In this document: in pieces, positions 1 through 64,000 of the stretch | Layout: every line of letters begins with the position of its first letter | Position numbering within the stretch: the stretch's first letter is position 1 | Assembly (NCBI GenBank): GCA_964390265.1 | Contig: CAYMHI010000003.1 | Coordinates: 1,332-65,331 of the forward strand | Direction: 5' to 3' | Source of the DNA: an uncultured Candidatus Saccharibacteria bacterium | GTDB lineage: Bacteria; Patescibacteriota; Saccharimonadia; CAILAD01; BJGX01 | Length of the DNA stretch: 64,000 nucleotides | The notes under the pieces: model-generated | The model's database searches: none | The model's input: only the letters and a program-made list of their open reading frames with translations | What the model was told of the DNA's origin: nothing | Position numbers and translations under genes: made by a program

Positions 1-30
1 ATAGCTTTTTTCTTTTTCTCGGTACCTTTT

Positions 31-564
31 ATGTTCAATATTAGTCAAAATGTAATGATCGCAGTATCTATAATAGGCGACTTATTTTTGTATGCACTAT
101 TTATTACCCAAACCTATATTCTTTATTATCTGCTACTCAAAGAAAGAGTTTCGGCTCGGCTAATTATGACGCCTTTTTTGGTTTTGGCGTTGGTGGGTTG
201 GCTATCGAATTGTTATGGCTATATATACAATGGTGTGGGCATTGAAAATAATAAGTTTATTTATAGTCTGCCACCATTGTCAGATTATATTCAGTTAGTT
301 TTTTTATTTATCATTATGATAGTGGGGTTACTTCTACTTGGTCGTGTTCGACAACAAACCAGTCTACGAGCCAAGGGTGGGCTAATAGGTATAGCTGTGT
401 TGTTTATGCTCTCAGGACTGGGTGGAGCACTTAATGTTATTATGTCTGGCGACCCCAACCAATCTCCGTACATTGTCCTTAGCTACATTGTAGGCTTTGT
501 ATCATTTGTGATTATTCTAGTAATTATTAGACACTTGGGTAAAGCGAAGAGTTCTAGACGCTAG
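31..564 (+). CDS. Polytopic membrane protein of unknown function (about 5 predicted TM helices). It may be 5'-partial, since there is no in-frame stop upstream before the window edge.
   Basis: ORF track; several hydrophobic segments of about 20 aa; no recognisable catalytic motif. Confidence 0.4.
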   Translation: MFNISQNVMIAVSIIGDLFLYALFITQTYILYYLLLKERVSARLIMTPFLVLALVGWLSNCYGYIYNGVGIENNKFIYSLPPLSDYIQLVFLFIIMIVGLLLLGRVRQQTSLRAKGGLIGIAVLFMLSGLGGALNVIMSGDPNQSPYIVLSYIVGFVSFVIILVIIRHLGKAKSSRR

Positions 565-1631
565 TAGTCAGATTTCTTTGGTAATCTTAACTCCATACCA
601 TCCTGCATTGGTTCGTCTGGGTTTCTGTCTATACAAGCTATTAGGTCATCTTTAAGCTTTTTACTATCAATATCTTGGCCGATAAAAACCAACTCGGTTT
701 TTGGCGCCTGATTTTTCCAGTTATCCCATGTAATTTCGGCCCTTACTCCCACCAAATGAAATATATAGCGACGCATATGGCCCTTAACACCTAGATTTAC
801 AATCCCTTTAGCTCGATAAACGTTGACCGGCAAAAGACGATTAACAAAGTTTTGAAATTTGACGGGGTCTAGTGGCTTAGTCGTACTCCAAGCGAAACTA
901 CTGAACTGATGATGTAGATGAGTTGAATGATCTTGTGGTTTGCCGCTCGTAGAACCAGAGGAATCTGGGGTTGGCTGAGTATTGGCTTTTGACTGACTAT
1001 TTAACTCTAAAAGAAATCGTATATCGACTTGGGCATTGATAGATTTTAATATTCTGGCTTTAGGATTAAACGAGTGTATTAAGTCAACTATGTCATCTAT
1101 AGCTGTTTTTTTTACTAGATCAATCTTATTGATAATTATATAGTCCGTAAAAATTATCTGATCTCTGGCCGTACTGAATTGTTTAGCATTTTTCTTAATA
1201 TTCTCGGCGTCGAGCACTGTTACTATGCCATCAAGACGCACATTTACACCAATGGTTTGACGTAGAGTCATCGCTAGATCTCGAGGCTCTGCAAGTCCAC
1301 TGGCCTCTATAATAATATGATCAATGTTGCTGCCCTTAAAAGTAAACTGATCAATAGCTTCTTGTAGATCTAGTGTTTGCAAACTACAACAAATACAGCC
1401 ACTGGTGAGTTCAAGCTGTTTGTCGGTTTTGCTCTTTACTAACTTAGAGTCGATATTGATATCGCCAAAGTCATTCACTACCACGCCAATGTTAAGACCT
1501 TGATTATTTTGCAATATGTAATTAAGTAGTGTCGTTTTGCCAGAACCCAAAAAGCCCTGTATGACGGTTATTGGTATTTTTTTACTAGTGATAGGATTAT
1601 TCATGCAACAACCAGTATACAATAAAATCAT
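561..1631 (-). CDS. CobW/COG0523-family GTPase (putative metal chaperone)
   Basis: Walker A GFLGSGKTTLL, CxCC motif (CICCS), His-rich stretch HSTHLHHQF typical of COG0523 metallochaperones. Confidence 0.7.
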   Translation of the reverse strand: MILLYTGCCMNNPITSKKIPITVIQGFLGSGKTTLLNYILQNNQGLNIGVVVNDFGDINIDSKLVKSKTDKQLELTSGCICCSLQTLDLQEAIDQFTFKGSNIDHIIIEASGLAEPRDLAMTLRQTIGVNVRLDGIVTVLDAENIKKNAKQFSTARDQIIFTDYIIINKIDLVKKTAIDDIVDLIHSFNPKARILKSINAQVDIRFLLELNSQSKANTQPTPDSSGSTSGKPQDHSTHLHHQFSSFAWSTTKPLDPVKFQNFVNRLLPVNVYRAKGIVNLGVKGHMRRYIFHLVGVRAEITWDNWKNQAPKTELVFIGQDIDSKKLKDDLIACIDRNPDEPMQDGMELRLPKKSDY

Positions 1632-1751
1632 TATAGATCACCAAGCCTGGTTAATTTAAGGCTTCAAAATGCATACTTTACTATTTTTCTTGTAACACGC
1701 TTTGAGTGAGTGCTATAATAATACTTAAGATTAAATATTGGAGTAGTTAGA

Positions 1752-2297
1752 ATGCCCAAAATACTTATTGTAGAAGACGAAATTAGTTTGCGAGATGTGT
1801 ATGCTGCACGCCTGGAGGCTGATGGATATCAGATTGTTGTAGCCGGAAATGGCGAAGAGGCCCTAGCTACTGCCGTCAAAGAGCGACCAGATCTTATTTT
1901 GCTAGATATTATGATGCCCAAAATATCTGGATTTGACGTATTAGATATTATTCGTACTACCCCCGAGATTGCCGACACCAAAGTAATAATGATGACTGCA
2001 CTATCTTCACCCGAAGACCGAGCCCGCGGTGAAAAACTAGGAGTCAATAGATACCTTGTAAAGTCTCAGGTGGTACTTGAAGAAATGGTTAAAACAATTT
2101 CTGACGTTTTACAAGAACCCTCAAAGGGGGGCTCAACTCATGATGACCTAGTAGGTGCTAGCGGAAATCAACGAGCAGCAGTCAGTGCCGAAGATTTAGC
2201 TAAGGTAGAAGCCGGCACACCACCAGAAACAAGCTCAAATGCGCCAAGCGAGTCGACTCTTGCCGATAAAACCGCTAGTCCTCGATCTGAAGAATAA
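1752..2297 (+). CDS. Response regulator with CheY-like receiver domain and a C-terminal low-complexity Ser/Ala/Glu-rich tail
   Basis: N-terminal acidic pocket (VEDE), phospho-acceptor Asp in DLILLDIMMPK, conserved T (MMTA) and K; no DNA-binding output domain recognisable. Confidence 0.65.
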   Translation: MPKILIVEDEISLRDVYAARLEADGYQIVVAGNGEEALATAVKERPDLILLDIMMPKISGFDVLDIIRTTPEIADTKVIMMTALSSPEDRARGEKLGVNRYLVKSQVVLEEMVKTISDVLQEPSKGGSTHDDLVGASGNQRAAVSAEDLAKVEAGTPPETSSNAPSESTLADKTASPRSEE

Positions 2298-2330
2298 TAT
2301 TATTTTTCACCACAAGCTCGCAAACTATAT

Positions 2331-3677
2331 TTGGTGAGTATGCTTATATCTGATAATATATATTATATGCGTACACTAATAGCTGATCTAATTAACCATC
2401 CAAATAGCAACAAAACAATTTCGGGCTGGCTTCACAAGCGAAGACTACTTGGTGGTATTAATTTTTTAATTATCAGAGATAGAACCGGACTAGTGCAGGT
2501 GCTGGTAAAAGACGAGGTAGAGATAAAAAAACTTGATGGTATGCAGTTGGGTACGGTACTAACCATAAGCGGTACAATCGTTACTGATGAAAGAGCACCG
2601 GGCGGGGTAGAGATTCACGAACCTAATATTGACGTAGACACACCAGTGGTTGATGTAATGCCAATTGAGATAGACAAACCTATTAGTCACAAGCCCGAAC
2701 ATTTAGAAACGCTGTTTGAAAACCGCGTACTTAACCTTCGCAATGTAGAGGAGCAAAAAATATTTAAAATTCGTTCAAGCATTAATCGATACATTCGTGA
2801 ATATCTACATCAAACTAGTTTTGTTGAAATACAAACCCCCAAGATATTGGCCGAAGCCACTGAAGGTGGGGCCGAAGTATTTAAGCTTGACTACTATACT
2901 AGAGAGGCCACCCTGGCTCAAAGCCCTCAACTTTACAAGCAAATCATGGTGGGGGTCTATGAGAGAGTATTTGAGATTGGCCCAGCATACCGAGCCGAGC
3001 CGAGCACAACCACTCGCCACATGAGCGAAGTGACTATGCTAGATATTGAGATGGGTTTTGTAAAAAACCATACTGAAGTGCTTGATTTTGTAGGTAATAT
3101 GACCATAGAAGTGATAAAAAGAACTTACGATGAACACGCCAATGATCTAAAAAGCTTAGGTGCACCCGAGCTAAATCTAACTAACGAGGTACCTAAGTAT
3201 ACCGTAGCTCAAATTCACGAACTTTACACCAAAGACACCGGCAATGATACCACCAACGAGAAAGACCTAATTCCGGCAGAAGAGCGCTGGATAAGTGAGT
3301 ATGCCCAAGAAAAACATAGTACCGATCTAGTTTACGCCACCGAGTTCCCTGTAGAGGCAATGAAGTTTTATCATCAGATCAATCCTGAGAACCCAAAAAC
3401 GGTCTTGTGGGGCGACCTGTTATTTAGAGGTCTTGAGATATCAACCGTACCGCTGCGAGAGCATCGATACGAAGTGTTAATTGAGCAGATGAAAAAAGCC
3501 GGATTAGATGTGACCCACCCGGGCTACAAGTACTATTTACAAGCATTTAAGTTTGGCCTACCTCAGCACGGCGGCTGTGGCTTTGGTATTGACCGGTTTG
3601 TAGAAAAGCTCATTGGTCTTAACAATGTTAAAGAAGCGACGCTTTTCCCGCGGGATATGCAAAGACTAACGCCATAG
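2331..3677 (+). CDS. Class II aminoacyl-tRNA synthetase of the AspRS/AsnRS subgroup. Most likely archaeal-type aspartate--tRNA ligase, possibly non-discriminating.
   Basis: N-terminal OB-fold (FLIIRDRTGLVQV), QSPQLYKQ, motif 2 GPAYRAE, motif 3 GGCGFGIDRFV...LFPRD; length 448 aa. Confidence 0.7.
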   Translation: MVSMLISDNIYYMRTLIADLINHPNSNKTISGWLHKRRLLGGINFLIIRDRTGLVQVLVKDEVEIKKLDGMQLGTVLTISGTIVTDERAPGGVEIHEPNIDVDTPVVDVMPIEIDKPISHKPEHLETLFENRVLNLRNVEEQKIFKIRSSINRYIREYLHQTSFVEIQTPKILAEATEGGAEVFKLDYYTREATLAQSPQLYKQIMVGVYERVFEIGPAYRAEPSTTTRHMSEVTMLDIEMGFVKNHTEVLDFVGNMTIEVIKRTYDEHANDLKSLGAPELNLTNEVPKYTVAQIHELYTKDTGNDTTNEKDLIPAEERWISEYAQEKHSTDLVYATEFPVEAMKFYHQINPENPKTVLWGDLLFRGLEISTVPLREHRYEVLIEQMKKAGLDVTHPGYKYYLQAFKFGLPQHGGCGFGIDRFVEKLIGLNNVKEATLFPRDMQRLTP

Positions 3678-3688
3678 GAGACACGGGT

Positions 3689-4369
3689 ATGCAAACTACA
3701 GCCTATACGGTTGAGCTAGAGAACTTTAGCGGCCCCCTGAATGTACTACTTCAGCTAATTCAGCGCCAAAAACTTGATATATGTGAGATAAACCTAGCTA
3801 CAGTTACCAACGACTACTTGTATTTTATGCAAAATACCCAGCTCGACCAGCACTCAGCCAATTCGTTTTTAGAGATTGCCGTAAGATTAATTCTCTTTAA
3901 ATCAAAAGCATTACTGCCCAGCGAAGAAGCAATACAATCTGAGGAAGAAATTGAAGATTTAACTGAACAATTAAAATTATTGGCACTATACCAAAATACT
4001 TTTATTCAGCTAAACAGTAGCGGAGAAAATAGCCTAGTAACACGTAGACAACAAATCAAAGAGTTGGCCAATACTGTATATACCAATGTATCAGCCCAAA
4101 CTCTCTACAAAGCTATGTGTAATTTAACACTCGAAAAAAAGCCGCCAAAAATATTTAAACTAAAAAGAAAAAATAATCAATTATTACGAGCCCAGCTTCT
4201 TAAGCGCCTCAAAAGCCTAAAAAATATTCAACTCGCTGAAATTTCTACACTTGGGCAATCTAAGCAAGAAACCGTTATGTTGTTTATGATTATTTTAGAG
4301 CTTATAAATAAAAATAATGCTAGTTTAAGCACTCATTCTGGCCAAAGCACTATTGAGGTGCTGGCGTGA
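3689..4369 (+). CDS. scpA: Segregation and condensation protein A (ScpA kleisin)
   Basis: N-terminus FSGPLNVLLQLIQRQKLDICEINLATVTNDYL matches the ScpA signature; followed by scpB with a 4-nt overlap. Confidence 0.6.
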   Translation: MQTTAYTVELENFSGPLNVLLQLIQRQKLDICEINLATVTNDYLYFMQNTQLDQHSANSFLEIAVRLILFKSKALLPSEEAIQSEEEIEDLTEQLKLLALYQNTFIQLNSSGENSLVTRRQQIKELANTVYTNVSAQTLYKAMCNLTLEKKPPKIFKLKRKNNQLLRAQLLKRLKSLKNIQLAEISTLGQSKQETVMLFMIILELINKNNASLSTHSGQSTIEVLA

Positions 4370-4872
4370 ATATACCAGCGCAAAAACTGCACGCAATTTT
4401 GTTTACCAATGCATTGGGTATAGAAAAAAACATAATCTTAGAAAGCAATTTTTGGACTGAAGAAAAACTCGACAGTGCAATAAAAGAATTAAAAGATTTT
4501 CTAAACGGATCTGGTTTAGAAATTATTGAGCACCAAGACAAACTCACCCTGGCTGCCCGCAAAGCACTGCTAAGTGATGGTACAACCTTACAAAAATATA
4601 ACGAATCACTCAGCAGCTCAGCCCTAGAGGTGCTGGCCGTTGTTGCCTATCGGCAACCTATTACCAAAGACGAAATCGCCCAAATAAGAGGGTTTAACAG
4701 CGAACAAAGCCTTAAGGGTCTGCTAGAGAAAAACCTTATTGAAAAACGTACCACCAAACGGGCTGGCATAAATTACACATATTACCACACCACTGCAATA
4801 TTTTTACAACATATGGGCCTAGGGTCGATTACCGATCTACCGCCCCTAGAGAGCAGTGATGATACCAAGTGA
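4366..4872 (+). CDS. scpB: Segregation and condensation protein B (ScpB)
   Basis: Winged-helix region LEVLAVVAYRQPITKDEIAQIRG; operon position after scpA. Confidence 0.65.
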   Translation: MNIPAQKLHAILFTNALGIEKNIILESNFWTEEKLDSAIKELKDFLNGSGLEIIEHQDKLTLAARKALLSDGTTLQKYNESLSSSALEVLAVVAYRQPITKDEIAQIRGFNSEQSLKGLLEKNLIEKRTTKRAGINYTYYHTTAIFLQHMGLGSITDLPPLESSDDTK

Positions 4873-5566
4873 ATCAGCCACCACCCGGCTAAATAAGCGA
4901 ATGGTAGAACTTGGCTTGGCCGACTCTAGACGAAAAGCAGATATATTAATTGAAGCCTGCCAAGTTAAAATAAATGGTCGACTAGCTCCAATAGGTTCTC
5001 AAGTCATCCGTTCAGACAAAATCTCTTTGCTTGGGAAAACAGGTGTTGATCGCTCCGACATTACTATTAAATTCTATAAGCCTACTGGCTACATATGCTC
5101 ACATCTCAAAAACAGCCGTTCAAAAACAATATTTAAATTATTACCCAAGGCCTTCTCATCACTCAAAATTGCCGGTCGGCTCGATCGCAATAGCCAGGGC
5201 TTAATGTTACTCAGCTCAGATGGTGATTTAATACAATTCTTATCACATCCTAGCTCTGGTAAAGAAAAAGAGTATTTAGTGACACTCACCAAGCCATTTG
5301 ACAAATCACTAGTTAGATCATTAACCCGGGGAGTGGAACTTGATGATGGTATTAGCAGATTTGTCAAAGCATCGCTTTTGCAACCCACCAAACTACGATT
5401 GGTATTAACTGAAGGCCGAAACCGACAAATTCGACGAACATTTGAGAAGCTTGGCTATAAGGTTGCAATACTTGAAAGAACTAGGATTGGAAATATTTCG
5501 CTTGGTACACTTGCAGCAGGAAAGTATCAATTCGTGAAAGAAAGCGACATTGGGGGAGGATTGTAA
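4856..5566 (+). CDS. RsuA/RluB-family rRNA pseudouridine synthase with N-terminal S4 domain
   Basis: S4-like N-terminus; catalytic GRLDRNSQGLMLLSSDG; NRQIRR motif. Confidence 0.65.
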   Translation: MMIPSESATTRLNKRMVELGLADSRRKADILIEACQVKINGRLAPIGSQVIRSDKISLLGKTGVDRSDITIKFYKPTGYICSHLKNSRSKTIFKLLPKAFSSLKIAGRLDRNSQGLMLLSSDGDLIQFLSHPSSGKEKEYLVTLTKPFDKSLVRSLTRGVELDDGISRFVKASLLQPTKLRLVLTEGRNRQIRRTFEKLGYKVAILERTRIGNISLGTLAAGKYQFVKESDIGGGL

Positions 5567-6482
5567 TATGTTGGTTTACTACGCCCTTGTAGCCCTTATT
5601 ATACAGTTTAGTTTTGGTGCAAATGCTATTCTGGAAGGTTCCGCCAAGCTACTGGCTACCAACTCTCAAAAAACTGCTACTACCAAACTACCACTAACCA
5701 CCGCAAAATTCACAGCGGCTCCAGAACTTAAACCAAATTCAAATCCATTGAGCACTCAAGCCCAAGAAGCTATAGTGTATGACGTAGCTAGTGGTAAACT
5801 GCTTTACGCTAAAAATACCGATCAATCCACTAGCATTGCTTCACTCACCAAGTTAATGACGGCTTTAACAATTTTACAAAGCCACTCACCTAATGAAATG
5901 GTGACCATACCATCCAACCTTCCAGCCTTATCGAGCGACGACCAAAAAATTGGCGTTATAGCCGGTGAAAAATTTAAGTTGTCTGAGTTAATGAAAGCAC
6001 TACTAATTTACTCAGCTAACGATGTTGCCAACAGCTTAGCTATTTGGGATGCTGGCTCGGTAGAAGCTTTTAGTAGCAAGATGAATCAGAATGCTGAAAA
6101 GTGGGGATTGAGAAACTCCCATTTTGTTAACCCTAACGGTTTAGACCAGGCCAATCATTACAGCTCAGCAGCTGATATCTTGGTGATTGCTAATGTTTTA
6201 TTGCATAATCAAGATTTTAAAAAAATTGTAAACACACAGTCTACCACTATTACCAACACTGCCGGCAAAAGCTATTTACTTACCACTACTAATAAAGATC
6301 TGAGCTTGCCCTATGTATATGGCATCAAGACTGGTTTTACTGAGTTGGCCGGGCAATGCCTAATTCTCCTGTCGCAAAAAAATGGCCATGAGATTATTAC
6401 TATAGTATTAAATAGTCCAGACCGTTTCCAAGAGTCTAAAAATATGGTAGAATATACGTTCAATAATTACGTTTGGAAATAA
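5550..6482 (+). CDS. Serine-type D-Ala-D-Ala carboxypeptidase (PBP5/DacA-like), with signal peptide/TM anchor
   Basis: SxxK (SIASLTK), SxN (SAND) and KTG (KTGFT) motifs at the expected spacing. Confidence 0.65.
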   Translation: MGEDCNMLVYYALVALIIQFSFGANAILEGSAKLLATNSQKTATTKLPLTTAKFTAAPELKPNSNPLSTQAQEAIVYDVASGKLLYAKNTDQSTSIASLTKLMTALTILQSHSPNEMVTIPSNLPALSSDDQKIGVIAGEKFKLSELMKALLIYSANDVANSLAIWDAGSVEAFSSKMNQNAEKWGLRNSHFVNPNGLDQANHYSSAADILVIANVLLHNQDFKKIVNTQSTTITNTAGKSYLLTTTNKDLSLPYVYGIKTGFTELAGQCLILLSQKNGHEIITIVLNSPDRFQESKNMVEYTFNNYVWK

Positions 6483-6488
6483 ATCTTT

Positions 6489-7853
6489 ATGACTGTCAAT
6501 AATTTACCAGAAATAGCCTTGGTTGGTATGCCCAATAGCGGCAAATCTACTTTGTTTAATCGCCTAACACACTCATCTCAGGCTATTGTCTCAGAAATTG
6601 CCCATACTACCCGCGATACAAATCGAAAAATTGCCCATAGTAAATATGGCAAGTTTAATGTAATTGATACTGCTGGCTATACTAACGAAAAAGGACAAAT
6701 TCCAAAAGCTGCAATGCAACAATTAGCATACTCGCTCGATCTTGCTGACGCTATTATTTTTATTGTCGATATTACAGTTGAGCCTACTAGTGGCGACCTA
6801 TCTTTAGCTAAGCTAATTCGCAAGTCTGGCAAACCCGTGATAGTAGCGACCAATAAGGCCGACGATCAGCGCAATTCCATTCCTACTACTAACTTTCGCA
6901 AGCTTGGTTTTGAGCAAATCGTGACAATCTCAGCCATACACGGAATCGGCATAGAGGAGTTGGTGGGCCAATTAACAAAAATAATTCCTAGCAAAAAAAT
7001 TATCAAAAAATCAATCACCGATAGTATTAAGGTAGCTATTATTGGACGACCCAATGTTGGAAAATCTAGCTTACTTAACGCTTTAGCTGGAAAAAAATTA
7101 GCTATCGAGGCTGATGAGCCTGGCACCACCCGTGATACTAACGAGTTCTCACTCAACTACCATGGCTCTAATATTACTATTATTGATACCGCTGGGTTGC
7201 GTCGACCAGGTAAAATTGCCAAGGCTGAGAATATTGAATTTTACTCAAAGGTAAGAACCAAAAAGGCTATTGAAAACTCCGATATTTGTTTGATGCTAAT
7301 TGACTCTGACGATCCCGCCACTGCCCAAGATCAGCACCTCTTGGGGATGATAAAAGATGCCCAGCGTGGCCTTATAATTGTCGCTACCAAATGGGATGCA
7401 GCTGAAAAAGATTCGCACACAATGGCCGAAGTTACATCAAAACTTAAAAGTAAGCTTCAGTTTGTTTGGTGGGCTCCATTAATTTTTACATCGGCTAAAA
7501 CTAGACAAAATATTGATCAACTACTGAAAATTATAATTGATGTAAATAAGCGTCTCGATTTTAGCCTGAGTACACCTAAACTAAATAGATTTTTAGAAGA
7601 TGCCAACGCCAAAAATCCACCAGCGGCAATCAAGACTAAAAAACCCAAGGTAAATTATATTACTCAAACCGGCACCCGGCCGCTGGAGTTGACAATTTTT
7701 GCCACCCATCCCGAGTACATGCACTGGAGCTACACCAGATTCTTAGAAAACCAACTTCGCGAACAACACGATCTTACCGGGGTGCCTGTAGCTATAAAGT
7801 ACAAGAGTAAATATAAAGAGGGTAACCGCGATAGGTATAAGGCAAAAAAATGA
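6489..7853 (+). CDS. der: Ribosome-biogenesis GTPase Der (EngA), tandem GTPase domains plus KH-like C-terminus
   Basis: Two G1 motifs (GMPNSGKST, GRPNVGKSS), two DTAG motifs, NKxD motifs. Confidence 0.8.
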   Translation: MTVNNLPEIALVGMPNSGKSTLFNRLTHSSQAIVSEIAHTTRDTNRKIAHSKYGKFNVIDTAGYTNEKGQIPKAAMQQLAYSLDLADAIIFIVDITVEPTSGDLSLAKLIRKSGKPVIVATNKADDQRNSIPTTNFRKLGFEQIVTISAIHGIGIEELVGQLTKIIPSKKIIKKSITDSIKVAIIGRPNVGKSSLLNALAGKKLAIEADEPGTTRDTNEFSLNYHGSNITIIDTAGLRRPGKIAKAENIEFYSKVRTKKAIENSDICLMLIDSDDPATAQDQHLLGMIKDAQRGLIIVATKWDAAEKDSHTMAEVTSKLKSKLQFVWWAPLIFTSAKTRQNIDQLLKIIIDVNKRLDFSLSTPKLNRFLEDANAKNPPAAIKTKKPKVNYITQTGTRPLELTIFATHPEYMHWSYTRFLENQLREQHDLTGVPVAIKYKSKYKEGNRDRYKAKK

Positions 7854-7866
7854 TAAACTATTAATT

Positions 7867-8424
7867 ATGAAACTTATTGTAGGACTCGGTAACCCAGGAA
7901 CGGAATATGCTAAAACCAGGCACAATCTGGGATATATGGTTGTTGATGAGCTATGCAGTAGATGGGGTATAAGTTTAAGTAATAATGACAAACTCAAAAC
8001 TCAGATATTCACGGGACTTATAGATAACCAAACTTTAGTGCTGGCAAAACCACAGACTTTTATGAACTTAAGTGGCCAAGCGGTTCAAAAAGTAAAACAA
8101 TTCTATAAGTTAAATAATGCCGATATTTGGGTTATTAGCGACGATCTCGATCTTGAATTTGGCAAAATACGAACCCGTATTGGTGGCAGCAGTGGGGGAC
8201 ACAATGGACTCAAAAATATCATAGAACAGATTGGTGACGATTTTGTTCGTATTCGTATAGGCATCAAGAATCAAACTTTAACATCGATTCCAGCCGATAA
8301 GTTCGTGTTGCAAATATTTGATAAGAATGAAGAGAATAAATTACCAGATATAATTAACCATACGGTCCAAGTAATCTTGGGTTCATTAGAAAATGGCGTC
8401 GAGCATACTTCTGTCTTATCATAG
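7867..8424 (+). CDS. pth: Peptidyl-tRNA hydrolase
   Basis: MKLIVGLGNPG...YAKTRHNLG signature N-terminus with catalytic His. Confidence 0.8.
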   Translation: MKLIVGLGNPGTEYAKTRHNLGYMVVDELCSRWGISLSNNDKLKTQIFTGLIDNQTLVLAKPQTFMNLSGQAVQKVKQFYKLNNADIWVISDDLDLEFGKIRTRIGGSSGGHNGLKNIIEQIGDDFVRIRIGIKNQTLTSIPADKFVLQIFDKNEENKLPDIINHTVQVILGSLENGVEHTSVLS

Positions 8425-8506
8425 CAATACACTATAGCTAGCTAGACAACACATTGCCGAGTTGATAACATAAAGGCGACCACCGCACCCAGAAATAGAG
8501 GTTGGG

Positions 8507-8773
8507 ATGTCTGAGCTTAGTGCTACGGAGCTAGAACTAGCCATACTTGATCGCGAAATAGCCGAGCTCGAAAGTCGCATACGCGGGTTAAGAGGGAGTT
8601 ACCGGCTTGTATCTATGTATAGCTCAAATCGAGGCATACTAAATCGCCTCCACAACCAACAACAGCTGGCCGAGATCAGCAAACAAATCAGACCTCTGCA
8701 AGAGCAGCTCACGCATAAACAACGCAGAAAAGCGATGATAGAAGAGATCGGCGCCGAGTATAGGGCCCAGTAG
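8507..8773 (+). CDS. Small hypothetical protein (88 aa), predicted coiled-coil, GC-shifted
   Basis: ORF track; heptad-like ELELAILDREIAELESRIRGL; followed by a strong hairpin terminator. Confidence 0.35.
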   Translation: MSELSATELELAILDREIAELESRIRGLRGSYRLVSMYSSNRGILNRLHNQQQLAEISKQIRPLQEQLTHKQRRKAMIEEIGAEYRAQ

Positions 8774-8813
8774 AAACTTATTATTATTATTACCGATCCG
8801 ACGATATCAGCCA

Positions 8814-8846
8814 GCTTCGTACAATCCTGTACGAAGCATTTCTTTA
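8814..8846 (+). terminator. Rho-independent terminator (9-bp perfect stem GCTTCGTAC / GTACGAAGC, 6-nt loop, T-rich tail)
   Basis: Read directly from the sequence downstream of the 8507..8773 ORF. Confidence 0.6.
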
Positions 8847-8923
8847 CAAGCTGATTTGAAGGTAGTATCATCTTAATCATTCATCGCAAAGCGCGATTTG
8901 TACCTAACTTAAAGGATATTGTA

Positions 8924-9202
8924 ATGAGCCAAGACTTTACAGCAACTCAGACCAATACCTACACACAAACGTGGATTGCAGAGCTCGAGGCTGATACTGA
9001 ACGTCTCATGAGTAAAAGACAAAAACTTGAGGTTCGATATGATCGTTGCGAGCCAGGAACGCTATATAGCGACTGGCGAGGATGGATAAAGCGACGTAGA
9101 TGCAACCGCCTGCGTCGTCGCATTCTTCGGCTCGACAAAGCCATCGGTAGAAAGGGCGATGCCGTTACTCAACTCAAACTCAACGAAGTAGGGAGGCTAT
9201 GA
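8924..9202 (+). CDS. Small hypothetical protein (92 aa), highly basic Arg-rich C-terminal half (RRRCNRLRRRILRL)
   Basis: ORF track; RBS-like AAAGGA upstream; no recognisable domain. Confidence 0.3.
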   Translation: MSQDFTATQTNTYTQTWIAELEADTERLMSKRQKLEVRYDRCEPGTLYSDWRGWIKRRRCNRLRRRILRLDKAIGRKGDAVTQLKLNEVGRL

Positions 9203-9206
9203 GATA

Positions 9207-9476
9207 ATGCCCACACTTGGTGAACTACAGGCAGAATTTAATTCATTGCAGCTTGAAGTATTGCAAAATCTAAACCATATGGCTTCTCGTGGCGGACGAG
9301 GCATACAATCTGCACAAGCCGAAGCTAACAATAGAACACTTTTTGAGAAGATGGTAGCGATTAATGATCAAATTCGAGTACATCCATCTGGAACGTGGCG
9401 AGATATCAAGCGCCAAGAAAAAGCACATCGCTTAGACCGGTTAACCGAGCATCGACGAGCACGTGACCAATTATAA
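9207..9476 (+). CDS. Small hypothetical protein (89 aa), charged/helical
   Basis: ORF track; starts 4 nt after the preceding ORF, suggesting an operon. Confidence 0.3.
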   Translation: MPTLGELQAEFNSLQLEVLQNLNHMASRGGRGIQSAQAEANNRTLFEKMVAINDQIRVHPSGTWRDIKRQEKAHRLDRLTEHRRARDQL

Positions 9477-9580
9477 CGTAATGTCCTCATTAGTTTATGG
9501 GGATTTTTTATTATTTATGCAAAATAATAAGTTTATACCGCTCCATGCTAGCAATGTGTAAAAAAGTCCGTTAATATGAA

Positions 9581-9616
9581 AAGCAGACCTGCCGTACGAA
9601 TCGAACAGATCTGCTT
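9581..9616. repeat. Imperfect hairpin (AAGCAGAcctg ... cagaTCTGCTT) within the structured intergenic region
   Basis: 7-bp perfect plus 3 of 4 extended inverted repeat with a 14-nt loop, seen in the sequence. Confidence 0.45.
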
Positions 9617-9687
9617 ATCACACCCTTTCATACCCCCAAAGAATTGGGATTTGTCAGTCTCATAATAAATAATTAGACCGTGGTAAT

Positions 9688-9771
9688 GAAAGGGAGTAAT
9701 CTGCTAGCGAGAATCTAAAAGGAGGGTGAGTTTTAGACATTGCCTCGACTAGCAGATTACTCCCTTTAATC
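9688..9771. repeat. Near-perfect 23-bp inverted repeat (GAAAGGGAGTAATCTGCTAGCGAG / CTCGaCTAGCAGATTACTCCCTTT). The 37-nt loop itself contains a 7-bp inner inverted repeat (TCTAAAA/TTTTAGA).
   Basis: Seen directly in the sequence; not followed by a T-run on either strand. Confidence 0.6.
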
Positions 9772-9896
9772 ATAAAGAGCTTAAATCTATTAAGTTTTTA
9801 ATCCGACAAGTATTGTATCACGCTAGTGCTTATTTGTCAATACTATTTTCTCCATATTATTTATTACTCTTATGGTCTATAGATAAGCACAGTTTT

Positions 9897-10748
9897 ATGA
9901 ATATACAAGAATTATCATATAATAGCAATAGTTATCCGCAGCTTTTAAGCAACATATCATCACCGCCCAAAAAACTCTACTGCTTAGGGCAAATTCCTGA
10001 CTTACCTATGGTGGCAATTGTTGGTAGCCGTAAACCAAGTAATTATGGCGAACAAATGACCCACCAATTAGCCTACGACCTCGCCAGTGCTGGAATGTGC
10101 ATAGTAAGTGGCTTAGCCTACGGCGTAGATGCAATTGCGCACCGTGCCGCACTTGAGGCTGGTGGAAAAGTAGTGGCCGTACTGGGCACACCACTAGACA
10201 CTATCTACCCAGCAGCCAATAGAGATCTCGCCAAAAAAATACTTGGCCATGGAGGAGCCATATTAAGTGAATACGAGGTAGGTACCAATACTCAACGATT
10301 TAATTTTCCGGCTCGCAATAGAATAATAGCTGGCTTAAGCTTAGCCACCATTATCACCGAGGCTAATGCCCAGAGCGGCAGCCTTATAACCGCTAATTTT
10401 GCCATCACTAACGATAGGTTGGTAATGGCCGTACCAGGTAACCTCACCAGCCCACGAAGTGCTGGGCCCAATAATCTCATTAAACTAGGCGCCAAACTAA
10501 TTACCGATGCCACCGATGTGCTAGCCGAACTAGAACTCAAAAGTAGTGTATTGCAGGCCAAAAAGATTGCTCCCGCTAGTAAAGAGGAGGCTATAGTATC
10601 CGAACTAATCGCCGCAGGGCATAACAACACTCATACCATGATAGAAAATAGTGAGTTTGATGCCGCCCGGCTTGCACATGTTCTTAGCCTAATGGAGATT
10701 ACTGGCAAGATACGTAATCTTGGTGCCGGACAGTGGATGTTGAATTAA
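9897..10748 (+). CDS. dprA: DNA processing protein DprA (Smf), Rossmann-like DNA-binding domain
   Basis: AIVGSRKPSNYGEQ...GLAYGVDAIAHRAALEAGGKVVAVLGTPLD signature. Start placed at the internal ATG (MNIQEL...) rather than the ORF-track start 9813, because the first 28 codons are hydrophobic and poorly DprA-like. Confidence 0.7.
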   Translation: MNIQELSYNSNSYPQLLSNISSPPKKLYCLGQIPDLPMVAIVGSRKPSNYGEQMTHQLAYDLASAGMCIVSGLAYGVDAIAHRAALEAGGKVVAVLGTPLDTIYPAANRDLAKKILGHGGAILSEYEVGTNTQRFNFPARNRIIAGLSLATIITEANAQSGSLITANFAITNDRLVMAVPGNLTSPRSAGPNNLIKLGAKLITDATDVLAELELKSSVLQAKKIAPASKEEAIVSELIAAGHNNTHTMIENSEFDAARLAHVLSLMEITGKIRNLGAGQWMLN

Positions 10749-10817
10749 GTATTTACTAATTAATCTTAAAGTGATATTATAGCCCAGTTATTTAGCACCT
10801 ACTGAAGAGAGATCACT

Positions 10818-11240
10818 ATGAAAGCCTTTGTAGCATATCGCCATACCGGTGAAGATCCAGTCAAGCTGAGGCAATACATGTCAGCTCTACAATTTGCTTC
10901 TCAACAATCAGGGCTTGAGTATTACTGCACCTACTTTGATGAAAACGTTTTTCAAGACAGACTGATGGGGCCGCGCGATATCATGCACCACGCTTTTAAC
11001 ACAATCAAGAACGAGTGCGATTTCTTACTCGTTATTCTGGCCTCTGACGAAAAAAGTGAAGGCATGCTAATGGAGGTGGGCTACTGCATCGCCAACAACA
11101 TCCCGGTGGTCGTGGTTGTCTCAACCGAAGTTCAGAATTCGTACTTGCCCGAACTAGCCAATCAAGTATTTTGGTGGACACAAATTGGCGAGCTAGAGGA
11201 GGCTTTGACTAGGGTCGACATTCGGCACCTGGTCAAGTAA
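10818..11240 (+). CDS. Standalone nucleoside 2-deoxyribosyltransferase-like (SLOG/Rossmannoid) protein, 140 aa
   Basis: MKAFVAY N-terminus; DFLLVILASDEKSEGMLMEVGYCIANNIPVVVV resembles the NDT active-site region (acidic residue plus E-x-GY). Confidence 0.4.
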   Translation: MKAFVAYRHTGEDPVKLRQYMSALQFASQQSGLEYYCTYFDENVFQDRLMGPRDIMHHAFNTIKNECDFLLVILASDEKSEGMLMEVGYCIANNIPVVVVVSTEVQNSYLPELANQVFWWTQIGELEEALTRVDIRHLVK

Positions 11241-11303
11241 CTTATTCACCCCTTAGCGGGGTGTTTTTATTTTGTTATAAATAGTTTGCTATAATGAGTC
11301 TAT

Positions 11304-13133
11304 ATGTGTGGAATAGTTGGCTGTACAGGCAATAAGCAAGCAGGCCCAATTTTGTTGGAAGGCTTAAAGCGCTTGGAGTACCGAGGCTATGACTCGGCGG
11401 GAATTGCGACTATAGCCTCTGGCAAGTTATCAATTGTTAAAGAAAAAGGTAAACTCGATAATCTCAAGTTATCTCTCTCTAAGAAACCTCTAAAAGGTAA
11501 TGTTGGGATTGGTCACACCCGTTGGGCCACCCATGGGGAGCCATCAAAGCTTAATGCGCACCCACATGTAGCCGGCAATACCATCGCAGTAGTTCATAAT
11601 GGAATAATAGAAAACTATTCCGAACTCAAAAAATCACTATACAAGAAAGGCTATAAATTCCTAAGTGACACCGACAGCGAGGTAATAGCCTGGCTTATTT
11701 ATGATTATTACCTTAAATCTAAAGATATATTGAAGGCATCTCAACAATGTGTAGCCCAATTAGAAGGAACTTTTGGCATCTTGGTAATTTGCAAAGATCT
11801 ACCAGACACAATCGTAGCAATACGTCGAGGCAGCCCGCTACTTATAGGGATCGGCAAAAACGAAATATATTTTGCCAGCGACACTAACGCGATAGTAAAT
11901 TACACAAACAAAATAGTATACCTTAAAGACAATGAGTTGGCCGTATGTGAAGGTGGTGACTACCAAATAATAGATTTTGAAAATAATATACAAAAGCGCG
12001 ATGTAAACCGTATTGATACCTCGAGCGCAATCATTAAGAAGGGTGGATATAAACACTTTTTATTAAAAGAAATAATGGAACAGCCAGAAGTAATAATAAA
12101 TGCTACCCGGGGTAGACTAAGACCGCAAGAAGGTAGCGCCGTTTTGGGTGGAATCAATTTGACTCCTAATAGACTAAATCGATTTGATAGGTTATTAACA
12201 ATAGGCTGTGGCAGCGCTTACTATGCGGGATTGCTAGGTAAGTACATATTAGAGCGTATCGCCCTTGTACCAGTAGACATAGAATACGCGTCAGAGTTTC
12301 GCTACCGTCAGCCAGTTATTAATAAAAACACCTTGGCATTGATTATAAGCCAATCTGGCGAAACGGCCGACAGCTTGGCGAGCCTACAAGAACTCAAGCG
12401 AAAAAACATATTTACACTTGGCATAATCAATACGGTAGGCTCAACAATTGCTCGTGAGGTAGATGGCGGCACCTACATTCACGCCGGGCCAGAAATATCG
12501 GTGGCATCTACCAAAGCCTTTAGTGCTCAGGTAATTGTGCAAACTATGTTGGCCATTCAGATTGCTAGAGGTAAAACTATGAATATTACAGAAGGCCAGG
12601 CCATAGTTAAGGCTATATCTCTGCTACCGGAGCTGATCCAAAAAGTGCTTGATGCAAAAAAGCAAATTGAAATAATTGCCAAAAAGGTAGCAAAATACAA
12701 TGATGTGTTTTATTTGGGTAGAGATTTGTTGTACCCAATTGCTCTTGAGGGTTCTCTTAAACTAAAAGAAATTAGCTATATACATGCCGAGGCCTACCCA
12801 GCCGGCGAGATGAAGCACGGGCCAATTGCTTTAATCGACAAAAATTTCTTAAGCGTGTTTTTGTGCCCCCAAAATAGCACTTACTCAAAGACTCTAAGTA
12901 ACCTTGAGGAAACCAAAGCCCGTGGTGGTGAGGCGGTAATAGTTGCCAGCGAGGGAGATAAAGAGGTAACTAAGCACTCAACTAATATTATTAGCATTCC
13001 AGTTTGCGATGAGCTTATACAGCCACTGGTTGTAAATGTTGCATTGCAACTCTTTGCTTACTTTGTGGCAGTAGAACGTGGCACCGATGTAGATCAACCC
13101 CGCAACTTAGCCAAAAGTGTCACAGTAGAGTAG
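11304..13133 (+). CDS. glmS: Glutamine--fructose-6-phosphate aminotransferase (isomerising)
   Basis: N-terminal MCGIVG Ntn-amidotransferase nucleophile, two SIS domains, C-terminal ...VTVE. Confidence 0.85.
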   Translation: MCGIVGCTGNKQAGPILLEGLKRLEYRGYDSAGIATIASGKLSIVKEKGKLDNLKLSLSKKPLKGNVGIGHTRWATHGEPSKLNAHPHVAGNTIAVVHNGIIENYSELKKSLYKKGYKFLSDTDSEVIAWLIYDYYLKSKDILKASQQCVAQLEGTFGILVICKDLPDTIVAIRRGSPLLIGIGKNEIYFASDTNAIVNYTNKIVYLKDNELAVCEGGDYQIIDFENNIQKRDVNRIDTSSAIIKKGGYKHFLLKEIMEQPEVIINATRGRLRPQEGSAVLGGINLTPNRLNRFDRLLTIGCGSAYYAGLLGKYILERIALVPVDIEYASEFRYRQPVINKNTLALIISQSGETADSLASLQELKRKNIFTLGIINTVGSTIAREVDGGTYIHAGPEISVASTKAFSAQVIVQTMLAIQIARGKTMNITEGQAIVKAISLLPELIQKVLDAKKQIEIIAKKVAKYNDVFYLGRDLLYPIALEGSLKLKEISYIHAEAYPAGEMKHGPIALIDKNFLSVFLCPQNSTYSKTLSNLEETKARGGEAVIVASEGDKEVTKHSTNIISIPVCDELIQPLVVNVALQLFAYFVAVERGTDVDQPRNLAKSVTVE

Positions 13134-13204
13134 TTACACAGATTGACTATCGTATAAATTACTATATAATCTGTAGCGTAAATGCACCTACGAGGGGAGA
13201 GAAT

Positions 13205-13648
13205 ATGTGGTTTAAGTCTAGTGACAAGAGACTTATTGATGTTTCGAGTTGCTCATTGCAACTTATGGCAGACCCTAATGGCAAATGGGGAGATCAAGCA
13301 ATCATGCTTAGCGGCCCTTTTCAACGAGCCCTGTTTACAGACAGGCATATTCGGCGACATAACACCGCGATCGTGACAGAAATCACTATGGCCGACGTAT
13401 GGCTAGCTCTCGAGCAGCTATTGCAGGAGGGACTCAACATTGTTGCCGAAAACGACGAGCAAGTTCTTGATAGAGCCCAGGCTATTGTAGATGCCAGCAC
13501 AGTAAAAACAAATTCATCAAGTGTAGCTAATGCGCCACCCGACACTTTCTCAATGGTAATTCATACCACTTATGGACCAGTACGTGGCACTTTCCTGGCC
13601 GATCCACTCGTTGACGCCAAAACCGAACCCGGAGAAGGCGACTCGTAA
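13205..13648 (+). CDS. Hypothetical protein (147 aa), GC-shifted, strong RBS GAGGGGAGAG
   Basis: ORF track; RBS; no domain recognised. Confidence 0.35.
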   Translation: MWFKSSDKRLIDVSSCSLQLMADPNGKWGDQAIMLSGPFQRALFTDRHIRRHNTAIVTEITMADVWLALEQLLQEGLNIVAENDEQVLDRAQAIVDASTVKTNSSSVANAPPDTFSMVIHTTYGPVRGTFLADPLVDAKTEPGEGDS

Positions 13649-13750
13649 CGACTTAGCTCAACTGTTTTGGTTGGGCTTTTTATTTACAAATGCAGTTATT
13701 TATATATAATAGTCACCAGCTATAATACCCCAGCGAAAGAGAGCTAGAAA

Positions 13751-14050
13751 ATGTGGCTACTAACTAAAGACAATTTTGCAATCAACTTGGCTACCGGCGC
13801 CAAATTGTACGTTACAGATCTACCAGTATCAAGGTTTAAAGCAATTTGCCTGGTACTTCCAGGCGAAAAGGAGATGAGAATCTGGCACGAAGGTAATATT
13901 GAAGCCTACCTAGCTGAAGAAGATAGAGTTAGCAAAGTATCTATCTATGATGTCTTTGGTGAGCTGGTAGGCTGCCTACGTAGGGGCGATGGCTTTAGAG
14001 AAATAGGTGAAGTTGTTGAGCTAGCAATAACAGCTATTAACTTGGAATAG
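13751..14050 (+). CDS. Hypothetical protein (99 aa), GC-shifted
   Basis: ORF track; own TATATAAT-like -10 element and RBS AAAGAGAG. Confidence 0.35.
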   Translation: MWLLTKDNFAINLATGAKLYVTDLPVSRFKAICLVLPGEKEMRIWHEGNIEAYLAEEDRVSKVSIYDVFGELVGCLRRGDGFREIGEVVELAITAINLE

Positions 14051-14189
14051 TCTAAACAAATTTTTACTCCGTCTACGTCTAAGTAGTCGGTTTTTTATTT
14101 GACAAAATATATTTATGTCTGTTAGTATCGGCAACTCATGCAATAACTTGCAATTATTATATTAAAGCGTTAGCATAATACAAACTCTT

Positions 14190-16499
14190 ATGGCAAAAAA
14201 ATTACTTATAGTAGAATCACCGGCAAAAGCCAAAACAATCGAAAAGTACCTGGGCTCAGACTACCAGGTGCTTTCAAGCTACGGCCATATACGTGATCTG
14301 CCCAAAAGTGGTATGAGTATAGATATAGAACATAATTTTGAGCCCAACTACGAGATTCCGCCAGAGTCAAAAAAAACTATAGCAGCTCTTAAAAAAGCCA
14401 CCAAAGACAAAGAAGTACTGCTAGCCACCGATGAAGACCGAGAGGGAGAAGCTATAAGTTGGCATTTGTGCGAGGCCCTAAAGCTGGACCCTAAAAGCAC
14501 TAAACGAATTGTGTTTCACGAAATCACCAAAAAAGCTTTAATAGAAGCGGTTAATAACCCTCGCAAAGTAGACTTAAATTTAGTAAATGCCCAACAAGCT
14601 CGTCGAGTATTAGATAGATTGGTCGGATACGAATTGAGCCCGGTGATATGGAAAAAAATCCGCCCTGGTCTAAGTGCTGGTAGAGTTCAGTCTGTCGCGG
14701 TGCGCTTTATAGTAGAACGCGAACGAGAAATTGAAAGTTACGTTGCGACATCTACTTATAGAGTATCTGCCGAGTTTAATCTTGGTAAAGACGGGTTATT
14801 GCTGGCCGAACTCAAAGACAAACTAGCATCACTACAAGAGGCTAATGACTTTTTGGACTCCTTAAAAAAAGCTAAGTTTACCGTGTCAGCTCTAGAGAAA
14901 AAACCTGGAAAAAAATCACCTTCACCGCCTTTTACTACCTCAACTCTCCAGCAAGCTGCTAGCTCACAACTCGGCTTTTCGGTGCGTCAAACCATGGTGC
15001 TGGCTCAGAAATTATATGAGGCTGGTAAGATTACCTATATGCGTACCGACTCACTCAATTTATCTGAGGCCTCTATAAAACACGCCGTCGATGAAATCAA
15101 AAAAAACTTTGGAGATAAATATGTAAAAACAAGGCGGTTTAAAACTAAATCGGCCGGTGCTCAAGAGGCCCATGAGGCTATTAGGCCAACGGATTTTTCT
15201 GTTGAAAAGGGCAGTGAAGACTCTGGCCAGCAACGATTATATAAACTCATACGAGCGCGTGCTCTGGCCTCACAAATGGCCGAGGCAGTGATTGAGCGAT
15301 CGGTAGTTACTATTAGCATTAGTAACTCTAAGCGTGTTTTTGTCGCCAAAGGCGAGATAGTAGTGTTTGATGGCTTTTTAAAAGTTTATGGAAAAATGGT
15401 GGATGATATTATTTTGCCGCCTCTTAGCAATGGCCAGAAGCTCGAAGCTCAAACAATCACTGCTCGTGAGACTTTTGATAGACCGCCTGCTAGATACACC
15501 GAGGCTAGCTTGGTAAAAAAACTTGAGGCTGAAGGAATAGGCCGACCAAGCACCTATGCACCTACTATTTCCACTATCCAATACCGTGAGTACGTAGTTA
15601 AAGAAAGTCGCGATGGAGAACCAAGAGAAGTGAATGTTGTTACACTTTCCAACAATAAGCTCGATAACATTATCGAGCAAGAGAATTACGGCGTTGAAAA
15701 AAATAAGCTATTCCCAACCGATACCGGTAAGGTGGTTACGGACTTTTTAGTCAAGTATTTCCCATCTATAGTAGACTATAGTTTTACCGCTAAGGTAGAG
15801 GAGGAATTTGATAAAATTGCCGAAGGTGACGAAAAATGGAACACCATGATTGCCGATTTTTACAAACCATTTCATAAATTAGTGGTTAAATCTGAAGACA
15901 TTTCGCGCCACGATGCCAACCAGGGTAGAGTGCTTGGTAAAGACCCCAAATCAGGTAAGCCAGTGATTGCGAGGCTAGGTAAATATGGAGCAATGATTCA
16001 AATAGGCCAAGCCGAGGACGAGGAAAAACCAAAATTTGCTCCTATGCCGGCCGGCAAACAGCTTGCCGACGTAACACTGCAAGAAGCTCTTAAGATGTTT
16101 GAGTTGCCTAGAGTGGTAGGGAATACACCTGAAGGTGAAGAGATTACCGCTAATTTTGGCCGGTTTGGACCGTATGTGAAGTTTGGTAGTACTTTTGTTT
16201 CTATAAAGGGCGATGATCCATTTTCTATAACTTTAAAAAAAGCCCTGGAACTCATTGCAGCAAAGAAAAAAGCCGATAAAGAAAAGGTAATCAACACCTT
16301 TGAAAAAGAAGGTATATCGGTTTTAAATGGTCGATATGGTCCATATATTACAGATGGTAAAACCAACGTAAAAATACCTAAAGATGTTGAACCTAAAACC
16401 ATTACAGCAAAGAAAGCTCAAGAGCTACTAGTAAATAAACCTGTTGGCAGGCAGTCCAAAAGAAAGCCAGCTACGAAAAAGGCAACAAAAAAGCGTTGA
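14190..16499 (+). CDS. topA: DNA topoisomerase I with Toprim domain and C-terminal basic tail
   Basis: MAKKLLIVESPAKAKTIEKYLG Toprim N-terminus; catalytic Tyr region; 769 aa. Confidence 0.85.
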   Translation: MAKKLLIVESPAKAKTIEKYLGSDYQVLSSYGHIRDLPKSGMSIDIEHNFEPNYEIPPESKKTIAALKKATKDKEVLLATDEDREGEAISWHLCEALKLDPKSTKRIVFHEITKKALIEAVNNPRKVDLNLVNAQQARRVLDRLVGYELSPVIWKKIRPGLSAGRVQSVAVRFIVEREREIESYVATSTYRVSAEFNLGKDGLLLAELKDKLASLQEANDFLDSLKKAKFTVSALEKKPGKKSPSPPFTTSTLQQAASSQLGFSVRQTMVLAQKLYEAGKITYMRTDSLNLSEASIKHAVDEIKKNFGDKYVKTRRFKTKSAGAQEAHEAIRPTDFSVEKGSEDSGQQRLYKLIRARALASQMAEAVIERSVVTISISNSKRVFVAKGEIVVFDGFLKVYGKMVDDIILPPLSNGQKLEAQTITARETFDRPPARYTEASLVKKLEAEGIGRPSTYAPTISTIQYREYVVKESRDGEPREVNVVTLSNNKLDNIIEQENYGVEKNKLFPTDTGKVVTDFLVKYFPSIVDYSFTAKVEEEFDKIAEGDEKWNTMIADFYKPFHKLVVKSEDISRHDANQGRVLGKDPKSGKPVIARLGKYGAMIQIGQAEDEEKPKFAPMPAGKQLADVTLQEALKMFELPRVVGNTPEGEEITANFGRFGPYVKFGSTFVSIKGDDPFSITLKKALELIAAKKKADKEKVINTFEKEGISVLNGRYGPYITDGKTNVKIPKDVEPKTITAKKAQELLVNKPVGRQSKRKPATKKATKKR

Positions 16500-16621
16500 C
16501 CTTATACAACTAAAGTGATATAATTTAACTAAGTAATTTGTTAATTTGTCATATGTAGTATATGGACTTTAATAAATCTGCAAAATATTATCATTGTTAT
16601 AATTAATAGGAACGTAAACTT

Positions 16622-17689
16622 ATGCCAATTAAGAAACAAAATGTAAGTCAAAAACAGCTAGATTCACTTATTAATGACAGTCTTGAGTTACTCAAAAAAG
16701 ACCGAGATAGAGAGATATTACTACGACGCTACGGTGTAGCCACTGGTAAAACCCAAACTCTAGAACAAATTGGCCAAGACTTAGGCATTACTCGTGAACG
16801 TGTTCGACAGATAGAGAAGGCAGCTATCACCAAGATTCGCGAGCAAGCTCGTCACGATCATGAACTAAATGACATATTAGTAGCTATTACCAATGAAAAG
16901 GGCGGAATAATTGGCTTCGCCTCGCTAATAAATGAACTCGGCCTTGATGGAAAGCAACGTCCGCACTTAAGTTTTTTACTCAAACTTAACCCCAACTTTA
17001 CCTTTTTAGACCGTAGTGATCAGCACGCTGATTTGGTGTTTCTAAGTGACAGCTACAAAGAGGATGGGGTACGTAAATTACACGAACAAATCATAACTGT
17101 CGCCAAAGAGAGTGGCAAACCAGTTAAATTTGATAAATTAGTCAGTAAAATTAGCGGTGAGCACAAAACACAATCACTGCAAGAGCTAGCAGCGGCCAGC
17201 ACCCAGTTAGCTCAACTAGATAACGTATGGGGGTTAAGCATATGGCCTGAGGTCAACCCTAAAAGCATTCGTGACAAAATATATTTGGTACTCAAAAAGG
17301 GTGGTCGCCCAATGCACTTTACCGAAATTTCTACAAAAATAGAGGTAATGCCTGCCAACCCCAAAAAAGTTACTACTCAAGCCGTGCACAATGAGCTTAT
17401 TAAAGACTCTAGATTCGTGCTGATTGGTCGAGGTATTTACGCACTAGGCGAATGGGGCTATCAAAGCGGCACGGTTGCCGATATAATTGAAGAAGTACTA
17501 CGAGAAAATTCACCAATTAGCAGAGAAGATATTATTACTCAAGTTTTGGCTCGCAGACAAGTCAAAACTACCACTATCACGCTAAATCTGCAAGAAAAAC
17601 CGCAATTCGTACGTACCAGCAATGGCGATTATCAGCTCAAAAAGGGCTATAAGCCCAGCCCTAGCAAAAGCCGTCGCGGCGGTCGGTAA
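16622..17689 (+). CDS. DNA-binding protein with N-terminal sigma-70 region-4-like HTH and C-terminal HARE-HTH-like domain(s)
   Basis: LLRRYGVATGKTQTLEQIGQDLGITRERVRQIEKAAITKIR (sigma r4 pattern); MHFTEISTKIE...DSRFVLIGRGIYALGEWGY (RpoE-delta/HARE-HTH pattern). Confidence 0.5.
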   Translation: MPIKKQNVSQKQLDSLINDSLELLKKDRDREILLRRYGVATGKTQTLEQIGQDLGITRERVRQIEKAAITKIREQARHDHELNDILVAITNEKGGIIGFASLINELGLDGKQRPHLSFLLKLNPNFTFLDRSDQHADLVFLSDSYKEDGVRKLHEQIITVAKESGKPVKFDKLVSKISGEHKTQSLQELAAASTQLAQLDNVWGLSIWPEVNPKSIRDKIYLVLKKGGRPMHFTEISTKIEVMPANPKKVTTQAVHNELIKDSRFVLIGRGIYALGEWGYQSGTVADIIEEVLRENSPISREDIITQVLARRQVKTTTITLNLQEKPQFVRTSNGDYQLKKGYKPSPSKSRRGGR

Positions 17690-17757
17690 CTAAAAGCCGA
17701 TTACAAATTTTTATATATTTACCTTAACTTGTTCCGTCTTATTTTAAATAGCACCTC

Positions 17758-20475
17758 ATGAATACTTTGCTCTCATTTATTTCAACTTCTATAGCCGTGA
17801 TTGGTACAATTCTTTTTCAGTTTTGGGGCTGGACGCTAATTGCTGCATATCTTATATTTATGATATGGAAGAATAACCAAAAAGTTGAGTACATCAAAAC
17901 ATCCGAACATAATCTACTCCACATAGTGGTTCCCAAAGATAACGAAAAAAAAGAACTCTCGGCCGAGCAAATGTTTGCCAGCCTACACGGCATATTGCAA
18001 TCTACTAGCGAGTTAACCCAAGAGAAACGCATACAAGACCATATAAGTTTTGAAATTGTCGCTCGCGACTCAGTAATTCATTTTTACGTATGGACGCCCA
18101 AACAACTTAAAGACTTTGTGACTAGCCAAATCTATGCACAATATCCTACCGTGCAAATTAGTGAGATGGCTCATGACTATGCCGAGCAAGAAGGTTTAGA
18201 CCCCAACCGAGTATATTCTACCGAGATTACCCTTATTAAAGACGAAATATTTCCTATAAGAACTTTTCAAACCTTTGAGGTTGACCCCTTGGCTGGCCTA
18301 ACGACCGTGTTGGCCTCAATAACCGAAGGTGAACAGTTGTGGATTCAATTCTTGATGGAGCCAGTAGATGATAGCTGGCACAAAAAAAGTCTGCAATACA
18401 TTAGTGAGATAGTGAATGGTAAAAAACCCGGTAGATTCGAGAATCTTGGTGCTAAATCGTTGGTAGCTATTAAGGCTCTCTCGGTACCACCCAGCGTTCA
18501 AGCCGCCAATGATAAAAAACCCGAAAAAAAAGAGCTTAGTCCTGGGCAAACTACACTCAACTCTGCTATCGAAACTAAGGCCGAAAAGCTCGGCTACGCT
18601 GTAAAAATTAGAGCTGTCTACGTTGGCGACAACGACACTGCCGCCAAAACTCGTATGCAAGCTCTCGTAGGAGGCTTTAAGCAATTCAACACGATTAACC
18701 TAAATGGTTTTACTAATACTGGTCTACTTAACGGCGAGGCCGCTTTAAAACAGTATCAAGAGCGTGAATTTGATGATGCCGGATATGTACTGAATATTGA
18801 AGAAATTGCAAGTCTTTATCACTTACCGCACACCAGTGTAGAGACTCCAGGTGTGGCCTACACTAGCACCAAGGTGGGAGAGCCGCCCAGCAATCTACCA
18901 ACCGTTAACAACACTCCAGCTAAGGATATAAGCTTGTTTGGTGTTACCACATTTAGGCAAGCTAATATTAAGTTTGGTATCAAACGCGAAGATCGCAAAC
19001 GTCATATGTATATCATTGGTAAATCCGGAAGTGGTAAATCATTCTTGCTTAATCTTTTAACCCTATCTGACATCTACCATAACGAAGGTTTTGCAGTAGT
19101 CGACCCTCACGGCGATTATGCTCAAGATATGTTGCGCTACATACCCGAACACCGCCTAGACGATGTAGTATACTTCAACCCCGCCGATGGTGAATTTCCG
19201 GTGGCCTTTAATCCAATGGAAGTTTATGATGTCAATCGCCGAAGCAACGTTGCCTCCGAAATTGTTGGGGTACTGAAAAAAATGTTTGGTGACAGTTGGG
19301 GGCCACGACTTGAGCATATCTTGCGCTATACACTACTTGCATTACTAGAAACCCCTAACACAACCCTCTTGGGCATTACCAGAATGCTAACCGATAAAAA
19401 ATATCGAAATGAAATAATTGCTAACGTTCAAGACCCGGTTGTAAAAGCCTTTTGGATAAATGAATTTGCCAGCTGGAACGATAAATTCGCCTCTGAGGCT
19501 GTAGCGCCGGTACTTAACAAGGTTGGAGCTTTCACTGCCAACCCTTTAATTCGTAATGTTATTGGTCAAGAAAAAAGTACCTTTAGTATTCGTAAAATGA
19601 TGGATGAAGGCAAGATCTTAATTGTCGATCTTAGTCGCGGTAAAATAGGTGAAGACAATGCCAGTATATTAGGTAGTCTACTGATTACAAAGATTCAGCT
19701 TGATGCTATGAGCCGAGCCGATATACCTAATATTGATGATCGCCGGCCGTTTTATCTATATGTCGACGAATTTCAAAATTTTGCTACTGAAAGTTTTGCC
19801 GTAATTCTGTCTGAAGCTCGAAAATACGGACTGTATTTAACGGTAGCTAATCAATATATTGCCCAAATGCCCGAAGAAGTAAGGGATGCAGTATTTGGTA
19901 ATGTAGGTAGTATGATTACTTTTAGAGTGGGCGCCGAAGATGCTACTAGCTTAGCCCGTTACTTTGAACCTGTATTTGAGCCTCTAGATTTAGTAAATTT
20001 GGATAAACAAGATATATACGTTAGTATGAGCATTGACGGTCAAACTAGTCTGCCTTTCTCAGCAAAGACTCTATTTGTACCTAAATCTCCATCTGATCAA
20101 TCGGCTAAGATTTTGGAACTAAGTCGCCATAAATACTCAAGCGGTAAAGCCAGCGTAGAAGACGCTATCGCGAAATGGAGCGGTATGAATGAAGAAAAAC
20201 CTACCGATAACTCGGGTGGGGGATCAAATACCGAACAAAAAATTGCCGGTACCGCTGCTAGCTTGCCATCGCTTAGAGTGAGTGGAGCCGAGCCCAAAAA
20301 ATACAGCGAGATGGTAAAAGGTAAAAGTCAAAATATTAATAATCGCCAAAACCAACCTTATAGACCTAATAATAATCAAGGTGGTGGTCAACGCCGCGAC
20401 GACAACCGAAGGGGCAATAACTCTAGTAGCCAAGGCGGCCATAATAAACCATTCTACCCCAAAAAGAAAAACTAG
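17758..20475 (+). CDS. Membrane-anchored FtsK/HerA-superfamily ATPase of the TraG/TraD/VirD4 type-IV-coupling-protein type. It has a roughly 380-aa unknown domain between the N-terminal TM hairpin and the NTPase, and a C-terminal Gly/Asn/Gln/Arg-rich disordered tail.
   Basis: Two N-terminal TM segments; Walker A IIGKSGSGKSFLLNLL about 420 aa in; Walker B-like YLYVDEFQNF about 240 aa later (spacing typical of T4CPs); low-complexity tail NNRQNQPYRPNNNQGGGQRRDDNRRGNN. Confidence 0.55.
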   Translation: MNTLLSFISTSIAVIGTILFQFWGWTLIAAYLIFMIWKNNQKVEYIKTSEHNLLHIVVPKDNEKKELSAEQMFASLHGILQSTSELTQEKRIQDHISFEIVARDSVIHFYVWTPKQLKDFVTSQIYAQYPTVQISEMAHDYAEQEGLDPNRVYSTEITLIKDEIFPIRTFQTFEVDPLAGLTTVLASITEGEQLWIQFLMEPVDDSWHKKSLQYISEIVNGKKPGRFENLGAKSLVAIKALSVPPSVQAANDKKPEKKELSPGQTTLNSAIETKAEKLGYAVKIRAVYVGDNDTAAKTRMQALVGGFKQFNTINLNGFTNTGLLNGEAALKQYQEREFDDAGYVLNIEEIASLYHLPHTSVETPGVAYTSTKVGEPPSNLPTVNNTPAKDISLFGVTTFRQANIKFGIKREDRKRHMYIIGKSGSGKSFLLNLLTLSDIYHNEGFAVVDPHGDYAQDMLRYIPEHRLDDVVYFNPADGEFPVAFNPMEVYDVNRRSNVASEIVGVLKKMFGDSWGPRLEHILRYTLLALLETPNTTLLGITRMLTDKKYRNEIIANVQDPVVKAFWINEFASWNDKFASEAVAPVLNKVGAFTANPLIRNVIGQEKSTFSIRKMMDEGKILIVDLSRGKIGEDNASILGSLLITKIQLDAMSRADIPNIDDRRPFYLYVDEFQNFATESFAVILSEARKYGLYLTVANQYIAQMPEEVRDAVFGNVGSMITFRVGAEDATSLARYFEPVFEPLDLVNLDKQDIYVSMSIDGQTSLPFSAKTLFVPKSPSDQSAKILELSRHKYSSGKASVEDAIAKWSGMNEEKPTDNSGGGSNTEQKIAGTAASLPSLRVSGAEPKKYSEMVKGKSQNINNRQNQPYRPNNNQGGGQRRDDNRRGNNSSSQGGHNKPFYPKKKN

Positions 20476-20576
20476 AATTGCATTTGAGTTATTGCCTAAG
20501 TATTGACTTATTATAGTATTTATGCTATCATATTTACGTACCCATTTAGTCCCCAATACAGAAATGAGCAAGATCG

Positions 20577-20936
20577 GTGCCTACCAAACCCATCACTCTC
20601 GCTGTAATACTGGGCCTGTGCCTAACCCTCCTGGTGAGCTGTAGCCACAAGACGACCGAAGCGAAGTCGTCTGTTGTGCTGCCTCACCTGGCCGTCAGCA
20701 CGACGTCAACAGCACCGGTGCATCACTACGCACCAGGTTACACCGTAGAGGCCACCTGTGCCTTCTCAGTGAATATCTGTGTGCCTACCAACAGCGCAGT
20801 AACCCAGAGTATTCGCTCGCCACAGATTGCCCCCAATGGCAGTGGCGAGTATGCACCACAGGTTCGTCTGGAAGACGGTTCAACCTGTGTGTGGATGACA
20901 GATTTCCACGACTACCTGTGCTCGCGCCCAAAGTAG
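20577..20936 (+). CDS. Putative lipoprotein (119 aa) with 6 Cys in the mature part. GTG start. Strongly GC-shifted relative to neighbours.
   Basis: Signal peptide with lipobox LVSC; local GC about 53% versus about 40% in flanks; followed by a hairpin terminator. Confidence 0.4.
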   Translation: MPTKPITLAVILGLCLTLLVSCSHKTTEAKSSVVLPHLAVSTTSTAPVHHYAPGYTVEATCAFSVNICVPTNSAVTQSIRSPQIAPNGSGEYAPQVRLEDGSTCVWMTDFHDYLCSRPK

Positions 20937-20942
20937 TCAACC

Positions 20943-20990
20943 GCCGCCCTACACCATCAACGATGATGGAGTGGGGCGGCTTTCATTTAT
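20943..20990 (+). terminator. Rho-independent terminator (imperfect 9-bp plus 6-bp compound stem, T-rich tail CTTTCATTT)
   Basis: GCCGCCCTA...TGGGGCGGC pairing with inner CCATCA/TGATGG seen in the sequence. Confidence 0.5.
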
Positions 20991-21917
20991 GAACTATATT
21001 AAATACCGAATAGGGGAGCGGGCTAACAAATACCGAACTGCGGATAGTATAAATAATGTGGTAGATTGTTGGTATAGTAGTTTTTAGTATCAAGACATAA
21101 TCCGCACCTGAAAGGATGGAGATGATCAATCAAAACTACAAACTCCAATTAGCCTAGAACGCTTCCCCTATCTTTTGTATTGATTTTCAATTCACTATTC
21201 CCTACCATCATTCTGCAGTAGTAATAGAGAAGCAATAAAATTTCTCATTGCAAAATCACACCGTAATTGGTCGCGCAGCTTTGACGGCTATCCTAGCTAA
21301 TTATATTGCGGCGCCTGATTAATATGTAAACACCCAACGCAAAACATTTACAATGAGCGCCAAGCTGACTACAGTAGCAAACGTGCTAGCCCTATTACCA
21401 ACTCTTCGCAATAGTTGAGGGTATCTTAAATGCTTTGTCGTCAATGGGGATGTATGATAAATCAACTTAGGTTAATAATAAACTTAGTCGCACAATGTTT
21501 ATTTTGCGACGTATACTATCTATTTAACTAATAAATACATTTTAGCAGATTATTTGTTTATTATATCATCAAATTTTTGTTCCCTGTTTTTCTCCCCTGT
21601 TATATGCCGTTACAATTTGTTGTGGTAACGTAGCCTATATATAGAATATAACATATATAGTAGTAAACATAAACCGAACATGCCACAGTAGTATTGGTAG
21701 CATGACTTTAGCAGTTTTTTACAGACCATTTGAACGAGGTAGTATTTTTACAAATTCTTGTTTCTATATACTTTTTACATTTTACATATATTATGAGCTA
21801 CTAGCTGTCTTTTTTATGTCTTTTACAAAATAGTTATCCACAATCAGCCGTGAAACATTATATATTGTACGTTGTATTTTATACAATGCTGTTTCTCTAC
21901 TCTAATTAAGCTCTTCC

Positions 21918-22739
21918 CTACTTATAAAATACTCGGCCGTTTATTCTTAGATCAATATATTCAGCAGGTTTTTTTCCTTGTTTTTTAAGCTCATCAAGCA
22001 CGGCAACCAAATCTGTTAATTGATCGTTTACAGATCGTGTTGTATCAAATCTTATCTTATAACCAGATTGAGTAACTACGTATAGGTCTGTGGTAGTCTC
22101 TTGAACCTGATATTCGCTTACCGCTACTCCCTTCTCAGGTAATCTGCTATGCAACTCCCCTACAAAAGATACAAATGACTCTGTAAGTGACTTCTCCCCT
22201 GTTTTGACTGGCAAGTTTGATGTATCCACTACTGTTGGTAAACTTTTTTTGAGCTGCTCGCTCGGCTCGCCGCTATATGCATGGCCATTGCTGGCAAAGA
22301 CAGAAAGCGTATTGCCAGATCGCCAAAGTATGCTCGGTTTTTGTTCGGTTATTGTTATTTTAACAGTATTAAATAATTTTCGCTCTATCTTGGCTTTTGA
22401 TATTTGATAATTATTCTTTTTTAGGTTTGTTTCAATGGTTTGCCCAGGTACAAACAAAATGTTTTGATTTATAAGCGAACTGTTAATTACTTCTAGGGCT
22501 TGGTTTTTAATTGTATCCTCACTAAGCGTTTGGTTGCCCGAAACTTCAATGTACTTAACTCTAAACAAGCTAGAAATTACTATGCTGTAAAACATTAAAA
22601 TTATTATTGCAGCATAAATACTAAGACGTAATATCTTCTTAAAAAGACTATAATTGGCTTTCTTGGTTGGCTGTTTTAGATTTTTATAACCTACTTGGTT
22701 AGATTGAGATGAGTACCTTACCCTTCGCTTAGTTGACAT
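21918..22739 (-). CDS. ftsQ: FtsQ/DivIB-like cell division protein (single TM plus POTRA-like domain)
   Basis: N-terminal TM (LSIYAAIIILMFYSIVISSLF), then VKYIEVSGNQTLSEDTI POTRA-like start; last gene of the dcw cluster. Confidence 0.5.
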   Translation of the reverse strand: MSTKRRVRYSSQSNQVGYKNLKQPTKKANYSLFKKILRLSIYAAIIILMFYSIVISSLFRVKYIEVSGNQTLSEDTIKNQALEVINSSLINQNILFVPGQTIETNLKKNNYQISKAKIERKLFNTVKITITEQKPSILWRSGNTLSVFASNGHAYSGEPSEQLKKSLPTVVDTSNLPVKTGEKSLTESFVSFVGELHSRLPEKGVAVSEYQVQETTTDLYVVTQSGYKIRFDTTRSVNDQLTDLVAVLDELKKQGKKPAEYIDLRINGRVFYK

Positions 22740-22745
22740 TAAGTT

Positions 22746-23885
22746 TTACTCTCCCGATCTTTGAATTAGTGTTGCTACGCGCTGGGCGGCGTCGGGTACC
22801 CATAGCTCATGAATATTGGCTTGTAAATATTCTTTAGCTTGTTTGTTTGACAATATCTTATCTATCTCAGAACAAAGCCTTATGGGAGTTAGGTCTTTTT
22901 GATTCAATACTCTAGCTGCACCAAGTTTCTCAACAAATTCGGCATTAATCTGCTGGTGCTGATTGGCAGAGTTGGGGTTGGGTATAATAATTGTTGGCTT
23001 AGAATGAGCAGCTACCTCGGCGATAGAACTAGCACTTGCTCGAATAATTGCCAAATCGGCAATGAATAATGCCTCAGCCATTTCTGATTGTAAAAACTCG
23101 TATGGTCGATAATTTAGTTCTGCACCGCCTGAGAGTTGGTGGGCAGCTACCCTAGCTTTCTCTATGCCTTGTGTACCGGTGTGGTGAATAATGTTGTAAC
23201 TTTTAAGGATTAGCTCTAGGCCATCAAACAACACTTGGTTAATTGCAGCAGCACCCTGCGATCCGCCAAAAATAAATACGGTGGGTTTGGTGTTATCAAA
23301 ACCAAAAGTGTTTTTTGCTTTAGTTGGGTTTGCAGTTAAGAGTTCTTTTCTGACTGGGTTGCCGGTAAAGACAATCTTGTTGAAATAAGTATAGTCACTA
23401 AAAGCCTGCTCTGGAAAACCGGTAGCAATTTTTTGGGCTCGTTTGGCTAATATTTTACTAGACATACCAAAAACAGCATCTGAGTCGTGAATAATTAATG
23501 GTATATTGAGATGATCGGCTGCCAGGCCTACTGGCACAGTTACAAATCCACCCTTTGTAAACACCGCATCGGGCTTGAATTTTTTTAAGATTTTTTTGGC
23601 CTGAAAGTATCCACGACTAATCTTGGCGACATCAGCCAAGTTCTGTGAACTAGTCTTTAAATCGGTCAATTCTTTACTCAAACTTCGGCCATATCTTCTA
23701 AACTTTCCAGCAGTTATAGTTTTGTATTCAAAAGTATACGAGCTAACAAGCTTTTTTTCTACGTCATTGCCCAATCCAATAAATAGTATCTCTACTTTGG
23801 GTTCAAGTTTGTAAAGGGCGTCTACTATTGCTAGTACCGGGGTAATGTGCCCGGCTGTTCCGCCGCCGCAAACCGCGATTCTCAT
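22746..23885 (-). CDS. murG: Undecaprenyldiphospho-muramoylpentapeptide beta-N-acetylglucosaminyltransferase
   Basis: MRIAVCGGGTAGHITPVLAI N-terminal G-loop. Start placed at the internal Met; the ORF-track start 23939 would overlap ftsW by 137 nt. Confidence 0.75.
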   Translation of the reverse strand: MRIAVCGGGTAGHITPVLAIVDALYKLEPKVEILFIGLGNDVEKKLVSSYTFEYKTITAGKFRRYGRSLSKELTDLKTSSQNLADVAKISRGYFQAKKILKKFKPDAVFTKGGFVTVPVGLAADHLNIPLIIHDSDAVFGMSSKILAKRAQKIATGFPEQAFSDYTYFNKIVFTGNPVRKELLTANPTKAKNTFGFDNTKPTVFIFGGSQGAAAINQVLFDGLELILKSYNIIHHTGTQGIEKARVAAHQLSGGAELNYRPYEFLQSEMAEALFIADLAIIRASASSIAEVAAHSKPTIIIPNPNSANQHQQINAEFVEKLGAARVLNQKDLTPIRLCSEIDKILSNKQAKEYLQANIHELWVPDAAQRVATLIQRSGE

Positions 23886-25032
23886 CAAGTGCTTCTCCTT
23901 TCGTATAGCGTGAAATGTTTTGTAAAATGCCCACACCAATTAATAATGCTATCATACTGGTACCGCCGTAGCTTATAAATGGCAAGGTAATACCAGTAAG
24001 AGGAATTACACCCAACATAGCAGCAATATTAAAAAATGACTGAAAGCCTATCCAGGCAACTATACCAGTAGCTACAAATTTGGCATAATCATCTGGGGCA
24101 TCGCGAATAATTCTAAACCCACGCCAAAGTAAGAGCAATATTATCATTATTATTGTAGTTGCCCCAATTAAACCAAACTCTTCACCGATAATTGCAAATA
24201 TAGAGTCGTTAGTGGCCTCTGGAAGGTAGCCATAGGCCTGTAAGCTTTTGCCCAGACCACGACCAAATATTCCACCTGACCCCAGTGCTATTAGAGCTTG
24301 GTTGATATGATATCCAGAGCCGGCTGGGTCTTCGCTATGATTAAGAAAAGTAATATATCGCGATAATCGATAACTCGAGCTGGCTATCAGTACTGCTCCA
24401 GCCGCTATCATTCCAGCCAATGTACTCATAAACATCCAAATCGGTACTCCTGACATAAAATACATAGCAAATATAGTACTTGCCAATACAGTAGCCGAAC
24501 CCATATCTTTTTGCAGTATTACTATAAGAGTCATAGCCAGTACCATAATAATTATAAGTGGTACTAAACCTTCAAGAGGTTCGTTGAGTTTAGTCCGGTT
24601 CTTTTGAATCCAGGCCGAGACAAAAAATATGGTACCAAGCTTAAAAAACTCTACAGGTTGAAAGTTGATTGGTCCAAAGTGAACCCAGCGCGCTGCTCCA
24701 TTTACCTTGACAGATATGCCAGGCACCAACACCAAGAACATTAGTGCCAATGATGCATAGAAAAATACGCTAGCGTATTTTTGCCAAAAAGTATACTTAA
24801 CCCTACTAGCTACAAACCAACCTGTAATACCCAGCCCAAAACTTAAGAGTTGAGTATAGAAAAATCCATTTTGATCACTACTCCCCCCGGTCTGTTTAAG
24901 TACAGCTATCCAGCCGGTAGAATAGATCATTATTAGACCGATTGAAATAAGGGCCAACACCAATATAGCTAAAAAATAGTCTGGGCGATGAGCTAGGGCA
25001 AATTTTTCTGGTTTTTGTATTGGTGGATTCAT
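23803..25032 (-). CDS. ftsW: SEDS-family peptidoglycan glycosyltransferase FtsW/RodA
   Basis: About 10 TM helices; position between mraY and murG in the dcw cluster. Confidence 0.75.
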   Translation of the reverse strand: MNPPIQKPEKFALAHRPDYFLAILVLALISIGLIMIYSTGWIAVLKQTGGSSDQNGFFYTQLLSFGLGITGWFVASRVKYTFWQKYASVFFYASLALMFLVLVPGISVKVNGAARWVHFGPINFQPVEFFKLGTIFFVSAWIQKNRTKLNEPLEGLVPLIIIMVLAMTLIVILQKDMGSATVLASTIFAMYFMSGVPIWMFMSTLAGMIAAGAVLIASSSYRLSRYITFLNHSEDPAGSGYHINQALIALGSGGIFGRGLGKSLQAYGYLPEATNDSIFAIIGEEFGLIGATTIIMIILLLLWRGFRIIRDAPDDYAKFVATGIVAWIGFQSFFNIAAMLGVIPLTGITLPFISYGGTSMIALLIGVGILQNISRYTKGEALDENRGLRRRNSRAHYPGTSNSRRPLQT

Positions 25033-25057
25033 TTTGTTTATATATTTATTAGTGAAA

Positions 25058-26083
25058 TTATACTCTAGTAATTAAGCCAATTAGCATTCCTATTCCCCCA
25101 CTTACTGCGCCAATTATCAATAGTCTCATAGTAACTTTGGTCTCTGGCCAGCCAATTGCTTCAAGATGATGATGTAAGGGTGCTGATAAAAATATTTTGC
25201 GCTTAAAGACTTTTTTGCTAAATATTTGTATTACACTCGATCCGGCCTCGACAACGAATACTGCCCCAATAATTGGTAATACAAAAACTGAGTTGGTTAG
25301 CATAGCAACAATTCCAAGTGCAGTACCAAAAGCAAATGAGCCACTATCGCCCATCATAAACCGACAAGGATAAATGTTAAACCAAGTATAGGCCAATACT
25401 GCACCAACCATGGCCAAACAAAATCCGGCTATACCAAAGTTACCTTGAGCAAAAGCAATAATACAATACGCCCCAAAAGCACTAGCAAGCAAACCTCCAG
25501 ATAATCCATCGAGACCGTCGGTAATATTAACAGCATTGGCTGTTGAAACAACCACTAATATAAATAGCGGAATATAGAGCCAGCCTATCTCGAAATTACC
25601 AACAGCCGGTACGTGAATTTGGCTATAGCCAAGGCGAAAGAAAAAGTATAATGCTCCGCTCAGGGCGACTAGTAAAATGAGTCCAAATTTGAGTCGCGTA
25701 CGCAGGCCCGCAACACCTTTGCCTTGACCCCTTACATTTATAATATCGTCAATTAAACCAACCGTACCCGCTGCAACCAGCCCAAACACAGGTAAATAAG
25801 TTTGTGAACGACTCCAGTTAAGAGCCAACATTGTTATGGTAACTGCTACTACGCCAATCACTCCTGCCATAGTCGGAATGTTACGCTTATGCTTGGCGGC
25901 GTGGAGTTTGTAAAAAACCGGTGCTTTCTCGCCTGTAGTGGTAGTGTCACGAACTTGTTTCCAGAGCTTATATTTATATGCAAAATGCGTATATATAGGT
26001 GTTAAAATCATTGCCAAAACAAAACAGACAAAGCCTTGGAGCAGGATGTGAGATAATTGGGCTGATAGTGTGGTTTCAAACAT
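25058..26083 (-). CDS. mraY: Phospho-N-acetylmuramoyl-pentapeptide transferase
   Basis: Polytopic; conserved DDxxN (IDDIIN), NxxNxxDGxDGL (NAVNITDGLDGL), and a His-rich HHHLE loop. Confidence 0.8.
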   Translation of the reverse strand: MFETTLSAQLSHILLQGFVCFVLAMILTPIYTHFAYKYKLWKQVRDTTTTGEKAPVFYKLHAAKHKRNIPTMAGVIGVVAVTITMLALNWSRSQTYLPVFGLVAAGTVGLIDDIINVRGQGKGVAGLRTRLKFGLILLVALSGALYFFFRLGYSQIHVPAVGNFEIGWLYIPLFILVVVSTANAVNITDGLDGLSGGLLASAFGAYCIIAFAQGNFGIAGFCLAMVGAVLAYTWFNIYPCRFMMGDSGSFAFGTALGIVAMLTNSVFVLPIIGAVFVVEAGSSVIQIFSKKVFKRKIFLSAPLHHHLEAIGWPETKVTMRLLIIGAVSGGIGMLIGLITRV

Positions 26084-26115
26084 AATTAATAGGTTTATTT
26101 TAACAAATTTACGGC

Positions 26116-27846
26116 TTAATTACTACTGGGGGGTATCTGATAATAATTAAATAGTTCTTTGGCCACTACAGCGAAGGCTGGCACAGCAGTCTTCTCGGCA
26201 AAGCCCTCTACCTTGGGGTAATCTACTCGTACCAACATTACAAATCGGGGGTCTTCAACCGGTGCAAAACCCACAAAACTACCGATGTTTTTGTTTTCTT
26301 CATAACCCTTACCATCAGCTCTTGGTACCTGGGCAGTACCGGTTTTTCCGGCGATCTTATAGCCTTTCATTTTGGTAAGATAACCAGACCCACGCTCGAC
26401 TACTTGGGTCATTATCTCGGCCAATTGAGATGCCGATGTGGCACTAATGACATTTCTTACCACCTCGGTCTTTGTTGGCTTAACTACTTGATCATTTGAC
26501 ACTTCTCCGGCCAATATATGCGGCTTAACAAGGTTGCCACTATTGGCAATGGCACCCACGGCGGCCACTAACTGCACAGAGTTGACTGAGATGCCTTGCC
26601 CAAAGCTCATATTAGCGTAATCAATATCTGAGCTCGTAACAGGCTTTACCTTGCTGCTTACCTCTCCAGCCTGTTCTATGCCTGTAACTTTCCCGAATCC
26701 AAACTTCTCTATATAGTCGTGTAATACCTGTTTACTCGTTGGGGTAATATTTTTAGGGTCACTGCCGAGCATTTGCAGCACAAACACTACGCCGGTATTT
26801 AGAGACTTCTGAATTACATCTGTCATAGTTTGGTAGCCATACTTATGATTTTCGGCGTTTTTGATAGTCTTACCACTTATGGTTAACTCACCAGTGTCAT
26901 TATAGGTAGTCTGGGGTGTTACCTTACCACTATCTAATCCGGCAGCCATAGTTATTACTTTAAACCCACTACCCGGCTCAAACAGGCTCGACGTAGCCTT
27001 GTTAGAAAAAACTGAGTAGTCTTTTACGTCTCGAAAATTATTGGGGTCAAAATCGGGATAGTTTACCAAAGCTTTGATTTCGCCGGTTTTGACATCCATT
27101 ACGATAATACTACCAGAAGATGCCTTATTGGTTTCAACAGCCGACTTTATGGCGTCACGTGCGACGTTTTGTATGCCTCTATCAAGGGTGAGTAGATAGT
27201 TCTTACCGTTTTGCGGTTCTATTAAAGTATTTTCGGTGCTATTTATAGGTATTCCTAGTGCGTCGGTAATGGTGTTGTACTGACCTTTTTGACCGCTTAA
27301 ACCATCGTCGTTGAACTGCTCAAAACCATACTGACCCTTTCCGTCATCATTGACGTAACCCAAAACATGCGAAAACAATGCGCTCTCGGGATAATAACGG
27401 CTAGCCCGCTGCTGTAAAATAACACCCGCTAGCGACATAGCTTTAATCTTTTCGGCTTGGTCTGAACTAATATTTTTGGACAACTCAACATAGCGTCCTG
27501 ACCTGGTAAGCTTAGATTTAATATCATCTTCAGACTGCAACGTAATTGAGCTAAGTTTTTGGGCCGTAGAGTCGGCATTGGTGATAAATTTAGGATCGAC
27601 CGCTAGCGTATAGACTTGTGTGTTAAGGGCAATAGGTACCAAGCCTTGCGACTCTTTTAAATACACCGTTCCTCGGTTGGCGGGGATTTCGAATTTACGA
27701 GATTGTTGTTCGCTAGCTTTGGCGGCATAATCTTTGCCACGAATGGCTTGTACATAAAAAAGGCGCCCCAGCGCTATCAGCCAAAGTGCGATTAATACAG
27801 CAGCAATAGCATAAAGCCGCCAGTGTTCACGATTACTAGAAAGCAT
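26116..27846 (-). CDS. ftsI: Penicillin-binding protein (class B transpeptidase, FtsI/PBP2-like)
   Basis: N-terminal TM; SxxK (SGFK), SxN (SLN), KTG(T) (KTGTAQV). Confidence 0.75.
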   Translation of the reverse strand: MLSSNREHWRLYAIAAVLIALWLIALGRLFYVQAIRGKDYAAKASEQQSRKFEIPANRGTVYLKESQGLVPIALNTQVYTLAVDPKFITNADSTAQKLSSITLQSEDDIKSKLTRSGRYVELSKNISSDQAEKIKAMSLAGVILQQRASRYYPESALFSHVLGYVNDDGKGQYGFEQFNDDGLSGQKGQYNTITDALGIPINSTENTLIEPQNGKNYLLTLDRGIQNVARDAIKSAVETNKASSGSIIVMDVKTGEIKALVNYPDFDPNNFRDVKDYSVFSNKATSSLFEPGSGFKVITMAAGLDSGKVTPQTTYNDTGELTISGKTIKNAENHKYGYQTMTDVIQKSLNTGVVFVLQMLGSDPKNITPTSKQVLHDYIEKFGFGKVTGIEQAGEVSSKVKPVTSSDIDYANMSFGQGISVNSVQLVAAVGAIANSGNLVKPHILAGEVSNDQVVKPTKTEVVRNVISATSASQLAEIMTQVVERGSGYLTKMKGYKIAGKTGTAQVPRADGKGYEENKNIGSFVGFAPVEDPRFVMLVRVDYPKVEGFAEKTAVPAFAVVAKELFNYYQIPPSSN

Positions 27847-27860
27847 AACCTAATTATACT

Positions 27861-28199
27861 CTATTTTGCCGACTTTGGGGCCTGGGCGAACGAAACGGTA
27901 GTAGTTTTTACCAAGCCACTATCAGATGCGGTTGCCTTGGCTTCAGCCAGTGATTGTGCGCGAGCTGCTTCTATCTCGAGTTTTTGCTTTTCAGTTTCGA
28001 GGTTGGCTTGAGTATTTTTTAAATTTGAAATTTTATAACTAAACACTGATGTTTTAGTGATTTGATTTAAATACATCAACGATAGCAAGATGATAAGTGC
28101 CAAGAGCATAAGGCCAACAGCTATGGGGCCAGTCTGAAACTGCAGACGATTTCTAGTAATATTTTGGTTGCGGCGCATTGATGCGATAGCTGTGGTCAT
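27861..28199 (-). CDS. ftsL: FtsL-like small bitopic cell-division protein
   Basis: Single TM (IAVGLMLLALIILLSLMYL) followed by a coiled-coil. Start placed at the internal Met (MTTAIAS) with RBS GGAGAA, because the ORF-track N-terminal extension is encoded by a (TTTTTG)n simple repeat. Confidence 0.45.
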   Translation of the reverse strand: MTTAIASMRRNQNITRNRLQFQTGPIAVGLMLLALIILLSLMYLNQITKTSVFSYKISNLKNTQANLETEKQKLEIEAARAQSLAEAKATASDSGLVKTTTVSFAQAPKSAK

Positions 28200-28210
28200 A
28201 TAATTCTCCT

Positions 28211-28252
28211 TTTTTATTTTTGTATATTTTTGTTTTTGTTTTTGTTTTTTGT
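28211..28252. repeat. Degenerate (TTTTTG)n hexamer tract upstream of ftsL
   Basis: Seen in the sequence; the same motif recurs at 29321..29357 and 29521..29575. Confidence 0.6.
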
Positions 28253-28379
28253 ACAATTTAGTACATAGCATTTAGAGCTTAATAATATATCGCTCTAGTG
28301 TACGGTAATAACTCGAACTTTTAGTTTGCGGGCACGGGGACTTTGGTTTTTAATTAATAAGGTCATGTGATTTCTCCTT

Positions 28380-29291
28380 TTATTTTTGTTTTTTAATTAT
28401 TTTTTCGACGACTCGAAGTTTAGCACTGCGAGCACGTGGATTGGTTTTATCAAATTCAGAGCCTTTTATGGGCTTTTTGGTAACTATTCTGTATTCTGCT
28501 TCAGACACAATTTGACCGAAGTCATCGCGAACTGGCGTAGCTAAGCGCTTAAAGGCTTGCTTAACCATTCTGTCCTCTAGGGAATGAAAGCTAATGACTG
28601 CCATTCTTCCACCAGAACTTAACTTGGTTGGACCGTTTTGTAACAACTTTTCTAGAGCTTTGAGCTCATTATTTACTTCAATTCTTAAAGCTTGAAAACT
28701 GCGTGTTGCGGGGTTAATCTTTGTTTTGTGCGTTATACAGTCGTTTATTATTTTGGCCAGCTCGGTCGTTGTTTTTATCGGTTTAGAGTTTCTGTAGTTA
28801 ACAATCGCTTTTGCAATTTTTCTACTCGCTCGTTCCTCTCCATATTTGTATAGAATGTCAGCCAACTCTCTTTCTGAATAGCTATTTACTATCTTCTCTG
28901 CCGTAATCTCTTGAGTAGTGTCCATTCTCATATCTAATGGACCCTCTGCTTCAAAACTAAATCCTCTGCTTGATTGATCTATTTGTGGTGAACTCACTCC
29001 AATATCGGCTAATATTATATCAACCGCTGGAATATCGTTTTCCCAATTTAGATTATTAAAATCAGCGTGCTTAATACTTACATTGGTTACATTACTAAAT
29101 TTAGCTTTTAGTGCCTTTATGGCGTCAGGATCTTTATCGAATAAATATCCATAACCGTTAGAGCCCACTTTGCTAAGCAACATCTCGCTATGTCCGCCAT
29201 AGCCAGCAGTTAAATCAGCAAAGCAATCCCCTACTTGTGGATTGAGCAAACTTTCTACCGAACCTAGTAAAACTGGTATGTGTCTTTTCAT
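28380..29291 (-). CDS. rsmH: 16S rRNA (cytosine1402-N4)-methyltransferase
   Basis: MKRHIPVLL N-terminus; SAM-binding DxTxGxGGHS-like motif (DLTAGYGGHSE); position after mraZ. Confidence 0.8.
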   Translation of the reverse strand: MKRHIPVLLGSVESLLNPQVGDCFADLTAGYGGHSEMLLSKVGSNGYGYLFDKDPDAIKALKAKFSNVTNVSIKHADFNNLNWENDIPAVDIILADIGVSSPQIDQSSRGFSFEAEGPLDMRMDTTQEITAEKIVNSYSERELADILYKYGEERASRKIAKAIVNYRNSKPIKTTTELAKIINDCITHKTKINPATRSFQALRIEVNNELKALEKLLQNGPTKLSSGGRMAVISFHSLEDRMVKQAFKRLATPVRDDFGQIVSEAEYRIVTKKPIKGSEFDKTNPRARSAKLRVVEKIIKKQK

Positions 29292-29320
29292 GTCAAGGTT
29301 ACCTATTCAGCAGCCAGCTG

Positions 29321-29377
29321 TGTGTTTTTATATTTGTTTTTGTGTTTTTGTTTTTGTGAAAATCTGCAGTTGCAGAT
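29321..29377. repeat. (TTTTTG)n tract followed by the 16-bp palindrome ATCTGCAgtTGCAGAT in the rsmH-mraZ spacer
   Basis: Seen in the sequence. Confidence 0.55.
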
Positions 29378-29473
29378 ATTAGTGTGACAAGGACTTAATA
29401 AATAAGTCCTTATAAGTAGAGATAGTTTGTGAGGTGGAGTTTTATGTTGCATGTACGTACTAGAGTATTATTT

Positions 29474-29500
29474 TACGCGTCACCCTCCATTGAACGCGTA
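29474..29500. repeat. Inverted repeat TACGCGT-n13-ACGCGTA in the rsmH-mraZ spacer
   Basis: Seen in the sequence; 7-bp perfect stem. Confidence 0.5.
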
Positions 29501-29638
29501 CTGACTGCCAAATAGTTAACTTTGATTTTTGTATTGTTTTTGTAGATTTTTTGTTTTTATTTTATTTTTAATGAGCAATTGTCTTTTTGTAGATGATTTA
29601 TCTAACAAGACCATCAGATAGATTGCTGGCGCTTGGTA

Positions 29639-30001
29639 TTACTTTGCGCTAAGGCGAAAATACTTACCAGCTCGTACAGCGACAATGTTTTTTTTGCCAC
29701 CTAGCAATGCCATTTGATGAGCTTCTAGAGTAATGCGACCTTGTTTGCCATCGAGACGAGCAATTGTCTTGCCGGCTCGAAAGCGAACATTAAGGTCGGC
29801 TGTTGCCTCGTCAAGAATATCCCCCTGCAGAGCAGTCTCCATATCTTTATTCCAGACGCTCTCTGGGTATAAATGTAGATACTGCTTAAAACCTGGGGTT
29901 ATTACGATGTTTTTGCCAAACTCTTTGTGTAGTTGCGAGGGAATGGTCAGTCGGTTTTTATCGTCTAGCTTGCGTTCGAAGTAATCCATTGTTGTTTTCA
30001 T
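29639..30001 (-). CDS. mraZ: Transcriptional regulator MraZ
   Basis: Duplicated DxxxR motifs (DDKNRLTIP, DGKQGRITL); first gene of the dcw cluster. Confidence 0.8.
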   Translation of the reverse strand: MKTTMDYFERKLDDKNRLTIPSQLHKEFGKNIVITPGFKQYLHLYPESVWNKDMETALQGDILDEATADLNVRFRAGKTIARLDGKQGRITLEAHQMALLGGKKNIVAVRAGKYFRLSAK

Positions 30002-30019
30002 TGTTTAGACTTAGTTGTT

Positions 30020-30090
30020 AGTTTTTCTTACCCACTGTTACCCACTAACTTCATTATATACGCCTACTTACCCACTTGTAAATAGTTTTG
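30020..30090 (-). promoter_or_regulatory. dcw promoter with three GTGGGTAA MraZ-box-like direct repeats. Two are in tandem with a 10-nt period. A TATATAAT -10-like element lies between the distal and proximal repeats.
   Basis: TTACCCAC occurs at 30028-30035, 30038-30045 and 30068-30075 on the plus strand, which reads GTGGGTAA on the mraZ strand. A GTGGG-N5 tandem arrangement is the known MraZ operator architecture. Confidence 0.5.
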
Positions 30091-30205
30091 ATCAAAGTTT
30101 TTATGGTTATGTATCATTTTGTTTTGGCTCTATATAAGCTTTTTATTGAGTTTTGCGAACAGTCTACGAAAGCGCAGCGGGGATATTTTTGTTATACTTA
30201 TAGTC

Positions 30206-30703
30206 ATGAAGCACCGCAAACACATTGCACCCGACTATATACACAGCTCATTTTTTGGTTTAGAAGATAGCTTGGTATCTACCACCGGAGCGCTAGCCGG
30301 TATTGCTATAGGTGCCGGAAGTAAAGAGGTTATTTTAATGACCGCTTTAGTAATTATTGCGGTAGAATCAACATCTATGGCTGCCAGTGAATTTATTAGT
30401 GAAGAAACCGAAGAAGATATTGAGAAGCAAAAAGTTCCCGCTAGTCCATTAGTAAGTGGGTTAATAATATTTGTGAGCTACGTAGTAGCCGGTATATTAC
30501 CTCTTGCCCCCTACTTGTTTTTATCGCACCTGCAGGCTATTCCGGTCAGTATTGGCTTAGCGCTGGCAGGGCTGACAGTTCTTGGAATATTTAAGGGCAA
30601 AATTACTCATAAAAGCCCTGTACGCTCAGCTTTTGAAGTTCTTATAATTGGTGGTATCGCTGCCGGAATTGGGCTAGCCGTAGGTATAATATTTAAGGTC
30701 TAG
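30206..30703 (+). CDS. VIT1/CCC1-family putative iron/manganese transporter (short form)
   Basis: SSFFGLEDSLVSTTGALAGIAIG signature plus C-terminal TM helices. Start placed at the internal ATG 30206; the upstream part of the ORF-track frame overlaps the mraZ promoter. Confidence 0.5.
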   Translation: MKHRKHIAPDYIHSSFFGLEDSLVSTTGALAGIAIGAGSKEVILMTALVIIAVESTSMAASEFISEETEEDIEKQKVPASPLVSGLIIFVSYVVAGILPLAPYLFLSHLQAIPVSIGLALAGLTVLGIFKGKITHKSPVRSAFEVLIIGGIAAGIGLAVGIIFKV

Positions 30704-31416
30704 GACTGCCACTCTTTATAGAGCGTGTAGTCTACATTACTTTGGCCGCCATCAGCAAATATAACAGCACCATTTATATAGCTTGATTGCTCTGATAATA
30801 AAAATGTCACTATGTTTGCTATCTCTTGTGGGGTTCCAATGCGACCTAGTGGAGTAATTTCTTCAGCCGCCTTCTTGATAGTATCATTTTCTGGTCCCAT
30901 ATCTGTATCTATCCAACCAGGAGCAATTGCATTTACTCTTATTCCCTTGTAGCCAAGCACATTACCGAGGCTCTTGGTAAGACTAATAAGCCCAGACTTT
31001 GCTGCAGAGTACGCAAAACCTACAAATGCTCCTGTGGCAGCATCGTTACTAACTATATTTACAATTGCACTACCTTTTTCCATATTTTTGCTTAATGCTT
31101 CAACTACAATGTAAGGTGCGGTTAGCATAATTTCAATAGACTTATCCCACTTATCTAAGTCAAAAAGCTCTATACTTTCTTCTTCGAACAAACCCGCACA
31201 GTTCACAATATAATCAAATTTTACTGTACTCAATTCCTTGACTAAACTTAGTGTTTGATCCCTATTTGACAGGTCTACTCGACGATAAAGAATTTCTTCA
31301 TTTTTGGGTTTTGTAGTATTGTATGTACCCACTACTTCAATACCATCAGAAATGAGTTTTCTAGCTACAGCAAGTCCTATACCTTTTGACGCCCCTGAGA
31401 CAAAAGCTCTTTTCAT
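30700..31416 (-). CDS. Short-chain dehydrogenase/reductase (SDR) family oxidoreductase
   Basis: N-terminal SGASKGIGLAVARKL cofactor-binding motif; Y-x3-K (YSAAK). Confidence 0.7.
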   Translation of the reverse strand: MKRAFVSGASKGIGLAVARKLISDGIEVVGTYNTTKPKNEEILYRRVDLSNRDQTLSLVKELSTVKFDYIVNCAGLFEEESIELFDLDKWDKSIEIMLTAPYIVVEALSKNMEKGSAIVNIVSNDAATGAFVGFAYSAAKSGLISLTKSLGNVLGYKGIRVNAIAPGWIDTDMGPENDTIKKAAEEITPLGRIGTPQEIANIVTFLLSEQSSYINGAVIFADGGQSNVDYTLYKEWQS

Positions 31417-32774
31417 TTCAACTTATCGCCTAAATAGCTTTTTAGCTCAGTTATCTTAATCCGATCCTGCTTCATACTATCTCGCTCTCTAACCGTAACA
31501 GCCTGGTCTTCTAGGCTTTCAAAATCTACCGTAACACAATATGGTGTACCTATCTCGTCTTGGCGGCGGTAGCGCTTACCTATTGATTGGGTTTCGTCAT
31601 ACTCAACGTTGTAATCACCCGCTACATTCTTAAACACATCTCGAGACAAATCTGTCAGTTCAGATTTTTTACTGAGTGGCAAAATGGCAACTTTGACAGG
31701 CGCCAAATCGACCGGAAGGCGCAATACTACCCGCTCCTCATTACCGACTTTCTCGGTAGTGTAAGCATCGAGCAAAACCGCCATAAACAACCGCTCTACC
31801 CCCACTGAAGGTTCAATAACATAAGGTACAATACTCTCGCCACTCTCTTCATCAAAATAACTCAAATCTTTTCCAGACGCCTTCATGTGGCTTTTAAGAT
31901 CGTGGTCGGTACGATTAGCAATTCCGTAAAGTTCTTTAAACCCAAATGGATATTTGTATTGAATATCACTGCTGGCCTTGGCATAGTGGGCACGCTCGTC
32001 TTCACTGTGTTCATGCCATTTAAGATTATCGGCTTTAATGCCCAGACTCTGTACCCATTTGAGACAATCTTTCTTCCAAAACTCAAACCATTTTTCGGCT
32101 TCATCAGGGCGGGTAAAAATTTCAAGTTCCATCTGGCTAAATTCTCTCACTCTAAAAATAAAATCCCCAGGAGTAATCTCATTACGAAAGGCCTTACCTA
32201 TTTGAGCAATACCAAATGGTAGTTTCTTGCGTGCTGTTTCGCGCACCAAGTCGTATTGTGCGAAAATTCCACCAGCGGTTTCGGGTCGTAAGTATGTAGT
32301 GGCAGCATCGTCTTCTACCGGGCCCACGAAGGTCTTAAACATCATCTGAAAATTCCGTGGTTCAGTAAGAGTACCTTTTTTGCCACAACTCGGGCAAGCT
32401 TTGTTTATAATTTCAGCATTTAACTTGTTAAGATCGCTAGTATCCATATCGGCAACATGATCGGCGCGAAATCGATGTTTGCAGCTTTTACAATCAACCA
32501 TAGGATCTACAAAAGTATCGACATGACCGCTAGCCTGCCAAAGTTTGGGGTTTTGAATAATTGCAGAGTTTAGACCAATGATATTAAAGTTGCTGTATAC
32601 AAAGTGACGCCACCAAGACGCTTTAATGTTGTTGGCCAGTTCGCTACCATATGGCCCAAAATCGTAAAATCCAGATAGACCACCGTAAATTTCGCTGGCC
32701 TGAAATACAAAACCGCGCCTTTTACAAAAACTTACTAGTTCTTCCATACTGATATTCGATGATATTTTTTCCAT
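31413..32774 (-). CDS. glyQS: Glycine--tRNA ligase (alpha2 dimeric type)
   Basis: N-terminus ...CKRRGFVFQASEIYGGLSGFYDFGPYG characteristic of GlyRS; 453 aa. Confidence 0.8.
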   Translation of the reverse strand: MEKISSNISMEELVSFCKRRGFVFQASEIYGGLSGFYDFGPYGSELANNIKASWWRHFVYSNFNIIGLNSAIIQNPKLWQASGHVDTFVDPMVDCKSCKHRFRADHVADMDTSDLNKLNAEIINKACPSCGKKGTLTEPRNFQMMFKTFVGPVEDDAATTYLRPETAGGIFAQYDLVRETARKKLPFGIAQIGKAFRNEITPGDFIFRVREFSQMELEIFTRPDEAEKWFEFWKKDCLKWVQSLGIKADNLKWHEHSEDERAHYAKASSDIQYKYPFGFKELYGIANRTDHDLKSHMKASGKDLSYFDEESGESIVPYVIEPSVGVERLFMAVLLDAYTTEKVGNEERVVLRLPVDLAPVKVAILPLSKKSELTDLSRDVFKNVAGDYNVEYDETQSIGKRYRRQDEIGTPYCVTVDFESLEDQAVTVRERDSMKQDRIKITELKSYLGDKLK

Positions 32775-32788
32775 AAAGATATTATACC

Positions 32789-33508
32789 CTACAAATCATT
32801 ACCTTGAAAAACTTTGGTGCTTTTAAATTTAATATCAAAATGATATTCATAGTAGCGCATAAGTAACTTCTCACCTTCTTCAATTGCGTGGCTAATATTC
32901 TGTAATTTAGCAAGACTACTAAGTTGATGTGACAATATTAATCGCCATAGCTTAATTGTAGGTATAGAAATTATGCCATAGTGGCCCTGCGGCCTAGATC
33001 TAGATAATTTACCCGACCCGTATACCAAATAATGATTATTACCTAGCTTTGTATCGGTTAAATCTGGTTGATTACCAGTTGAGCTTAAAAAATTAAGACC
33101 AAAGTATTGACGAACCAGCAAAGCATCTACTCCAGTATGCAGAGCTCGTAAACATTCTGTAACTAAATTTATAGCTGTTGTGTTAGGCTCCCCTTCGGCT
33201 GATAATTTTCCTAAAATTTCTATTATTAAATAAGCTGTTTGAAGGGCTTGCGAACTCAATTTTGATAAATCAGACAATTCTATTGCTTCCGCACCAATAA
33301 TAATATCTAAATTTCTACCTTTGGTGAGTCTTATCTTGCAAAGCGTAAATGGCTCTAAGTGTCCGGCTAGTTTTGCCTGGGCCTTCCTAACCCCCTTAGC
33401 AATTGTCTTTTGTTTACCCTCTTCAATGCTAAATATTGTTATTATGCGATCAGCTTCACCAAGATTTTGATGATGAATAATATAACCAGTCAGCTCCCTG
33501 TACTTCAT
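32789..33508 (-). CDS. recO: DNA repair protein RecO
   Basis: N-terminal OB-fold pattern GYIIHHQNLGEADRIITIFS; Cys/His cluster absent (short form). Confidence 0.65.
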   Translation of the reverse strand: MKYRELTGYIIHHQNLGEADRIITIFSIEEGKQKTIAKGVRKAQAKLAGHLEPFTLCKIRLTKGRNLDIIIGAEAIELSDLSKLSSQALQTAYLIIEILGKLSAEGEPNTTAINLVTECLRALHTGVDALLVRQYFGLNFLSSTGNQPDLTDTKLGNNHYLVYGSGKLSRSRPQGHYGIISIPTIKLWRLILSHQLSSLAKLQNISHAIEEGEKLLMRYYEYHFDIKFKSTKVFQGNDL

Positions 33509-33897
33509 TGTTCTTTATTTAATGATAGTAAGTGCCCAATATTTTTTACCAATTGCCCTGGTGTTATGCGTGTTTTTACATAGTAGGCATCTACGCCTAA
33601 GCTATCACGTACGCTATTATGCAGATTAATATCTGGCTGAGTAAGATTAGTTAATATAACTATCTTGGTTTTTTTAAGGTTAATATTTTGTCGCATTGAC
33701 TTAATTAATGCTATTCCGTTAGTGCCAGGCAAGAGAATATCTACAATCACACAATCTGGGGTATTTTTTACTAGCCAATCAAGCGCGGCTTTGGCATTAT
33801 TTTTTGTAGTTAGCTTATAATTTGCATTAGTAAATTTGAGTTTATACATTTCACTCAAAATTTTATCTTCTTCTACTAAGAGAATACTCGGTTTCAT
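33505..33897 (-). CDS. Single-domain response regulator (CheY-like receiver). Its stop overlaps the recO start (ATGA).
   Basis: LLVEED acidic pocket; phospho-acceptor Asp in CVIVDILLPG; conserved T/K positions. Confidence 0.6.
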   Translation of the reverse strand: MKPSILLVEEDKILSEMYKLKFTNANYKLTTKNNAKAALDWLVKNTPDCVIVDILLPGTNGIALIKSMRQNINLKKTKIVILTNLTQPDINLHNSVRDSLGVDAYYVKTRITPGQLVKNIGHLLSLNKEQ

Positions 33898-33907
33898 TTA
33901 CTTAACT

Positions 33908-34639
33908 CTACTCCTTTAACGGCGATTCATCAAATACATTGAGCTGCCGCGCAAGCGGGACATGAATATATAAAAACTGCTGATTTTGCACCAACTTTGT
34001 TGTAATTGTTACATTTAAGCATTGGAGTATTGCTACTACGTAGCCACACACAATCAAATCTAGATTCATATTTTTGATTGGCCCAAGGTATTTGGTGGAG
34101 TTTGAAAACACATGAAAAATATCTTTTTCGAGCCAAGAGTGCTTGGGTGCTCTAATGGTAATAACGCCATAGCGAGCACTTTTTCTAAAACCTAGAGTTA
34201 GTCTTTTGGTTGTCGTAAAAGCAGTTAGTAAAACACCAAGGGTTTGGGCTAATGCCCCAAGCTGAGTATAAATAAGTATTTTGTCGTTAATACTATTCAT
34301 ATTAAACTTAACACCTTCAAAATTTTTATAAATCTCTTCAACCAGCTGCTTGAAATAAAAGCTTTTACTAGCACTCTCCTCTAGACCAGTAAGAATTTGT
34401 AACGAATCAAGTAACACTACAGTTTGATGATAATTTTTAGTTAACCGAGTAAGTTGACCAATTATAGACCGTTGTTTGGAGTTAGCCTTGAGGTTCAATT
34501 CCTCTAGGTATCCCAGCATGGCTCGCTCAGAATTATTAATGTTCTTTGTGATGCCAAAAAGTGTAAATGTTAGGCCATTTTGGGCGCTCCATTCTTTCTT
34601 TACTGCATCAATACTGTTTATACCCTCCAAGATCTTCAT
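33908..34639 (-). CDS. Hypothetical protein with a degenerate RecA/KaiC-like fold (pseudo-ATPase lacking an intact Walker A)
   Basis: Aligns by eye to the KaiC-domain pattern: GINSIDAVKK...GLTFTLFGITKN occupies the Walker A position, and VVLLDSLQIL resembles the Walker B / hhhhDS motif. Confidence 0.35.
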   Translation of the reverse strand: MKILEGINSIDAVKKEWSAQNGLTFTLFGITKNINNSERAMLGYLEELNLKANSKQRSIIGQLTRLTKNYHQTVVLLDSLQILTGLEESASKSFYFKQLVEEIYKNFEGVKFNMNSINDKILIYTQLGALAQTLGVLLTAFTTTKRLTLGFRKSARYGVITIRAPKHSWLEKDIFHVFSNSTKYLGPIKNMNLDLIVCGYVVAILQCLNVTITTKLVQNQQFLYIHVPLARQLNVFDESPLKE

Positions 34640-34700
34640 TACTATCTAGACTAACTGCTACAGCAAGTTGTTGGCAAGCATTAGCAATAATGTGTGTTAG

Positions 34701-35414
34701 CTATGGATTGAGGTGAACATTTTTGACGATAGCGTTAAATACATCTATATAGGTGGCGTTATCGTCGGTCTGAATAGTAAATGTTTTATCACGTAAAGGA
34801 ACCATTACGATTGTACCGTTTGGAATTTTAGTACCAATTTGTCCGGTATATCGCATACCTTTAATGCCTGAAACTGTGGTTTCTTCGGCCGTTACTTTTC
34901 TTTTGGCTACAACTTTTTCTTGAGCTAAAGTATCGAGAGGCTTTTTGAGTGAATCGATTGATTTTTCAGCCAGAGCAAATCTTAGGGCATATTGAGTCAG
35001 CTTGGTGTTTACTTCGTCAGGCATAGCAATTCCAGAGATAGTATTACCACTATCTTCTGGCGTGGTAGTGAGACTCCATGATTTGGGAATATCTATAGTG
35101 AAGCTGCCAGCGGCCTCAGGGGCAGTGTAGGTTCTAAAATCAGCATTGAGTTTTTTTGCAAATTGCTCTTCATCGAGTTTCTTTTGGGCCGTCGCACCCT
35201 CATTTTGGCCTTGTTTTAGGGTTGCAGCAATTTTGTTGTCATTGATAAAAGCCTTAGCGCCAAATACCATAACCAATATTAATAATATTGCAGCCACTCC
35301 ACCAAGAACCATCAGCAAAGTCTTATAGAGCTTTTCTTTTTTGTTGCCAGGGTTACCGTCAGGTTTACTGGTAGGTACTTCTGGAAGATTATTGTATGGT
35401 ACTTGGGGGTCCAT
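34701..35414 (-). CDS. Membrane-anchored/secreted hypothetical protein (N-terminal TM after a Pro/Gly/Lys-rich cytoplasmic head)
   Basis: ORF track; single hydrophobic segment LLMVLGGVAAILLILVMVFGA. Confidence 0.35.
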   Translation of the reverse strand: MDPQVPYNNLPEVPTSKPDGNPGNKKEKLYKTLLMVLGGVAAILLILVMVFGAKAFINDNKIAATLKQGQNEGATAQKKLDEEQFAKKLNADFRTYTAPEAAGSFTIDIPKSWSLTTTPEDSGNTISGIAMPDEVNTKLTQYALRFALAEKSIDSLKKPLDTLAQEKVVAKRKVTAEETTVSGIKGMRYTGQIGTKIPNGTIVMVPLRDKTFTIQTDDNATYIDVFNAIVKNVHLNP

Positions 35415-35420
35415 GATATA

Positions 35421-35942
35421 TTAAAGGTTCTTTTGCCCTGGCTCCCAGTCTATTGGACACAATCCACCCGTCTGCAAAGCCTTCACTACTCTCATAGTTT
35501 CGTCCACGCTACGACCTACATTACTATCAGATATCACTACGTATCGCAGATTGCCTTCAGGGTCAATAATAAACGTTCCTCTTTCGGCTTCGCCATTTTG
35601 CTCATTTAAAACCTCGTAGTCACGTGACAGCTGGTGGTTAGTATCGGCCAAAACCGGAAACTCTACATCTGACAAATCACGCTCAAACCAAGCTTTATGC
35701 GAGTGTACGCTATCGGTACTTACTCCTAAAATCTCTGTGTCGATTTTGGCAAACTCCTTGGAGTGCTTGGCAAAACCATTTATTTCGGTTGGACACACAA
35801 AAGTGAAATCTCGGGGATAAAAGAAAAGCACCACCCACTTACCTTTGTAATCTTTTAAGCTAACTTCTTTGAAATCATCTTTTAATCTCTTTTGATATGC
35901 CGGGACTGAAAATTCTGGTGCGGGTTGATTTAGTTTTAACAT
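35421..35942 (-). CDS. Peroxiredoxin (AhpC/TSA family)
   Basis: Peroxidatic Cys motif FTFVCPTE. Confidence 0.75.
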   Translation of the reverse strand: MLKLNQPAPEFSVPAYQKRLKDDFKEVSLKDYKGKWVVLFFYPRDFTFVCPTEINGFAKHSKEFAKIDTEILGVSTDSVHSHKAWFERDLSDVEFPVLADTNHQLSRDYEVLNEQNGEAERGTFIIDPEGNLRYVVISDSNVGRSVDETMRVVKALQTGGLCPIDWEPGQKNL

Positions 35943-35951
35943 AATTTTCTC

Positions 35952-36605
35952 CTATTGTTTTTTGTTAAATGTAGGAATATTTTGTTCTATTCGCTTATTG
36001 ACAATATTCCAATCTATTAATTGCATAAAAGCCTCAATATAACCTTTGCGAGCCGTTGCATAATCTAAGAAATAGGCATGCTCATACACGTCAAGTACCA
36101 ACAACGGCACGGTAGACCATATACCACCTTGGTTGTGAACATCGCATATATAGTTATCTACGGTTCCTGCTTCGTAATCCCAGGCTAGCACTACCCAGCC
36201 ACGCGAAGCCAATCCCATAGCTGCAAACTGGTCGGCCCATGTATAAATACTACCCCATTTATCTTCTATTAACTCTTTTATTGCACCAGCACAATCTTGT
36301 CTTTGGTCGGTCATATTCTCAAAGTACCACTCGTGTAATTTAACGCCGTTTAGGGCAAACCCCTTTTCAAGCTGTAACTCACGAAGTTCAGAATATGTTG
36401 CATTTGCAAGCTTATTGTCGACTTTTTCAAGTAATTCGACTATTTCATTGTATTTATTGACATAGCCAACGTACAAAACATCGTGGTGCTCTTGGAGTTG
36501 TTTTTGCGATATACCCTCGAGCTCGATATATTTTAACGGTTTTGGTTCTAGTTTTTGTAATTTACTCATGAGTCTATTGTAGCTTAAACCATAACTACTA
36601 GTCAA
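35952..36605 (-). CDS. Fe/Mn-family superoxide dismutase
   Basis: C-terminal DVYEHAYFLDY (the D-x-W/Y-E-H-A-Y-Y-L-D-Y SOD signature); N-terminal HH pair. Confidence 0.7.
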   Translation of the reverse strand: MTSSYGLSYNRLMSKLQKLEPKPLKYIELEGISQKQLQEHHDVLYVGYVNKYNEIVELLEKVDNKLANATYSELRELQLEKGFALNGVKLHEWYFENMTDQRQDCAGAIKELIEDKWGSIYTWADQFAAMGLASRGWVVLAWDYEAGTVDNYICDVHNQGGIWSTVPLLVLDVYEHAYFLDYATARKGYIEAFMQLIDWNIVNKRIEQNIPTFNKKQ

Positions 36606-37084
36606 AACTTATAAAAATGCGTGTTTTTATTTTTATAAGTAATTTGAGTATTGGGCAGTTCAAATACAAAGCTAGCAAAGTAGCTACCAGTCTTCATTTC
36701 GCTACGAAGCTTCTCTTCTAGCTTTTGCATATGTTTGGTTAATAAAAAAGTAAATACCAAGTCTGCATTTGAAATGTCAGCCCTCCAAAAACTTTTAAAC
36801 TTGACCTTGGCATTAGGATACCTTCGCAGTCTATAAACCGAAATTAACCATAAATATGGGTTGATTTCATAACCAACGGCCCTATAGCCTTTTTGCGCGG
36901 CTAATAACACCATTCTGCCGTCACCCGAGCCTAAATCAATTACCAAATCATTTTTAGCAAGTTTTACTTTGTTAAATATTTGTTTTAAAAATTTTGTGTT
37001 GGTTGGCACGTATGGTGCCCCAAAAAATATTGAGTAACAATACAATAGTACAAGTACACCTGCTACACAGTATAGAATAATCAT
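36602..37084 (-). CDS. Small membrane-anchored class I SAM-dependent methyltransferase-like protein
   Basis: Motif I VIDLGSGDGRMVLLAA and acidic post-I (GYEINP); N-terminal TM. Confidence 0.4.
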   Translation of the reverse strand: MIILYCVAGVLVLLYCYSIFFGAPYVPTNTKFLKQIFNKVKLAKNDLVIDLGSGDGRMVLLAAQKGYRAVGYEINPYLWLISVYRLRRYPNAKVKFKSFWRADISNADLVFTFLLTKHMQKLEEKLRSEMKTGSYFASFVFELPNTQITYKNKNTHFYKF

Positions 37085-37101
37085 ATATATTCCTTGGTAG
37101 A

Positions 37102-37569
37102 TTACTTATTTTCTTTTAGCCACTTTTCTACTTCACTCACCGTTTTGAGTGGTTGAATCTTGGGCCAAGCATGTAGAATTTCTAAATTTGGCCCTACAAG
37201 GACGGCTGAGCGAATTATTCCCATAAACTTACGTCCATACATGCTCTTTTGGCCCCAGGCTCCATAGGCTTCAATCATTTTAGTGCTAGGATCGGCCAGA
37301 ATAGTAAATGGTAACTTATGCTTTTGAGAGAATTTTAAATGACTGGCTACATCGTCTTTACTTACACCAATTACGTCAATCCCCTTGGCTTGTAGGCTTT
37401 CAAAATTATCACGTAAACTACAAGCTTGAGCTGTGCAGCCTGGCGTTTCGTCTTTGGGGTAAAAATATATCAGAGTAGTTTTACCCATTATGTCTTTTAA
37501 ACTATTCGGGATGTTGTTTTGATCTAATAATTTGTAATCTGGTGCTTGATCGCCCGCTTCTAATGCCAT
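37102..37569 (-). CDS. bcp: Thiol peroxidase Bcp (thioredoxin-dependent peroxiredoxin)
   Basis: YFYPKDETPGCTAQAC active-site motif. Confidence 0.75.
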   Translation of the reverse strand: MALEAGDQAPDYKLLDQNNIPNSLKDIMGKTTLIYFYPKDETPGCTAQACSLRDNFESLQAKGIDVIGVSKDDVASHLKFSQKHKLPFTILADPSTKMIEAYGAWGQKSMYGRKFMGIIRSAVLVGPNLEILHAWPKIQPLKTVSEVEKWLKENK

Positions 37570-37573
37570 ATTT

Positions 37574-38320
37574 CTAGTTCCTCTCTCTTAAGTACTGATC
37601 CCACTTATGAAACAGTGCCGTGGTGGCCCGTAAATCATCAACATTGTAACGAGCTATCTCTAGGCCTTTTCCGGCCTTATAATACTCGCCTACCTGGCTG
37701 CCGTCCATTTCGCCCTTAGGCGAATCAATACCAAAAGCCCTGCACCACCGGTGTAAGCTGCCTCTATACATCGCTGTGCCATAAAAGCTCAATAGCTCGG
37801 CTAGATCATAATGTACTGCGCCTGGGTACCTGCTTGAGTTGTAACGATTAGATATAAGGTCTTTGCTGGGGCGAATACTGTGAATGGCCGAGCGAATATT
37901 GATATATGGTACATCTGAGCGACGCCCAAAAAAACTTATAAATTCATCAGCCGTTTCAGCCAAAGCCCAAAACTTTACCAATATTTCAGGCTCAGTCATC
38001 GGTACGTATTTGATATCACCTTCTTCTAAATCTTTTTGTTTCCCACTAGGGTCTTGATAATATACTGCACCCTTCTCGGTATCTATATCGTACACGCCAA
38101 TTGCCACAATAAATCCCGTGAGGGGGCTAAAAACCAATTTATCTTTTACATACTCAAGTTCTTTTTCGTACCCCTTGGGGTCTTCTTTTTTATCTGGCGC
38201 CTGTTTAAGTAAATCTTTTTGGGTAATGGCGTCAAAATCATCCCAGTTTTCGGCCGCAAACTCTACATCGAATACTAATCTTTTTTTCTGCATTGGTTTA
38301 TTATACTCGACCTCAAACAT
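37574..38320 (-). CDS. RNase H-like 3'-5' exonuclease-fold protein (DEDDy-type, PolB-exo/YprB-like)
   Basis: Exo I-like LVFDVEF and Exo III-like YNVDDLRATTALF (Y-x3-D). Confidence 0.4.
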   Translation of the reverse strand: MFEVEYNKPMQKKRLVFDVEFAAENWDDFDAITQKDLLKQAPDKKEDPKGYEKELEYVKDKLVFSPLTGFIVAIGVYDIDTEKGAVYYQDPSGKQKDLEEGDIKYVPMTEPEILVKFWALAETADEFISFFGRRSDVPYINIRSAIHSIRPSKDLISNRYNSSRYPGAVHYDLAELLSFYGTAMYRGSLHRWCRAFGIDSPKGEMDGSQVGEYYKAGKGLEIARYNVDDLRATTALFHKWDQYLRERN

Positions 38321-38379
38321 TATTCCCAGTACCTAAGAATATGATTGGTCATTCAGAAGGTATTTTTACTTACATTATA

Positions 38380-39249
38380 TTAAACCACTTTCTCTATCCA
38401 ATTAAGCAATTGTTCTAGTGAGAGATGCTTTTCAATATTGTGGTACTCAAAAAATTCATTTGGGAAAAATAATAATGCTTTTAAATTTAGGCTACCAATA
38501 TCAGCAAGTAATTGTATATTTGCTTGAGTGACATATTTTGAAAAGTCGCTTGTTTTTTCTGGTGCAATACTTGAGCGCGCGGCAATATTAACGAAAGGCG
38601 CGCAATATGGGACTCTAAATTTTTTATTTGCTAGACTCACCACTAAGCCACCCTGTTTGGCGCCAAAGATATAATCCCTGGGATCGGTAAGCTCAAGTAA
38701 ATCATCAGGTTGATAGTAAACACAAGCGTCAATATAGTGCGAATCAATTAATTGTGTGCTCGAAACTCCCGTAATAACAGAGTGGATCACCATCCCTTGT
38801 TTCTCTAAAAAATCAATCATGAATTTTAGGGTACTACCAGTATACACATCGTCTTCAAGTATACCGAATTCGTTGCCATACAATGCAATTACCTGTTTTG
38901 ATTGATTGACCAACTCATCAAAGCCGGGGCGTGAAGTAATATCTATCTGTTTACTCGTGGCATAGTTAAATCGCCTACTAACTCCAAATGGAATACCAAG
39001 CTTACTTTGTGAGTCGAAATTAAGATACTTCTTGGTGCTATTTAGCTTTGCAGATTTCTGCTTTTCAAGTTGTGTAAAGCTATGCAATTCTATCTTAACA
39101 GGCTCTCTCAGACACATATTTATTGCATCTACAAGAGCTAATATAAACTTGTCATAAGCAGTCTTAAGTTTGTTGGGTGGAATGATATTACTTGCCAGAC
39201 AACCTATTACTGTTTCAGGTTTTTCGGTTCTTAATGCGTATATTTTCAT
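38380..39249 (-). CDS. Phosphoribosyltransferase-domain protein of unknown specificity
   Basis: PRPP-binding-like motif ILEDDVYTGSTL. Confidence 0.35.
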   Translation of the reverse strand: MKIYALRTEKPETVIGCLASNIIPPNKLKTAYDKFILALVDAINMCLREPVKIELHSFTQLEKQKSAKLNSTKKYLNFDSQSKLGIPFGVSRRFNYATSKQIDITSRPGFDELVNQSKQVIALYGNEFGILEDDVYTGSTLKFMIDFLEKQGMVIHSVITGVSSTQLIDSHYIDACVYYQPDDLLELTDPRDYIFGAKQGGLVVSLANKKFRVPYCAPFVNIAARSSIAPEKTSDFSKYVTQANIQLLADIGSLNLKALLFFPNEFFEYHNIEKHLSLEQLLNWIEKVV

Positions 39250-39338
39250 TGTCTTATTATATTCTAGTTTTGACGAATGGCACCAAGCAAGCGATGCTCA
39301 ATGAGTATTTACCCAAGTTCTATCGTGGGTCGTCTAAG

Positions 39339-40562
39339 TTATTTTTGTACAAAGGTATGAGCGTGCCCACGTTTGCCAGCACGACCTGTACGGCCAATGC
39401 GGTGCACGTAGTCTTCGTAGGTTGAGGGCTGATCGTAGTTGATTACGTGGCTTACGTTAGGAATATCGAGTCCTCTAGCAGCAACATCAGTAGCAACGAG
39501 TACCTCTACTTTGCCGTCAGTAAAAGCCTTAAGGGCTCTTTGGCGTTGGGGCTGGCTTTTATTACCATGAATGGCCTCAGATTTTATTCCCTGCCTGTTC
39601 AGTGAATCAGCTAACTTTTGCACCCCCCACTTGGTTTGGCCAAATACTAATACCTTGTTGTAGTGACCTTGAATTAACATCTTTTCTAGTAGTTCAACTT
39701 TTTGGGCGGGATTGGTGTACTCAACAACATCCTGCTCAATATGTTCGCTAGTTTCTACTGTGCGAGCCGAAATTGTTACCGGCTTATCTAGCATGGCATC
39801 CATAAGACGTTGTATTTCTGGAGTAATGGTGGCGCTAAAACATAGCGATTGGCGCTGCTTGGGTAGTAAATTAATTAAAAATCGTATATCGGGTATAAAT
39901 CCCATATCAAGCATTCTATCGGCTTCATCAAGAACCAGCATGCTTGTATTGCTAAGATCTAGCTTGCGCTGATTGCACAAATCTTTTAGACGACCAGGGG
40001 TACCAATTATTACTTGAGGGCGACGAGCTATCTCTCTTATTTGCTTTTGGATGTTTACTCCGCCTACACAGATTGTGCTATATAACTGCAGGCCACGAGC
40101 AAATATCTTAAATTCTTCATCTATCTGCACGGCCAATTCTCTAGTGGGAGCAATTATTAATGCTATAACACCTTGTGGGCGATCCTTTTGGGTTTTGAGC
40201 ATATGAATAAGCGGCAGTACAAAGGCAGCCGTCTTACCGGTACCAGTATTGGCTAGCCCTATTACGTCGTGCCCCTTAAGTACTTCTGGGATTGCTCCGT
40301 CTTGAATTTGGGTAGGTATTGTGTAGCCTTTATGCTCTAAATTACTTTGCAGGGCTTGTATTAAACCAAAATCGGCAAATGTGTGTTTGGGCACATACGG
40401 CTCAAAGTCTTGCTGGGCTACAGCTTTGTTTACGAACTTTTGTGGATCAATATATTTACCATGGCGGTTGCCGCCACCCTGTCGATTGTTATTACTTTTT
40501 TTATAGCCAAACGGCTTTCTAGATCGCGAACTTCTTCGCGAGTTATATGAATTACTTTTCAT
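39339..40562 (-). CDS. DEAD-box ATP-dependent RNA helicase with C-terminal Arg/Gly-rich tail
   Basis: Q-motif (FADFGL...PTQIQ), TGTGKT, DEAD, SAT, HRIGRTGRAG. Confidence 0.8.
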   Translation of the reverse strand: MKSNSYNSRRSSRSRKPFGYKKSNNNRQGGGNRHGKYIDPQKFVNKAVAQQDFEPYVPKHTFADFGLIQALQSNLEHKGYTIPTQIQDGAIPEVLKGHDVIGLANTGTGKTAAFVLPLIHMLKTQKDRPQGVIALIIAPTRELAVQIDEEFKIFARGLQLYSTICVGGVNIQKQIREIARRPQVIIGTPGRLKDLCNQRKLDLSNTSMLVLDEADRMLDMGFIPDIRFLINLLPKQRQSLCFSATITPEIQRLMDAMLDKPVTISARTVETSEHIEQDVVEYTNPAQKVELLEKMLIQGHYNKVLVFGQTKWGVQKLADSLNRQGIKSEAIHGNKSQPQRQRALKAFTDGKVEVLVATDVAARGLDIPNVSHVINYDQPSTYEDYVHRIGRTGRAGKRGHAHTFVQK

Positions 40563-40761
40563 GTTTTAAATGGATTCCTTAATAAATTAGTTGTTATTTT
40601 CATCTTGCTTGGTGAATAGCAAAGATTAATTAAACAACTTTGGCATCCACTTTTTAGGTGTTAATGGCACCTATAACAAATGTATCCAATCAGTATAACA
40701 CATCCTGCCTTGTTTGTCTATGATAGTGATGTTTTTATATTGTAAACTACTATTTTATAAT

Positions 40762-41553
40762 TTATGAAGTTTTGCCAAATTTCCAGACGGCCAATGGTAC
40801 AAATACAATTAATATACCTACTATCCAGACCATAGTAATATATACTGCATCAATTGCCACACCACCAAGGAGTAGTGCTCTCATGGCGTTTATTAGTTGG
40901 GTTACCGGTTGATTACGCGCAAAGGTCTGTAGCCAGCCTGGCATAGTAGCTACTGGCACAAAGGCCGAACTTGCAAAAGTAAGAGGAAACACAAATAAGA
41001 ATCCAGCTGTCTGTACAGCTTCGGCATTACGAATAAACAAACCAAGCGTAGCAGTTACCCAAGAAAAGGCAAAGCTAAAAGCCACTACAAGTACCAGTGC
41101 AGCAATAAATTTACCTGTACCGGCCTGGTAGCGAAAGCCCATCATAGTACCCACTACAAACATTAAGGTAATAGTAAAGGTGGTACGCAACCCATCGGCG
41201 ATAGTTCTGCCGGCCAGTACTGCTCCTCGGCTCATCGGTAAACTCCTAAAACGATCAATCGCCCCTTTGTCGAGGTCTTCTACTAGAGCTACTGGAGTTT
41301 GTAATGCGCCAAAAAGTGCGCTCTGGGCCATAATGCCGGGTAATAAAAAGTTGATGTAGCTACTACCTGGTGTGGCTACGCCAATGGCCCCGCCAAAAAC
41401 ATAGTTAAACAGTACCAAAAACATAATGGGTTGAATACTAGAAAAAACCAAAATCTGCGGCGATCTTCGTACCCTCATAATGTTTCTTTTGACTATGGCT
41501 GCTACATCACTAAGACTAGATTTAATAGTTGTGAGAATATTGGTTTTTTCCAC
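40762..41553 (-). CDS. ABC-2 type transporter permease
   Basis: Six TM segments; translationally coupled (stop/start overlap) to the upstream ABC ATPase. Confidence 0.6.
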   Translation of the reverse strand: MEKTNILTTIKSSLSDVAAIVKRNIMRVRRSPQILVFSSIQPIMFLVLFNYVFGGAIGVATPGSSYINFLLPGIMAQSALFGALQTPVALVEDLDKGAIDRFRSLPMSRGAVLAGRTIADGLRTTFTITLMFVVGTMMGFRYQAGTGKFIAALVLVVAFSFAFSWVTATLGLFIRNAEAVQTAGFLFVFPLTFASSAFVPVATMPGWLQTFARNQPVTQLINAMRALLLGGVAIDAVYITMVWIVGILIVFVPLAVWKFGKTS

Positions 41554-42536
41554 TATTTCTTCCCCTTTTTGGTAGCTTTATGATCTTTAGTTGTTTTTTT
41601 GCCAGTTACGGCTAAAAATACATCATCTAAGCTTGGTCTGTGAACCGAAACATCGTCTGGCTTAATATTGGCCTTATCTAATTCCTTTAAAATCTTTATA
41701 AGCATATCTGAGCCCTTTTGGGCCCTAACGCTTAACGCACCGCTCATTTCGTCGGTGGTGGGATTTGATTTAGAAACTCTTTTCATTATTTCTTTGGCCT
41801 TGTCGTGATCGGCCTTACTTACATGCATTTCTACCACATCTCTGCCCAGGCTAGATTTGAGCTGTGTTGCAGTACCAGACTTTACTACCTTACCTCTATC
41901 GATAATACTAATATAGTCACAAAGTGCGTCGGCTTCTTCTAGATATTGCGTGGTGAGTAGTAATGTTCTGCCTTCAGCTACTAGCTCTCGTATAAGCTCC
42001 CAAAGTTCTTGGCGGGTTCGCGGATCTAAACCTGTAGTAGGCTCGTCTAAAAATAAAATTTCGGGTCGGCCTACTAGGCTGGCACCTAGGTCTAAACGAC
42101 GACGCATGCCGCCTGAATATGTTTTGGCAGGCCTATCGGCAGCATCTTGCAGGCTCAGACGCTTGAGTAATTCATTGGTGCGTTTTTTGGCCTCTCGCTT
42201 GGGTATATGGTAAAGCCTAGCTACCATCATTAGAGTCTCGCGGCCAGTTAAAAAATCATCAACCGCGGCGAATTGTCCGGCCAGGCCTATCATACGACGA
42301 ACTTGAGTAGGATGCTCGGTTACGTTTACGCCATTTATTAATACCTCGCCGCTGTCGGGCTGTAAAAGTGTTGCTAGTGCACGTACAACTGTAGTTTTAC
42401 CAGCACCATTAGGCCCCAGCAAACCATATATTTTGCCTTTATCTACATGTAGGCTAACACCGTCTAGTGCTTTTACTTCGCCATAGTATTTCTTGAGATT
42501 GTCTACTACAATTACTGCAGTTTCAGATTTGATCAT
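41553..42536 (-). CDS. ABC transporter ATP-binding protein (DrrA-like)
   Basis: Walker A GPNGAGKTT, signature LSGGMRRRL, Walker B LFLDEPT. Confidence 0.8.
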   Translation of the reverse strand: MIKSETAVIVVDNLKKYYGEVKALDGVSLHVDKGKIYGLLGPNGAGKTTVVRALATLLQPDSGEVLINGVNVTEHPTQVRRMIGLAGQFAAVDDFLTGRETLMMVARLYHIPKREAKKRTNELLKRLSLQDAADRPAKTYSGGMRRRLDLGASLVGRPEILFLDEPTTGLDPRTRQELWELIRELVAEGRTLLLTTQYLEEADALCDYISIIDRGKVVKSGTATQLKSSLGRDVVEMHVSKADHDKAKEIMKRVSKSNPTTDEMSGALSVRAQKGSDMLIKILKELDKANIKPDDVSVHRPSLDDVFLAVTGKKTTKDHKATKKGKK

Positions 42537-42589
42537 AATACATTAATTGTATCATATAGCTTCTAGCCTCATAGAAATTCTATTTAAAT

Positions 42590-42628
42590 TAAAAAGCCCG
42601 CATCGACATTTAAGCTGATGCGGGTGGA
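42590..42628 (-). terminator. Rho-independent terminator for the 113-aa ORF (9-bp GC-rich stem GCCCGCATC/GATGCGGGC, U-run)
   Basis: Seen in the sequence; on the minus strand the hairpin is followed by TTTTT. Confidence 0.6.
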
Positions 42629-42688
42629 TCCCCAAAAAGCGCCAAAAGGCATGCTCCCTGGGGTGACCCGTGGCGGGCCGAGAGCGAG

Positions 42689-43030
42689 TTAGAACAGGCG
42701 CCGGTCATTGAGCAACATGCCTGTGATCTCTTCCCAGATACTTGGGCTATGGGCGGGGTTGATTTTGAACTTATCACCCATCTCGATGAATCGAGGGGCG
42801 GTAATAATCTTGGATTTTCTCCAATCGCTGTTCAAACCCCTTGTGCGAAAGGTTACTTCCTCGACTTGATTCAGTCCAACTTTTGAACCAGAATTGAGGT
42901 TAAGCTCGATGCGGGTGTCGGTGGTTTCGACTGTGAGTACATCTCCTAGACGAATGTCTCTACCTAGTTCGACATATTGCTTGCCAGCCAACAGTCGTTC
43001 TGGTAGAGGCGACCTTCGTGTGTGAATCAT
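42689..43030 (-). CDS. Hypothetical protein (113 aa), GC-shifted. Weak resemblance to a PilZ-like beta-barrel.
   Basis: ORF track; local GC about 48-50%; RR..R and DIRLGD are only loosely PilZ-like. Confidence 0.3.
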   Translation of the reverse strand: MIHTRRSPLPERLLAGKQYVELGRDIRLGDVLTVETTDTRIELNLNSGSKVGLNQVEEVTFRTRGLNSDWRKSKIITAPRFIEMGDKFKINPAHSPSIWEEITGMLLNDRRLF

Positions 43031-43363
43031 TCAACATCTCCCTGTTGTAATGTCGGCAACAATTGGCAGTGCAGTAACCGGGCCTTTCCCGTTGGTACGG
43101 CAATTATATTATCATAGTAGTAGTGTATTGTCAATTATTACCCTTGCGATAAGATTGTGTACTTTTCTAAGCATTAGGTATATACACACTTAAGTGCTAT
43201 ACTAATTGGTAGCAAGAAAATCTCGTGAAGTATCGTAGCAATCATTAGCCTTCAAAAAGCTCATAGAACTCGGTTTGAACGGAGACCCTTGTCTCATTAA
43301 TAAACTAATTTGAGCCCTAGATTAATCTAGAAATACTCATACAAGAAAGGCTAGCTAAATTAA

Positions 43364-43645
43364 ATGGCAGCAAAACTATACGTAGGAAAACTTCCCTACT
43401 CAACAACAGAAGAAGAATTAAAAACAATGTTTGGTGCTCACGGCACCGTAATAAGCGCACAAGTTATTACCGATCGTGACTCAGGACAATCAAAGGGATT
43501 TGCTTTTGTAGAAATGGAATCAGAAGCCGAAGCTGAAGCAGCTATCAAGGCATTAGACAACAGCGAAGTAGATGGTCGCAATATTGTTGTAAATATTGCC
43601 CGTCCAAAAGAAGACCGCCCAGCTGGCGGTGGTTACCGTAACTAA
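43364..43645 (+). CDS. RRM-type RNA-binding protein with Gly-rich C-terminus
   Basis: RNP-2 (KLYVGKL) and RNP-1 (KGFAFVEM) motifs. Confidence 0.7.
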   Translation: MAAKLYVGKLPYSTTEEELKTMFGAHGTVISAQVITDRDSGQSKGFAFVEMESEAEAEAAIKALDNSEVDGRNIVVNIARPKEDRPAGGGYRN

Positions 43646-43706
43646 CCAAAACCTTTAAATCTAAAATTAAATAGATAATATATAGACTGGCTTTTGCGCC
43701 AGTCTA

Positions 43707-44777
43707 TTGGTTGCCCATAAAATTACAAAACTTATGAAAATCGATAAAAACATACAAATCACATATTCTACAAATTCCACTCATTTAGCGATGAGTAGCA
43801 AGACTCGTGAATTAATATTAGATGCATTGTCAAAACGATTCACTCGGGTGGGTCAAGTGATGATAAATTGCGAATCAGATCTAAACAAACTACTTATCGA
43901 TAAGCCAGATTTGGTATTCCTTGGTATGAAAGATAAAGCACTTCCAAGTACTAGAAATACCAATATCTACTTAAGTGATTTTCTTAATGAAAACAACATT
44001 TTATGTGTTGGCTCTTCCAAAAAAGCCAGAAAATTAAGTAGTAATAAGTATTTAGCCAAAGAGCTTGTACGGGATGCTGGGATACTCACAGCTGATTTTT
44101 TTCTGGCTCATCCGGGCCAATTTACTAGCGCGCAGGACTTACCTCTGGAGTTTCCTCTATTTATTAAGCCACCTAGTAGAAGTAAGGGTTCGGGTATAGA
44201 TAGCAAATCAGTAGCAAGAGATTTTACGCAGTATGTGGCCAAAATAGAGCAAATTTACAATAAGTACCAATCAAAATCCTTGGTAGAAAAATATTTGTCA
44301 GGACGTGAATTCTCGGTAGCGATTCTTGAGCGGCCAAACAACAAGCAACCCTTGACGATGCCCATAGAACTCATTGCTAAGCCAAATATAAGAGGCGATA
44401 GATTGCTTGGATTGGTAGAAAAAACTGAAGACAAAGAAAAGGTAGTTTTGGTCAATGACCCCCCAACTGCTCAAAAACTAAAAGACACAGCTATTAAAGT
44501 ATTTAAAATACTTGGTGCGAGGGATTATGCTCGAATTGATTTTAGGATGGATGATAACGGACAGATCTTTTTTCTTGAAGCAAACACATTGCCCGGACTA
44601 GGGTATGGCTATTTTTATCGTGCCTGTCAACTAAACTACTCGCTAGATTATGACTCTATTATTATAAAGCTTGTTGAGCAGGGTCTAAATACAAGTCTGC
44701 AACAATCGTTGAGTGATTTTAATCTTAGCGATGAAAGCGTCAAAAGCATAGATTTACACGGTGCAAGGTCAGCTTGA
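43707..44777 (+). CDS. ddl: D-alanine--D-alanine ligase-like ATP-grasp enzyme
   Basis: C-terminal ARIDFRMDDNGQIFFLEANTLPGLG...YRACQLNYSLDYDSIIIKLVEQ closely parallels the Ddl C-terminal pattern; N-terminal region is divergent. Confidence 0.55.
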   Translation: MVAHKITKLMKIDKNIQITYSTNSTHLAMSSKTRELILDALSKRFTRVGQVMINCESDLNKLLIDKPDLVFLGMKDKALPSTRNTNIYLSDFLNENNILCVGSSKKARKLSSNKYLAKELVRDAGILTADFFLAHPGQFTSAQDLPLEFPLFIKPPSRSKGSGIDSKSVARDFTQYVAKIEQIYNKYQSKSLVEKYLSGREFSVAILERPNNKQPLTMPIELIAKPNIRGDRLLGLVEKTEDKEKVVLVNDPPTAQKLKDTAIKVFKILGARDYARIDFRMDDNGQIFFLEANTLPGLGYGYFYRACQLNYSLDYDSIIIKLVEQGLNTSLQQSLSDFNLSDESVKSIDLHGARSA

Positions 44778-44835
44778 TAATAATTGCATAATAAAGTATT
44801 ATTATCTGGTTAGTACAACAAAATATTGAGTATAT

Positions 44836-44910
44836 TGGGGTGTGGCCAAGTGGTAAGGCAACGGCTTTTGGTGCCGTCATTCGGGGGTTCGAATCCCTCC
44901 ACCCCAGCCA
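44836..44910 (+). tRNA. tRNA-Gln (anticodon UUG), CCA encoded
   Basis: Cloverleaf folded by hand: acceptor UGGGGUG/CACCCCA, D-arm GCC-AAGUGGUAA-GGC, anticodon stem ACGGC/GCCGU with loop UUUUGGU, T-arm GGGGG-UUCGAAU-CCCUC, discriminator G plus CCA. Confidence 0.8.
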
Positions 44911-44920
44911 TAATGAACAC

Positions 44921-44950
44921 CGTGACGATCCAAAAAGGTCGTCCTTTTTT
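44921..44950 (+). terminator. Hairpin plus T-run downstream of tRNA-Gln (GACGAtCC-AAAAA-GGTCGTC-CTTTTTTG)
   Basis: Seen in the sequence; stem imperfect. Confidence 0.45.
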
Positions 44951-44964
44951 GTTATAATATTTTA

Positions 44965-45747
44965 ATGAATGAATTTCTAAACTTTGCTAAACAGCAGGCA
45001 CTTCATGCTGGCGAGATAATGCTAACACACTTTCAAATGGGCATAGACGTCACCGTTAAGGCCGATAATACACCTGTAACAACTGCTGATACAACCATAA
45101 ATAATAAAGTAATCGAAGCGATTAAATCATCTTACCCAAGCCATGCCGCAATTGGCGAAGAACAAAGCCACGAGGTTTCAAATGCCGAGTACACTTGGAT
45201 TTGCGACCCTATAGATGGCACCGTCCCCTACACACTCGGTGTGCCAGTTAGTGTTTTCTCGCTTGGTTTGGTATCTCAAAATGACGGACAACCAGTAGTT
45301 GCAGTTATTTACGATCCTTATCAAAAACGTATGTATACAGCTATTAAAGGTCAGGGAGCTTATCTTAATGACAAGCCTATTAAAGTCAACTCTCAAGGCA
45401 AGCTAGATGAAGCTATTATTGGGCTATCTGGAGGTAGATCTAAGGTAGTTGATCAGGCTGAATTTAAAAAGGACGTCATTTCTCAATGTTTTAGACCAAT
45501 AATACTTAATTGCGTTATGTACGAAGCCGTATTGGTGGCTACTGGTCAGATTGGGGCTAATATATTCCCTGGCCACACTGCTCACGATGCCGTTACCGCC
45601 AAGCTTATAGTTGAAGAAGCAGGCGGTAAAGTAACAGATATTTTTGGAGAAAATCAACGCTACGATCAGCCGGTTAAAGGTGCTATTTTTAGTAACTCCC
45701 TACTTCACGACCAGCTAGTAGAAATAACTAGTAAAAATAAACTATAG
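44965..45747 (+). CDS. Inositol monophosphatase family protein (SuhB/IMPase-like)
   Basis: Metal-binding motifs (EE in IGEEQS region; WICDPIDGT). Confidence 0.7.
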   Translation: MNEFLNFAKQQALHAGEIMLTHFQMGIDVTVKADNTPVTTADTTINNKVIEAIKSSYPSHAAIGEEQSHEVSNAEYTWICDPIDGTVPYTLGVPVSVFSLGLVSQNDGQPVVAVIYDPYQKRMYTAIKGQGAYLNDKPIKVNSQGKLDEAIIGLSGGRSKVVDQAEFKKDVISQCFRPIILNCVMYEAVLVATGQIGANIFPGHTAHDAVTAKLIVEEAGGKVTDIFGENQRYDQPVKGAIFSNSLLHDQLVEITSKNKL

Positions 45748-45802
45748 CTTTTTTAATAATTAGCTACTAACACTAATTCTATTTTTTGATATAATAACAG
45801 GT

Positions 45803-46369
45803 ATGAATGATGTAAAAAGCTATAAAGAGCCGGTGATATTGGTAGATGAAGCCAACTCGCCAATTGGCCTAACTGAAAAAGCTAGCGCACACACTGCCTC
45901 CACTCCGCTCCACAGAGGGTTCTCTATATTTTTATTTAACACTAAAGGGCAGGTTTTATTGCAGCAAAGAGCCATGAGTAAAATTACTTGGCCTGGAGTA
46001 TGGAGCAATACCTGTTGTGGCCACCCTATGCCTGGAGAAACCACTCAACAGGCTGCCTTGCGAAGACTAGATTATGAACTTGGCATTAAAATTTCGGCTC
46101 AAGATATTATCATTGTATTTCCCGATTATCGTTATAAAGCCGAGCGCGAGGGCGTGATAGAAAATGAATTTTGCCCAGTAATGATTGCTAGAACCAACTC
46201 TGAGCCGGTAGCCAACCCCAAAGAAGTGATGGCAACAAAGTGGCTACTATGGAAAGATTTTATCGCCGACTCAGAAAGTTTTAAAAATTTCACTCCTTGG
46301 TGCCAAGAAGAGGCCAATTTATTAACCAAGAACGATAAATTTAGTGATTTTTATGAGACATTAAGTTAA
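45803..46369 (+). CDS. idi: Isopentenyl-diphosphate delta-isomerase, type 1 (Nudix fold)
   Basis: Conserved NTCCGHP active-site motif plus the Nudix-like region. Confidence 0.7.
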   Translation: MNDVKSYKEPVILVDEANSPIGLTEKASAHTASTPLHRGFSIFLFNTKGQVLLQQRAMSKITWPGVWSNTCCGHPMPGETTQQAALRRLDYELGIKISAQDIIIVFPDYRYKAEREGVIENEFCPVMIARTNSEPVANPKEVMATKWLLWKDFIADSESFKNFTPWCQEEANLLTKNDKFSDFYETLS

Positions 46370-46441
46370 TAATTACTATTTACATTGTAAGTATTATGTG
46401 TTATTATCTGTTTTGTACCTATTGCCTAGGTAAGGATACCA

Positions 46442-46837
46442 ATGCCTACACTAGTAGTTGAAGAGGTATGCGAGATCCACTTCCTCGATCCCGTACCAAA
46501 ATCTACGTGTACAATCTGCAGCAAGAAATCCACAAAGAAATCACGTGCTAGGACAGCCGGTGGTATTGCCAAGATTATTGTTCCTTCCAGCGCAAGGCCC
46601 AAGAAGCCTGTATTCATGTGGGATCCCCAAAGGCTTAATGTACGGAATATTCCGGTTGATCGTGACATCGTCCATATCACCAGAACCTTTTCAATGGAAG
46701 AATTCAGGCAGCTTGCAGTAACTCTTCCCGGCCTGATTATTGTGGAAGTTATTCCGTCATCAATACCGCTTGTAGAAGCAAACATTGAATGGTTTAAAAA
46801 ATTCAATGTGGGTATTACGGCTCAATGCCGTAAATAA
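46442..46837 (+). CDS. Hypothetical protein (131 aa), GC-shifted
   Basis: RBS AAGGA 6 nt upstream; weak hairpin plus T-run downstream at about 46869-46895. Competing ORFs on both strands in the same interval reduce confidence. Confidence 0.3.
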   Translation: MPTLVVEEVCEIHFLDPVPKSTCTICSKKSTKKSRARTAGGIAKIIVPSSARPKKPVFMWDPQRLNVRNIPVDRDIVHITRTFSMEEFRQLAVTLPGLIIVEVIPSSIPLVEANIEWFKKFNVGITAQCRK

Positions 46838-46896
46838 AGAGTTGCAACGGTAGGAATTAGTCAAACCTCAAGCCAGTGTGCTTGGGGTTTTTATAT

Positions 46897-48123
46897 TTAA
46901 TCCGCGATAATATCGTTATATATAGATAAATAATCTCTAAGCATTATTGGTGTTATAAACTTATTAGCAACCATTTTTCTAGCATTTACACCAATTTGTT
47001 TATAGTCTTGGGAATTACTGATTACCTGGGCAATTTGTTTAGCAGTATTACTTGTATTACTATCCAAATAAAAGCCGGTTTTGCCGTCTACAATTTGTGA
47101 TTTAATACCACCTACCGGATTGGTAAACACTATCTTTTCTTTCCATAGAGCCTCCGTAATAGTTAAGCCAAAGCCTTCTTCGGTGGAGTTTTGTATAATT
47201 AAAGTGGCTGATCTTTGTAAGGCATTAATAGTTGTATCATCAACATTAACAATAGTTTGAATTTTACTTCCAAACTTCTCGGCCTTTGACTTAACTAGTT
47301 TAAAGTATGGTTCACCCTCAGGGTCATCTGTCGAATAATCTCCAGCTAATATACAATTCAAGTTAGGCACTAATTTGTGTGCGTGCTCAAAAATATCAAT
47401 TACACCAAGAGGATTTTTGAACTTATCAAATCTAGAAACTTGTAGTAAATATGGTATATTCTTATCAATATTGTTTTTATTTAGTTGCGCGCCGATTTCA
47501 GCCCCTGAAAGTGATTTATTTTTGTCACTTAATGGATCGATAGAGGGATAAACTATAGCTACTTTGTTTTCTTCAGCTCCCACTGCATAATCTTGTTGTG
47601 AAAATATTAGTTTATCAAAATTTTTATAGTAACTTTGAGCCCAGCTTAAGACTTGCGGATTGGCCATAGTTGTATCTATATGGCAACGCCAAATTAGTTT
47701 ATTGCTCGGCAATAATGGAGCCAGGCCAATAGTTTGGGGGTCGTGCAAGACATACATGTCGCCGTCCTGTGGAATATCTTTTGCTATACTCGCCAGATGA
47801 TTGTTGTAATAGTCAAAATCTAATTCGTTAGGTAGTGCACACTTGCCTTGCAAGCAATTATGTATATTTTTGGTAATAGTAAAATATCGCTCATCGGGGT
47901 CTAGTACTAACCAATTTATATCTAACCCTAAATCTTTATAAAGGGGCATTTGGGCATACAATAATTCGGCTACACCGCCACCTTTGGACGTAGAATTGAT
48001 TTCGTAAATTTTTTTACCCTGTAGATTTTTAGAAATTTTAGTAAGTTGATTAATTAAATCGCTACTTACAATATTATGGTAATCGGACAGTTTGCGATAA
48101 GTGAATTTGTTTATATTCTGCAT
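46897..48123 (-). CDS. GT4-family glycosyltransferase, trehalose synthase (TreT)-like
   Basis: N-terminal NSTSKGGGVAELL resembles the TreT/GT4 nucleotide-sugar pocket; 408 aa. Confidence 0.45.
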   Translation of the reverse strand: MQNINKFTYRKLSDYHNIVSSDLINQLTKISKNLQGKKIYEINSTSKGGGVAELLYAQMPLYKDLGLDINWLVLDPDERYFTITKNIHNCLQGKCALPNELDFDYYNNHLASIAKDIPQDGDMYVLHDPQTIGLAPLLPSNKLIWRCHIDTTMANPQVLSWAQSYYKNFDKLIFSQQDYAVGAEENKVAIVYPSIDPLSDKNKSLSGAEIGAQLNKNNIDKNIPYLLQVSRFDKFKNPLGVIDIFEHAHKLVPNLNCILAGDYSTDDPEGEPYFKLVKSKAEKFGSKIQTIVNVDDTTINALQRSATLIIQNSTEEGFGLTITEALWKEKIVFTNPVGGIKSQIVDGKTGFYLDSNTSNTAKQIAQVISNSQDYKQIGVNARKMVANKFITPIMLRDYLSIYNDIIAD

Positions 48124-48146
48124 AAAACTCTAATCTCTGGGAGTAG

Positions 48147-49523
48147 CTAGATATGTACCCTAGATACCATGGTTCCTAGATTAGTATCGGCTACAGCTAA
48201 TTTATGCTTTTCTTTTAAGATAACTCGCAATTTGTCAGATTTAGTAAAGTCTTTTTGGGTTCTAACGTCAATATATTCATTGAGTGTGTTTGACTCTTCA
48301 AGGGTTAATGGCTTTATTTTTAAAAGCTGAAGGCCCAACACAGAGTCGGCAAATTCTATAGCTTTTAGGCTTTCTTGGGTATAGATTTTGCCCTCTACAG
48401 CGCTCATAGCAGCGATAGCGTCTGGAGTGTTTAAATCGTCTTCAAGTGCAGACTTGAAATGTTGCATAAATTTACTAGTTTCGCCACTAGTATCTGTTGG
48501 ATCAAATTTAATTGGGCTAAGAACTAAGTTTTCTACGTAAATACGTAAGTTATTTAATCGCTCGTGTGCTGATTGTAATGCACTAGAGCTATAATCCATT
48601 TGCGAACGATAATGAGCTAGCAAAACTAGTAAGCGAAAAGCCAAAGGATCCGGCATAGTTTCAACTTTGGTTATATTACCCAAACTCTTGCTCATTTTTT
48701 CGCCACTAATATTTAAAAATTCATTATGGATGTAAAAGTTGGCTTGCGCTCCACCACACTGAGCAAGTTCGTTTTCGTGATGAGGAAACTTTAAATCAAC
48801 TCCACCGGTGTGAATATCGAAGGGCTGGCCTAGATACTTTGTGCTCATGGCTGAGCACTCTATGTGCCATCCCGGGCGTCCGGGATAATTTTTATCTTGC
48901 CAAATAAAATCCCAGGCAGGTTCATTGTTTTTTTGGGCTTTCCAGAGCGCAAAGTCGCCCACCCCTTCTTTCTGGTCTTGGTCGTCAGTAACTCTTGCTT
49001 GGGAGTCAAAATTTAAATTAATAAGTTGCCCATATTTATGCCCGCTTTGGGTATATTTTTCTATACTAAAATATATACTGCCCTGGCTAACGTAAGCAAT
49101 TTGTTCCTTCAATAGTTGCTTAATTAGCTCTTGCATAGCATCAATATGGTCTGTAGCCCTGGGCAACTTATTAATATCGCCACGATTGATTCCAACCTTT
49201 TCAATATCGTCTATAAATATATCGGTGTATTTGTCGGCGAGTTTTGCTAGTGCCAACATTGCATCTTTGTCATTACTTACTTTATCTAGTTGAGCTATCA
49301 TCTTATCGTCTATATCGGTAATATTCATCACCCATTTAACGTCTAAGTTCTCTACATGGCGCAATACTCTTTGTAATAAATCATCGACAATAAAAGATCT
49401 TAAATTACCAATATGAACATGGTCATAAACAGTAGGCCCACATGAGTAAATAGTTGCCAAATCCTTCTTTATAGGCTTAAATTCATCTTTAGCTTTGGTG
49501 AGTGAATTGTATAGTCGTAGCAT
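48147..49523 (-). CDS. cysS: Cysteine--tRNA ligase
   Basis: CGPTVYDHVHIGNLR (HIGH region with the CysRS-specific CGPTVY) and KMSKSLGN. Confidence 0.85.
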   Translation of the reverse strand: MLRLYNSLTKAKDEFKPIKKDLATIYSCGPTVYDHVHIGNLRSFIVDDLLQRVLRHVENLDVKWVMNITDIDDKMIAQLDKVSNDKDAMLALAKLADKYTDIFIDDIEKVGINRGDINKLPRATDHIDAMQELIKQLLKEQIAYVSQGSIYFSIEKYTQSGHKYGQLINLNFDSQARVTDDQDQKEGVGDFALWKAQKNNEPAWDFIWQDKNYPGRPGWHIECSAMSTKYLGQPFDIHTGGVDLKFPHHENELAQCGGAQANFYIHNEFLNISGEKMSKSLGNITKVETMPDPLAFRLLVLLAHYRSQMDYSSSALQSAHERLNNLRIYVENLVLSPIKFDPTDTSGETSKFMQHFKSALEDDLNTPDAIAAMSAVEGKIYTQESLKAIEFADSVLGLQLLKIKPLTLEESNTLNEYIDVRTQKDFTKSDKLRVILKEKHKLAVADTNLGTMVSRVHI

Positions 49524-49526
49524 TGT

Positions 49527-50072
49527 TTATGGCTTGGTTTCAAAGACGATTTTGCGCAATACCTCGGCAGTATGTCGGCAGTCCTCTAGGGCGTCGTGGG
49601 CTTTGCGTGACGGCAGGCCAAACTCTTGAAAGGTTTGTTCTGAACGGTATATATCTCCCCGTCCCTGCCGAACAAAATGTATATAAATGATTGGCCAGAT
49701 GTCGAGTATATGAAAATCATATTCCATAAAATCATGGCCAATGCCGGTCATCATATCTTCTAGCATTTTGGTATCCAACATAGTCGTCCAGCAGCTCAGA
49801 TATACATTGGTGCCAAAATAGTCTAAAAACTTTTGCATCACTTCGTCTTGGCTAGGTGCATCTTTAAGCATCTCTTTAGTAATGCCGTGTATAGCGCTTG
49901 CTCTAGGGTCAGATCCTTCAATTTCTTGCTTAATGTAGCTACTAAATTCTTTTTTCTCTTTAAGAGTATTTTTGTCGAGTAATACAGCGGCTAGTTGAAT
50001 AGGCTTGGCCAGTGGCGGACGACCATCGGTGGTCTCAAAATCTATCATTAAAATATCTTTTTTGAACTTCAT
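49527..50072 (-). CDS. DEDDh-family 3'-5' exonuclease (DnaQ/oligoribonuclease-like)
   Basis: Exo I LMIDFETT, Exo II, Exo III H-x4-D (AHDALEDCRH). Confidence 0.6.
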   Translation of the reverse strand: MKFKKDILMIDFETTDGRPPLAKPIQLAAVLLDKNTLKEKKEFSSYIKQEIEGSDPRASAIHGITKEMLKDAPSQDEVMQKFLDYFGTNVYLSCWTTMLDTKMLEDMMTGIGHDFMEYDFHILDIWPIIYIHFVRQGRGDIYRSEQTFQEFGLPSRKAHDALEDCRHTAEVLRKIVFETKP

Positions 50073-50204
50073 TATCTTATTATACCTGGAATGGACGCTT
50101 GACGCTAGACGGTTGAATCTAGCATTGTTTAGACACCCCAGGCTTAATTAGAAATCACTAAAACAACCACTAATTAAAAAGCCCGAGTATATACTCGGAC
50201 AAAG

Positions 50205-50951
50205 TCACTTTAGCAAGATAGTCCAGTATGGATATGGATCGTCATCGATAGATATATCGTAGCCGGCATCTTCATAGTGACGTCGCACCAGCTTCATGGT
50301 GTCGGGATGAATTGGATAATGAATAACCAATTTAAGTCCGTCAATTGAAAGGTCGTAAGCTTCTTCCCATAGTTTGTATTCAATCAGTCCAATCACAAGC
50401 TCAAGCTGAGTGCGACGATGTCGCGACAGCGCCTGGAGCATTCTTTTTGGCGTAATTCTTTCAGTGCCTAGAGTTTCCATATCGGTACCTATGAAGTATC
50501 TTGGATGGATTGCAATTGTTTTATGGAGGACAACCGATAACGCATCGTTATCGAGTTGAGTTAGCTTACCATCCTTATGCATTGCCAAAAGTTGCTCTTT
50601 TGATACCCACCAGCTAAAGTTGGTGCCCGCAGGAAATCGTAAAGACTCTGAAGTTTTGGCTTCACAAACTACCGCTAGTATCATCAACTCGTCGTCTTGT
50701 ACGATATCTTGTGGGATATCTCGCAAATCAAAAGAACGTATGAAATGTATTGTAGGTAACATTAGGCCAAATCGTTCACGAGCACTTGCTGCGAGGCGCT
50801 CTACCACCCAATCAATTTCACCAGGCGCGTCTTTATCGAGCATTACCTGGACACCAAACATATATCTTTCAAATAATTGATTATATTCTACCAAATATTC
50901 GCCTTTGTAGTTTTCAACTGCAAGTACAGCGCAGGTTCTAAACACTATCAC
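50205..50951 (-). CDS. Hypothetical protein (248 aa)
   Basis: ORF track; no recognisable motif; co-directional with recR/ybaB. Confidence 0.35.
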   Translation of the reverse strand: MIVFRTCAVLAVENYKGEYLVEYNQLFERYMFGVQVMLDKDAPGEIDWVVERLAASARERFGLMLPTIHFIRSFDLRDIPQDIVQDDELMILAVVCEAKTSESLRFPAGTNFSWWVSKEQLLAMHKDGKLTQLDNDALSVVLHKTIAIHPRYFIGTDMETLGTERITPKRMLQALSRHRRTQLELVIGLIEYKLWEEAYDLSIDGLKLVIHYPIHPDTMKLVRRHYEDAGYDISIDDDPYPYWTILLK

Positions 50952-51016
50952 TCCCTTGGTAGGTACTAAGTGGTTGTAATTATTTCATATACTTCTATAT
51001 AAGACAATCATAAGTA

Positions 51017-51616
51017 TTAAAAAGCCTGGCGGTTATCAAGTGCTCTACCAAGTGTCATTTGGTCAGCATACTCCAGGTCGCCACCCATTGGCAGACCATG
51101 AGCCAGCTTGGTGACACGCACTGGCATGTCTTTGAGTTGGCGCAAAATGTAGAGAGCCGTGGTTTCACCTTCTAGATTGGGGTTGGTGGCGAGTATTATT
51201 TCTTCTGGCTTGGTTTTTTCTATTCTTTTAAGCAGGCTACCTATCTCAATATCATCAGGACCAATCCCGTCTATAGGGCTTATTACGCCGTGCAAAACAT
51301 GATACTTGCCTTTGTATAGACCGGTTTTTTCAATAGCGACAATATCGAGCGGTTGGGAGACCACGCAAATAGACGAATCGGATCGATTGGGGTTTTGGCA
51401 TATCTTACAGGTTGGCTGGGTGCTAAAATTTTGACACTTATTACACCTTACAATGCCATCTTTGAGCTTCAATGCGGCCTCACCCAAGCTAGTGCTATCT
51501 TCACTTTTGAGTAAATAAAAAACCAATCGCTCCGCTGTTTTGGGCCCAATACTGGGCAGCTTAGCAAATTCGTCTATTAATTTAATAACACTTTCTGGTA
51601 AAACTTCTGAATTCAA
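51017..51616 (-). CDS. recR: Recombination protein RecR
   Basis: C4 zinc finger (CNKCQN...CKIC), Toprim domain. Confidence 0.8.
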   Translation of the reverse strand: MNSEVLPESVIKLIDEFAKLPSIGPKTAERLVFYLLKSEDSTSLGEAALKLKDGIVRCNKCQNFSTQPTCKICQNPNRSDSSICVVSQPLDIVAIEKTGLYKGKYHVLHGVISPIDGIGPDDIEIGSLLKRIEKTKPEEIILATNPNLEGETTALYILRQLKDMPVRVTKLAHGLPMGGDLEYADQMTLGRALDNRQAF

Positions 51617-51720
51617 AATACGCCCTCGTTTTTATCTTGACGATCGACGCTAGATAATAGAATCTCGACAAGGCCTTGGCGGCTTTCCCGAGCGTCAATA
51701 GTCAGGCGTCAATAGTCTAA

Positions 51721-52029
51721 TTACATTCCTGGCAGGTTCATAGAACCGGCTATCTCTTGCATCTTACCGGTAGCCTCGCTCATCAGCTCTTTGTTTGCCT
51801 GGTTGATAGCCGATACAAGCAGGCGTTCTAAACGATCCATATCTTCTGTGGCTTCAGGCTTAATATCGATAGCTTGCACTTCAACATTCATGCTGGTTTG
51901 CGATATTGACATACCGGCGGTCACTTTTACATCGCCGTCACCAGCTTCGGCCTCTATTTTCATGCGCTTAAGTTCTTTTTGCAGTTTTAGAGCTTTTTGA
52001 GCCATCTTGGCTTTATCCATCATTCCCAT
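51721..52029 (-). CDS. ybaB: Nucleoid-associated protein YbaB/EbfC
   Basis: MGMMDKAKMAQKALKLQKELKRMKIEAEAGDG...VKVTAGMSIS pattern; position upstream of recR. Confidence 0.75.
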   Translation of the reverse strand: MGMMDKAKMAQKALKLQKELKRMKIEAEAGDGDVKVTAGMSISQTSMNVEVQAIDIKPEATEDMDRLERLLVSAINQANKELMSEATGKMQEIAGSMNLPGM

Positions 52030-52074
52030 AATTTTTCTCCCGTTTAATACAGACTAAATTCTATCTAGTGTTTA

Positions 52075-53550
52075 TTATTTTACTTGATAAAGTCTAATTT
52101 CGCTATACCCAGCTTGGCTCTGTAATAGTAGTACCCAGTTTGATGGAATCTGATTATAATAATCATGTTCACCAGTCTTTCCAATGATCCACACTCTTCC
52201 TGGTAGCACTTTTGAATAGGAATCTAAATATACATTTTGGTTATATAATAGCCCCGATTCGCCGTAGCCATTTAAGTTACTATTGGCCGTATAAAGACCA
52301 ATTATTTTACCCGTGGAGTTATAATAACTTGCGTCAAAATATACATATAACTCGCCAGCCAGTATGGTATCGCTAGATTGGACCTGATTGTTAATAATTT
52401 TTATTACTTGAGACATCTTATGCGAAGACTGGGCATAAACGTTGCGTACGCCAATCAATTCTGTACCAATTACCAATGCCGATAGCAATACTAGTAACCA
52501 AGTTCGTTTGCCAGCCAACTTATCTATGCTAATGGCGATAATTAAATATATTCCTACTGCTACAAATACAAAATATCGTTCATGAAATATTGGCTTTTGT
52601 AATGATACTGCTAAAGCGATGATGATAGGAACAAAGCTATAAGAAGCCAGTAGGCGAGAATATTTATGTATACCCTTATCGCTAAAAACTAGATATATCG
52701 AAAGAGCTATTATTAGTATTGGCACTAACCAATACAAATAAACTATTAATTTTTGCGCATCGGTAAAGGTTAAATATTGCCATATTGTATCGTGAAATGT
52801 TTGCCAGGAAGTTTTTGGTAGCCAACCCAAGCCCTGTCCACGACGTAATTGGGCAATCATATTGGGTACCCACGGTATAAACAGCAATATTGCCACAATA
52901 TTAGCAAGCCACCAGCGTCCAGATAAAATTATTGATTTATTAAATCTTATATGAGTTGGTTTTTGCATTACTAACAAGTATATCCACATAGCAATAACCA
53001 CAAGAGCTGCGAAATAGTGCGTATATAGTCCGGCCACGATAGATAACGTATACAAAATATATGGCCACGAACTTTTGGGTTTTTGAGCAATGCAGGCCAC
53101 GGAGTACAAAGCTAATAACATAAACAAGCCCAGTAAACCATACATACGTGCCTCTTGACTATAACGAATTAGAAAAGGCGCGCAAGCCAAAATTAAACTA
53201 GCCAAGATAGCAGCTCTGTTAGTGGCAATTTTTTTAACTACCAAGTAGCCTACTGGTATCAAGGCTACTCCTGCTAGAGCGCTTAGACTCCTAATCGCTA
53301 ACGCAGAAGTGCCAAACAATCGTATCCAAAAGTGCAAAAGTTCATAATACAGTGGTGGATGAACATCGCGCGCCGAGCCAGCCCAAATAAGTTCGGGTGA
53401 GCGAGTGGCTAAAAATATCGAGAATCCTTCGTCATGCCAGATGCTTGCTTTAGTAATATTAATAATTCTTAGTGCTGCACCCAAACTAGTAGCCGCTAGC
53501 AACCACAGTAAACTGATTAGACTACTTTTTTTAGGCGACCATTTGTTCAT
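52075..53550 (-). CDS. GT-C fold membrane glycosyltransferase (GT39/GT83 PMT/ArnT-like)
   Basis: About 11 TM helices; DE-type motif in the first extracytoplasmic loop (IWHDEGF). Confidence 0.55.
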   Translation of the reverse strand: MNKWSPKKSSLISLLWLLAATSLGAALRIINITKASIWHDEGFSIFLATRSPELIWAGSARDVHPPLYYELLHFWIRLFGTSALAIRSLSALAGVALIPVGYLVVKKIATNRAAILASLILACAPFLIRYSQEARMYGLLGLFMLLALYSVACIAQKPKSSWPYILYTLSIVAGLYTHYFAALVVIAMWIYLLVMQKPTHIRFNKSIILSGRWWLANIVAILLFIPWVPNMIAQLRRGQGLGWLPKTSWQTFHDTIWQYLTFTDAQKLIVYLYWLVPILIIALSIYLVFSDKGIHKYSRLLASYSFVPIIIALAVSLQKPIFHERYFVFVAVGIYLIIAISIDKLAGKRTWLLVLLSALVIGTELIGVRNVYAQSSHKMSQVIKIINNQVQSSDTILAGELYVYFDASYYNSTGKIIGLYTANSNLNGYGESGLLYNQNVYLDSYSKVLPGRVWIIGKTGEHDYYNQIPSNWVLLLQSQAGYSEIRLYQVK

Positions 53551-53554
53551 AACT

Positions 53555-54322
53555 TTACTTCTTATATTTACCGGTCGTCAGGCCCCATTTAATCTTAATA
53601 AGGTCCGGGAATGTTTGCAGAGCTGCTTTGGCGGCTGAAAATTTTGAACTTGACACCTTACTACCCTCTTTAATGTCTTGCCAATCTGGCACATCAATAG
53701 TTTCTATTTGGTAGCCCATTTGCCGCGCAATAGCTAGTACCTCCATATCAAAGCCCCAGCCCATCACGGTTTGTTTGGCAAAAATTGCCTGTGCAGACTT
53801 TTTATTAAAGGCCTTAAAACCACACTGAGTATCTTTAATACCAGGCAAAATTAGCAATTGAACCAAAAAATTAGCACCGCCAGATATAAATTTGCGCAAT
53901 CCGGTATGGCTTTTTTGGAGATTGCGCACACAGATACCTATAGGCTTGTCCTTTTTTGCCAAGTCTAATACATCATCAAGATATTTTAGCGGAGTGGCCA
54001 AGTCGGCATCCATAAAAACAATATATTCACCTTGAGCAGCCAGCATTCCCATTTGCACTTGTTTACCTTTAATAGCTTTTTTGTGTGGCTTAGGGCCAGC
54101 ATCTATTAATTTAAAGTGCTTAAAAAAATGTCCCGATTTCTTAGCTACCTCGGCAGTACCATCGGGGCTCTGAGCATCAACCACAATTAGCTCAGCAGAT
54201 ATTTTTTTGGAATTAATATACTTAGCTATCTGCGAAATTGTGTCTTCAATCCTAAAAGCCTCTTTATAGGTAGGAATCACAATGCTAAGATCGATCATGT
54301 CGGGTTGGTTTTTTGAGCTCAT
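53555..54322 (-). CDS. GT2-family polyprenyl-phosphate sugar synthase (Dpm1/GtrB/ArnC-like)
   Basis: LSIVIPTYKE N-terminus, DAD (VVDAQSPDGT ... MDADL) motifs. Confidence 0.7.
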   Translation of the reverse strand: MSSKNQPDMIDLSIVIPTYKEAFRIEDTISQIAKYINSKKISAELIVVDAQSPDGTAEVAKKSGHFFKHFKLIDAGPKPHKKAIKGKQVQMGMLAAQGEYIVFMDADLATPLKYLDDVLDLAKKDKPIGICVRNLQKSHTGLRKFISGGANFLVQLLILPGIKDTQCGFKAFNKKSAQAIFAKQTVMGWGFDMEVLAIARQMGYQIETIDVPDWQDIKEGSKVSSSKFSAAKAALQTFPDLIKIKWGLTTGKYKK

Positions 54323-55890
54323 TGATTTACTCTATAGCTAAGATACAGCAATTTTTTATTGTAGCTGGAGTAGTATGGTCTGAGTTGACCGTTAGGGTAT
54401 TTAGCTTTTAGTATATCGGTAATTTTTTGAGCTTGATCACCCTGAGGGTAAACATAAAGTAGTTTCTGAGTAGACAACGATTGATTTTGAAGTTCGTCGA
54501 TACTTAGTAGTGAATAGACCGACTTACCAAAGGTAAGGTACTGCGTAGGCATCGCCTCATAGCCACCTGCGATTAAATAGTTGGTACCTACTTGTTGGGC
54601 AGGGTTGGCATTTAAAAAGTAGCCCACTTGAACCATGTTCTCGCCGTAGGCCGAGTATGTCATGGGGTCTTGGGCCCATGCTACAAAGTATTGCCGCCAA
54701 CCAATAATAGCTGTAAGCGCTAGTAGAATACTTATACTTATTACCCCGGTATTTCTTGCTGGATTGTTAATTGGAAATGTTTTGTACCATCTGGTAAGTA
54801 GATAATTAATACCAACGGCTGCAATAGTAAATACACTAGCTGCCGTACCGATACTTCTTAGGGCGTGCGGTAATCCCTCGGCGGTAAGAATAGACGGTAA
54901 CATCATGGCAAAGAACATAGCAAGTATGGCCGCGTATTTAACTCTGGTAAAGCGACTAAAAGCAACTAGCAAGCCCAATATAAGCATGAGTCCAACAAAT
55001 GTATTGAGTAAAGGCTCGCCCGGCAAGTTGTGGCGACTATTTTGGTCGCCCTGATAGTTAAATTGCAATAAAGTTTTACCAGTGCTATCAAAAAGTGTTT
55101 GTAGGGGCTTGCCATTATTAAGTTCTTTGTTTAAAAAGCTAGTACCACCGGCCCTAGCTGTAGAATCGCCAGGGTGTCGTACGATAGTAACGATTAGCGG
55201 CGATAAGGTAATTAAAAATATAACGCCACCTATTAATACATTCTTAATATTACTTAGTAGCCACTGACGCTTGAGGGCCAATAAATAAAGAAAACCACCT
55301 AAAACAATCACGCCAAACATAGTAAAAGCAGTATAAGTGTAGAAACCTAATCCCAAAAATAATCCAGCCAGCAAAAAGTAACGTGTTTTGTTTGTTTTGT
55401 AAGCTCGACCTCCAAAATAGGCCACTAGAGCTATCATTAAAGGCACCATGCTGGCTCTAAATCCGTCTCTGCTTACGGTATTAACCCAAGGATTTACAGC
55501 TATTAAAAAGGCCGCTATGAGTGCCGTTCTACGTCCAAACCAATCTTTGGTATATAAATACACTACAAATACGGTCAATATACCAAGTAGCGCCGGTGCT
55601 AGGCGTAGCGCCAAAATAGTATTGCCGAATATTAGCACAAACAATGCTTGCAAAAAGAAAAATAAAGATTCACGTGGGCCGTTAGTATTATAGATAATTC
55701 GCCAATCATAATGATAAATGCGCTGCAAAATATCTAGCCCGTTAGCGGCTTCGTCGGGATGCAGGCCAGGTGGTAAACTATTTAATTGATACAATCGAAA
55801 AATAGTTGCCAACCCCAAAATACCAATTAAGATAATTAAAGCTCGCTTGTCTTTTATAAATGCCAGTAGTTTAGAATTATTTTTTTTCAT
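54319..55890 (-). CDS. Second GT-C fold membrane glycosyltransferase (PMT/ArnT-like paralog)
   Basis: Polytopic; LHPDEAANGLD motif in the first loop. Confidence 0.55.
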   Translation of the reverse strand: MKKNNSKLLAFIKDKRALIILIGILGLATIFRLYQLNSLPPGLHPDEAANGLDILQRIYHYDWRIIYNTNGPRESLFFFLQALFVLIFGNTILALRLAPALLGILTVFVVYLYTKDWFGRRTALIAAFLIAVNPWVNTVSRDGFRASMVPLMIALVAYFGGRAYKTNKTRYFLLAGLFLGLGFYTYTAFTMFGVIVLGGFLYLLALKRQWLLSNIKNVLIGGVIFLITLSPLIVTIVRHPGDSTARAGGTSFLNKELNNGKPLQTLFDSTGKTLLQFNYQGDQNSRHNLPGEPLLNTFVGLMLILGLLVAFSRFTRVKYAAILAMFFAMMLPSILTAEGLPHALRSIGTAASVFTIAAVGINYLLTRWYKTFPINNPARNTGVISISILLALTAIIGWRQYFVAWAQDPMTYSAYGENMVQVGYFLNANPAQQVGTNYLIAGGYEAMPTQYLTFGKSVYSLLSIDELQNQSLSTQKLLYVYPQGDQAQKITDILKAKYPNGQLRPYYSSYNKKLLYLSYRVNQ

Positions 55891-56404
55891 CTACAAACAC
55901 GAAGTATTTATACATTAGGTAATTATAGACTAGCACCACCAAAATAGCAGCCATCAGAGCCAGATTACGCTCGTCAAAATCTCGACTTAGCGGCAAATGC
56001 AATCCCGATGTAATAGAATAAGCTAGTTGCGACGGCCAAACCCACACATCTGTAAAAAGCTTTAATATTATTGGCCTAATAATATATAACCCTGCGATAG
56101 TAATGATAAAAAAGTAAACTGTATGCTTGGTATCTATATTACGTTTACGAAATGTAAAGCGCATATTAAAAATATAGCTGTTTACCATGGCTACTGTACC
56201 AGATATTAAGCCAGCCGCGACAATACCGGTAATAGCGACTGTTACGCCAAAAAATGTGGCCGTAAACAAAACACTACCCTTGGGCAAAATAGTTATTACC
56301 AAGATATTTAAAATTACAAAGTCCACCACAGTGTTGAGTATCCCCACCAAGCCAAATCGGCCTACCTGCTTTACTTCGTGATCTGAATGTTTTGTGGTTT
56401 TCAT
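55877..56404 (-). CDS. GtrA-family membrane protein (putative polyprenyl-phosphate-sugar flippase component)
   Basis: RFGLVGILNTVVDFVILNIL GtrA-like N-terminus, 4 TM. Confidence 0.6.
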   Translation of the reverse strand: MKTTKHSDHEVKQVGRFGLVGILNTVVDFVILNILVITILPKGSVLFTATFFGVTVAITGIVAAGLISGTVAMVNSYIFNMRFTFRKRNIDTKHTVYFFIITIAGLYIIRPIILKLFTDVWVWPSQLAYSITSGLHLPLSRDFDERNLALMAAILVVLVYNYLMYKYFVFVDEKK

Positions 56405-56449
56405 AGTTGTTATTCTTAGTATAGCGCAGAGTTAAAAACTAAAAAAGCC

Positions 56450-57823
56450 CTACTTCTGAGTATGTACATTATCCACACTTCTAAATAGCATTTGCTCGGG
56501 TTGAAAGTACAGCTCTACCTCGCCAGTTGGGCCATTTCTGTGCTTACGAACCAATATATCGGCAATGTTTTTACGTTCACTTTCTTTTTCATAATAATCT
56601 TCTCGATAAATAAACATTACTACATCGGCATCTTGCTCAATACTGCCAGACTCACGTAGATCTGAAAGTTGAGGTATTTTGGGAGAGCGCATCTCAACGC
56701 TACGTGACAGTTGTGATAGCGCTATGACTGGCACATTGAGTTCTCGTGCTAGGCCCTTAAGGCCACGTGATATCTCTGATATTTCTTGTACTCTGTTCTC
56801 GCCGCCAGCGTTGCGGCCGCTCATGAGTTGTAGATAATCTATAACTATTAGTCCCAAGTCGTTTTCGGATTGCAAACGACGAGCTTTGGTGCGCATTTCC
56901 ATTACATTACTCATAGCTGAGTCGTCTATATAAAGTGGTGCTTCTGAAAGCACACCCATGGCCTTATTAATTTTTTCAAAATCAGTATCTTCAAGATTAC
57001 CCGTTCTAAGCTTCCAGCTATCTATGCCAGCCTCGGAGCTTAGCAATCTATCAATTAGTTGTTCTTTGCTCATTTCTAGGCTGAATATTCCAACCGGTAT
57101 ACCCTCCTCGGTAGCAACATGCTGGGCGATATTTAAGGCAAAGCTAGTTTTACCCATACTAGGGCGTGCGGCCAAAATAATTAAGTCGGAGTTTTGTAAT
57201 CCGGCAGTAAGATTATCTAGCGCTCTATAGCCAGTCGGTATGCCTCGAAGCGAGTTTTTGTCTTTATGCAAACTATCTAGCCGCTCAAAGCTACTGGTAA
57301 GAATCTCTGAAATTGGAGTAAAGTTTTTCTTGAGATGTTTTTGTGAAACTGCAAATAGTGCCTGCTCGGCCTCATCTAGTACGGAATCGAGAGCCTCACC
57401 CTCACCAAATGCCATGGAATTAATAGTACTAGCTGCCGAGATTAACCTTCGCAACGTGGCTTTATCGGCTACTATTCGGGCATACTGTTGTACGTGTGCA
57501 CTAGATGGCACGCTATTTACTAACTCGGTCAGGTAAGCAGCCCCGCCAATATTTTCTAATTGCTTAGCCTTACTAAGAGAGTTCGCCAGGGTTACTACAT
57601 CGATAGGTTCGCGACGTTCAAAAAGGCCCAGAATAGCCTCAAAAATCTGGCCGTTTTTTGTTATGTAAAAATCATCGGCACCAACAATATCGGCAACCTT
57701 AATTATGGCATCTTTATCTATAAGCAAAGAGCCTATCAAGCTTGACTCAGCCTCGGGATTCTGCGGAGGCAAGACAATAGACTTATCGTTATTTTTTGAT
57801 GATTTATTATCTAAATTAGCCAT
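56450..57823 (-). CDS. dnaB: Replicative DNA helicase DnaB
   Basis: GIPTGYRALDNLTAG, Walker A ARPSMGKTSFALN, RecA-like C-terminal domain. Confidence 0.85.
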   Translation of the reverse strand: MANLDNKSSKNNDKSIVLPPQNPEAESSLIGSLLIDKDAIIKVADIVGADDFYITKNGQIFEAILGLFERREPIDVVTLANSLSKAKQLENIGGAAYLTELVNSVPSSAHVQQYARIVADKATLRRLISAASTINSMAFGEGEALDSVLDEAEQALFAVSQKHLKKNFTPISEILTSSFERLDSLHKDKNSLRGIPTGYRALDNLTAGLQNSDLIILAARPSMGKTSFALNIAQHVATEEGIPVGIFSLEMSKEQLIDRLLSSEAGIDSWKLRTGNLEDTDFEKINKAMGVLSEAPLYIDDSAMSNVMEMRTKARRLQSENDLGLIVIDYLQLMSGRNAGGENRVQEISEISRGLKGLARELNVPVIALSQLSRSVEMRSPKIPQLSDLRESGSIEQDADVVMFIYREDYYEKESERKNIADILVRKHRNGPTGEVELYFQPEQMLFRSVDNVHTQK

Positions 57824-59252
57824 CTACCAACTCCCCACCAAGTATTGCCATGGCAGAATTTACCAATTCGGTATCTTCTTTGGCCGGCTGAGTATTATCT
57901 TGTACCAATCGACACTTGAGCCCAATAGGCTGATTACAGGTTCGGCTCATCACTTTCTCAACTATCTCGCGATTACGATGCTCTTCTATTCTCTCTTTGT
58001 GAAAATTAAACCGGCAATCTACTACCAAATTAGTACCTTCTATATGGGCATTGCCAGATCTAAGCAGAGCGTATAACGAGTTGTTATGCTCTTTTATTAT
58101 GCTAAGGCCCTTAGCACAACGGCTGGTCAAATCTTTACCAACTTGGGTGGTTTTGACATTATCTCGTGCGTCTACCTTGTCTGCCTTAACTACTGAGGCC
58201 CTTGAAGTAGCGTTTGTAGTATTGATAGTTTTGTATGGATCTGGCTGAGTAGTGGGTTGGCTGTTCTCTTTACCTATGGCTAATTTTGCCACAGCAATTT
58301 CTAGGGGTAGGCTTCTATGGTTACTATACTTAAAACGCTGATCAGCCTGCGCAAAAAACTCTAGAGCCAAAATTACAAACTCGGTGTTAAATTCTTCATT
58401 AGTGTTAGTACTGGTTAATAAAGTACGCAAATATCTTTGCAGTTGCGCATTAAACGCCGAGGGTTCTACACCAAGACTTAGTAGCTCTGTAGTTATTTCA
58501 AGGGCCTTGTCCGATTTACCCTTGGCTGCCGCCTCTAATAATGCTTTGATTTGCTTGCTACTAGCCAAGCCCATTCTGGCGCTCACTACTTCAGCATTGA
58601 GTGTGTCATTATAAACCGACATTTGATCTAACAGGCTTATTGCGTCGCGCATTCCACCTTCACTAAGCTCAGCAATAGCACGCAAGCCGTCATCGGTAGC
58701 GTTTATTTTCTCAGCTTTGGCAATTCTACGCAGATGATCAATAATTATCTCATCTGAAAATGGTCTAAAATCAAATCGCTGAGTTCGTGAAATAATAGTG
58801 TCGGGCAATTTATGGGCTTCGGTAGTGGCTAGAATAAATAAGGCGTGAGCTGGTGGTTCTTCGAGGGTTTTTAGTAGTGCATTAAAAGCCTCCTTGGTAA
58901 GCATATGTGCTTCGTCAATAATGTACACCTTGTATTTAAGTTGAGTGGGACTAGAGTTTATTTTATCGCGTAGTGAACGTATCTCATCAATGCCGCGATT
59001 GCTGGCAGCATCTATCTCTATAATATCTAACTGGCTAGCAGTATCTTCGTCTGCGCTCAATCCGTTGGCTCGGCGAGCTAATATGCGCGCTACACTGGTT
59101 TTACCCACGCCGCGTGGGCCAGTAAATAAGTAAGCGTGCGAAATCTGACCATTTTTTAAACCCATCTCTAGGGTTTTGGTGATATGGTCTTGGCCCACAA
59201 CATCGGTCAAATCTGCCGAACGATATTTACGATATAGCGCTAAACGCGACAC
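57816..59252 (-). CDS. dnaX: DNA polymerase III subunit gamma/tau (short form)
   Basis: YRKYRSADLTDVVGQDHITKTL, Walker A GPRGVGKTS, clamp-loader AAA+ boxes. Confidence 0.8.
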   Translation of the reverse strand: MSRLALYRKYRSADLTDVVGQDHITKTLEMGLKNGQISHAYLFTGPRGVGKTSVARILARRANGLSADEDTASQLDIIEIDAASNRGIDEIRSLRDKINSSPTQLKYKVYIIDEAHMLTKEAFNALLKTLEEPPAHALFILATTEAHKLPDTIISRTQRFDFRPFSDEIIIDHLRRIAKAEKINATDDGLRAIAELSEGGMRDAISLLDQMSVYNDTLNAEVVSARMGLASSKQIKALLEAAAKGKSDKALEITTELLSLGVEPSAFNAQLQRYLRTLLTSTNTNEEFNTEFVILALEFFAQADQRFKYSNHRSLPLEIAVAKLAIGKENSQPTTQPDPYKTINTTNATSRASVVKADKVDARDNVKTTQVGKDLTSRCAKGLSIIKEHNNSLYALLRSGNAHIEGTNLVVDCRFNFHKERIEEHRNREIVEKVMSRTCNQPIGLKCRLVQDNTQPAKEDTELVNSAMAILGGELVDG

Positions 59253-59587
59253 CTTTTGCTCCCTCCATTACTATTATGTATCTACCAATTATACACCAAA
59301 ACCACCCCTCTCTGTCATTCTGAACTTGTTTCAGAATCAATACGTCATTGATAAAAGAGCCAGTAACAATAGATTACAATAAAAAAGTTGAGGTTTTATT
59401 ACGAAGGTGAAGTATAGAACGAAAATGATCATTTTTTTGATGTATAGTCGGGAATCGTAATAGAGAGTTTGATTGAGAAATAAAGTGCAAGACGTAAGCG
59501 AGAATCGAAACGAGATGTACTTAGAGTACATTGAGCAAGAATCGCAGCGACAACGCAGCAATTTGTTCTCAATTAAGCTCGAAAAGT

Positions 59588-60160
59588 CTAAGCGCCTATT
59601 ACTGCCTCAATAGCGGCCCAATTAGCCTCGCCGTGAGCAGGAATAACTACCGTTACTTCATCGCCTGGTTGGGCTTTGAAATACGTAACACTAGCATAAA
59701 GTACTCGAAAATGGTTGTCGCCAACTTGAGCAATATATTGGCCGTTTTCTAGCCCTAGTTTGGCTATTAATTTTTTTCGTTCAATTGGTCCAATTTGTTT
59801 GTATATAAATGACCCGTCAGTCGCAATAGTAAGCTTGAGGGTGTCGCCCTCTACCAACTTAGATTTGCTAGCGTAGTTGGCTGGCACTGGGTAAGTATTG
59901 CCATCGGGACCAATCATATTTTGACCATCAAAATGGCCTTCTATGATTTTGCCAGTTGGCTCGCTAGCACTCGATGTTTGATCACTTTGAAGTGGAACGC
60001 TCACCAAGGGTTTAGGTGCTTGGTCGGTTGGTTTGGGCAAGTCTTTACCGCTTAGACCCATTTTTTTCAATAACTGTTCGGCTTGCTTTAAACTTTGTTC
60101 TGCAGCATGCATTTGATTAGAGAGTTCTTGTAGCTCTAATTGTTTGTCTTTATTACTCAT
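59588..60160 (-). CDS. Hypothetical protein (190 aa) with N-terminal coiled-coil
   Basis: ORF track. Confidence 0.35.
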   Translation of the reverse strand: MSNKDKQLELQELSNQMHAAEQSLKQAEQLLKKMGLSGKDLPKPTDQAPKPLVSVPLQSDQTSSASEPTGKIIEGHFDGQNMIGPDGNTYPVPANYASKSKLVEGDTLKLTIATDGSFIYKQIGPIERKKLIAKLGLENGQYIAQVGDNHFRVLYASVTYFKAQPGDEVTVVIPAHGEANWAAIEAVIGA

Positions 60161-60251
60161 TTTTTACCTCTTTTGATTTTAGCTCTTTTCTTTCACAGTT
60201 ATTGTACCAAATAGTTGTACAATTACCAAATAATATTGGTTTATAAGGGTA

Positions 60252-60941
60252 CTAGTTCGCAATATTATATTTCAAATGTAGGTATGAGTCTTTAAGAATA
60301 TCAGCAGAAATGAGCTGCAATGATTGTATTTTTTTTAAATCTTCAACATCATTAAGAGATTCTCCGTCTATAAGAGTAGGTGTCGTACGACCACCAACTA
60401 TCATGGGTGCTACAACAATCGACAACTCATCAATAAGGCCAGCTCGTAATAGTACTGCATTCATTTCCCCGCCAGATTGAATCGTTAACCTATCAACCCC
60501 TTTTTGCTTCAATAACTGAAAAAGTTTGTTAAAATTAATCTTTTTTGGATATAAAATAATTTCCAAGTTTAAACTGCTAATCTGATTGGCTGGATGATTA
60601 GTGTTGGATGTAACAATATAAAGCTTACTTGTGTGATTTAAAAGATTTTGTACGCCCTGTTTTGTAAGATGCGGTTCGTTGTCTAAAATTATAAAGCTAA
60701 CTGGTGATTTTGGTATATTTGTCTTCGGTTTATTCCAGCCTACTTTTGCCATTACCTTGCCAGTATTTAATGAGTATAAGTCGGTTTGTTGCTCTAGATC
60801 ATAGTATTGTTGTAGCCCGCTTGAAACTGGCGGAATGTTTGGAATATCTTTATCAAAATCTCTATTGGGGCTGGCACCGGTAGAGATTTTACCATCTACC
60901 GACATTAACATGAATAGTGTAGCGTGAGGTCTATCTTTCAT
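60252..60941 (-). CDS. RibD C-terminal-domain / dihydrofolate-reductase-family reductase
   Basis: ATLFMLMSVDGKISTG N-terminus, GGxxL, and C-terminal LRAGLIDELSIVVAPMIVGG pattern. Confidence 0.6.
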   Translation of the reverse strand: MKDRPHATLFMLMSVDGKISTGASPNRDFDKDIPNIPPVSSGLQQYYDLEQQTDLYSLNTGKVMAKVGWNKPKTNIPKSPVSFIILDNEPHLTKQGVQNLLNHTSKLYIVTSNTNHPANQISSLNLEIILYPKKINFNKLFQLLKQKGVDRLTIQSGGEMNAVLLRAGLIDELSIVVAPMIVGGRTTPTLIDGESLNDVEDLKKIQSLQLISADILKDSYLHLKYNIAN

Positions 60942-60997
60942 AATGCTAGTATAACAAAAAAGACTCTTTCGAGTCTTTTTTGTATGAGAACAACAAC

Positions 60998-61531
60998 TTA
61001 CTGTAGTTCTACAGTAGCACCAGCTTCTTCAAGGGTTTTCTTAGCGGCTTCGGCTTCTTCGGCAGGTACGCCTTCTTTTACCATCTTTGGTGCGCTATCT
61101 ACTACGCCTTTTGATTCGGCAAGACCTAGGCCTGATATTTCTCGTACAGCCTTAATTACATCAATCTTTTTATCGCCTGCGGCGGTAAGCATAATGTTGT
61201 ATGAGCTTTTGGCTTCTTCAGCGGCTTCGGCTTCTCCGCCAGCGGCAGCACCACCGGCAGCAGCAACAGCTACTGGAGCAGCTGCGCTAACACCATAGTG
61301 GTCTTCAAGTACACTTACAAATTCTGACAGGTCTAGTACGCTTAGCTTGTCAATTTCATCAACAAGTGATTTAAATTTTGCAGGTACTTCTTTCTTTTCT
61401 TCGGCTGGCGAATCGGTTTTGTCTTCTTTCGCATCGGTTGACGGACTTTCAGTTTTTACTTCTGCAGCAGCAGCTTCTGGAGCTTTTGCTTCTTCCTTTA
61501 CTTCTTCTTGTTTTGCAGTTTCTTCTGCCAT
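60998..61531 (-). CDS. rplL: Ribosomal protein L7/L12 with an unusual roughly 50-aa acidic/Lys-rich N-terminal extension
   Basis: C-terminal [34 protein letters not shown]...[10 protein letters not shown]; hinge [17 protein letters not shown]. Confidence 0.75.
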
Positions 61532-61556
61532 AATATTTCTCCTTTAAATTAAGTTT

Positions 61557-62084
61557 TTAAGTTGTTTTTTGTTCTTGAATTGCTTTTAGGGCGTATACGA
61601 GTCCACTTAGGTTACCATTTAGTACTCTCACAAAACCACTAAGTGGTGCAGCAATAGTGCCAACGGTTTGAGCAAGTAATTGCTCTTTGGACGGTAGCTT
61701 GGCAAGCGCCATAATATCATCGCGGCTAAGTGCGTTTCCATCTTCGTCGATTCCGCCAACTATCTCTAATGCATCGTTAGTCTTGGCAAAATCAAATACG
61801 ATTTTGGCTGCGGCAACTTCGTCTTTAGAAAACGCAATACCTACGGGGCCAGCTAGCATAGTTGTGTCTTCAACATTGCGATTAGCGTTGTTTAGCGCAA
61901 TCTTCACTAGGCTGTTTTTTGCCACCGTAAATCGCGCATCGCTTTCTCTCAGGCTGGCACGCAGAGCCGATATAGCTGGCACATCCAGACCACGATAATC
62001 AGCCATAACAGCTAATTTGTTTGAATTAAAAGCATCGGTTAGATCTGCAACCGTCTGCTCTTTTTGATCACGGGTTTTGGCCAT
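61557..62084 (-). CDS. rplJ: Ribosomal protein L10
   Basis: MAKTRDQKEQTVADLTDAFNSNKLAVMADYRGLDV. Confidence 0.8.
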   Translation of the reverse strand: MAKTRDQKEQTVADLTDAFNSNKLAVMADYRGLDVPAISALRASLRESDARFTVAKNSLVKIALNNANRNVEDTTMLAGPVGIAFSKDEVAAAKIVFDFAKTNDALEIVGGIDEDGNALSRDDIMALAKLPSKEQLLAQTVGTIAAPLSGFVRVLNGNLSGLVYALKAIQEQKTT

Positions 62085-62126
62085 AAGTTACTTCCTCTCC
62101 TTTATTTAATGTGCGTGATTAACCAA

Positions 62127-62154
62127 CAAAAAAATCTTTGGAGATTCCAAAGAT
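62127..62154 (-). terminator. Hairpin (9-bp perfect stem ATCTTTGGA/TCCAAAGAT) followed on the minus strand by a U7 run. Candidate glyA terminator and/or rplJ leader attenuator.
   Basis: Seen in the sequence between the glyA stop and the rplJ start. Confidence 0.5.
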
Positions 62155-62267
62155 AGCTTTAAAAAGTATTTTTGCCTCGTGTAGCAAATTAAGTCTTAAT
62201 AAAATGACTGCTACAGTCTTTGGTAATCGAGTAATATTGTATCAAAAAGTTATAGATTGGTCAAGCA

Positions 62268-63515
62268 CTAATAATACCAGTGTAGTGAGTTTACAATATC
62301 GACAACAGTCTTATTGGCTTTTGAGTTTTCTATCTCATTTGCCAGAATATTGCCGATTAACTCCCCCAAATCTTCAGCTTGCTGGGTGCTAATACCTCGC
62401 GAAGTCAATGCTGCCATGCCTAGACGCAAGCCACCCGGTCGCCAAGGCGACTTAGTATCGTTTGGTATGGCATTACGATTAGTTACAATACCCACTTCTT
62501 CAAGTTGAGTTTGTAGCTCTAAACTATCAATATCATCTGGCACTTTTGCCAGGCAAAGATGATTTTGAGTGGGTGACACCATCTCTACACCAGTTTTTAC
62601 TAGGCCGTTTTCAAGTGCCTTGGTATTGGCAATTACCTGCTTGGCATAATCTTCAAATGGCTTTTTATCGGGATACTCGTCATCACCCAGTACCTCTAGT
62701 AGACTCTGACCAACAGCAGCTATCTGATTTAGGTGTGGCCCTCCACTGGTGCCAGGAAAAATAGTTTTATTGATAGCTGGCATATATTCTTGTTTGGCAA
62801 AAATAAGTGCTGATCGAGGTCCACGTAAGGTTTTGTGGGTGGTAGTGGTTACGAAATCAGCCCCTTCGCCGTCTTTTTTGAATGGGCTATCATGCAGACC
62901 AGCCGCTACCAGACCAGCAATATGAGAAATATCTGCCATAACAAGCGAACCAGTATCGTGAGCCAGTTTACAAAGTTTGGCAAACTCATATTTTCGAGGG
63001 TAAGAGCTAAAACCGATTATCGTTAGTCGTGGCTTGTGCTCTTTGAGCTTGGCTACAAAATCGGCCTCGTCAATGCCGGAACCGTGTTTTCTACTTAGCA
63101 AACTATAGTTGGCATACTTAAAAAACTTTAACCAATTACTGGTAGCATGCATGTGACTTAAGTGCCCACCGCTGGCGAGATTAAGGCTCAAGACTGTATC
63201 GCCAGGTTCTAAAACTGTAAGATACACCGTAGCATTGGCTGGGCTACCAGATAGCGGCTGAACGTTTATGCCATACTCGCCAGTGCTGTCAAAAACCTCT
63301 AGAGCTTTTTGACAAACAAATTCTTCTAGCGTATCGGAATTTACGTTACCGCCATAATAACGTTTACCGGGGTACCCCTCGGCATACTTGTCGTTCCAAA
63401 GACTTCCTAACAACCCTAAGGTCTTGGGGCTAGGATAATTTTCAGCGGCAATAAGATTGAGGGTACTCTTTTGGCGTTCTGTTTCGGTTTGAGTGAGTTG
63501 AAAAATTCTATTCAT
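62268..63515 (-). CDS. glyA: Serine hydroxymethyltransferase
   Basis: LIAAENYPSPKTLGLLGS, PLP-lysine region TTTTHKTLRGPRS. Confidence 0.85.
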   Translation of the reverse strand: MNRIFQLTQTETERQKSTLNLIAAENYPSPKTLGLLGSLWNDKYAEGYPGKRYYGGNVNSDTLEEFVCQKALEVFDSTGEYGINVQPLSGSPANATVYLTVLEPGDTVLSLNLASGGHLSHMHATSNWLKFFKYANYSLLSRKHGSGIDEADFVAKLKEHKPRLTIIGFSSYPRKYEFAKLCKLAHDTGSLVMADISHIAGLVAAGLHDSPFKKDGEGADFVTTTTHKTLRGPRSALIFAKQEYMPAINKTIFPGTSGGPHLNQIAAVGQSLLEVLGDDEYPDKKPFEDYAKQVIANTKALENGLVKTGVEMVSPTQNHLCLAKVPDDIDSLELQTQLEEVGIVTNRNAIPNDTKSPWRPGGLRLGMAALTSRGISTQQAEDLGELIGNILANEIENSKANKTVVDIVNSLHWYY

Positions 63516-63605
63516 TATTCAATTATACCACTTTGCAGATTGGTTAGTCTTGTAGTATTATCTAACAGACCTACAAAACAGGTGGACCTTTACAGAAAGA
63601 AGTGA

Positions 63606-64000
63606 TATGTCAAAACTTGAGTACAAGCACGAACGCATAATGAATTCACAGTATCGAGTTATACTAGAATTCATTCTACGTAATGGCCAATGGACATCAA
63701 CTCGCCAGGGACCACGTACTAAGGTTTGTACTGGTATGCAAATGCGATTTGATCTACTAAACGATGGCTTTCCGCTCATTACAGAGCGAAAAATTGGATT
63801 TTGGCGAAAGCCAATAAACGAGCTTGGTGCAATGATTAATGGAGTGCGCACCGCCGAAGACTTCGCAGCCTGGGGTTGTGATTGGTGGGGCGACTGGGTT
63901 ACGGAAGAAAAATGCGCAAAGCGCGGGCTACAAACAGGCGATATTGGTCCAGCAAGCTATGGGGCAATGTTCCATGATTGGCCTGATGAAGCCGGCCAAA
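63606..64000 (+). CDS. thyA: Thymidylate synthase ThyA (3'-truncated by the window edge)
   Basis: Hand translation: ...GTGMQMRFDLLNDGFPLITERKI...ELGAMINGVRT...WGDWV...GDIGPASYGAMFHDW parallels the E. coli ThyA N-terminal half. Not in the ORF track because no stop falls inside the window. Confidence 0.6.

Follow-up and report, generated by a model that had tools for sequence, protein, structure and literature searches.

A lineage-restricted islet of three small orphan genes, beside a candidate small RNA gene, between pth and dprA of a Saccharibacteria genome

In the 64,000-nucleotide stretch of DNA from an uncultured Candidatus Saccharibacteria bacterium that was analyzed as a whole (the window), three small open reading frames (ORFs) between pth and dprA are best explained, with reasonable though not high confidence, as a lineage-restricted accessory islet—that is, as real genes, part of which has been exchanged by recombination, and which may constitute a small nucleic-acid-binding regulatory or conflict-related module. 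The islet abuts a candidate small RNA (sRNA) gene, and this candidate is the more solid discovery of the two. The first-pass annotation of this DNA had described three consecutive ORFs of 88, 92, and 89 aa, which were recovered on the + strand as follows, together with their flanks and putative signals.

7867-8424, + strand: pth, encoding peptidyl-tRNA hydrolase (Pfam Pept_tRNA_hydro, E 1.7e-60), the left flank of the islet
8425-9528, no strand: the islet, a lineage-restricted insertion of ~1.1 kb, from the pth stop codon to the conserved 3′ flank of the sRNA gene
8443-8471, + strand: promoter-like site of ORF1 (TAGACA-17-TAACAT, with TG before the -10 element; consensus scan)
8507-8773, + strand: ORF1, an 88-aa orphan (pI 9.3) with its own promoter-like site and terminator
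8814-8837, + strand: predicted intrinsic terminator of ORF1 (10-bp stem, -15.4 kcal/mol, T-rich tail)
8843-8871, + strand: promoter-like site of ORF2-ORF3 (TTTACA-17-TATCAT; consensus scan, 10/12 matches)
8924-9202, + strand: ORF2, a 92-aa orphan, a very basic predicted helical hairpin
9207-9476, + strand: ORF3, an 89-aa orphan, a predicted three-helix protein (AF2 pLDDT 84.5)
9483-9504, + strand: terminator-like hairpin after ORF3 (8-bp stem followed by a T run, -9.4 kcal/mol)
9530-9555, - strand: conserved box AGTTTATACCGCTCCATGCTAGCAAT, within which lies the palindrome TGCTAGCA; it marks where every insertion ends on the right
9573-9805, - strand: candidate sRNA gene, ~235 nt, comprising a 5′ tail that varies, one long hairpin, a domain built on a three-way junction, and a terminator hairpin
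9897-10748, + strand: dprA (Pfam DNA_processg_A, E 1.2e-74), the right flank, with a start that agrees with gene calls in relatives

The block had been placed between pth and dprA, and these genes do lie to its left and right, respectively, but the minus-strand RNA gene intervenes before dprA. The spacer holding the islet is thus tail-to-tail between pth and the sRNA gene, which is itself divergently upstream of dprA. Two transcription units are predicted in the islet, one consisting of ORF1 alone and the other of ORF2 and ORF3; all promoters and terminators given for the locus are consensus matches rather than mapped transcript ends. The strong terminator reported after ORF1 is borne out by a compensatory change from U-A to C-G in lineages L009, L001, and L008, the ig1 spacer that holds the ORF1 promoter-like site is 93–96% conserved among lineages, and the ORF2-ORF3 promoter-like site is kept among the islet-bearing lineages. 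ORF3 starts 4 nt past the ORF2 stop, as had been noted, and its Shine-Dalgarno sequence (GGGAGG) sits within the 3′ end of ORF2, so translation of ORF3 is probably coupled to that of ORF2. BLASTP revealed no paralogy among the three ORFs and no paralogues of them elsewhere in the window. A 16-nt AT-rich inverted repeat was also observed, with its arms at 8770-8785 and 9523-9538.

Where the block is present, it always occurs in the order pth-ORF1-ORF2-ORF3-dprA, and among 5.8 billion clusters the only similar proteins were 85–100% identical to those of the window. For none of the three was a relative detected beyond a narrow clade. In eight related lineages, the pth-dprA spacer is only 386–406 nt long and is filled by the sRNA gene, and in five others different inserts, among them a NUDIX gene and further small ORFs, occupy the pth-sRNA spacer. 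The order der-pth-sRNA-dprA is found in 14 metagenomic relatives, with spacers of ~400 nt or different inserts. A scan for Pth among GTDB species genomes, which returned mostly Firmicutes via one conserved motif, yielded one useful relative, L016 (Pth 73% identical), with two unrelated ORFs at the insertion site. The box at the right edge was found in all 13 aligned lineages, directly after either pth or the insert. Because the pth-sRNA spacer is empty or carries unrelated cargo in different lineages, it is, by these sequence comparisons, a recurrent insertion site; the comparisons span 15 lineages, of which 12 came from a search with a single 20-mer from the sRNA. Among the cargo ORFs—ORF1 to ORF3 of the window, A and B of L016, and the ORFs of L097, L104, and L105—nothing reliable in the way of homology was detected with BLASTP, phmmer, or hhalign, the best match being that of L016_A to L097_A (E 0.009 in an eight-sequence set); the ORF1-ORF2 spacer aligns weakly with its L016 equivalent (z about 3), which is suggestive only.

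The term "mini-island" used in the first-pass annotation is therefore apt, given that the block is missing from most relatives, that unrelated cargo is found elsewhere, and that ORF1 and ORF2 are atypical in composition and codon usage. The comparison with relatives that it had proposed gave a lineage-restricted block rather than housekeeping-like conservation. Presence or absence at a fixed site, combined with atypical composition, is what is expected of an integrative island, but no integrase or recombinase gene was found within its 1.1 kb, and no att-like direct repeats bracket the block.

The shift in GC content attributed to all three ORFs proved to be confined to two of them. ORF1 (0.494) and ORF2 (0.491) are the GC-richest of the 63 window genes (mean 0.406, sd 0.033; z about 2.6 for both), but ORF3 (0.437, z 0.95) is ordinary. 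Amino-acid composition accounts for about half of the excess (expected GC 0.435 for ORF1 and 0.454 for ORF2), the third-position excess is clear only in ORF1 (GC3 0.517, z 3.4), and 300-nt windows within dprA also reach 0.48–0.49. With respect to codon usage, ORF1 and ORF2 rank in the bottom 0.3% and 1.6%, respectively, of gene chunks matched for size, and ORF3 is typical of the genome. The same two genes lie in a segment that differs from its surroundings in divergence between species-level lineages.

8317-9202, no strand: low-divergence tract of ~900 nt (pth 3′ end, ORF1, ORF2)

Third-position divergence in this tract is 0.05–0.18, versus a background of 0.3–0.5, and the tract enters the last ~100 nt of pth, where divergence is 0.11 (block 8317-8424) compared with 0.44–0.58 in the remaining gene. 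The dS values are 0.17 and 0.24 in the tract versus 0.80 for ORF3, 1.0 for dprA, and 1.45 for pth, corresponding to a synonymous divergence ~5 times lower than that of the flanking genes; similar tracts occur at 3531-3840 and 6150-6640. The low synonymous divergence of ORF1 and ORF2 points to a probable recent recombination between lineages, although within the tract the ig2 spacer shows just 85% identity and contains indels, and selection on the mRNA could account for part of the low divergence. The ORF1-ORF2 segment would thus have been swapped between lineages by homologous recombination after their split, with ORF3 inherited vertically.

Judged by their substitution patterns, the three ORFs are genuine protein-coding genes, and the purifying selection on them is weaker than that acting on the neighboring housekeeping genes. 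Their dN/dS values between lineages are 0.11–0.4, significantly below 1 in each case: ORF1, intact in five lineages, gave 0.14–0.38 (Fisher p down to 1e-4), with 8/6/16 variable sites at the three codon positions; ORF2 gave 12/9/20 such sites; and ORF3 gave a dN/dS of 0.11 (p 1e-11), with codon-position divergence of 12/6/30 and 14/8/32 variable sites. The ORFs contain no indels across four to five lineages and stay open, whereas the ig2 spacer has indels of 3–9 nt and antisense ORFs break in relatives, that opposite ORF2 in three lineages. The absence of in-frame conservation that the first-pass annotation had named as a sign of non-coding ORFs was accordingly not what was found. Chance open frames in a GC-richer spacer might be suspected from the shortness of these family-less orphans and from the lower stop-codon frequency that a higher GC content brings, but the selection on all three, their intact frames, and the presence of Shine-Dalgarno-like motifs, promoter-like sites, and a covarying terminator leave this reading close to refuted. 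Alternatively, the ORFs could be secondary to a role of the RNA or DNA itself, whether as a structured mRNA, as an antisense transcript, or through the 93-codon antisense ORF at 8599-8880. Such a role would account for ORF1 and ORF2 being 94% and 92% identical, third positions included, where pth is 80% identical, and that antisense ORF is open in four of five lineages. It is, however, frameshifted in L008, and those of its indels that preserve the frame lie in an (ATT)n run, in which slippage would produce multiples of three in any case. Furthermore, dN is well below dS in the sense frames even within the tract, and no Rfam match was obtained. Constraint at the RNA level was dropped as the cause because aspS/scpA and dac/der contain similar tracts and this one continues into coding sequence of pth, as recombination mosaics predict; overall, this alternative is improbable.

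The products of the three genes would be cytoplasmic, with those of ORF2 and ORF3 predicted to be all-helical and that of ORF1 probably helical too. A coiled coil had been ascribed to ORF1; an a/d-like spacing (L11-L14-I18-L21-I25-L28) and sub-threshold matches to coiled-coil Pfam families are indeed present, but the test for a 3.5-residue periodicity was not significant, and the coiled coil is not established. The Arg-richness described for ORF2 is plain, with RRRCNRLRRRILRL present, 15 Arg residues, a pI of 10.3, and a net charge of +8.5. Its AF2 model (pLDDT 86) comprises helices at residues 3–42 and 51–91, the second being Arg-rich; the models of ORF2 and ORF3 were built from single sequences, from which helical hairpins are easily over-predicted. 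The dN/dS of ORF2 is 0.18–0.25 between deep lineages and 0.4–0.7 (up to 0.67) among close ones, and its changes cluster at residues 37–49, a variable tip of the predicted hairpin. On the basis of charge, predicted helices, and gene spacing, it can be proposed that ORF2 and ORF3 are co-produced and probably associate in a helical bundle, that the second, Arg-rich helix of ORF2 is a nucleic-acid-binding element, and that the fast-changing tip contacts a variable partner. The best guess for the function of the islet is a small regulatory or conflict-related module that binds nucleic acid, not a housekeeping one.

No family match was found in Pfam, NCBIfam, PHROGs, or PADLOC, in agreement with the earlier remark that none of the ORFs shows a housekeeping motif; at E≤1, searches of Pfam, NCBIfam, and PADLOC, including toxin-antitoxin (TA), HEPN, and anti-CRISPR families, returned nothing but noise. 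A full HMMER search of ORF1 against 1.84 billion representatives gave no homologue beyond 91% identity except one spurious repeat protein, P0009 (980 aa). As a remote homologue of ORF1 it was rejected, its seven tandem repeats inflating the score. A sequence search of the PDB gave no match with E<0.1, nor did Foldseek searches of the PDB with the ORF2 and ORF3 models, the ORF2 matches being generic hairpins, and Foldseek searches of BFVD with the ORF3 model gave no significant match.

These searches bear directly on the first-pass suggestion of a phage-derived cassette, according to which anti-defense genes or a type II TA-like ORF2-ORF3 pair arrived horizontally and serve in conflicts of the phage-host or plasmid-like kind. 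Several features are consistent with such an origin: the 4-nt gap between two ~90-aa genes, the GC content and codon usage of ORF1 and ORF2, both atypical, the recurrent insertion site, the fast-changing tip of ORF2 together with the dN/dS of up to 0.67 that this ORF shows among close strains, and an R-x4-H motif in ORF3 (RQEKAH; RQEGAH in L001) loosely recalling HEPN toxins. However, no relatives of the three ORFs were found in IMG/VR or, by blastn and tblastn, in 50,697 phage records (INPHARED); integrases, att-like repeats, and other phage genes are absent nearby, where the neighbors are housekeeping genes; and ORF3, with native codon usage, diverges in step with its flanks, unlike a recently mobile module. 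The RQEKAH motif is conserved, but the 89-aa protein around it is predicted to have three helices and matches no HEPN profile or fold. Thus, the anti-defense part of the suggestion is unsupported, the TA-like part retains the layout of ORF2-ORF3 but no TA signature, and the reading as a whole is unlikely. Less likely still is that ORF2, possibly with ORF3, is a divergent secreted helical hairpin of the WXG100/ESAT-6 type for host-bacterium contact. The 92-aa predicted helix-turn-helix hairpin of ORF2 does carry W51-R52-G53 beside its turn, with these residues at the start of helix 2 and not in the loop (43–50), and a second ~90-aa helical protein is encoded alongside. However, no match to Pfam WXG100 (PF06013) was obtained even at E 1, the PDB fold matches (E>0.1) are generic hairpins rather than ESAT-6, ORF2 is strongly basic, ORF3 has three predicted helices and no WXG, and the neighbors checked include no secretion ATPase of the FtsK/SpoIIIE type. 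A lineage-restricted accessory islet remains the preferred reading.

The unusual structured non-coding region that had been noticed after the block corresponds to the candidate sRNA gene, whose predicted elements are as follows.

9581-9616, - strand: terminator hairpin, followed by a U run
9690-9766, - strand: long hairpin, with the apical loop CUCACCCUCC at 9721-9730
9812-9840, - strand: promoter (TTGACA-17-TGnTACAAT, 11/12 consensus matches), back to back with the dprA upstream region

The promoter elements (TTGACA-N17-TAnnAT and the upstream TG) are kept in all lineages despite changes in the spacer sequence, and the apical loop is identical in all sequences retrieved, 12 of which were fetched with that very motif. 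The minimum free energy is -90.2 kcal/mol (z -9.6), versus -71.4 on the + strand, and canonical pairing is 98.9% on the - strand versus 92.7% on the + strand. In the alignment, 98.8% of cells are paired and 10 pairs show compensatory changes, compared with 0–1 in slid controls. The core is 98–99% identical where Pth is 73–87% identical, and the candidate is found beside dprA across lineages whose Der and Pth are only about 47–60% identical. Promoter, terminator, above-neutral conservation, covarying helices, and strand asymmetry are thus all those of a generic structured sRNA. Rfam 15 gave no relevant match at the gathering score or at E≤10 in the window, nor at E≤5 in six homologous loci; no match to 6S, SRP, tmRNA, RNase P, or RsaE was found in Rfam, and ARAGORN detected no tmRNA. 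A full-text literature search for structured RNAs of Saccharibacteria yielded nothing relevant. Small conserved peptides were considered as products of the RNA gene, but the start codons of the two ORFs seen there, of 38 codons (- strand) and 29 codons (+ strand), are lost in relatives.

Saccharibacteria genomes are small yet rich in orphan genes. In this setting, the three ORFs represent a modest gain, namely a clean and datable example of a fixed site that most lineages leave empty and others fill with different cargo, and the locus serves as a natural experiment on the gain and replacement of small genes in reduced episymbiont genomes, with one segment probably exchanged and one vertical. 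The neighboring RNA—strongly structured, supported by covariation, almost invariant, and outside any Rfam family—is the more useful by-product. If transcribed, it would, to our knowledge, be among the very few candidate riboregulators described for the phylum; genetic tools now exist for some Saccharibacteria, making it directly testable. In a bolder and rather doubtful extension, the pth-sRNA spacer would be a landing pad or nursery in which genes for small helical proteins are gained, replaced, and exchanged by recombination, possibly through natural transformation, with ORF1 to ORF3 forming a new family of factors that bind nucleic acid and act in conflict or host interaction, the ORF2 tip under diversifying selection, and the RNA a new riboregulator, widely conserved in Saccharibacteria, that mimics the anti-Shine-Dalgarno tail of 16S rRNA with its C-rich loop.

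Compared with known systems, the locus resembles strain-variable islets, small versions of tRNA/tmRNA-adjacent islands, in that unrelated cargo occupies one fixed position by the 3′ end of an RNA gene, part of the cargo is atypical in composition, and signs of inter-lineage exchange are present. It differs from them in that the inserts are only 0.4–1.25 kb, with no integrase, att-like direct repeats, or mobility genes, and in that the RNA neighbor is neither a tRNA nor a tmRNA. Type II TA operons share with ORF2-ORF3 the two small genes, the 4-nt gap, one promoter-like site upstream and one terminator downstream, and a basic, possibly nucleic-acid-binding first product (ORF2), but here neither product belongs to a recognized toxin or antitoxin family or fold (RelE, MazF, VapC, HEPN, RHH, HTH, and others), and the pair is confined to one clade rather than patchy and wide. 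The single antiparallel helical hairpin predicted for ORF2, with its basic face, presumably has an architecture similar to that of Rop/Rom-type binders, although ORF2 has no sequence or significant structural match to these. For the RNA, the nearest analogues are the C-rich-loop sRNAs of the RsaE/RoxS type in Gram-positive bacteria. The RNA here is larger (~235 nt), has a 30-bp hairpin and a three-way junction, and gave no Rfam match to RsaE; like these sRNAs, however, it would be transcribed on its own, between a strong sigma-70-type promoter and an intrinsic terminator, and its C-rich single-stranded loop CUCACCCUCCUU, which we take to resemble the 3′ tail of 16S rRNA, CACCUCCUU, could pair with Shine-Dalgarno sequences.

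The pth–dprA interval lies in the gene order aspS, scpA, scpB, rluB, dac, der, pth, ORF1–ORF3, non-coding stretch, dprA, more genes, topA, and contains the following features.

8507-8773, plus strand: ORF1, 88 aa
8924-9202, plus strand: ORF2, 92 aa
9207-9476, plus strand: ORF3, 89 aa, starting 4 nt past the ORF2 stop
8443-8471: promoter-like site upstream of ORF1
8843-8871: promoter-like site upstream of ORF2
3′ of ORF1: terminator hairpin with a 10-bp stem (−15.4 kcal/mol) and a T-rich tail
9483-9504: second terminator-like hairpin, 3′ of ORF3

These coordinates agree with the three consecutive small ORFs reported in the first-pass annotation, as does the strong terminator that it placed after ORF1, in the stem of which a compensatory change from U-A to C-G was observed in three other lineages. 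The promoter-like sites and terminator hairpins indicate two transcription units, namely ORF1 alone and ORF2–ORF3. The latter unit is bracketed by a 16-nt AT-rich inverted repeat (8770-8785 and 9523-9538; 15 of 16 positions complementary), the right arm of which overlaps the conserved flank of the small-RNA gene described below; the repeat could reflect chance or a trace of the unit's arrival.

Short metagenomic contigs were found to carry proteins 85–100% identical to each ORF, with the order pth, ORF1, ORF2, ORF3, dprA on all contigs read. The islet-bearing contigs represent five lineages (the window group; L009/L010; L011–L015; L001–L005; L008), pth differing by 2.5% within the first three and by 18–20% between deep ones.

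Table. Variation in the islet genes and their neighbors: gene; variable sites at codon positions 1/2/3; dN/dS (Nei-Gojobori); nucleotide identity and dS, window versus the related locus L001.
pth; 32/16/110; 0.06; 80%; 1.45
ORF1; 8/6/16; 0.14–0.38 (p to 1e-4); 94%; 0.17
ORF2; 12/9/20; 0.18–0.25 (between deep lineages); 92%; 0.24
ORF3; 14/8/32; 0.11 (p 1e-11); 82%; 0.80
dprA; no value; 0.04; 84%; 0.99

All three frames are open and free of indels, the ORF1–ORF2 spacer has indels of 3–9 nt, and the antisense ORFs returned by the ORF finder are, with one exception, broken in other lineages. Together with the low dN/dS values, the open frames and broken antisense ORFs lead us to conclude, from sequence comparison, that ORF1, ORF2, and ORF3 are protein-coding and under purifying selection weaker than that on their neighbors. 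The exception (8599-8880, minus strand, 93 codons) overlaps the 3′ half of ORF1, its terminator, and the ORF2 promoter, and encodes a hydrophobic, Cys-rich product. It is open in four of five lineages, being frameshifted only in L008; its in-frame indels lie within an (ATT)n repeat, in which slippage yields multiples of three in any case, and it is probably a by-product of sense composition.

Scanning the metagenome collection with one 20-mer from the structured region retrieved 14 loci, in all of which a homologue of that region (76–85% identical) lies between pth and dprA, with der before pth and, often, topA after dprA; their Pth proteins are 51–63% identical to that of the window. In eight lineages, the structured region by itself makes up the pth–dprA spacer, which is only 386–406 nt long. 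The remaining lineages carry additional DNA downstream of the pth stop, bounded on its other side by a conserved box, AGTTTATnCCGCTCCATGCTAGCAAT.

Window: 1.1 kb, ORF1–ORF3
L016, a Candidatus Saccharibacteria MAG and the nearest named relative (identity: Pth 73%, Der 73%, DprA 81%, TopA 78%): 1.25 kb, ORFs of 85 and 113 aa
L097: 0.39 kb, one ~77-aa ORF
L104: 0.55 kb, ~135-aa Cys/His-rich ORF
L105: 0.63 kb, 80-aa ORF
L102: 0.55 kb, NUDIX hydrolase gene on the opposite strand

The identities listed for L016 place the window within Saccharibacteria (Patescibacteria/CPR). No relatedness was detected among the cargo proteins of different lineages, or between these and ORF1–ORF3. The empty spacer in eight lineages and the unrelated inserts elsewhere thus identify the block, at the level of sequence, as an insertion restricted to certain lineages, at a site that receives inserts recurrently, and not as conserved gene content. 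The island reading of the first-pass annotation was therefore right, with nothing resembling housekeeping conservation across relatives. Neither an integrase nor flanking direct repeats are present at the islet. Since pth and the RNA gene converge, insertion here breaks no promoter, which may be why the spacer tolerates cargo.

The conserved box (9530-9555), present in all related loci and containing the palindrome TGCTAGCA, sits past the small-RNA terminator and directly after pth in the "empty" lineages. All insertions abut its left side, and possible roles for it are protein binding, processing, or recombination. In L102, the NUDIX hydrolase (509-1027 in oriented coordinates, minus strand; 172 aa; Pfam E 7.6e-15) replaces small helical ORFs. 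A terminator-like hairpin, CTCTCACAnnTAAnTTGTGAGAGTTTT, is near-identical in the otherwise unrelated inserts of L016 (~7452-7480) and L104 (~2663-2690, both in oriented coordinates), hinting at a partly common ancestry.

The GC shift originally ascribed to all three ORFs held for two of them. ORF1 (0.494) and ORF2 (0.491) are the GC-richest genes of the window (40.4% GC overall; mean of 60 larger genes 0.406, sd 0.033), whereas ORF3 (0.437) is ordinary; the same GC level is also reached by 300-nt windows within dprA. The GC expected from amino acids alone under the genome's own codon usage is 0.435, 0.454, and 0.461 for ORF1, ORF2, and ORF3, respectively, so amino-acid composition (Arg, Ala, Glu, Gln, Leu) accounts for about half of the excess. 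Ranked against size-matched chunks for synonymous codon choice, ORF1 (lowest 0.3%) and ORF2 (1.6%) are likewise atypical; ORF3 (27%) is not.

How closely the window matches L001 in nucleotide sequence changes sharply along the region. Third-position divergence in 50-codon blocks is 0.05–0.18 from 8317, inside pth, to 9202, and 0.3–0.5 elsewhere. Constraint at the RNA level was considered as the cause of this tract and set aside, since the tract extends over a gene boundary and housekeeping genes have similar tracts; on the same grounds, we interpret it as a mosaic produced by recombination between lineages. Its end at the ORF2/ORF3 junction matches the contrast in codon usage, foreign-looking in ORF1 and ORF2 and native in ORF3. 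Two shorter patches, at 3531-3840 (aspS/scpA) and 6150-6640 (dac/der), with third-position divergence of 0.14–0.18 against the 0.3–0.5 background, suggest that these Saccharibacteria lineages often undergo homologous recombination with one another.

No credible matches for ORF1–ORF3 were found in profile libraries or by PDB sequence search, in keeping with the noted lack of housekeeping motifs, and in a full HMMER search of ORF1 against 1.84 billion representatives, the only hits were its 95% relative and a false positive inflated by repeats. AlphaFold2 single-sequence models predicted an antiparallel helical hairpin for ORF2 (helices 3–42 and 51–91; pLDDT 86) and three helices for ORF3 (pLDDT 84.5); Foldseek against the PDB gave nothing but generic helical hairpins for ORF2 (best E 0.1) and a best E of 0.7 for ORF3 (E 1 or worse in BFVD). 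The phage-derived, toxin–antitoxin, or anti-defence origin proposed in the first-pass annotation, whose observations were otherwise largely correct, is unsupported: no relatives occur in IMG/VR or 50,697 phage records, and no signature of a toxin, antitoxin, anti-defence, or secretion function was detected. As read from the sequences, no ORF has a hydrophobic N-terminus.

ORF2 is, as first described, extremely Arg-rich (15 Arg, pI 10.3, net charge +8.5), with the Arg-rich segment in predicted helix 2. Among closely related lineages it is the most variable segment (5–8.6% versus 2.5% for pth; dN/dS 0.4–0.7), and of the 11 amino acids that differ between the window and L009, 7 lie within residues 37–49, at the predicted hairpin tip. 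ORF2 and ORF3 would be translated together, because the ORF3 Shine-Dalgarno sequence GGGAGG sits within the ORF2 end, and would probably form a helical-bundle complex in which the basic ORF2 helix may bind nucleic acid and the fast-changing tip may contact a variable partner. Beyond the documented gene structure, coding status, restricted site-specific distribution, and mosaic history, this points to a small module with a regulatory or conflict-related role. We consider the descriptive explanation of the islet as a whole reasonably likely, and any specific biochemical role of ORF1–ORF3 much less so.

A second variable spot lies between dprA and topA (10818-13648), with genes for a 140-aa nucleoside 2-deoxyribosyltransferase-like protein (GC3 0.55), GlmS, and an orphan protein of 147 aa (48% GC). 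All three are missing from L016 and L098, where topA directly follows dprA, and L099 has only the first. DNA-level alignment with L001 ends beyond dprA, and the next L001 gene (142 aa) has no Pfam match on record. Further along (16622-20475), genes for a 355-aa protein with sigma-70 region 4 and HARE-HTH domains and then a 905-aa TrwB/HerA-like, type IV coupling-protein-like ATPase lie just before the dcw cell-wall cluster, which is on the opposite strand.

This phylum has many orphan small genes, making the islet itself of modest interest; the recurrent-insertion behavior of the spacer and the neighboring RNA are worth following up. The unusual structured non-coding region remarked on after the block is indeed present, and is best explained as a minus-strand small-RNA gene, a new candidate (9573-9840) with homologues in L016 and L096–L109, conserved between pth and dprA in diverse Saccharibacteria.

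9840-9812, minus strand: predicted promoter, TTGACA, 17 nt, TGnTACAAT (11 of 12 consensus matches)
~9805 to ~9573, minus strand: predicted transcript
9690-9766, minus strand: hairpin of ~77 nt with loop CUCACCCUCC

The TTGACA-N17-TAnnAT layout is kept in all lineages despite changing spacer sequence. The predicted transcript comprises a variable AU-rich 5′ tail, the hairpin, a three-way junction with the same fold in both sequence clades, and a terminator hairpin with a U run after it. Folding energy is −90.2 kcal/mol (z −9.6) for the minus strand, versus −71.4 for the plus strand, and the minus strand is the better-folding one in all 13 homologues. When the 13 sequences are aligned, 98.8% of cells are paired and compensatory changes occur at 10 pairs (0–1 in slid controls). 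Read on the opposite strand, several G-U pairs that never vary become A-C, and canonical pairing accordingly falls from 98.9% on the minus strand to 92.7% on the plus strand. The core is 98–99% identical among the window, L001, and L016. No Rfam match was obtained in the window or six homologous loci, and ARAGORN found no tmRNA. The RNA occurs without the islet in most lineages, and thus the two are not obligatorily linked. The C-rich loop is identical in all sequences retrieved, an invariance that is partly an effect of ascertainment, since of the 13 sequences aligned outside the window, 12 come from, or include, loci that were retrieved with the structured-region 20-mer. The loop is complementary to AAGGAGGGUGAG and resembles the 3′ tail of 16S rRNA, CACCUCCUU; these features make it a reasonable idea that the RNA may act as a Shine-Dalgarno-binding riboregulator.

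Follow-up and report, generated by a model that had tools for sequence, protein, structure and literature searches.

A long inverted repeat upstream of dprA in Saccharibacteria most probably forms a stem of a structured small RNA

A long inverted repeat located upstream of dprA in a Saccharibacteria chromosome is, in all probability, stem P1 of a stand-alone structured small RNA (sRNA) gene. This gene would be transcribed from the minus strand over about 230 nt, from ~9805 to ~9575 (positions are those of the window, i.e. the whole 64-kb stretch of Saccharibacteria (Patescibacteria) chromosome that was analyzed), and it is single-copy, Saccharibacteria-wide and fixed between pth and dprA. The RNA is a new family that Rfam 15 does not contain and that occurs Saccharibacteria-wide in our sample. 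The full explanation that we prefer, in which the sRNA gene is combined with a trans-acting mechanism based on its apical loop, is held with much less assurance, and we lean only slightly towards it.

Saccharibacteria are ultra-small epibionts whose genomes, of ~1 Mb, are roughly 94% coding. In the window, the order of genes is D-Ala-D-Ala carboxypeptidase, der, pth, three small ORFs, a 420-nt gap (9477-9896), dprA and glmS. The deposited dprA model (311 aa) has a TTG start at 9813 and runs through the RNA promoter, an overlap that matters for annotation. All dprA relatives are ~283 aa long and start at an ATG equivalent to 9897; the 311-aa model is thus probably a mis-called, over-extended start. 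As dprA starts at the ATG at 9897, the non-coding gap extends from 9477 to 9896, and not from 9477 to 9812 as an earlier note on this DNA had it. At the other end of the gap, immediately past the stop codon of the small ORF 9207-9476, a plus-strand terminator-like hairpin followed by a T run occupies positions 9483-9514; this is the sole terminator-like site listed by our scan in 9200-10100.

The arms of the inverted repeat, GAAAGGGAGTAATCTGCTAGCGAG (9688-9711) and CTCGACTAGCAGATTACTCCCTTT (9744-9767), are entirely paired but for one bulged base, and a repeat search retrieved them as 22 nt at 95% complementarity (9686-9707 / 9749-9770). Nested in the repeat is an inner hairpin (TCTAAAA...TTTTAGA) with the loop GGAGGGTGAG at 9721-9730, and a second hairpin is located upstream, at 9577-9591 / 9606-9620 (15 nt, 87% in the repeat search). 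The earlier note had described these elements correctly, except that the spacing between the arms is 32 nt instead of 37 nt. A 20-nt arm probe, for which 0.00 chance matches are expected in the window, matched only the two arms, so that no further copy of the repeat was found within the 64 kb. Folding of both strands, a check proposed in the same note, gave far better folds than shuffled sequences for 9477-9898 (z = -5.7 for the plus strand and z = -7.0 for the minus strand), and the minus-strand transcript 9570-9806 reached z = -8.7.

Both hairpins had been said to lack a following U-run, and hence not to be simple terminators. This is true of the plus strand only. Read from the minus strand, the second hairpin precedes UUUUCAUAUU, and it is therefore an intrinsic (Rho-independent) terminator, which spans 9573-9620 and has the stem GCAGAUCUG/CAGGUCUGC (9614-9606 with 9591-9583). 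The 23-bp repeat differs from such terminators, as P1 is internal to the transcript and precedes UUUCAUUACC (minus strand) or UUUAAUCAUA (plus strand), without a U tract on either; the terminator scan lists none there. Every lineage has a G+C-rich hairpin and a U tract at the terminator site, with at least five different stem sequences, and one pair of the stem, a U-G wobble, would turn into a C-A mismatch on the plus strand. In the lineage of the window, the terminator loop (9583-9614) reads UUCGAUUCGUACGG, the first part of which resembles the T-loop of tRNA (GUUCGAUUC); this likeness is probably coincidental, because the loop is not conserved in other lineages.

At the opposite end of the unit, a promoter scan identified on the minus strand (9812-9840) a -35 hexamer TTGACA (9840-9835), a 17-nt spacer and an extended -10 element TGaTACAAT (9820-9812). 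The two hexamers (TTGACA-17-TACAAT, with the upstream TG) match 11 of 12 consensus positions, which points to a near-consensus promoter of the sigma-70 type that would fire divergently from dprA. Relatives keep both hexamers and the 17-nt spacing, while the sequence of the spacer varies in distant ones. From the position of the -10 element, transcription is predicted to start at ~9804-9805 and to produce first a 5' leader (9769-9805) whose length and sequence differ among relatives. The positions of promoter and terminator thus delimit a unit from ~9805 to ~9575, i.e. roughly 230 nt. Expression, transcript ends and abundance are all predictions from sequence signals, and these signals, a promoter and an intrinsic terminator on the same strand that are conserved in relatives, are those of a stand-alone bacterial sRNA gene. 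A coding gene was also considered: the only ORF across P1 (38 codons, minus strand) is interrupted in relatives by indels of 1-2 nt.

Conservation was assessed in several sets of sequences. The first consists of contigs encoding DprA relatives (83-59% identity), all of which keep a gap of 360-445 nt upstream of dprA. Across these contigs, 9575-9770 and the promoter block align and the surroundings do not, even where the upstream neighbor is different. Secondly, a 19-nt loop motif was scanned against one genome per GTDB species and matched 38 contigs, 37 of them from Saccharibacteria/Patescibacteria, with one match per contig. A pattern match in Harrisonbacteria (locus L011) was a chance one, as it showed neither synteny nor a match to our covariance model. 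Finally, this model gave exactly one strong match in each of 40 genome- or synteny-derived loci, three of which had been fetched through DprA alone, and it matched 28 of 33 metagenome loci; the other five were chance pattern matches, without model match or synteny.

In 68 of 68 loci, the RNA sits between pth and dprA, in antisense orientation to the two genes. DprA identity falls to 43%, while the RNA core remains 57-97% identical to that of the window. The RNA adjoins dprA in all 68 loci, with 154-232 nt between loop and dprA start, and gene insertions occur, as in the window, on the pth side of the RNA only, none being found between RNA and dprA. Copy number was counted per contig for the motif and per locus for the model. 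The single-copy statement has to be qualified for MAG JBIIIT01, in which the motif is present on two contigs (L018 and L022), one of them with the motif at the contig end; the two core sequences hardly differ, which points to assembly redundancy. As a constrained single-copy RNA is kept at one locus across DprA proteins only 43% identical, it likely has a basic role.

The region between pth and the 3' end of the RNA (8507-9476 in the window, with three small ORFs of unknown function) is an insertion hotspot. In most relatives pth abuts the RNA, and insertions were listed at loci L001, L005, L012, L019, L026, L033 and L044; that of L005 contains rubrerythrin-like and TrmB-like genes.

To follow base pairing among relatives, we used a MAFFT alignment of 37 distinct sequences that had not been fitted to any structure. 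RNAalifold predicted four helices (P1, P2, P3 and P4) on this alignment, with compensatory changes in 14 of 32 pairs. In a model of 36 pairs, pairing holds in 95.1% of cells and drops to 38-52% after the partners are shifted by 1-3 columns, and 88 cells are changed on both sides, against 27 in shuffles; none of 500 shuffles reached the observed covariation score. Changes on both sides affect 13 pairs of this model: four of 12 in P1 (97.7% paired), five of 10 in P2 (99.2%) and four of six in P3 (94%). Pairs are thus kept by compensatory change beyond both the shuffled and the slid controls, as expected of a structured RNA, and the idea of a structured sRNA, which the earlier note had put forward among others, is borne out by a covariation test set beforehand.

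P1 is a long hairpin (9686-9770, minus strand) composed of a 12-bp covarying lower stem with invariant CUG/GCAG pairs, a CGAG/CUCG segment, an internal loop and an apical stem CUAAAA/UUUUAG. Its 3' strand runs directly into the 5' strand of P2 (9682-9694 with 9623-9634), which closes a three-way junction with P3 (9675-9680 with 9655-9660) and P4 (9644-9648 with 9635-9639), the whole junction domain covering 9623-9694. The alignment contains 46 invariant columns, among them paired positions and residues of the junction. When all column pairs were scanned, no pseudoknot was supported, as the scan returned only the known helices and a trivial CCUUU/AAAGG complementarity. An extension of P1, in which a 5' AAG(G)G would pair with CCUUU in competition with P2, was only partly supported: pair 12:90 is broken in 15 of the 37 sequences, pairs 7:95 and 8:94 covary weakly, and P2 is 99% paired. 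A conformational switch between this extension and P2 is possible under the structural model.

Pairing also indicates the strand. The 36 modelled pairs comprise 124 G-U and 15 A-C cells, which a plus-strand reading would reverse, and the strand is therefore fixed as minus. The covariance model likewise gives 207.8 bits on the minus strand and 38.4 bits on the plus strand.

Among unpaired elements, constraint is strongest in the apical motif of P1 (9719-9730, minus strand; AAAGGAGGGTGA on the plus strand), whose twelve bases include a 10-nt unpaired loop, CUCACCCUCC, at 9721-9730. This core, UCACCCUCCUUU, is invariant in 40 of 40 aligned sequences; as most members were retrieved with a loop-containing pattern, the invariance is unbiased only for the 11 of these 40 loci that were found by DprA synteny, independently of the pattern. 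The 3' tail of bacterial 16S rRNA is usually UCACCUCCUUU and reads ...GAUCACCUCCUUU... The loop core corresponds to this tail with one extra C, the comparison being with the general bacterial tail. It could therefore form the 8-bp duplex that the ribosome makes with AAAGGAGG.

We tentatively propose, from this likeness, that the RNA may act in trans through its invariant, exposed C/U-rich apical loop, which would pair with Shine-Dalgarno-like purine tracts (AAAGGAGG) in mRNAs. The RNA would then compete with ribosomes for these tracts, or block them, and the junction domain would serve to stabilise the RNA or to bind a protein. When the RNA is examined as an anti-Shine-Dalgarno-like sRNA of the RsaE or 6C type, an exposed invariant loop is predicted and no target was found in the sequences searched: the 64-kb window shows no enrichment of extended loop complements, and in 84 loci the only loop complement was the gene's own antisense, with none in flanking genes. 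A crude scan also found a Shine-Dalgarno-like motif (at least 4 nt) in only ~24 of 63 gene calls of the window. Many genes lack a Shine-Dalgarno motif and carry instead a TATAAT-like hexamer, 7-9 nt ahead of the ATG, for example upstream of 11304, 26115-27846 (minus strand), 31412-32774 (minus strand), 44964, 45802 and 62267-63515 (minus strand), which suggests that leaderless or near-leaderless mRNAs may be frequent in the window. The set of possible targets may thus be limited.

RsaE/RoxS of Bacillota and 6C RNA of Actinomycetota are Hfq-independent sRNAs with C-rich loops, their own promoter and an intrinsic terminator. The RNA described here likewise has a gene to itself, bounded by a promoter and an intrinsic terminator, and its C-rich loop, which is unpaired, could pair with G-rich Shine-Dalgarno regions. 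However, Rfam reveals no sequence or structure similarity to these RNAs, and ours is about twice their size, contains one long hairpin and a covarying three-way junction, and copies the anti-Shine-Dalgarno over 12 nt where they have short CCC motifs.

The invariant anti-Shine-Dalgarno-like loop provides a concrete hypothesis of translation control, testable where genetic tools now exist. According to a transcriptome study of TM7x, no small RNA has been validated in this organism (bioRxiv 10.1101/2022.03.25.485537), and only two ncRNAs were annotated by PGAP in a complete Saccharibacteria genome (PMC8830319). Our search of the literature for sRNAs or structured RNAs of Saccharibacteria or Patescibacteria retrieved no account of this RNA.

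Among other explanations, the strongest keeps the same minus-strand RNA and makes it a protein-binding or decoy RNA, and not a base-pairing regulator. It might imitate the 16S 3' tail and titrate a factor that recognises this tail, or it might be a ribonucleoprotein scaffold. Contacts would be made by the invariant CUG/GCAG pairs of P1 and by the nucleotides of the junction. A 12-nt motif invariant over deep divergence, together with conserved nucleotides in the junction, is a pattern more usual in RNAs that bind conserved proteins or machinery than in base-pairing sRNAs, and the 46 invariant columns, with their paired positions and junction residues, fit such a role, as does the failure to find an mRNA target in the window or the 84 loci. 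In addition, well-folded abundant orphan RNAs do exist, such as the raiA motif RNA (PMC10861870). However, there is no linked partner protein gene, the flanking genes being ordinary housekeeping ones, and no likeness to any ribonucleoprotein RNA in Rfam. We therefore treat protein binding as a conjecture, nearly as likely as base pairing in trans because targets were not found, many genes look leaderless and the loop is extremely invariant. A bolder and distinctly less probable version is that of a phylum-wide, highly expressed mimic of the 16S anti-Shine-Dalgarno tail, which would titrate either Shine-Dalgarno-led mRNAs or a tail-recognising factor. In ultra-small epibiotic bacteria otherwise with almost no known riboregulation, such a mimic would set the balance between Shine-Dalgarno-dependent and leaderless translation.

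The raiA motif RNA (ModT) of Bacillota and Actinomycetota is an orphan, single-copy, independently transcribed and strongly conserved RNA of ~200 nt, with helices P1-P8, two pseudoknots and 51 conserved positions, and typically without terminator stems (PMC10861870). Like it, the present RNA is a single-copy conserved structured RNA beside a competence gene (usually comFC there, dprA here; PMC10861870). Unlike it, ours has four helices and a terminator, and no pseudoknot was detected; our sequences have no Rfam match to the raiA motif, whose architecture was taken from the same source.

A further alternative is that the RNA acts mainly in cis, to set or insulate dprA-topA expression through promoter competition or through degradation of duplex RNA formed with pth read-through. 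Such an effect is conceivable, as the strong promoter is back-to-back with the dprA promoter region (its -35 hexamer is ~57 nt from the dprA ATG) and the transcript is antisense to pth read-through. It would also explain the unbroken linkage to dprA, with the RNA beside this gene in all 68 loci and insertions restricted to the pth side. Nevertheless, action in cis requires neither a covarying three-way junction nor an invariant loop, and the linkage may be passive, since gene order is generally rigid in these small genomes. We thus consider action mainly in cis unlikely.

The strand evidence and the conserved promoter and terminators, taken together, exclude a leader of dprA. The earlier note had suggested a riboregulator in that leader; the RNA is on the opposite strand (124 G-U to 15 A-C cells; 207.8 and 38.4 bits), with a promoter and a terminator of its own, and its strand is opposite to dprA and pth in 68 of 68 loci, which is not the arrangement of a cis-leader or riboswitch. 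One may still imagine a plus-strand structured leader or riboregulator of dprA that shows AAAGGAGG in its loop as a Shine-Dalgarno or standby site, as the plus strand also folds well and carries upstream, in the closest lineages, a -35/-10-like pair (TAGCAA-17-TAATAT). This is very improbable: the 124 G-U cells would become C-A mismatches, the model scores 38 bits on that strand against 208 on the minus strand, the element is bracketed by a minus-strand promoter and terminator, and no conserved ORF follows the plus-strand Shine-Dalgarno-like motif among relatives. TAGCAA-17-TAATAT itself was rejected as a promoter, its spacing being lost in L010 and the L014 lineage.

Comparison with known families was conducted with the 4227 models of Rfam 15, at the gathering threshold for the whole window and at permissive E-values for the region and eight diverse members. 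For the region of the RNA and these eight members, only chance miRNA and snoRNA matches far below threshold were obtained, and the cmscan search that had been advised as a check therefore matched no family. ARAGORN detected no tRNA or tmRNA in the region. A housekeeping RNA (6S, SRP, RNase P or tmRNA) so divergent in this phylum as to escape the Rfam models would account for the strong promoter and the phylum-wide conservation; moreover, with just two ncRNAs annotated by PGAP in a complete Saccharibacteria genome (PMC8830319), annotation there may miss at least one of the usual RNAs. We nevertheless give this explanation very little credence. No Rfam match appeared at E-values up to 10 for the window region or up to 5 for the eight members, and ARAGORN reported no tmRNA. 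A hairpin and a three-way junction do not make a 6S-like rod with a central bubble, and the variable 5' leader does not pair with the 3' end as in 6S RNA. There is no GNRA-capped SRP helix 8, and the RNA is too short for RNase P RNA.

Finally, a DNA-level element (a MITE, the terminal repeat of a mobile element or a cruciform-forming recombination site), as the earlier note had envisaged from the near-perfect 23-bp inverted repeat, can practically be dismissed, since there is one copy per contig or locus at the same syntenic position in 68 loci, instead of the dispersed copies with terminal inverted repeats of a MITE (JBIIIT01, with L018 and L022, is the sole genome with a second contig), the changes in the covarying stems are compensatory and tolerant of G-U, indicating RNA pairing, and no recombinase or transposase is nearby.

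Several minor features of the region deserve mention. A conserved block, GTTTATACCGCTCCATGCTAGCAAT (9531-9556, strand not assigned), is located just past the RNA terminator, ~17 nt beyond it, and its core, GC(U/G)AGCAUG(G/A)AG in the RNA sense, is present in all lineages. The block stays beside the 3' end of the RNA even where inserted genes separate pth from it. In close lineages it is exactly 17 nt from TAATAT, as in a plus-strand promoter, a spacing that fails in other lineages.

Upstream of dprA, a conserved element at 9869-9886, CTTATG(G/C/T)T..ACAGAT, reads in the window as a 4-codon mini-ORF (MVYR, then stop). The ATG of this mini-ORF (9872) is lost in several lineages, and the element is more likely the -10 hexamer (TATGnT) and start region of the dprA promoter. 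Over the whole 64-kb window, Rfam and ARAGORN detected two features only, namely a ribosomal protein L10 leader at 62119-62241 (minus strand) and a tRNA-Gln(UUG) at 44836-44910 (plus strand).

Follow-up and report, generated by a model that had tools for sequence, protein, structure and literature searches.

A conserved gene pair encoding a DNA-binding protein and a membrane-anchored, coupling-protein-like ATPase in Saccharibacteria

In the 64,000-nt stretch of Candidatus Saccharibacteria DNA analysed here (the window), two genes (nt 16622-20475) make up a core-chromosome module, conserved throughout Patescibacteria and under purifying selection. We propose, with a probability of about one half, that the module consists of a conserved DNA-binding protein and a membrane ATPase motor that couples substrates to a conduit, and that the lipoprotein gene lying downstream is a separate insertion. 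The 905-aa product of the second gene is likely an ATP-driven membrane coupling or translocation motor, and its substrate is probably nucleic acid or nucleoprotein. The three ORFs (16622-17689, 17758-20475 and 20577-20936) and the Walker motifs are where a first-pass annotation of this DNA had placed them. The features of the locus are as follows.

16496..16524, + strand: sigma-70-type promoter-like site 5′ of the HTH gene (consensus match alone)
16622..17689, + strand: HTH gene, partner of the ATPase gene (355-aa ORF)
16700-16843, + strand: Sigma70_r4 domain, HTH protein residues 27-74 (Pfam, 51 bits)
17273-17455, + strand: HARE-HTH domain, HTH protein residues 218-278 (Pfam, 40 bits)
17681..17702, + strand: weak hairpin plus T-run within the HTH-ATPase intergenic spacer (terminator-like scan)
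17758..20475, + strand: gene for the 905-aa membrane-anchored ATPase of the VirB4/VirD4 superfamily (“orphan T4CP-like”)
17767..17868, + strand: N-terminal hydrophobic membrane anchor, ATPase residues 4-37 (hydropathy windows)
17905..18900, + strand: DUF8128 (PF26449) domain, ATPase residues ~50-381 (predicted fold like the VirB4 N-terminal domain)
18928..20181, + strand: P-loop ATPase domain, residues ~391-808
19018-19041, + strand: Walker A, G421-S428
19753-19770, + strand: Walker B, Y666-E671
20191..20472, + strand: disordered Gly/Asn/Gln/Arg-rich basic C-terminal tail, ATPase residues 812-905
20503..20980, + strand: strain-specific GC-rich unit, outside the conserved module
20503-20531, + strand: promoter-like site of the lipoprotein unit (promoter scan)
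20577-20936, + strand: 119-aa ORFan with a GTG start, a lipoprotein-type signal and the lipobox LVSC
20943-20980, + strand: strong terminator-like hairpin with a U-rich tail (z = -5.2)
21487..21510, no strand assigned: dif-like imperfect palindrome GTCGCACAATGTTTATTTTGCGAC (alignment of 13 copies)

From its N-terminus, the ATPase comprises a hydrophobic anchor, DUF8128, a TrwB-like P-loop domain interrupted by an all-alpha insertion (residues ~492-617) and a disordered basic tail. The proposal that it is a membrane-anchored P-loop ATPase resembling the type IV coupling proteins (T4CPs) is borne out, as TrwB and DotL are the top PDB profile matches of the ATPase domain and TrwB_AAD_bind, DUF87 and TraG-D_C each score above their own Pfam cut-offs. 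Since T4CPs rank first by sequence, the domain does not fall to the HerA/FtsK housekeeping families, the outcome that the first-pass annotation had named as counting against its view. Both Walker motifs are invariant among 27 homologues. The N-terminal anchor described earlier is present, but the “TM hairpin” is not evident: there is a single 34-residue hydrophobic stretch, for which the structure model gives one long helix (residues 2-48) and in which one and two TM helices are indistinguishable; G24 and W25 within it are invariant in the homologue alignment. At the other end, the tail has a pLDDT below 50 throughout, in agreement with the disorder proposed for it, and is variable save for a short conserved motif, PK.YS, around the nearly invariant P837.

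The large domain ahead of the ATPase domain had been described as an unknown insert of about 380 aa. An extra domain does exist, but it is not unknown, being Pfam DUF8128, nor is it an insert, being the leading N-terminal domain; therefore, the layout is VirB4-like overall, with a TrwB-like ATPase. The C-terminal boundary of DUF8128 coincides with the conserved motif EE.A..YH.P...G.PP..LP. By predicted structure only, and at a TM-score of ~0.4, DUF8128 has a fold like that of the VirB4 N-terminal domain, and the 905-aa protein aligns with a full-length VirB4 structure over both domains, with 498 residues aligned. A DUF8128 profile search matched no PDB or Pfam family, so the tie to VirB4 has no support from sequence.

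The upstream gene encodes a DNA-binding protein whose sigma-70 region 4 and HARE-HTH/winged-helix domains both exceed their Pfam cut-offs, in line with the earlier description of a dual-HTH protein; the C-terminus is a basic tail. Its score against the RNAP delta subunit profile TIGR04567 of NCBIfam, 40.5 bits, falls just below the cut-off of 42. Since sigma region 2 was not detected in the 355 residues, the protein is not a full sigma factor. A homologue search returned at least 8,000 matches and, among the 120 matches listed, all 120 carry Sigma70_r4 and 118 carry HARE-HTH. The promoter-like site 5′ of the gene reads TTGACC, a 17-nt spacer and a TG-extended TATAAT (11/12 consensus matches), and is the top site within the region 16300-22000. 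The weak hairpin between the two genes, with 7 pairs of which 3 are G-C, could be a partial terminator or attenuator; the spacer as a whole is 68 bp.

The HTH gene lies directly 5′ of the ATPase gene in 55 of the 73 species loci with sufficient upstream sequence, the two being mostly less than 100 bp apart or overlapping; in some Saccharibacteria clades, it is not adjacent. In three further Patescibacteria lineages, the ATPase is split into neighbouring DUF8128 and ATPase genes, in that order; the sigma-r4 gene still comes ahead of both, and the three lie in a secDF context instead of dprA-topA. Both observations uphold the HTH gene as a conserved partner. Comparison with a sister strain gives 5-7 synonymous and 0 nonsynonymous differences for the ATPase gene and 12 and 1, respectively, for the HTH gene. 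The ATPase gene is core, single-copy and syntenic across thousands of genomes, and the pair is a core module enriched in Patescibacteria, not an accessory one.

This bears directly on the first-pass view of regulator, ATPase and lipoprotein as a three-gene accessory block, for example a mobile-element remnant. Relatives of the ATPase do occur on plasmids and phages, and the lipoprotein stretch has a foreign base composition. However, the HTH and ATPase genes match the surrounding genome in composition, and relatives at 55-87% protein identity have them at the same chromosomal position, flanked by dprA-glmS-topA and the dcw cluster. Moreover, just these two of the three genes travel together, the lipoprotein ORF being missing in every relative beyond the same strain. 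Synteny and co-occurrence thus rule out the accessory block, whose probability is negligible.

The 119-aa “lipoprotein” ORF stands apart as a strain-specific insertion, an ORFan confined to near-identical strains. Its GC shift (GC 0.56 and GC3 0.62, against a GC3 of ~0.37 in the neighbouring genes) and its own terminator had been recognized correctly; its membership in the module had not, for none of 80 species loci contains it and a search of 5.8 billion proteins yields a single homologue. It is missing even from relatives at 86-87% identity, and all 4 of its differences from the sister strain are nonsynonymous (0 synonymous). The unit sits between the ATPase stop codon and the conserved dif-like site.

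That site, called dif-like by the E. coli dif sequence and palindrome criterion given in PMC3025954, is unique in the window, where 0 matches are expected by chance, and lies where gene orientations converge. Of 90 loci, 35 have a single copy, invariably 3′ of the ATPase gene. We regard it as a putative Xer site of the replication terminus that belongs to the surroundings of the HTH-ATPase module and not to the module itself. One could suppose from this that the ATPase is an FtsK-like DNA pump for chromosome segregation or dimer resolution, given that its gene is immediately 5′ of the site, that it converges on ftsQ-murG-ftsW in many Saccharibacteria and that the protein belongs to the FtsK/HerA/TrwB superfamily. 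This is very unlikely, since Candidatus Southlakia epibionticum has an essential canonical FtsK with alpha, beta and gamma domains, and the dif-like site and dcw cluster are not adjacent to the gene in the split-form lineages or in Southlakia.

In Southlakia, Cas9 and GNAT genes lie downstream of the ATPase orthologue. Adjacency to CRISPR-Cas9, together with a PADLOC mad8 match (E 7e-18) and weak HerA matches, could be taken to indicate an anti-phage defence ATPase of the HerA, MADS or DptH type. Defence genes are typically patchy and variable. The ATPase shows no such island-like distribution, being a core gene under strong purifying selection; the neighbourhood lacks a nuclease, Sir2 or methylase partner, and the matches cover just the shared P-loop domain. 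A defence role is accordingly highly improbable.

The gene-pair orthologues of strain ML1, SEML1_0293 (ATPase) and SEML1_0294 (HTH), are published (PMC10633639), and both are flagged as core, Patescibacteria-enriched families. As here, the two genes are adjacent, topA lies two genes upstream, and the same Pfam domains fall at matching residue positions; we see no substantive difference between the two pairs. The published annotation of SEML1_0293 assigns the P-loop domain only (residues 361-795), leaving the N-terminal domain unassigned. The ATPase family is thus already catalogued, and earlier work reports “orphan” coupling-protein homologues from Patescibacteria; the VirB4-like fold of DUF8128, the split forms and the conserved HTH pairing are not discussed in the literature searched. 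In Tn-seq, SEML1_0294 is essential, while SEML1_0293 is non-essential (NE) at all three time points and dispensable for growth on the host. Its reads nevertheless drop from 5817 to 2940 to 1372. The first-pass suggestion that the ATPase serves DNA uptake or host interaction is not supported.

These data bear on whether the ATPase could pull DNA through ComEC in natural transformation, filling the role of ComFA in Firmicutes, with the HTH protein and the basic tail binding DNA. Saccharibacteria are naturally competent via ComEC and type IV pili (Wang et al. 2023, PMC10633639), and the word “ComFA” is absent from the Southlakia annotation tables. Transformation was used to make the Tn-seq mutants, so that competence genes are expected to come out as non-essential in that screen, and comEC does. 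There are also weak NCBIfam matches to the archaeal DNA-import ATPases CedD and CedB, and dprA lies ~7 kb upstream of the ATPase gene. The dprA-topA neighbourhood, however, is a common arrangement in many bacteria and is replaced by secDF in other lineages; linkage to comEC or pilus genes is not conserved, and the CedD match is limited to the P-loop region (33 bits, against a cut-off of 600). Furthermore, SEML1_0293 reads fall about fourfold in outgrowth while comEC reads stay flat, which suggests that the ATPase has a role beyond competence. We consider an uptake motor unlikely.

Since the partner is essential and the ATPase is not, the HTH protein must do more than serve the ATPase. It is conceivable that it is a transcription factor that the ATPase sequesters, remodels or exports, coupling envelope or host-contact status to gene expression, much like FlgM and sigma-28 in flagellar export. 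Its promoter-binding sigma region 4 module and RNAP delta-like HARE-HTH would suit such a role, as would the operon linkage kept over deep lineages, split forms included. No sigma-r4/HARE-HTH partner was found near the plasmid and phage DUF8128-ATPase homologues, so the pairing arose within Patescibacteria. On the other hand, we know of no precedent for a T4CP-like ATPase as an anti-sigma device, and control exerted through a dispensable ATPase is not required for growth. This makes a regulatory pair quite unlikely.

The coupling motor is the preferred reading. The ATPase would act as a ring-shaped motor at the cytoplasmic membrane, like TrwB and VirB4, with ATP hydrolysis tied to the passing of a substrate, most likely nucleic acid or nucleoprotein, to a membrane conduit. 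By analogy with the N-terminal domain of VirB4, which docks onto VirB3 and VirB8, DUF8128 may be the platform to which membrane partners bind. The HTH protein might deliver DNA to the motor, in the way that the accessory DNA-binding factors TrwA and TraM serve classical coupling proteins, or else control the operon. The conduit would probably be the Patescibacteria T4SS, encoded elsewhere in the genome in a cluster without a coupling protein of its own. In Southlakia, that cluster has no recognisable coupling or relaxase proteins (Wang et al. 2023, PMC10633639) and, unlike the ATPase orthologue, is essential (PMC12102498); hence, the essential function of the T4SS does not depend on the ATPase described here. 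Across Patescibacteria, T4CP homologues lie far from virB4, just 148 of 5,713 being beside it (Quinonero-Coronel et al. 2025, PMC12102498). The “orphan” designation holds here too: T4SS genes are not close by, and relaxase, VirB4 and pilus genes are absent from the larger ORFs scanned (~33 of the window's 55 ORFs of at least 150 aa).

Among known systems, the T4CPs (TrwB of R388, VirD4/Cag-beta, DotL) are the nearest solved sequence relatives and share the N-terminal anchor and the P-loop domain with its all-alpha insertion. The 905-aa protein differs in the extra ~330-residue DUF8128 between anchor and ATPase domain, in its chromosomal, core location without relaxase or T4SS neighbours and in being dispensable, as the orthologue shows, where the T4SS is essential; it also scores far below the named NCBIfam T4CP equivalogs (e.g., 48 bits for TraD, cut-off 366). 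The DUF8128 plus ATPase layout resembles VirB4/TrwK by predicted structure, and yet the VirB4 profile TIGR00929 gives 12 bits against a cut-off of 643, the protein carries a membrane anchor of its own, genes for VirB3, VirB6 or VirB8 are absent from its neighbourhood and a canonical VirB4 exists in Patescibacteria separately from this family. For the HerA, FtsK, TcpA and EccC translocases, structural scores are below those of TrwB or VirB4; FtsK_SpoIIIE stays below its Pfam cut-off, and neither the HAS-barrel of HerA nor the alpha/gamma domains of FtsK were detected in the protein, a canonical FtsK existing separately in the Southlakia relative. The DUF8128-ATPase architecture itself is common to proteins of mobile elements, namely WP_121549396 of the B. 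subtilis MH-1 plasmid, phage G gp156 and SPO1 gp27.4. These Firmicutes plasmid and large Bacillus phage homologues are ~25% identical to the ATPase over ~700 residues; hhalign of the plasmid and phage DUF8128 proteins gives probabilities of 99.4-99.5%, and phrog_5156 matches ATPase residues 73-814 (E 5e-89). They stand beside conjugation-type or “VirB-like” genes: gp156 adjoins the “VirB-like” gp155, and the Bacillus plasmid homologue, which carries DUF8128, heads a conjugation-like module continuing with a replication-relaxation protein, a conjugal transfer protein, TcpE and a large ATP-binding protein.

The block consists of an HTH gene and an ATPase gene that form a catalogued core module of Patescibacteria, and one of its three proposed parts, a lipoprotein ORF, does not belong to it. 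All three ORFs lie where the first-pass annotation had placed them.

16622-17689, plus strand: 355-aa HTH protein, here called the partner
17758-20475, plus strand: 905-aa ATPase
20503-20531: promoter-like site of the lipoprotein ORF
20577-20936, plus strand: 119-aa lipoprotein ORF, GTG start
20943-20980: terminator of the lipoprotein ORF
21487-21510: dif-like site, a 24-bp imperfect palindrome, unique in the window

The ATPase had been read as resembling type IV coupling proteins (T4CPs), and this is broadly right. Three Pfam domains exceed their cut-offs (TrwB_AAD_bind, 38.1 bits; DUF87, 37.8; TraG-D_C, 22.9), and by sequence its only solved relatives are TrwB and DotL. The protein has a TrwB-type P-loop nucleotide-binding domain whose Walker A (G421-S428) and Walker B (Y666-E671) motifs do not vary across 27 aligned homologues with 56-87% identity to it. 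A modeled helical block, at about residues 492-617, is placed between the two motifs as a candidate for the all-alpha insertion of T4CPs, and the length of the TrwB alignment suggests that it is covered by that alignment. Residues 4-37 form the sole strongly hydrophobic segment, an N-terminal transmembrane anchor of the kind found in T4CPs; the anchor of the transmembrane hairpin once proposed here thus stands, while the hairpin itself is not established, since AlphaFold gives one long helix. The C-terminal tail, residues 812-905, is predicted to be disordered, as had been claimed. It is variable except for a motif, G..PK.YS, at residues ~833-842 (window 20254-20283), with a nearly invariant P837; by analogy with the partner-binding tails of classical coupling proteins, this may be a linear interaction motif. 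Against the named T4CP and VirB4 equivalogs of NCBIfam, the ATPase falls far under every cut-off (TIGR03743 TraD, 47.8 bits against 366; CD1115-type VirD4, 38.8 against 250; TIGR03754, 29 against 648; TIGR00929 (VirB4), 12.2 against 643; TrbE, 11.6 against 1020).

The extra domain between the anchor and the motor is not the unknown it was taken for: precomputed annotations assign residues ~50-400 to Pfam PF26449 (DUF8128), a term for which a literature search found no paper. The structural matches of the ATPase are as follows.

Structural matches of the ATPase (match; score; aligned residues)
DptH C-domain; 25.7; 324
TrwB; 25.6; 361 of 420
VirB4 C-terminal domain; 24.5; 326
DotL; 22.3; 360
HerA; 21.9; 340
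Cag-beta (VirD4); 20.8; 372
FtsK; 17.4; 250
TcpA; 17.2; 240

With full-length TrwK the alignment extends over 498 residues, longer than for any match of a single domain, so that both domains match and in the same order; the ATPase has the VirB4-family layout, in which a RecA-like ATPase domain at the C-terminus follows an N-terminal domain. A sequence-level tie between DUF8128 and the VirB4/TraC/TrsD families was sought and not found: a search of PDB sequences with the DUF8128 profile gave no relative, VirB4 included, and in 24 DUF8128 proteins scanned with Pfam nothing matched within the domain; the tie is structural only. With moderate confidence, then, the modeled protein may be described as an anchor, a domain like the N-terminal domain of VirB4, and a TrwB-like motor.

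DUF8128 also occurs apart from the motor. An exhaustive search with this domain by itself turned up 2,216 cluster representatives (E ≤ 0.001). Among the best 150 of these, 37 are fused, at least 25 are complete standalone proteins (~415-425 aa), and 78 are further short forms without a P-loop; the standalone proteins stop just past a motif, EE.A..YH.P...G.PP..LP, that corresponds to residues 348-381 of the window protein. Three Patescibacteria lineages carry a DUF8128 membrane protein and a separate ATPase:

L092:6853-11216: split module
L095:5158-8771: split module
L096:5191-10900: split module

The three share the order secD, secF, Sigma70_r4 protein (261-343 aa), DUF8128 protein (414-420 aa), ATPase (501-636 aa), with four small genes ahead of the ATPase in one of them. 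Since this order is kept across the three, what stays constant in the partner is sigma region 4, and the module is older than the split between the lineages. The occurrence of fused and split genes is classical evidence that DUF8128 and the ATPase would act together; for the partner, it is guilt by association that points to action with them. The split modules lie downstream of secD-secF, not topA, and in L096 secA is also near.

The block had been presented as accessory. The HTH-ATPase pair is instead core, given its housekeeping flanks, its recurrent synteny and a pattern of purifying selection. Upstream are der, pth, dprA, glmS and topA, and downstream, converging on the pair, ftsQ, murG, ftsW, mraY and ftsI; the remaining large ORFs scanned in the window are ordinary chromosomal genes. 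The earlier remark that no relaxase, VirB4 or pilus genes are near the ATPase was borne out among these ORFs, in which no relaxase or type IV secretion system (T4SS) channel was found, and no paralogue of either the ATPase or the HTH gene was found within the window. The ATPase has more than 6,200 homologues, the best 120 of which are full-length, with 55-100% identity, and nearly all from Saccharibacteria or other Patescibacteria. The order topA, HTH gene, ATPase, convergent dcw cluster is repeated in relatives at 57-87% identity. In a tblastn comparison across 80 loci, each from a different GTDB species, the HTH gene was found in 59, topA in 49 and murG in 36. At 55 of the 73 loci having at least 1.3 kb of upstream sequence, the HTH gene is on the same strand and no more than 700 bp upstream of the ATPase, in most cases with a gap of less than 100 bp or an overlap. 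Relative to near-identical strain contigs, the HTH gene shows 12 synonymous changes and 1 nonsynonymous, and the ATPase 5 synonymous (7 in a second contig) and 0 nonsynonymous.

A group of Saccharibacteria loci (L046, L061-L065, L068-L075, L077, L080 and L081) has an ATPase of ~51-55% identity with a divergent N-terminus. No HTH gene was found within 6 kb of the ATPase in this group, including at relaxed thresholds for L061-L081, and in L062, L063 and L065 topA is directly upstream of the ATPase; here the partner gene has been either relocated or lost. The interval between glmS and topA holds a 99-aa ORF (13751-14050) with no Pfam match and a counterpart in 0 of the 80 species loci; at this place relatives have other small genes, such as one of 111 aa with a weak RNA_pol_A_CTD match (L088, a relative at 86-87% identity) and one encoding a 101-aa protein with a weak Flp_Fap match (L003). 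Elsewhere, on the minus strand at 33505-39249, nine small-to-medium ORFs stand in a run. The three that were scanned (33908-34639, 34701-35414 and 38380-39249) have no Pfam match at E up to 1e-5; others look by eye like a response-regulator receiver, a peroxiredoxin, an Fe/Mn superoxide dismutase and a Bcp-type thiol peroxidase, a likeness that would suggest an oxidative-stress cluster.

The lipoprotein ORF behaves otherwise. Several features attributed to it hold: it has its own terminator, a strong hairpin with a U-rich tail (z = -5.2), and its composition is shifted (GC 0.56, GC3 0.62, against ~0.37 GC3 in its neighbours). It also has a lipobox, LVSC at residues 19-22 within MPTKPITLAVILGLCLTLLVSC, which conforms to the lipoprotein signal pattern [LVI][ASTVI][GAS]C. 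Membership in the module is nonetheless ruled out by its absence from the species loci (0 of 80 by tblastn) and its lack of conservation in relatives. Its occurrence is limited to near-identical strains; on contigs L001 and L002 it was not called by the gene callers. All 4 of its differences between such strains are nonsynonymous, with 0 synonymous, and it may encode a genuine surface lipoprotein that evolves fast.

The whole interval of ~1 kb from the ATPase stop to the dif-like site (20476-21486) is strain-specific, with a GC-rich patch at 20600-21000 (GC 0.51-0.60). Relatives at 86-87% identity have unrelated sequence there, 853 bp in L087 and 1,426 bp in L088, the latter with a GC-rich patch of its own and small TM ORFs, and even in these relatives the GC-rich stretch is not conserved. 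No significant structure was found for a terminator immediately 3' of the ATPase gene. An ncRNA in the GC-rich stretch or the gap downstream was considered and dropped, neither the gathering thresholds nor a limit of E 1 giving a credible Rfam match.

The palindrome itself, GTCGCACAATGT(A/T)TATTTTGCGAC, occurs once per locus in 35 loci (e.g., L010:8793, L005:12905 and L087:11176), always 3' of the ATPase gene, with ftsQ converging from the other side. It lies 88-500 bp past the ATPase stop in most relatives; the longer spacing in the window suggests that the GC-rich unit was inserted downstream of the ATPase gene, ahead of the site, and the interval as a whole resembles a hotspot of variable insertions next to dif. 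With up to 5 mismatches allowed, no second dif-like copy was found to bound the insert in the manner of an IMEX-type element. A dif site is ~28 bp long, single-copy and near the replication terminus, and its arms, at positions 7-12 and 17-22, are complementary at more than 4 pairs (PMC3025954). The consensus core, CACAAT-GTAT-ATTTTG, has 5 of 6 arm pairs complementary; compared with E. coli dif, it is identical at 14 of 16 core positions and in the central TGTATA. Because it is sited where gene orientation switches from plus to minus, 21487-21510 probably serves these Saccharibacteria as the Xer/dif site of their replication terminus; the GC-skew signal is weak. A literature search for "dif site" with "Saccharibacteria" found no description. 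One rival to a T4SS-linked motor would be a pump working at this terminus. FtsK is among the structural matches of the ATPase; a role as FtsK substitute is excluded, as Southlakia has a canonical essential FtsK.

Ca. Southlakia epibionticum ML1 has the same pair adjacent, with topA two genes upstream (PMC10633639). Its ATPase orthologue, SEML1_0293, has PF10412, PF12696 and PF01935 at residue positions matching those in the window ATPase, the published annotation giving a P-loop domain alone (residues 361-795); the partner orthologue, SEML1_0294, is annotated "RpoS" and has PF04545, PF05066 and three winged-helix domains. In the Tn-seq data both are marked as core, Patescibacteria-enriched families. 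SEML1_0293 is non-essential, with normalised reads going from 5817 to 2940 to 1372, and SEML1_0294 is essential, with 24 insertions in input DNA and 1-2 later. A polar effect would not explain this essentiality, since the downstream gene is dispensable. The essential T4SS cluster of Southlakia has no recognisable coupling or relaxase proteins (Wang et al., PMC10633639). More widely, a count over 2,918 Patescibacteria genomes gave 5,713 VirD4-like homologues, of which only 148 lie close to virB4 (Quinonero-Coronel et al., PMC12102498), and a 2025 review counts VirD4-like components among the T4SS parts of Patescibacteria. From these surveys and the Southlakia data, the existence and orphan status of the family were already known, as was its dispensability; the present analysis adds a structural reading for DUF8128, its fused and split forms, how deep the HTH pairing goes, relatives on plasmids and phages, and the dif-like site.

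These relatives are distant. The PHROGs family phrog_5156 matches residues 73-814 of the ATPase (E 5e-89), and tblastn finds relatives of ~25% identity in 77 phage records, among them Bacillus phage G gp156, 0305phi8-36 ORF201, D6E ORF23 and SPO1 gp27.4; the carriers are large Bacillus phages (G, 0305phi8-36 and the SPO1 group) and the thermophilic phage D6E. Further relatives are in 468 plasmid records, chiefly of Bacillus, Streptomyces, Staphylococcus, haloarchaea and Sulfolobus, of which 387 are typed as non-mobilizable. In a B. subtilis plasmid of 24.7 kb, the genes next after the homologue encode a replication-relaxation protein, a conjugal transfer protein, a TcpE-family protein and a large ATP-binding protein, and this is where a coupling protein would sit. 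In phage G, a lytic jumbo phage, gp156 comes after gp155, another P-loop gene annotated "VirB-like" (L090:3330-7472). DUF8128 is present in both homologues (hhalign probability 99.4-99.5%); the HTH partner does not adjoin the plasmid and phage homologues.

What, then, might the module do? By analogy with TrwB and VirB4, the ATPase would be an ATP-driven, ring-shaped motor at the cytoplasmic membrane. The N-terminal domain of VirB4 docks onto VirB3 and VirB8, and DUF8128 would by analogy be a docking platform. For classical coupling proteins, TrwA and TraM engage the substrate; here the basic disordered tail and the HTH partner might engage a nucleic-acid or nucleoprotein substrate. The motor would then pass the substrate to a conduit, most plausibly a T4SS encoded elsewhere. 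Two observations count against a T4SS-linked motor: the ATPase can be dispensed with although the T4SS is essential, and the partner is independently essential. The rivals also include a regulatory pair and a DNA-uptake motor. A defence ATPase, with a PADLOC mad8 match and the structural match to DptH in its favor, is rejected given a distribution that is core, syntenic and strongly conserved.

It is tempting to go further and propose that the module is the missing cytoplasmic-membrane motor and adaptor of the pilus-bearing Patescibacteria T4SS, pulling host RNA or DNA into the epibiont much as the archaeal Ced system imports DNA, or that it exports or sequesters its sigma-like partner, coupling host contact to transcription. 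This is a long shot, to which we would give roughly one chance in eight. Consistent with it are a T4SS cluster without its own coupling protein, a basic tail, modeled as disordered, that looks suited to nucleic-acid binding, the core and Patescibacteria-enriched status of the module, and a drop of about fourfold in mutant reads as the cells grow out on the host. Patescibacteria take up host RNA by a route not yet established, which leaves room for an import role. If true, either version would be a lineage-defining adaptation of a conjugation ATPase to a parasitic lifestyle.

Patescibacteria account for much of bacterial diversity; they live attached to host bacteria, and macromolecule exchange with the host is an open question. 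The module is one of the core families enriched in them and is tied to an essential sigma-like DNA-binding protein. Southlakia is genetically tractable and has the same pair, so these hypotheses are directly testable there. A VirB4-like N-terminal domain and a TrwB-like motor in one protein also bear on the evolution of both signature T4SS ATPases, which are paralogues.

Compared with known systems, the partner has Sigma70_r4 at residues 27-74 and HARE-HTH (PF05066, 40 bits) at residues 218-278, both over Pfam cut-offs. Unlike a sigma factor of the sigma-70 family, it has region 4 with no region 2 detected, despite the "RpoS" label in Southlakia; its NCBIfam sigma matches are all confined to the last ~70 residues of the models and far below cut-offs. 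Against the RNA polymerase delta subunit (RpoE) of low-GC Gram-positives, it scores 40.5 bits with TIGR04567, where the cut-off is 42; its HARE-HTH is internal whereas that of delta is N-terminal, and its C-terminus is basic (KSRRGGR) whereas delta has a long acidic tail. A literature search for "HARE-HTH" with "Patescibacteria" found nothing.

The ATPase does not combine a motor domain over threshold with alpha and gamma domains, as FtsK/SpoIIIE proteins do. It differs from T4CPs in that no relaxase or T4SS channel was found among the window ORFs scanned, in that few of the T4CP homologues in Patescibacteria lie near virB4, and in that SEML1_0293 is non-essential while the T4SS is essential. 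VirB3/VirB6/VirB8-type channel genes, which go with VirB4, are not at the locus, which is flanked by topA, the HTH gene and the dcw cluster. As modeled, the Saccharibacteria ATPase is like VirB4 in domain layout, but its motor domain is like that of a T4CP.
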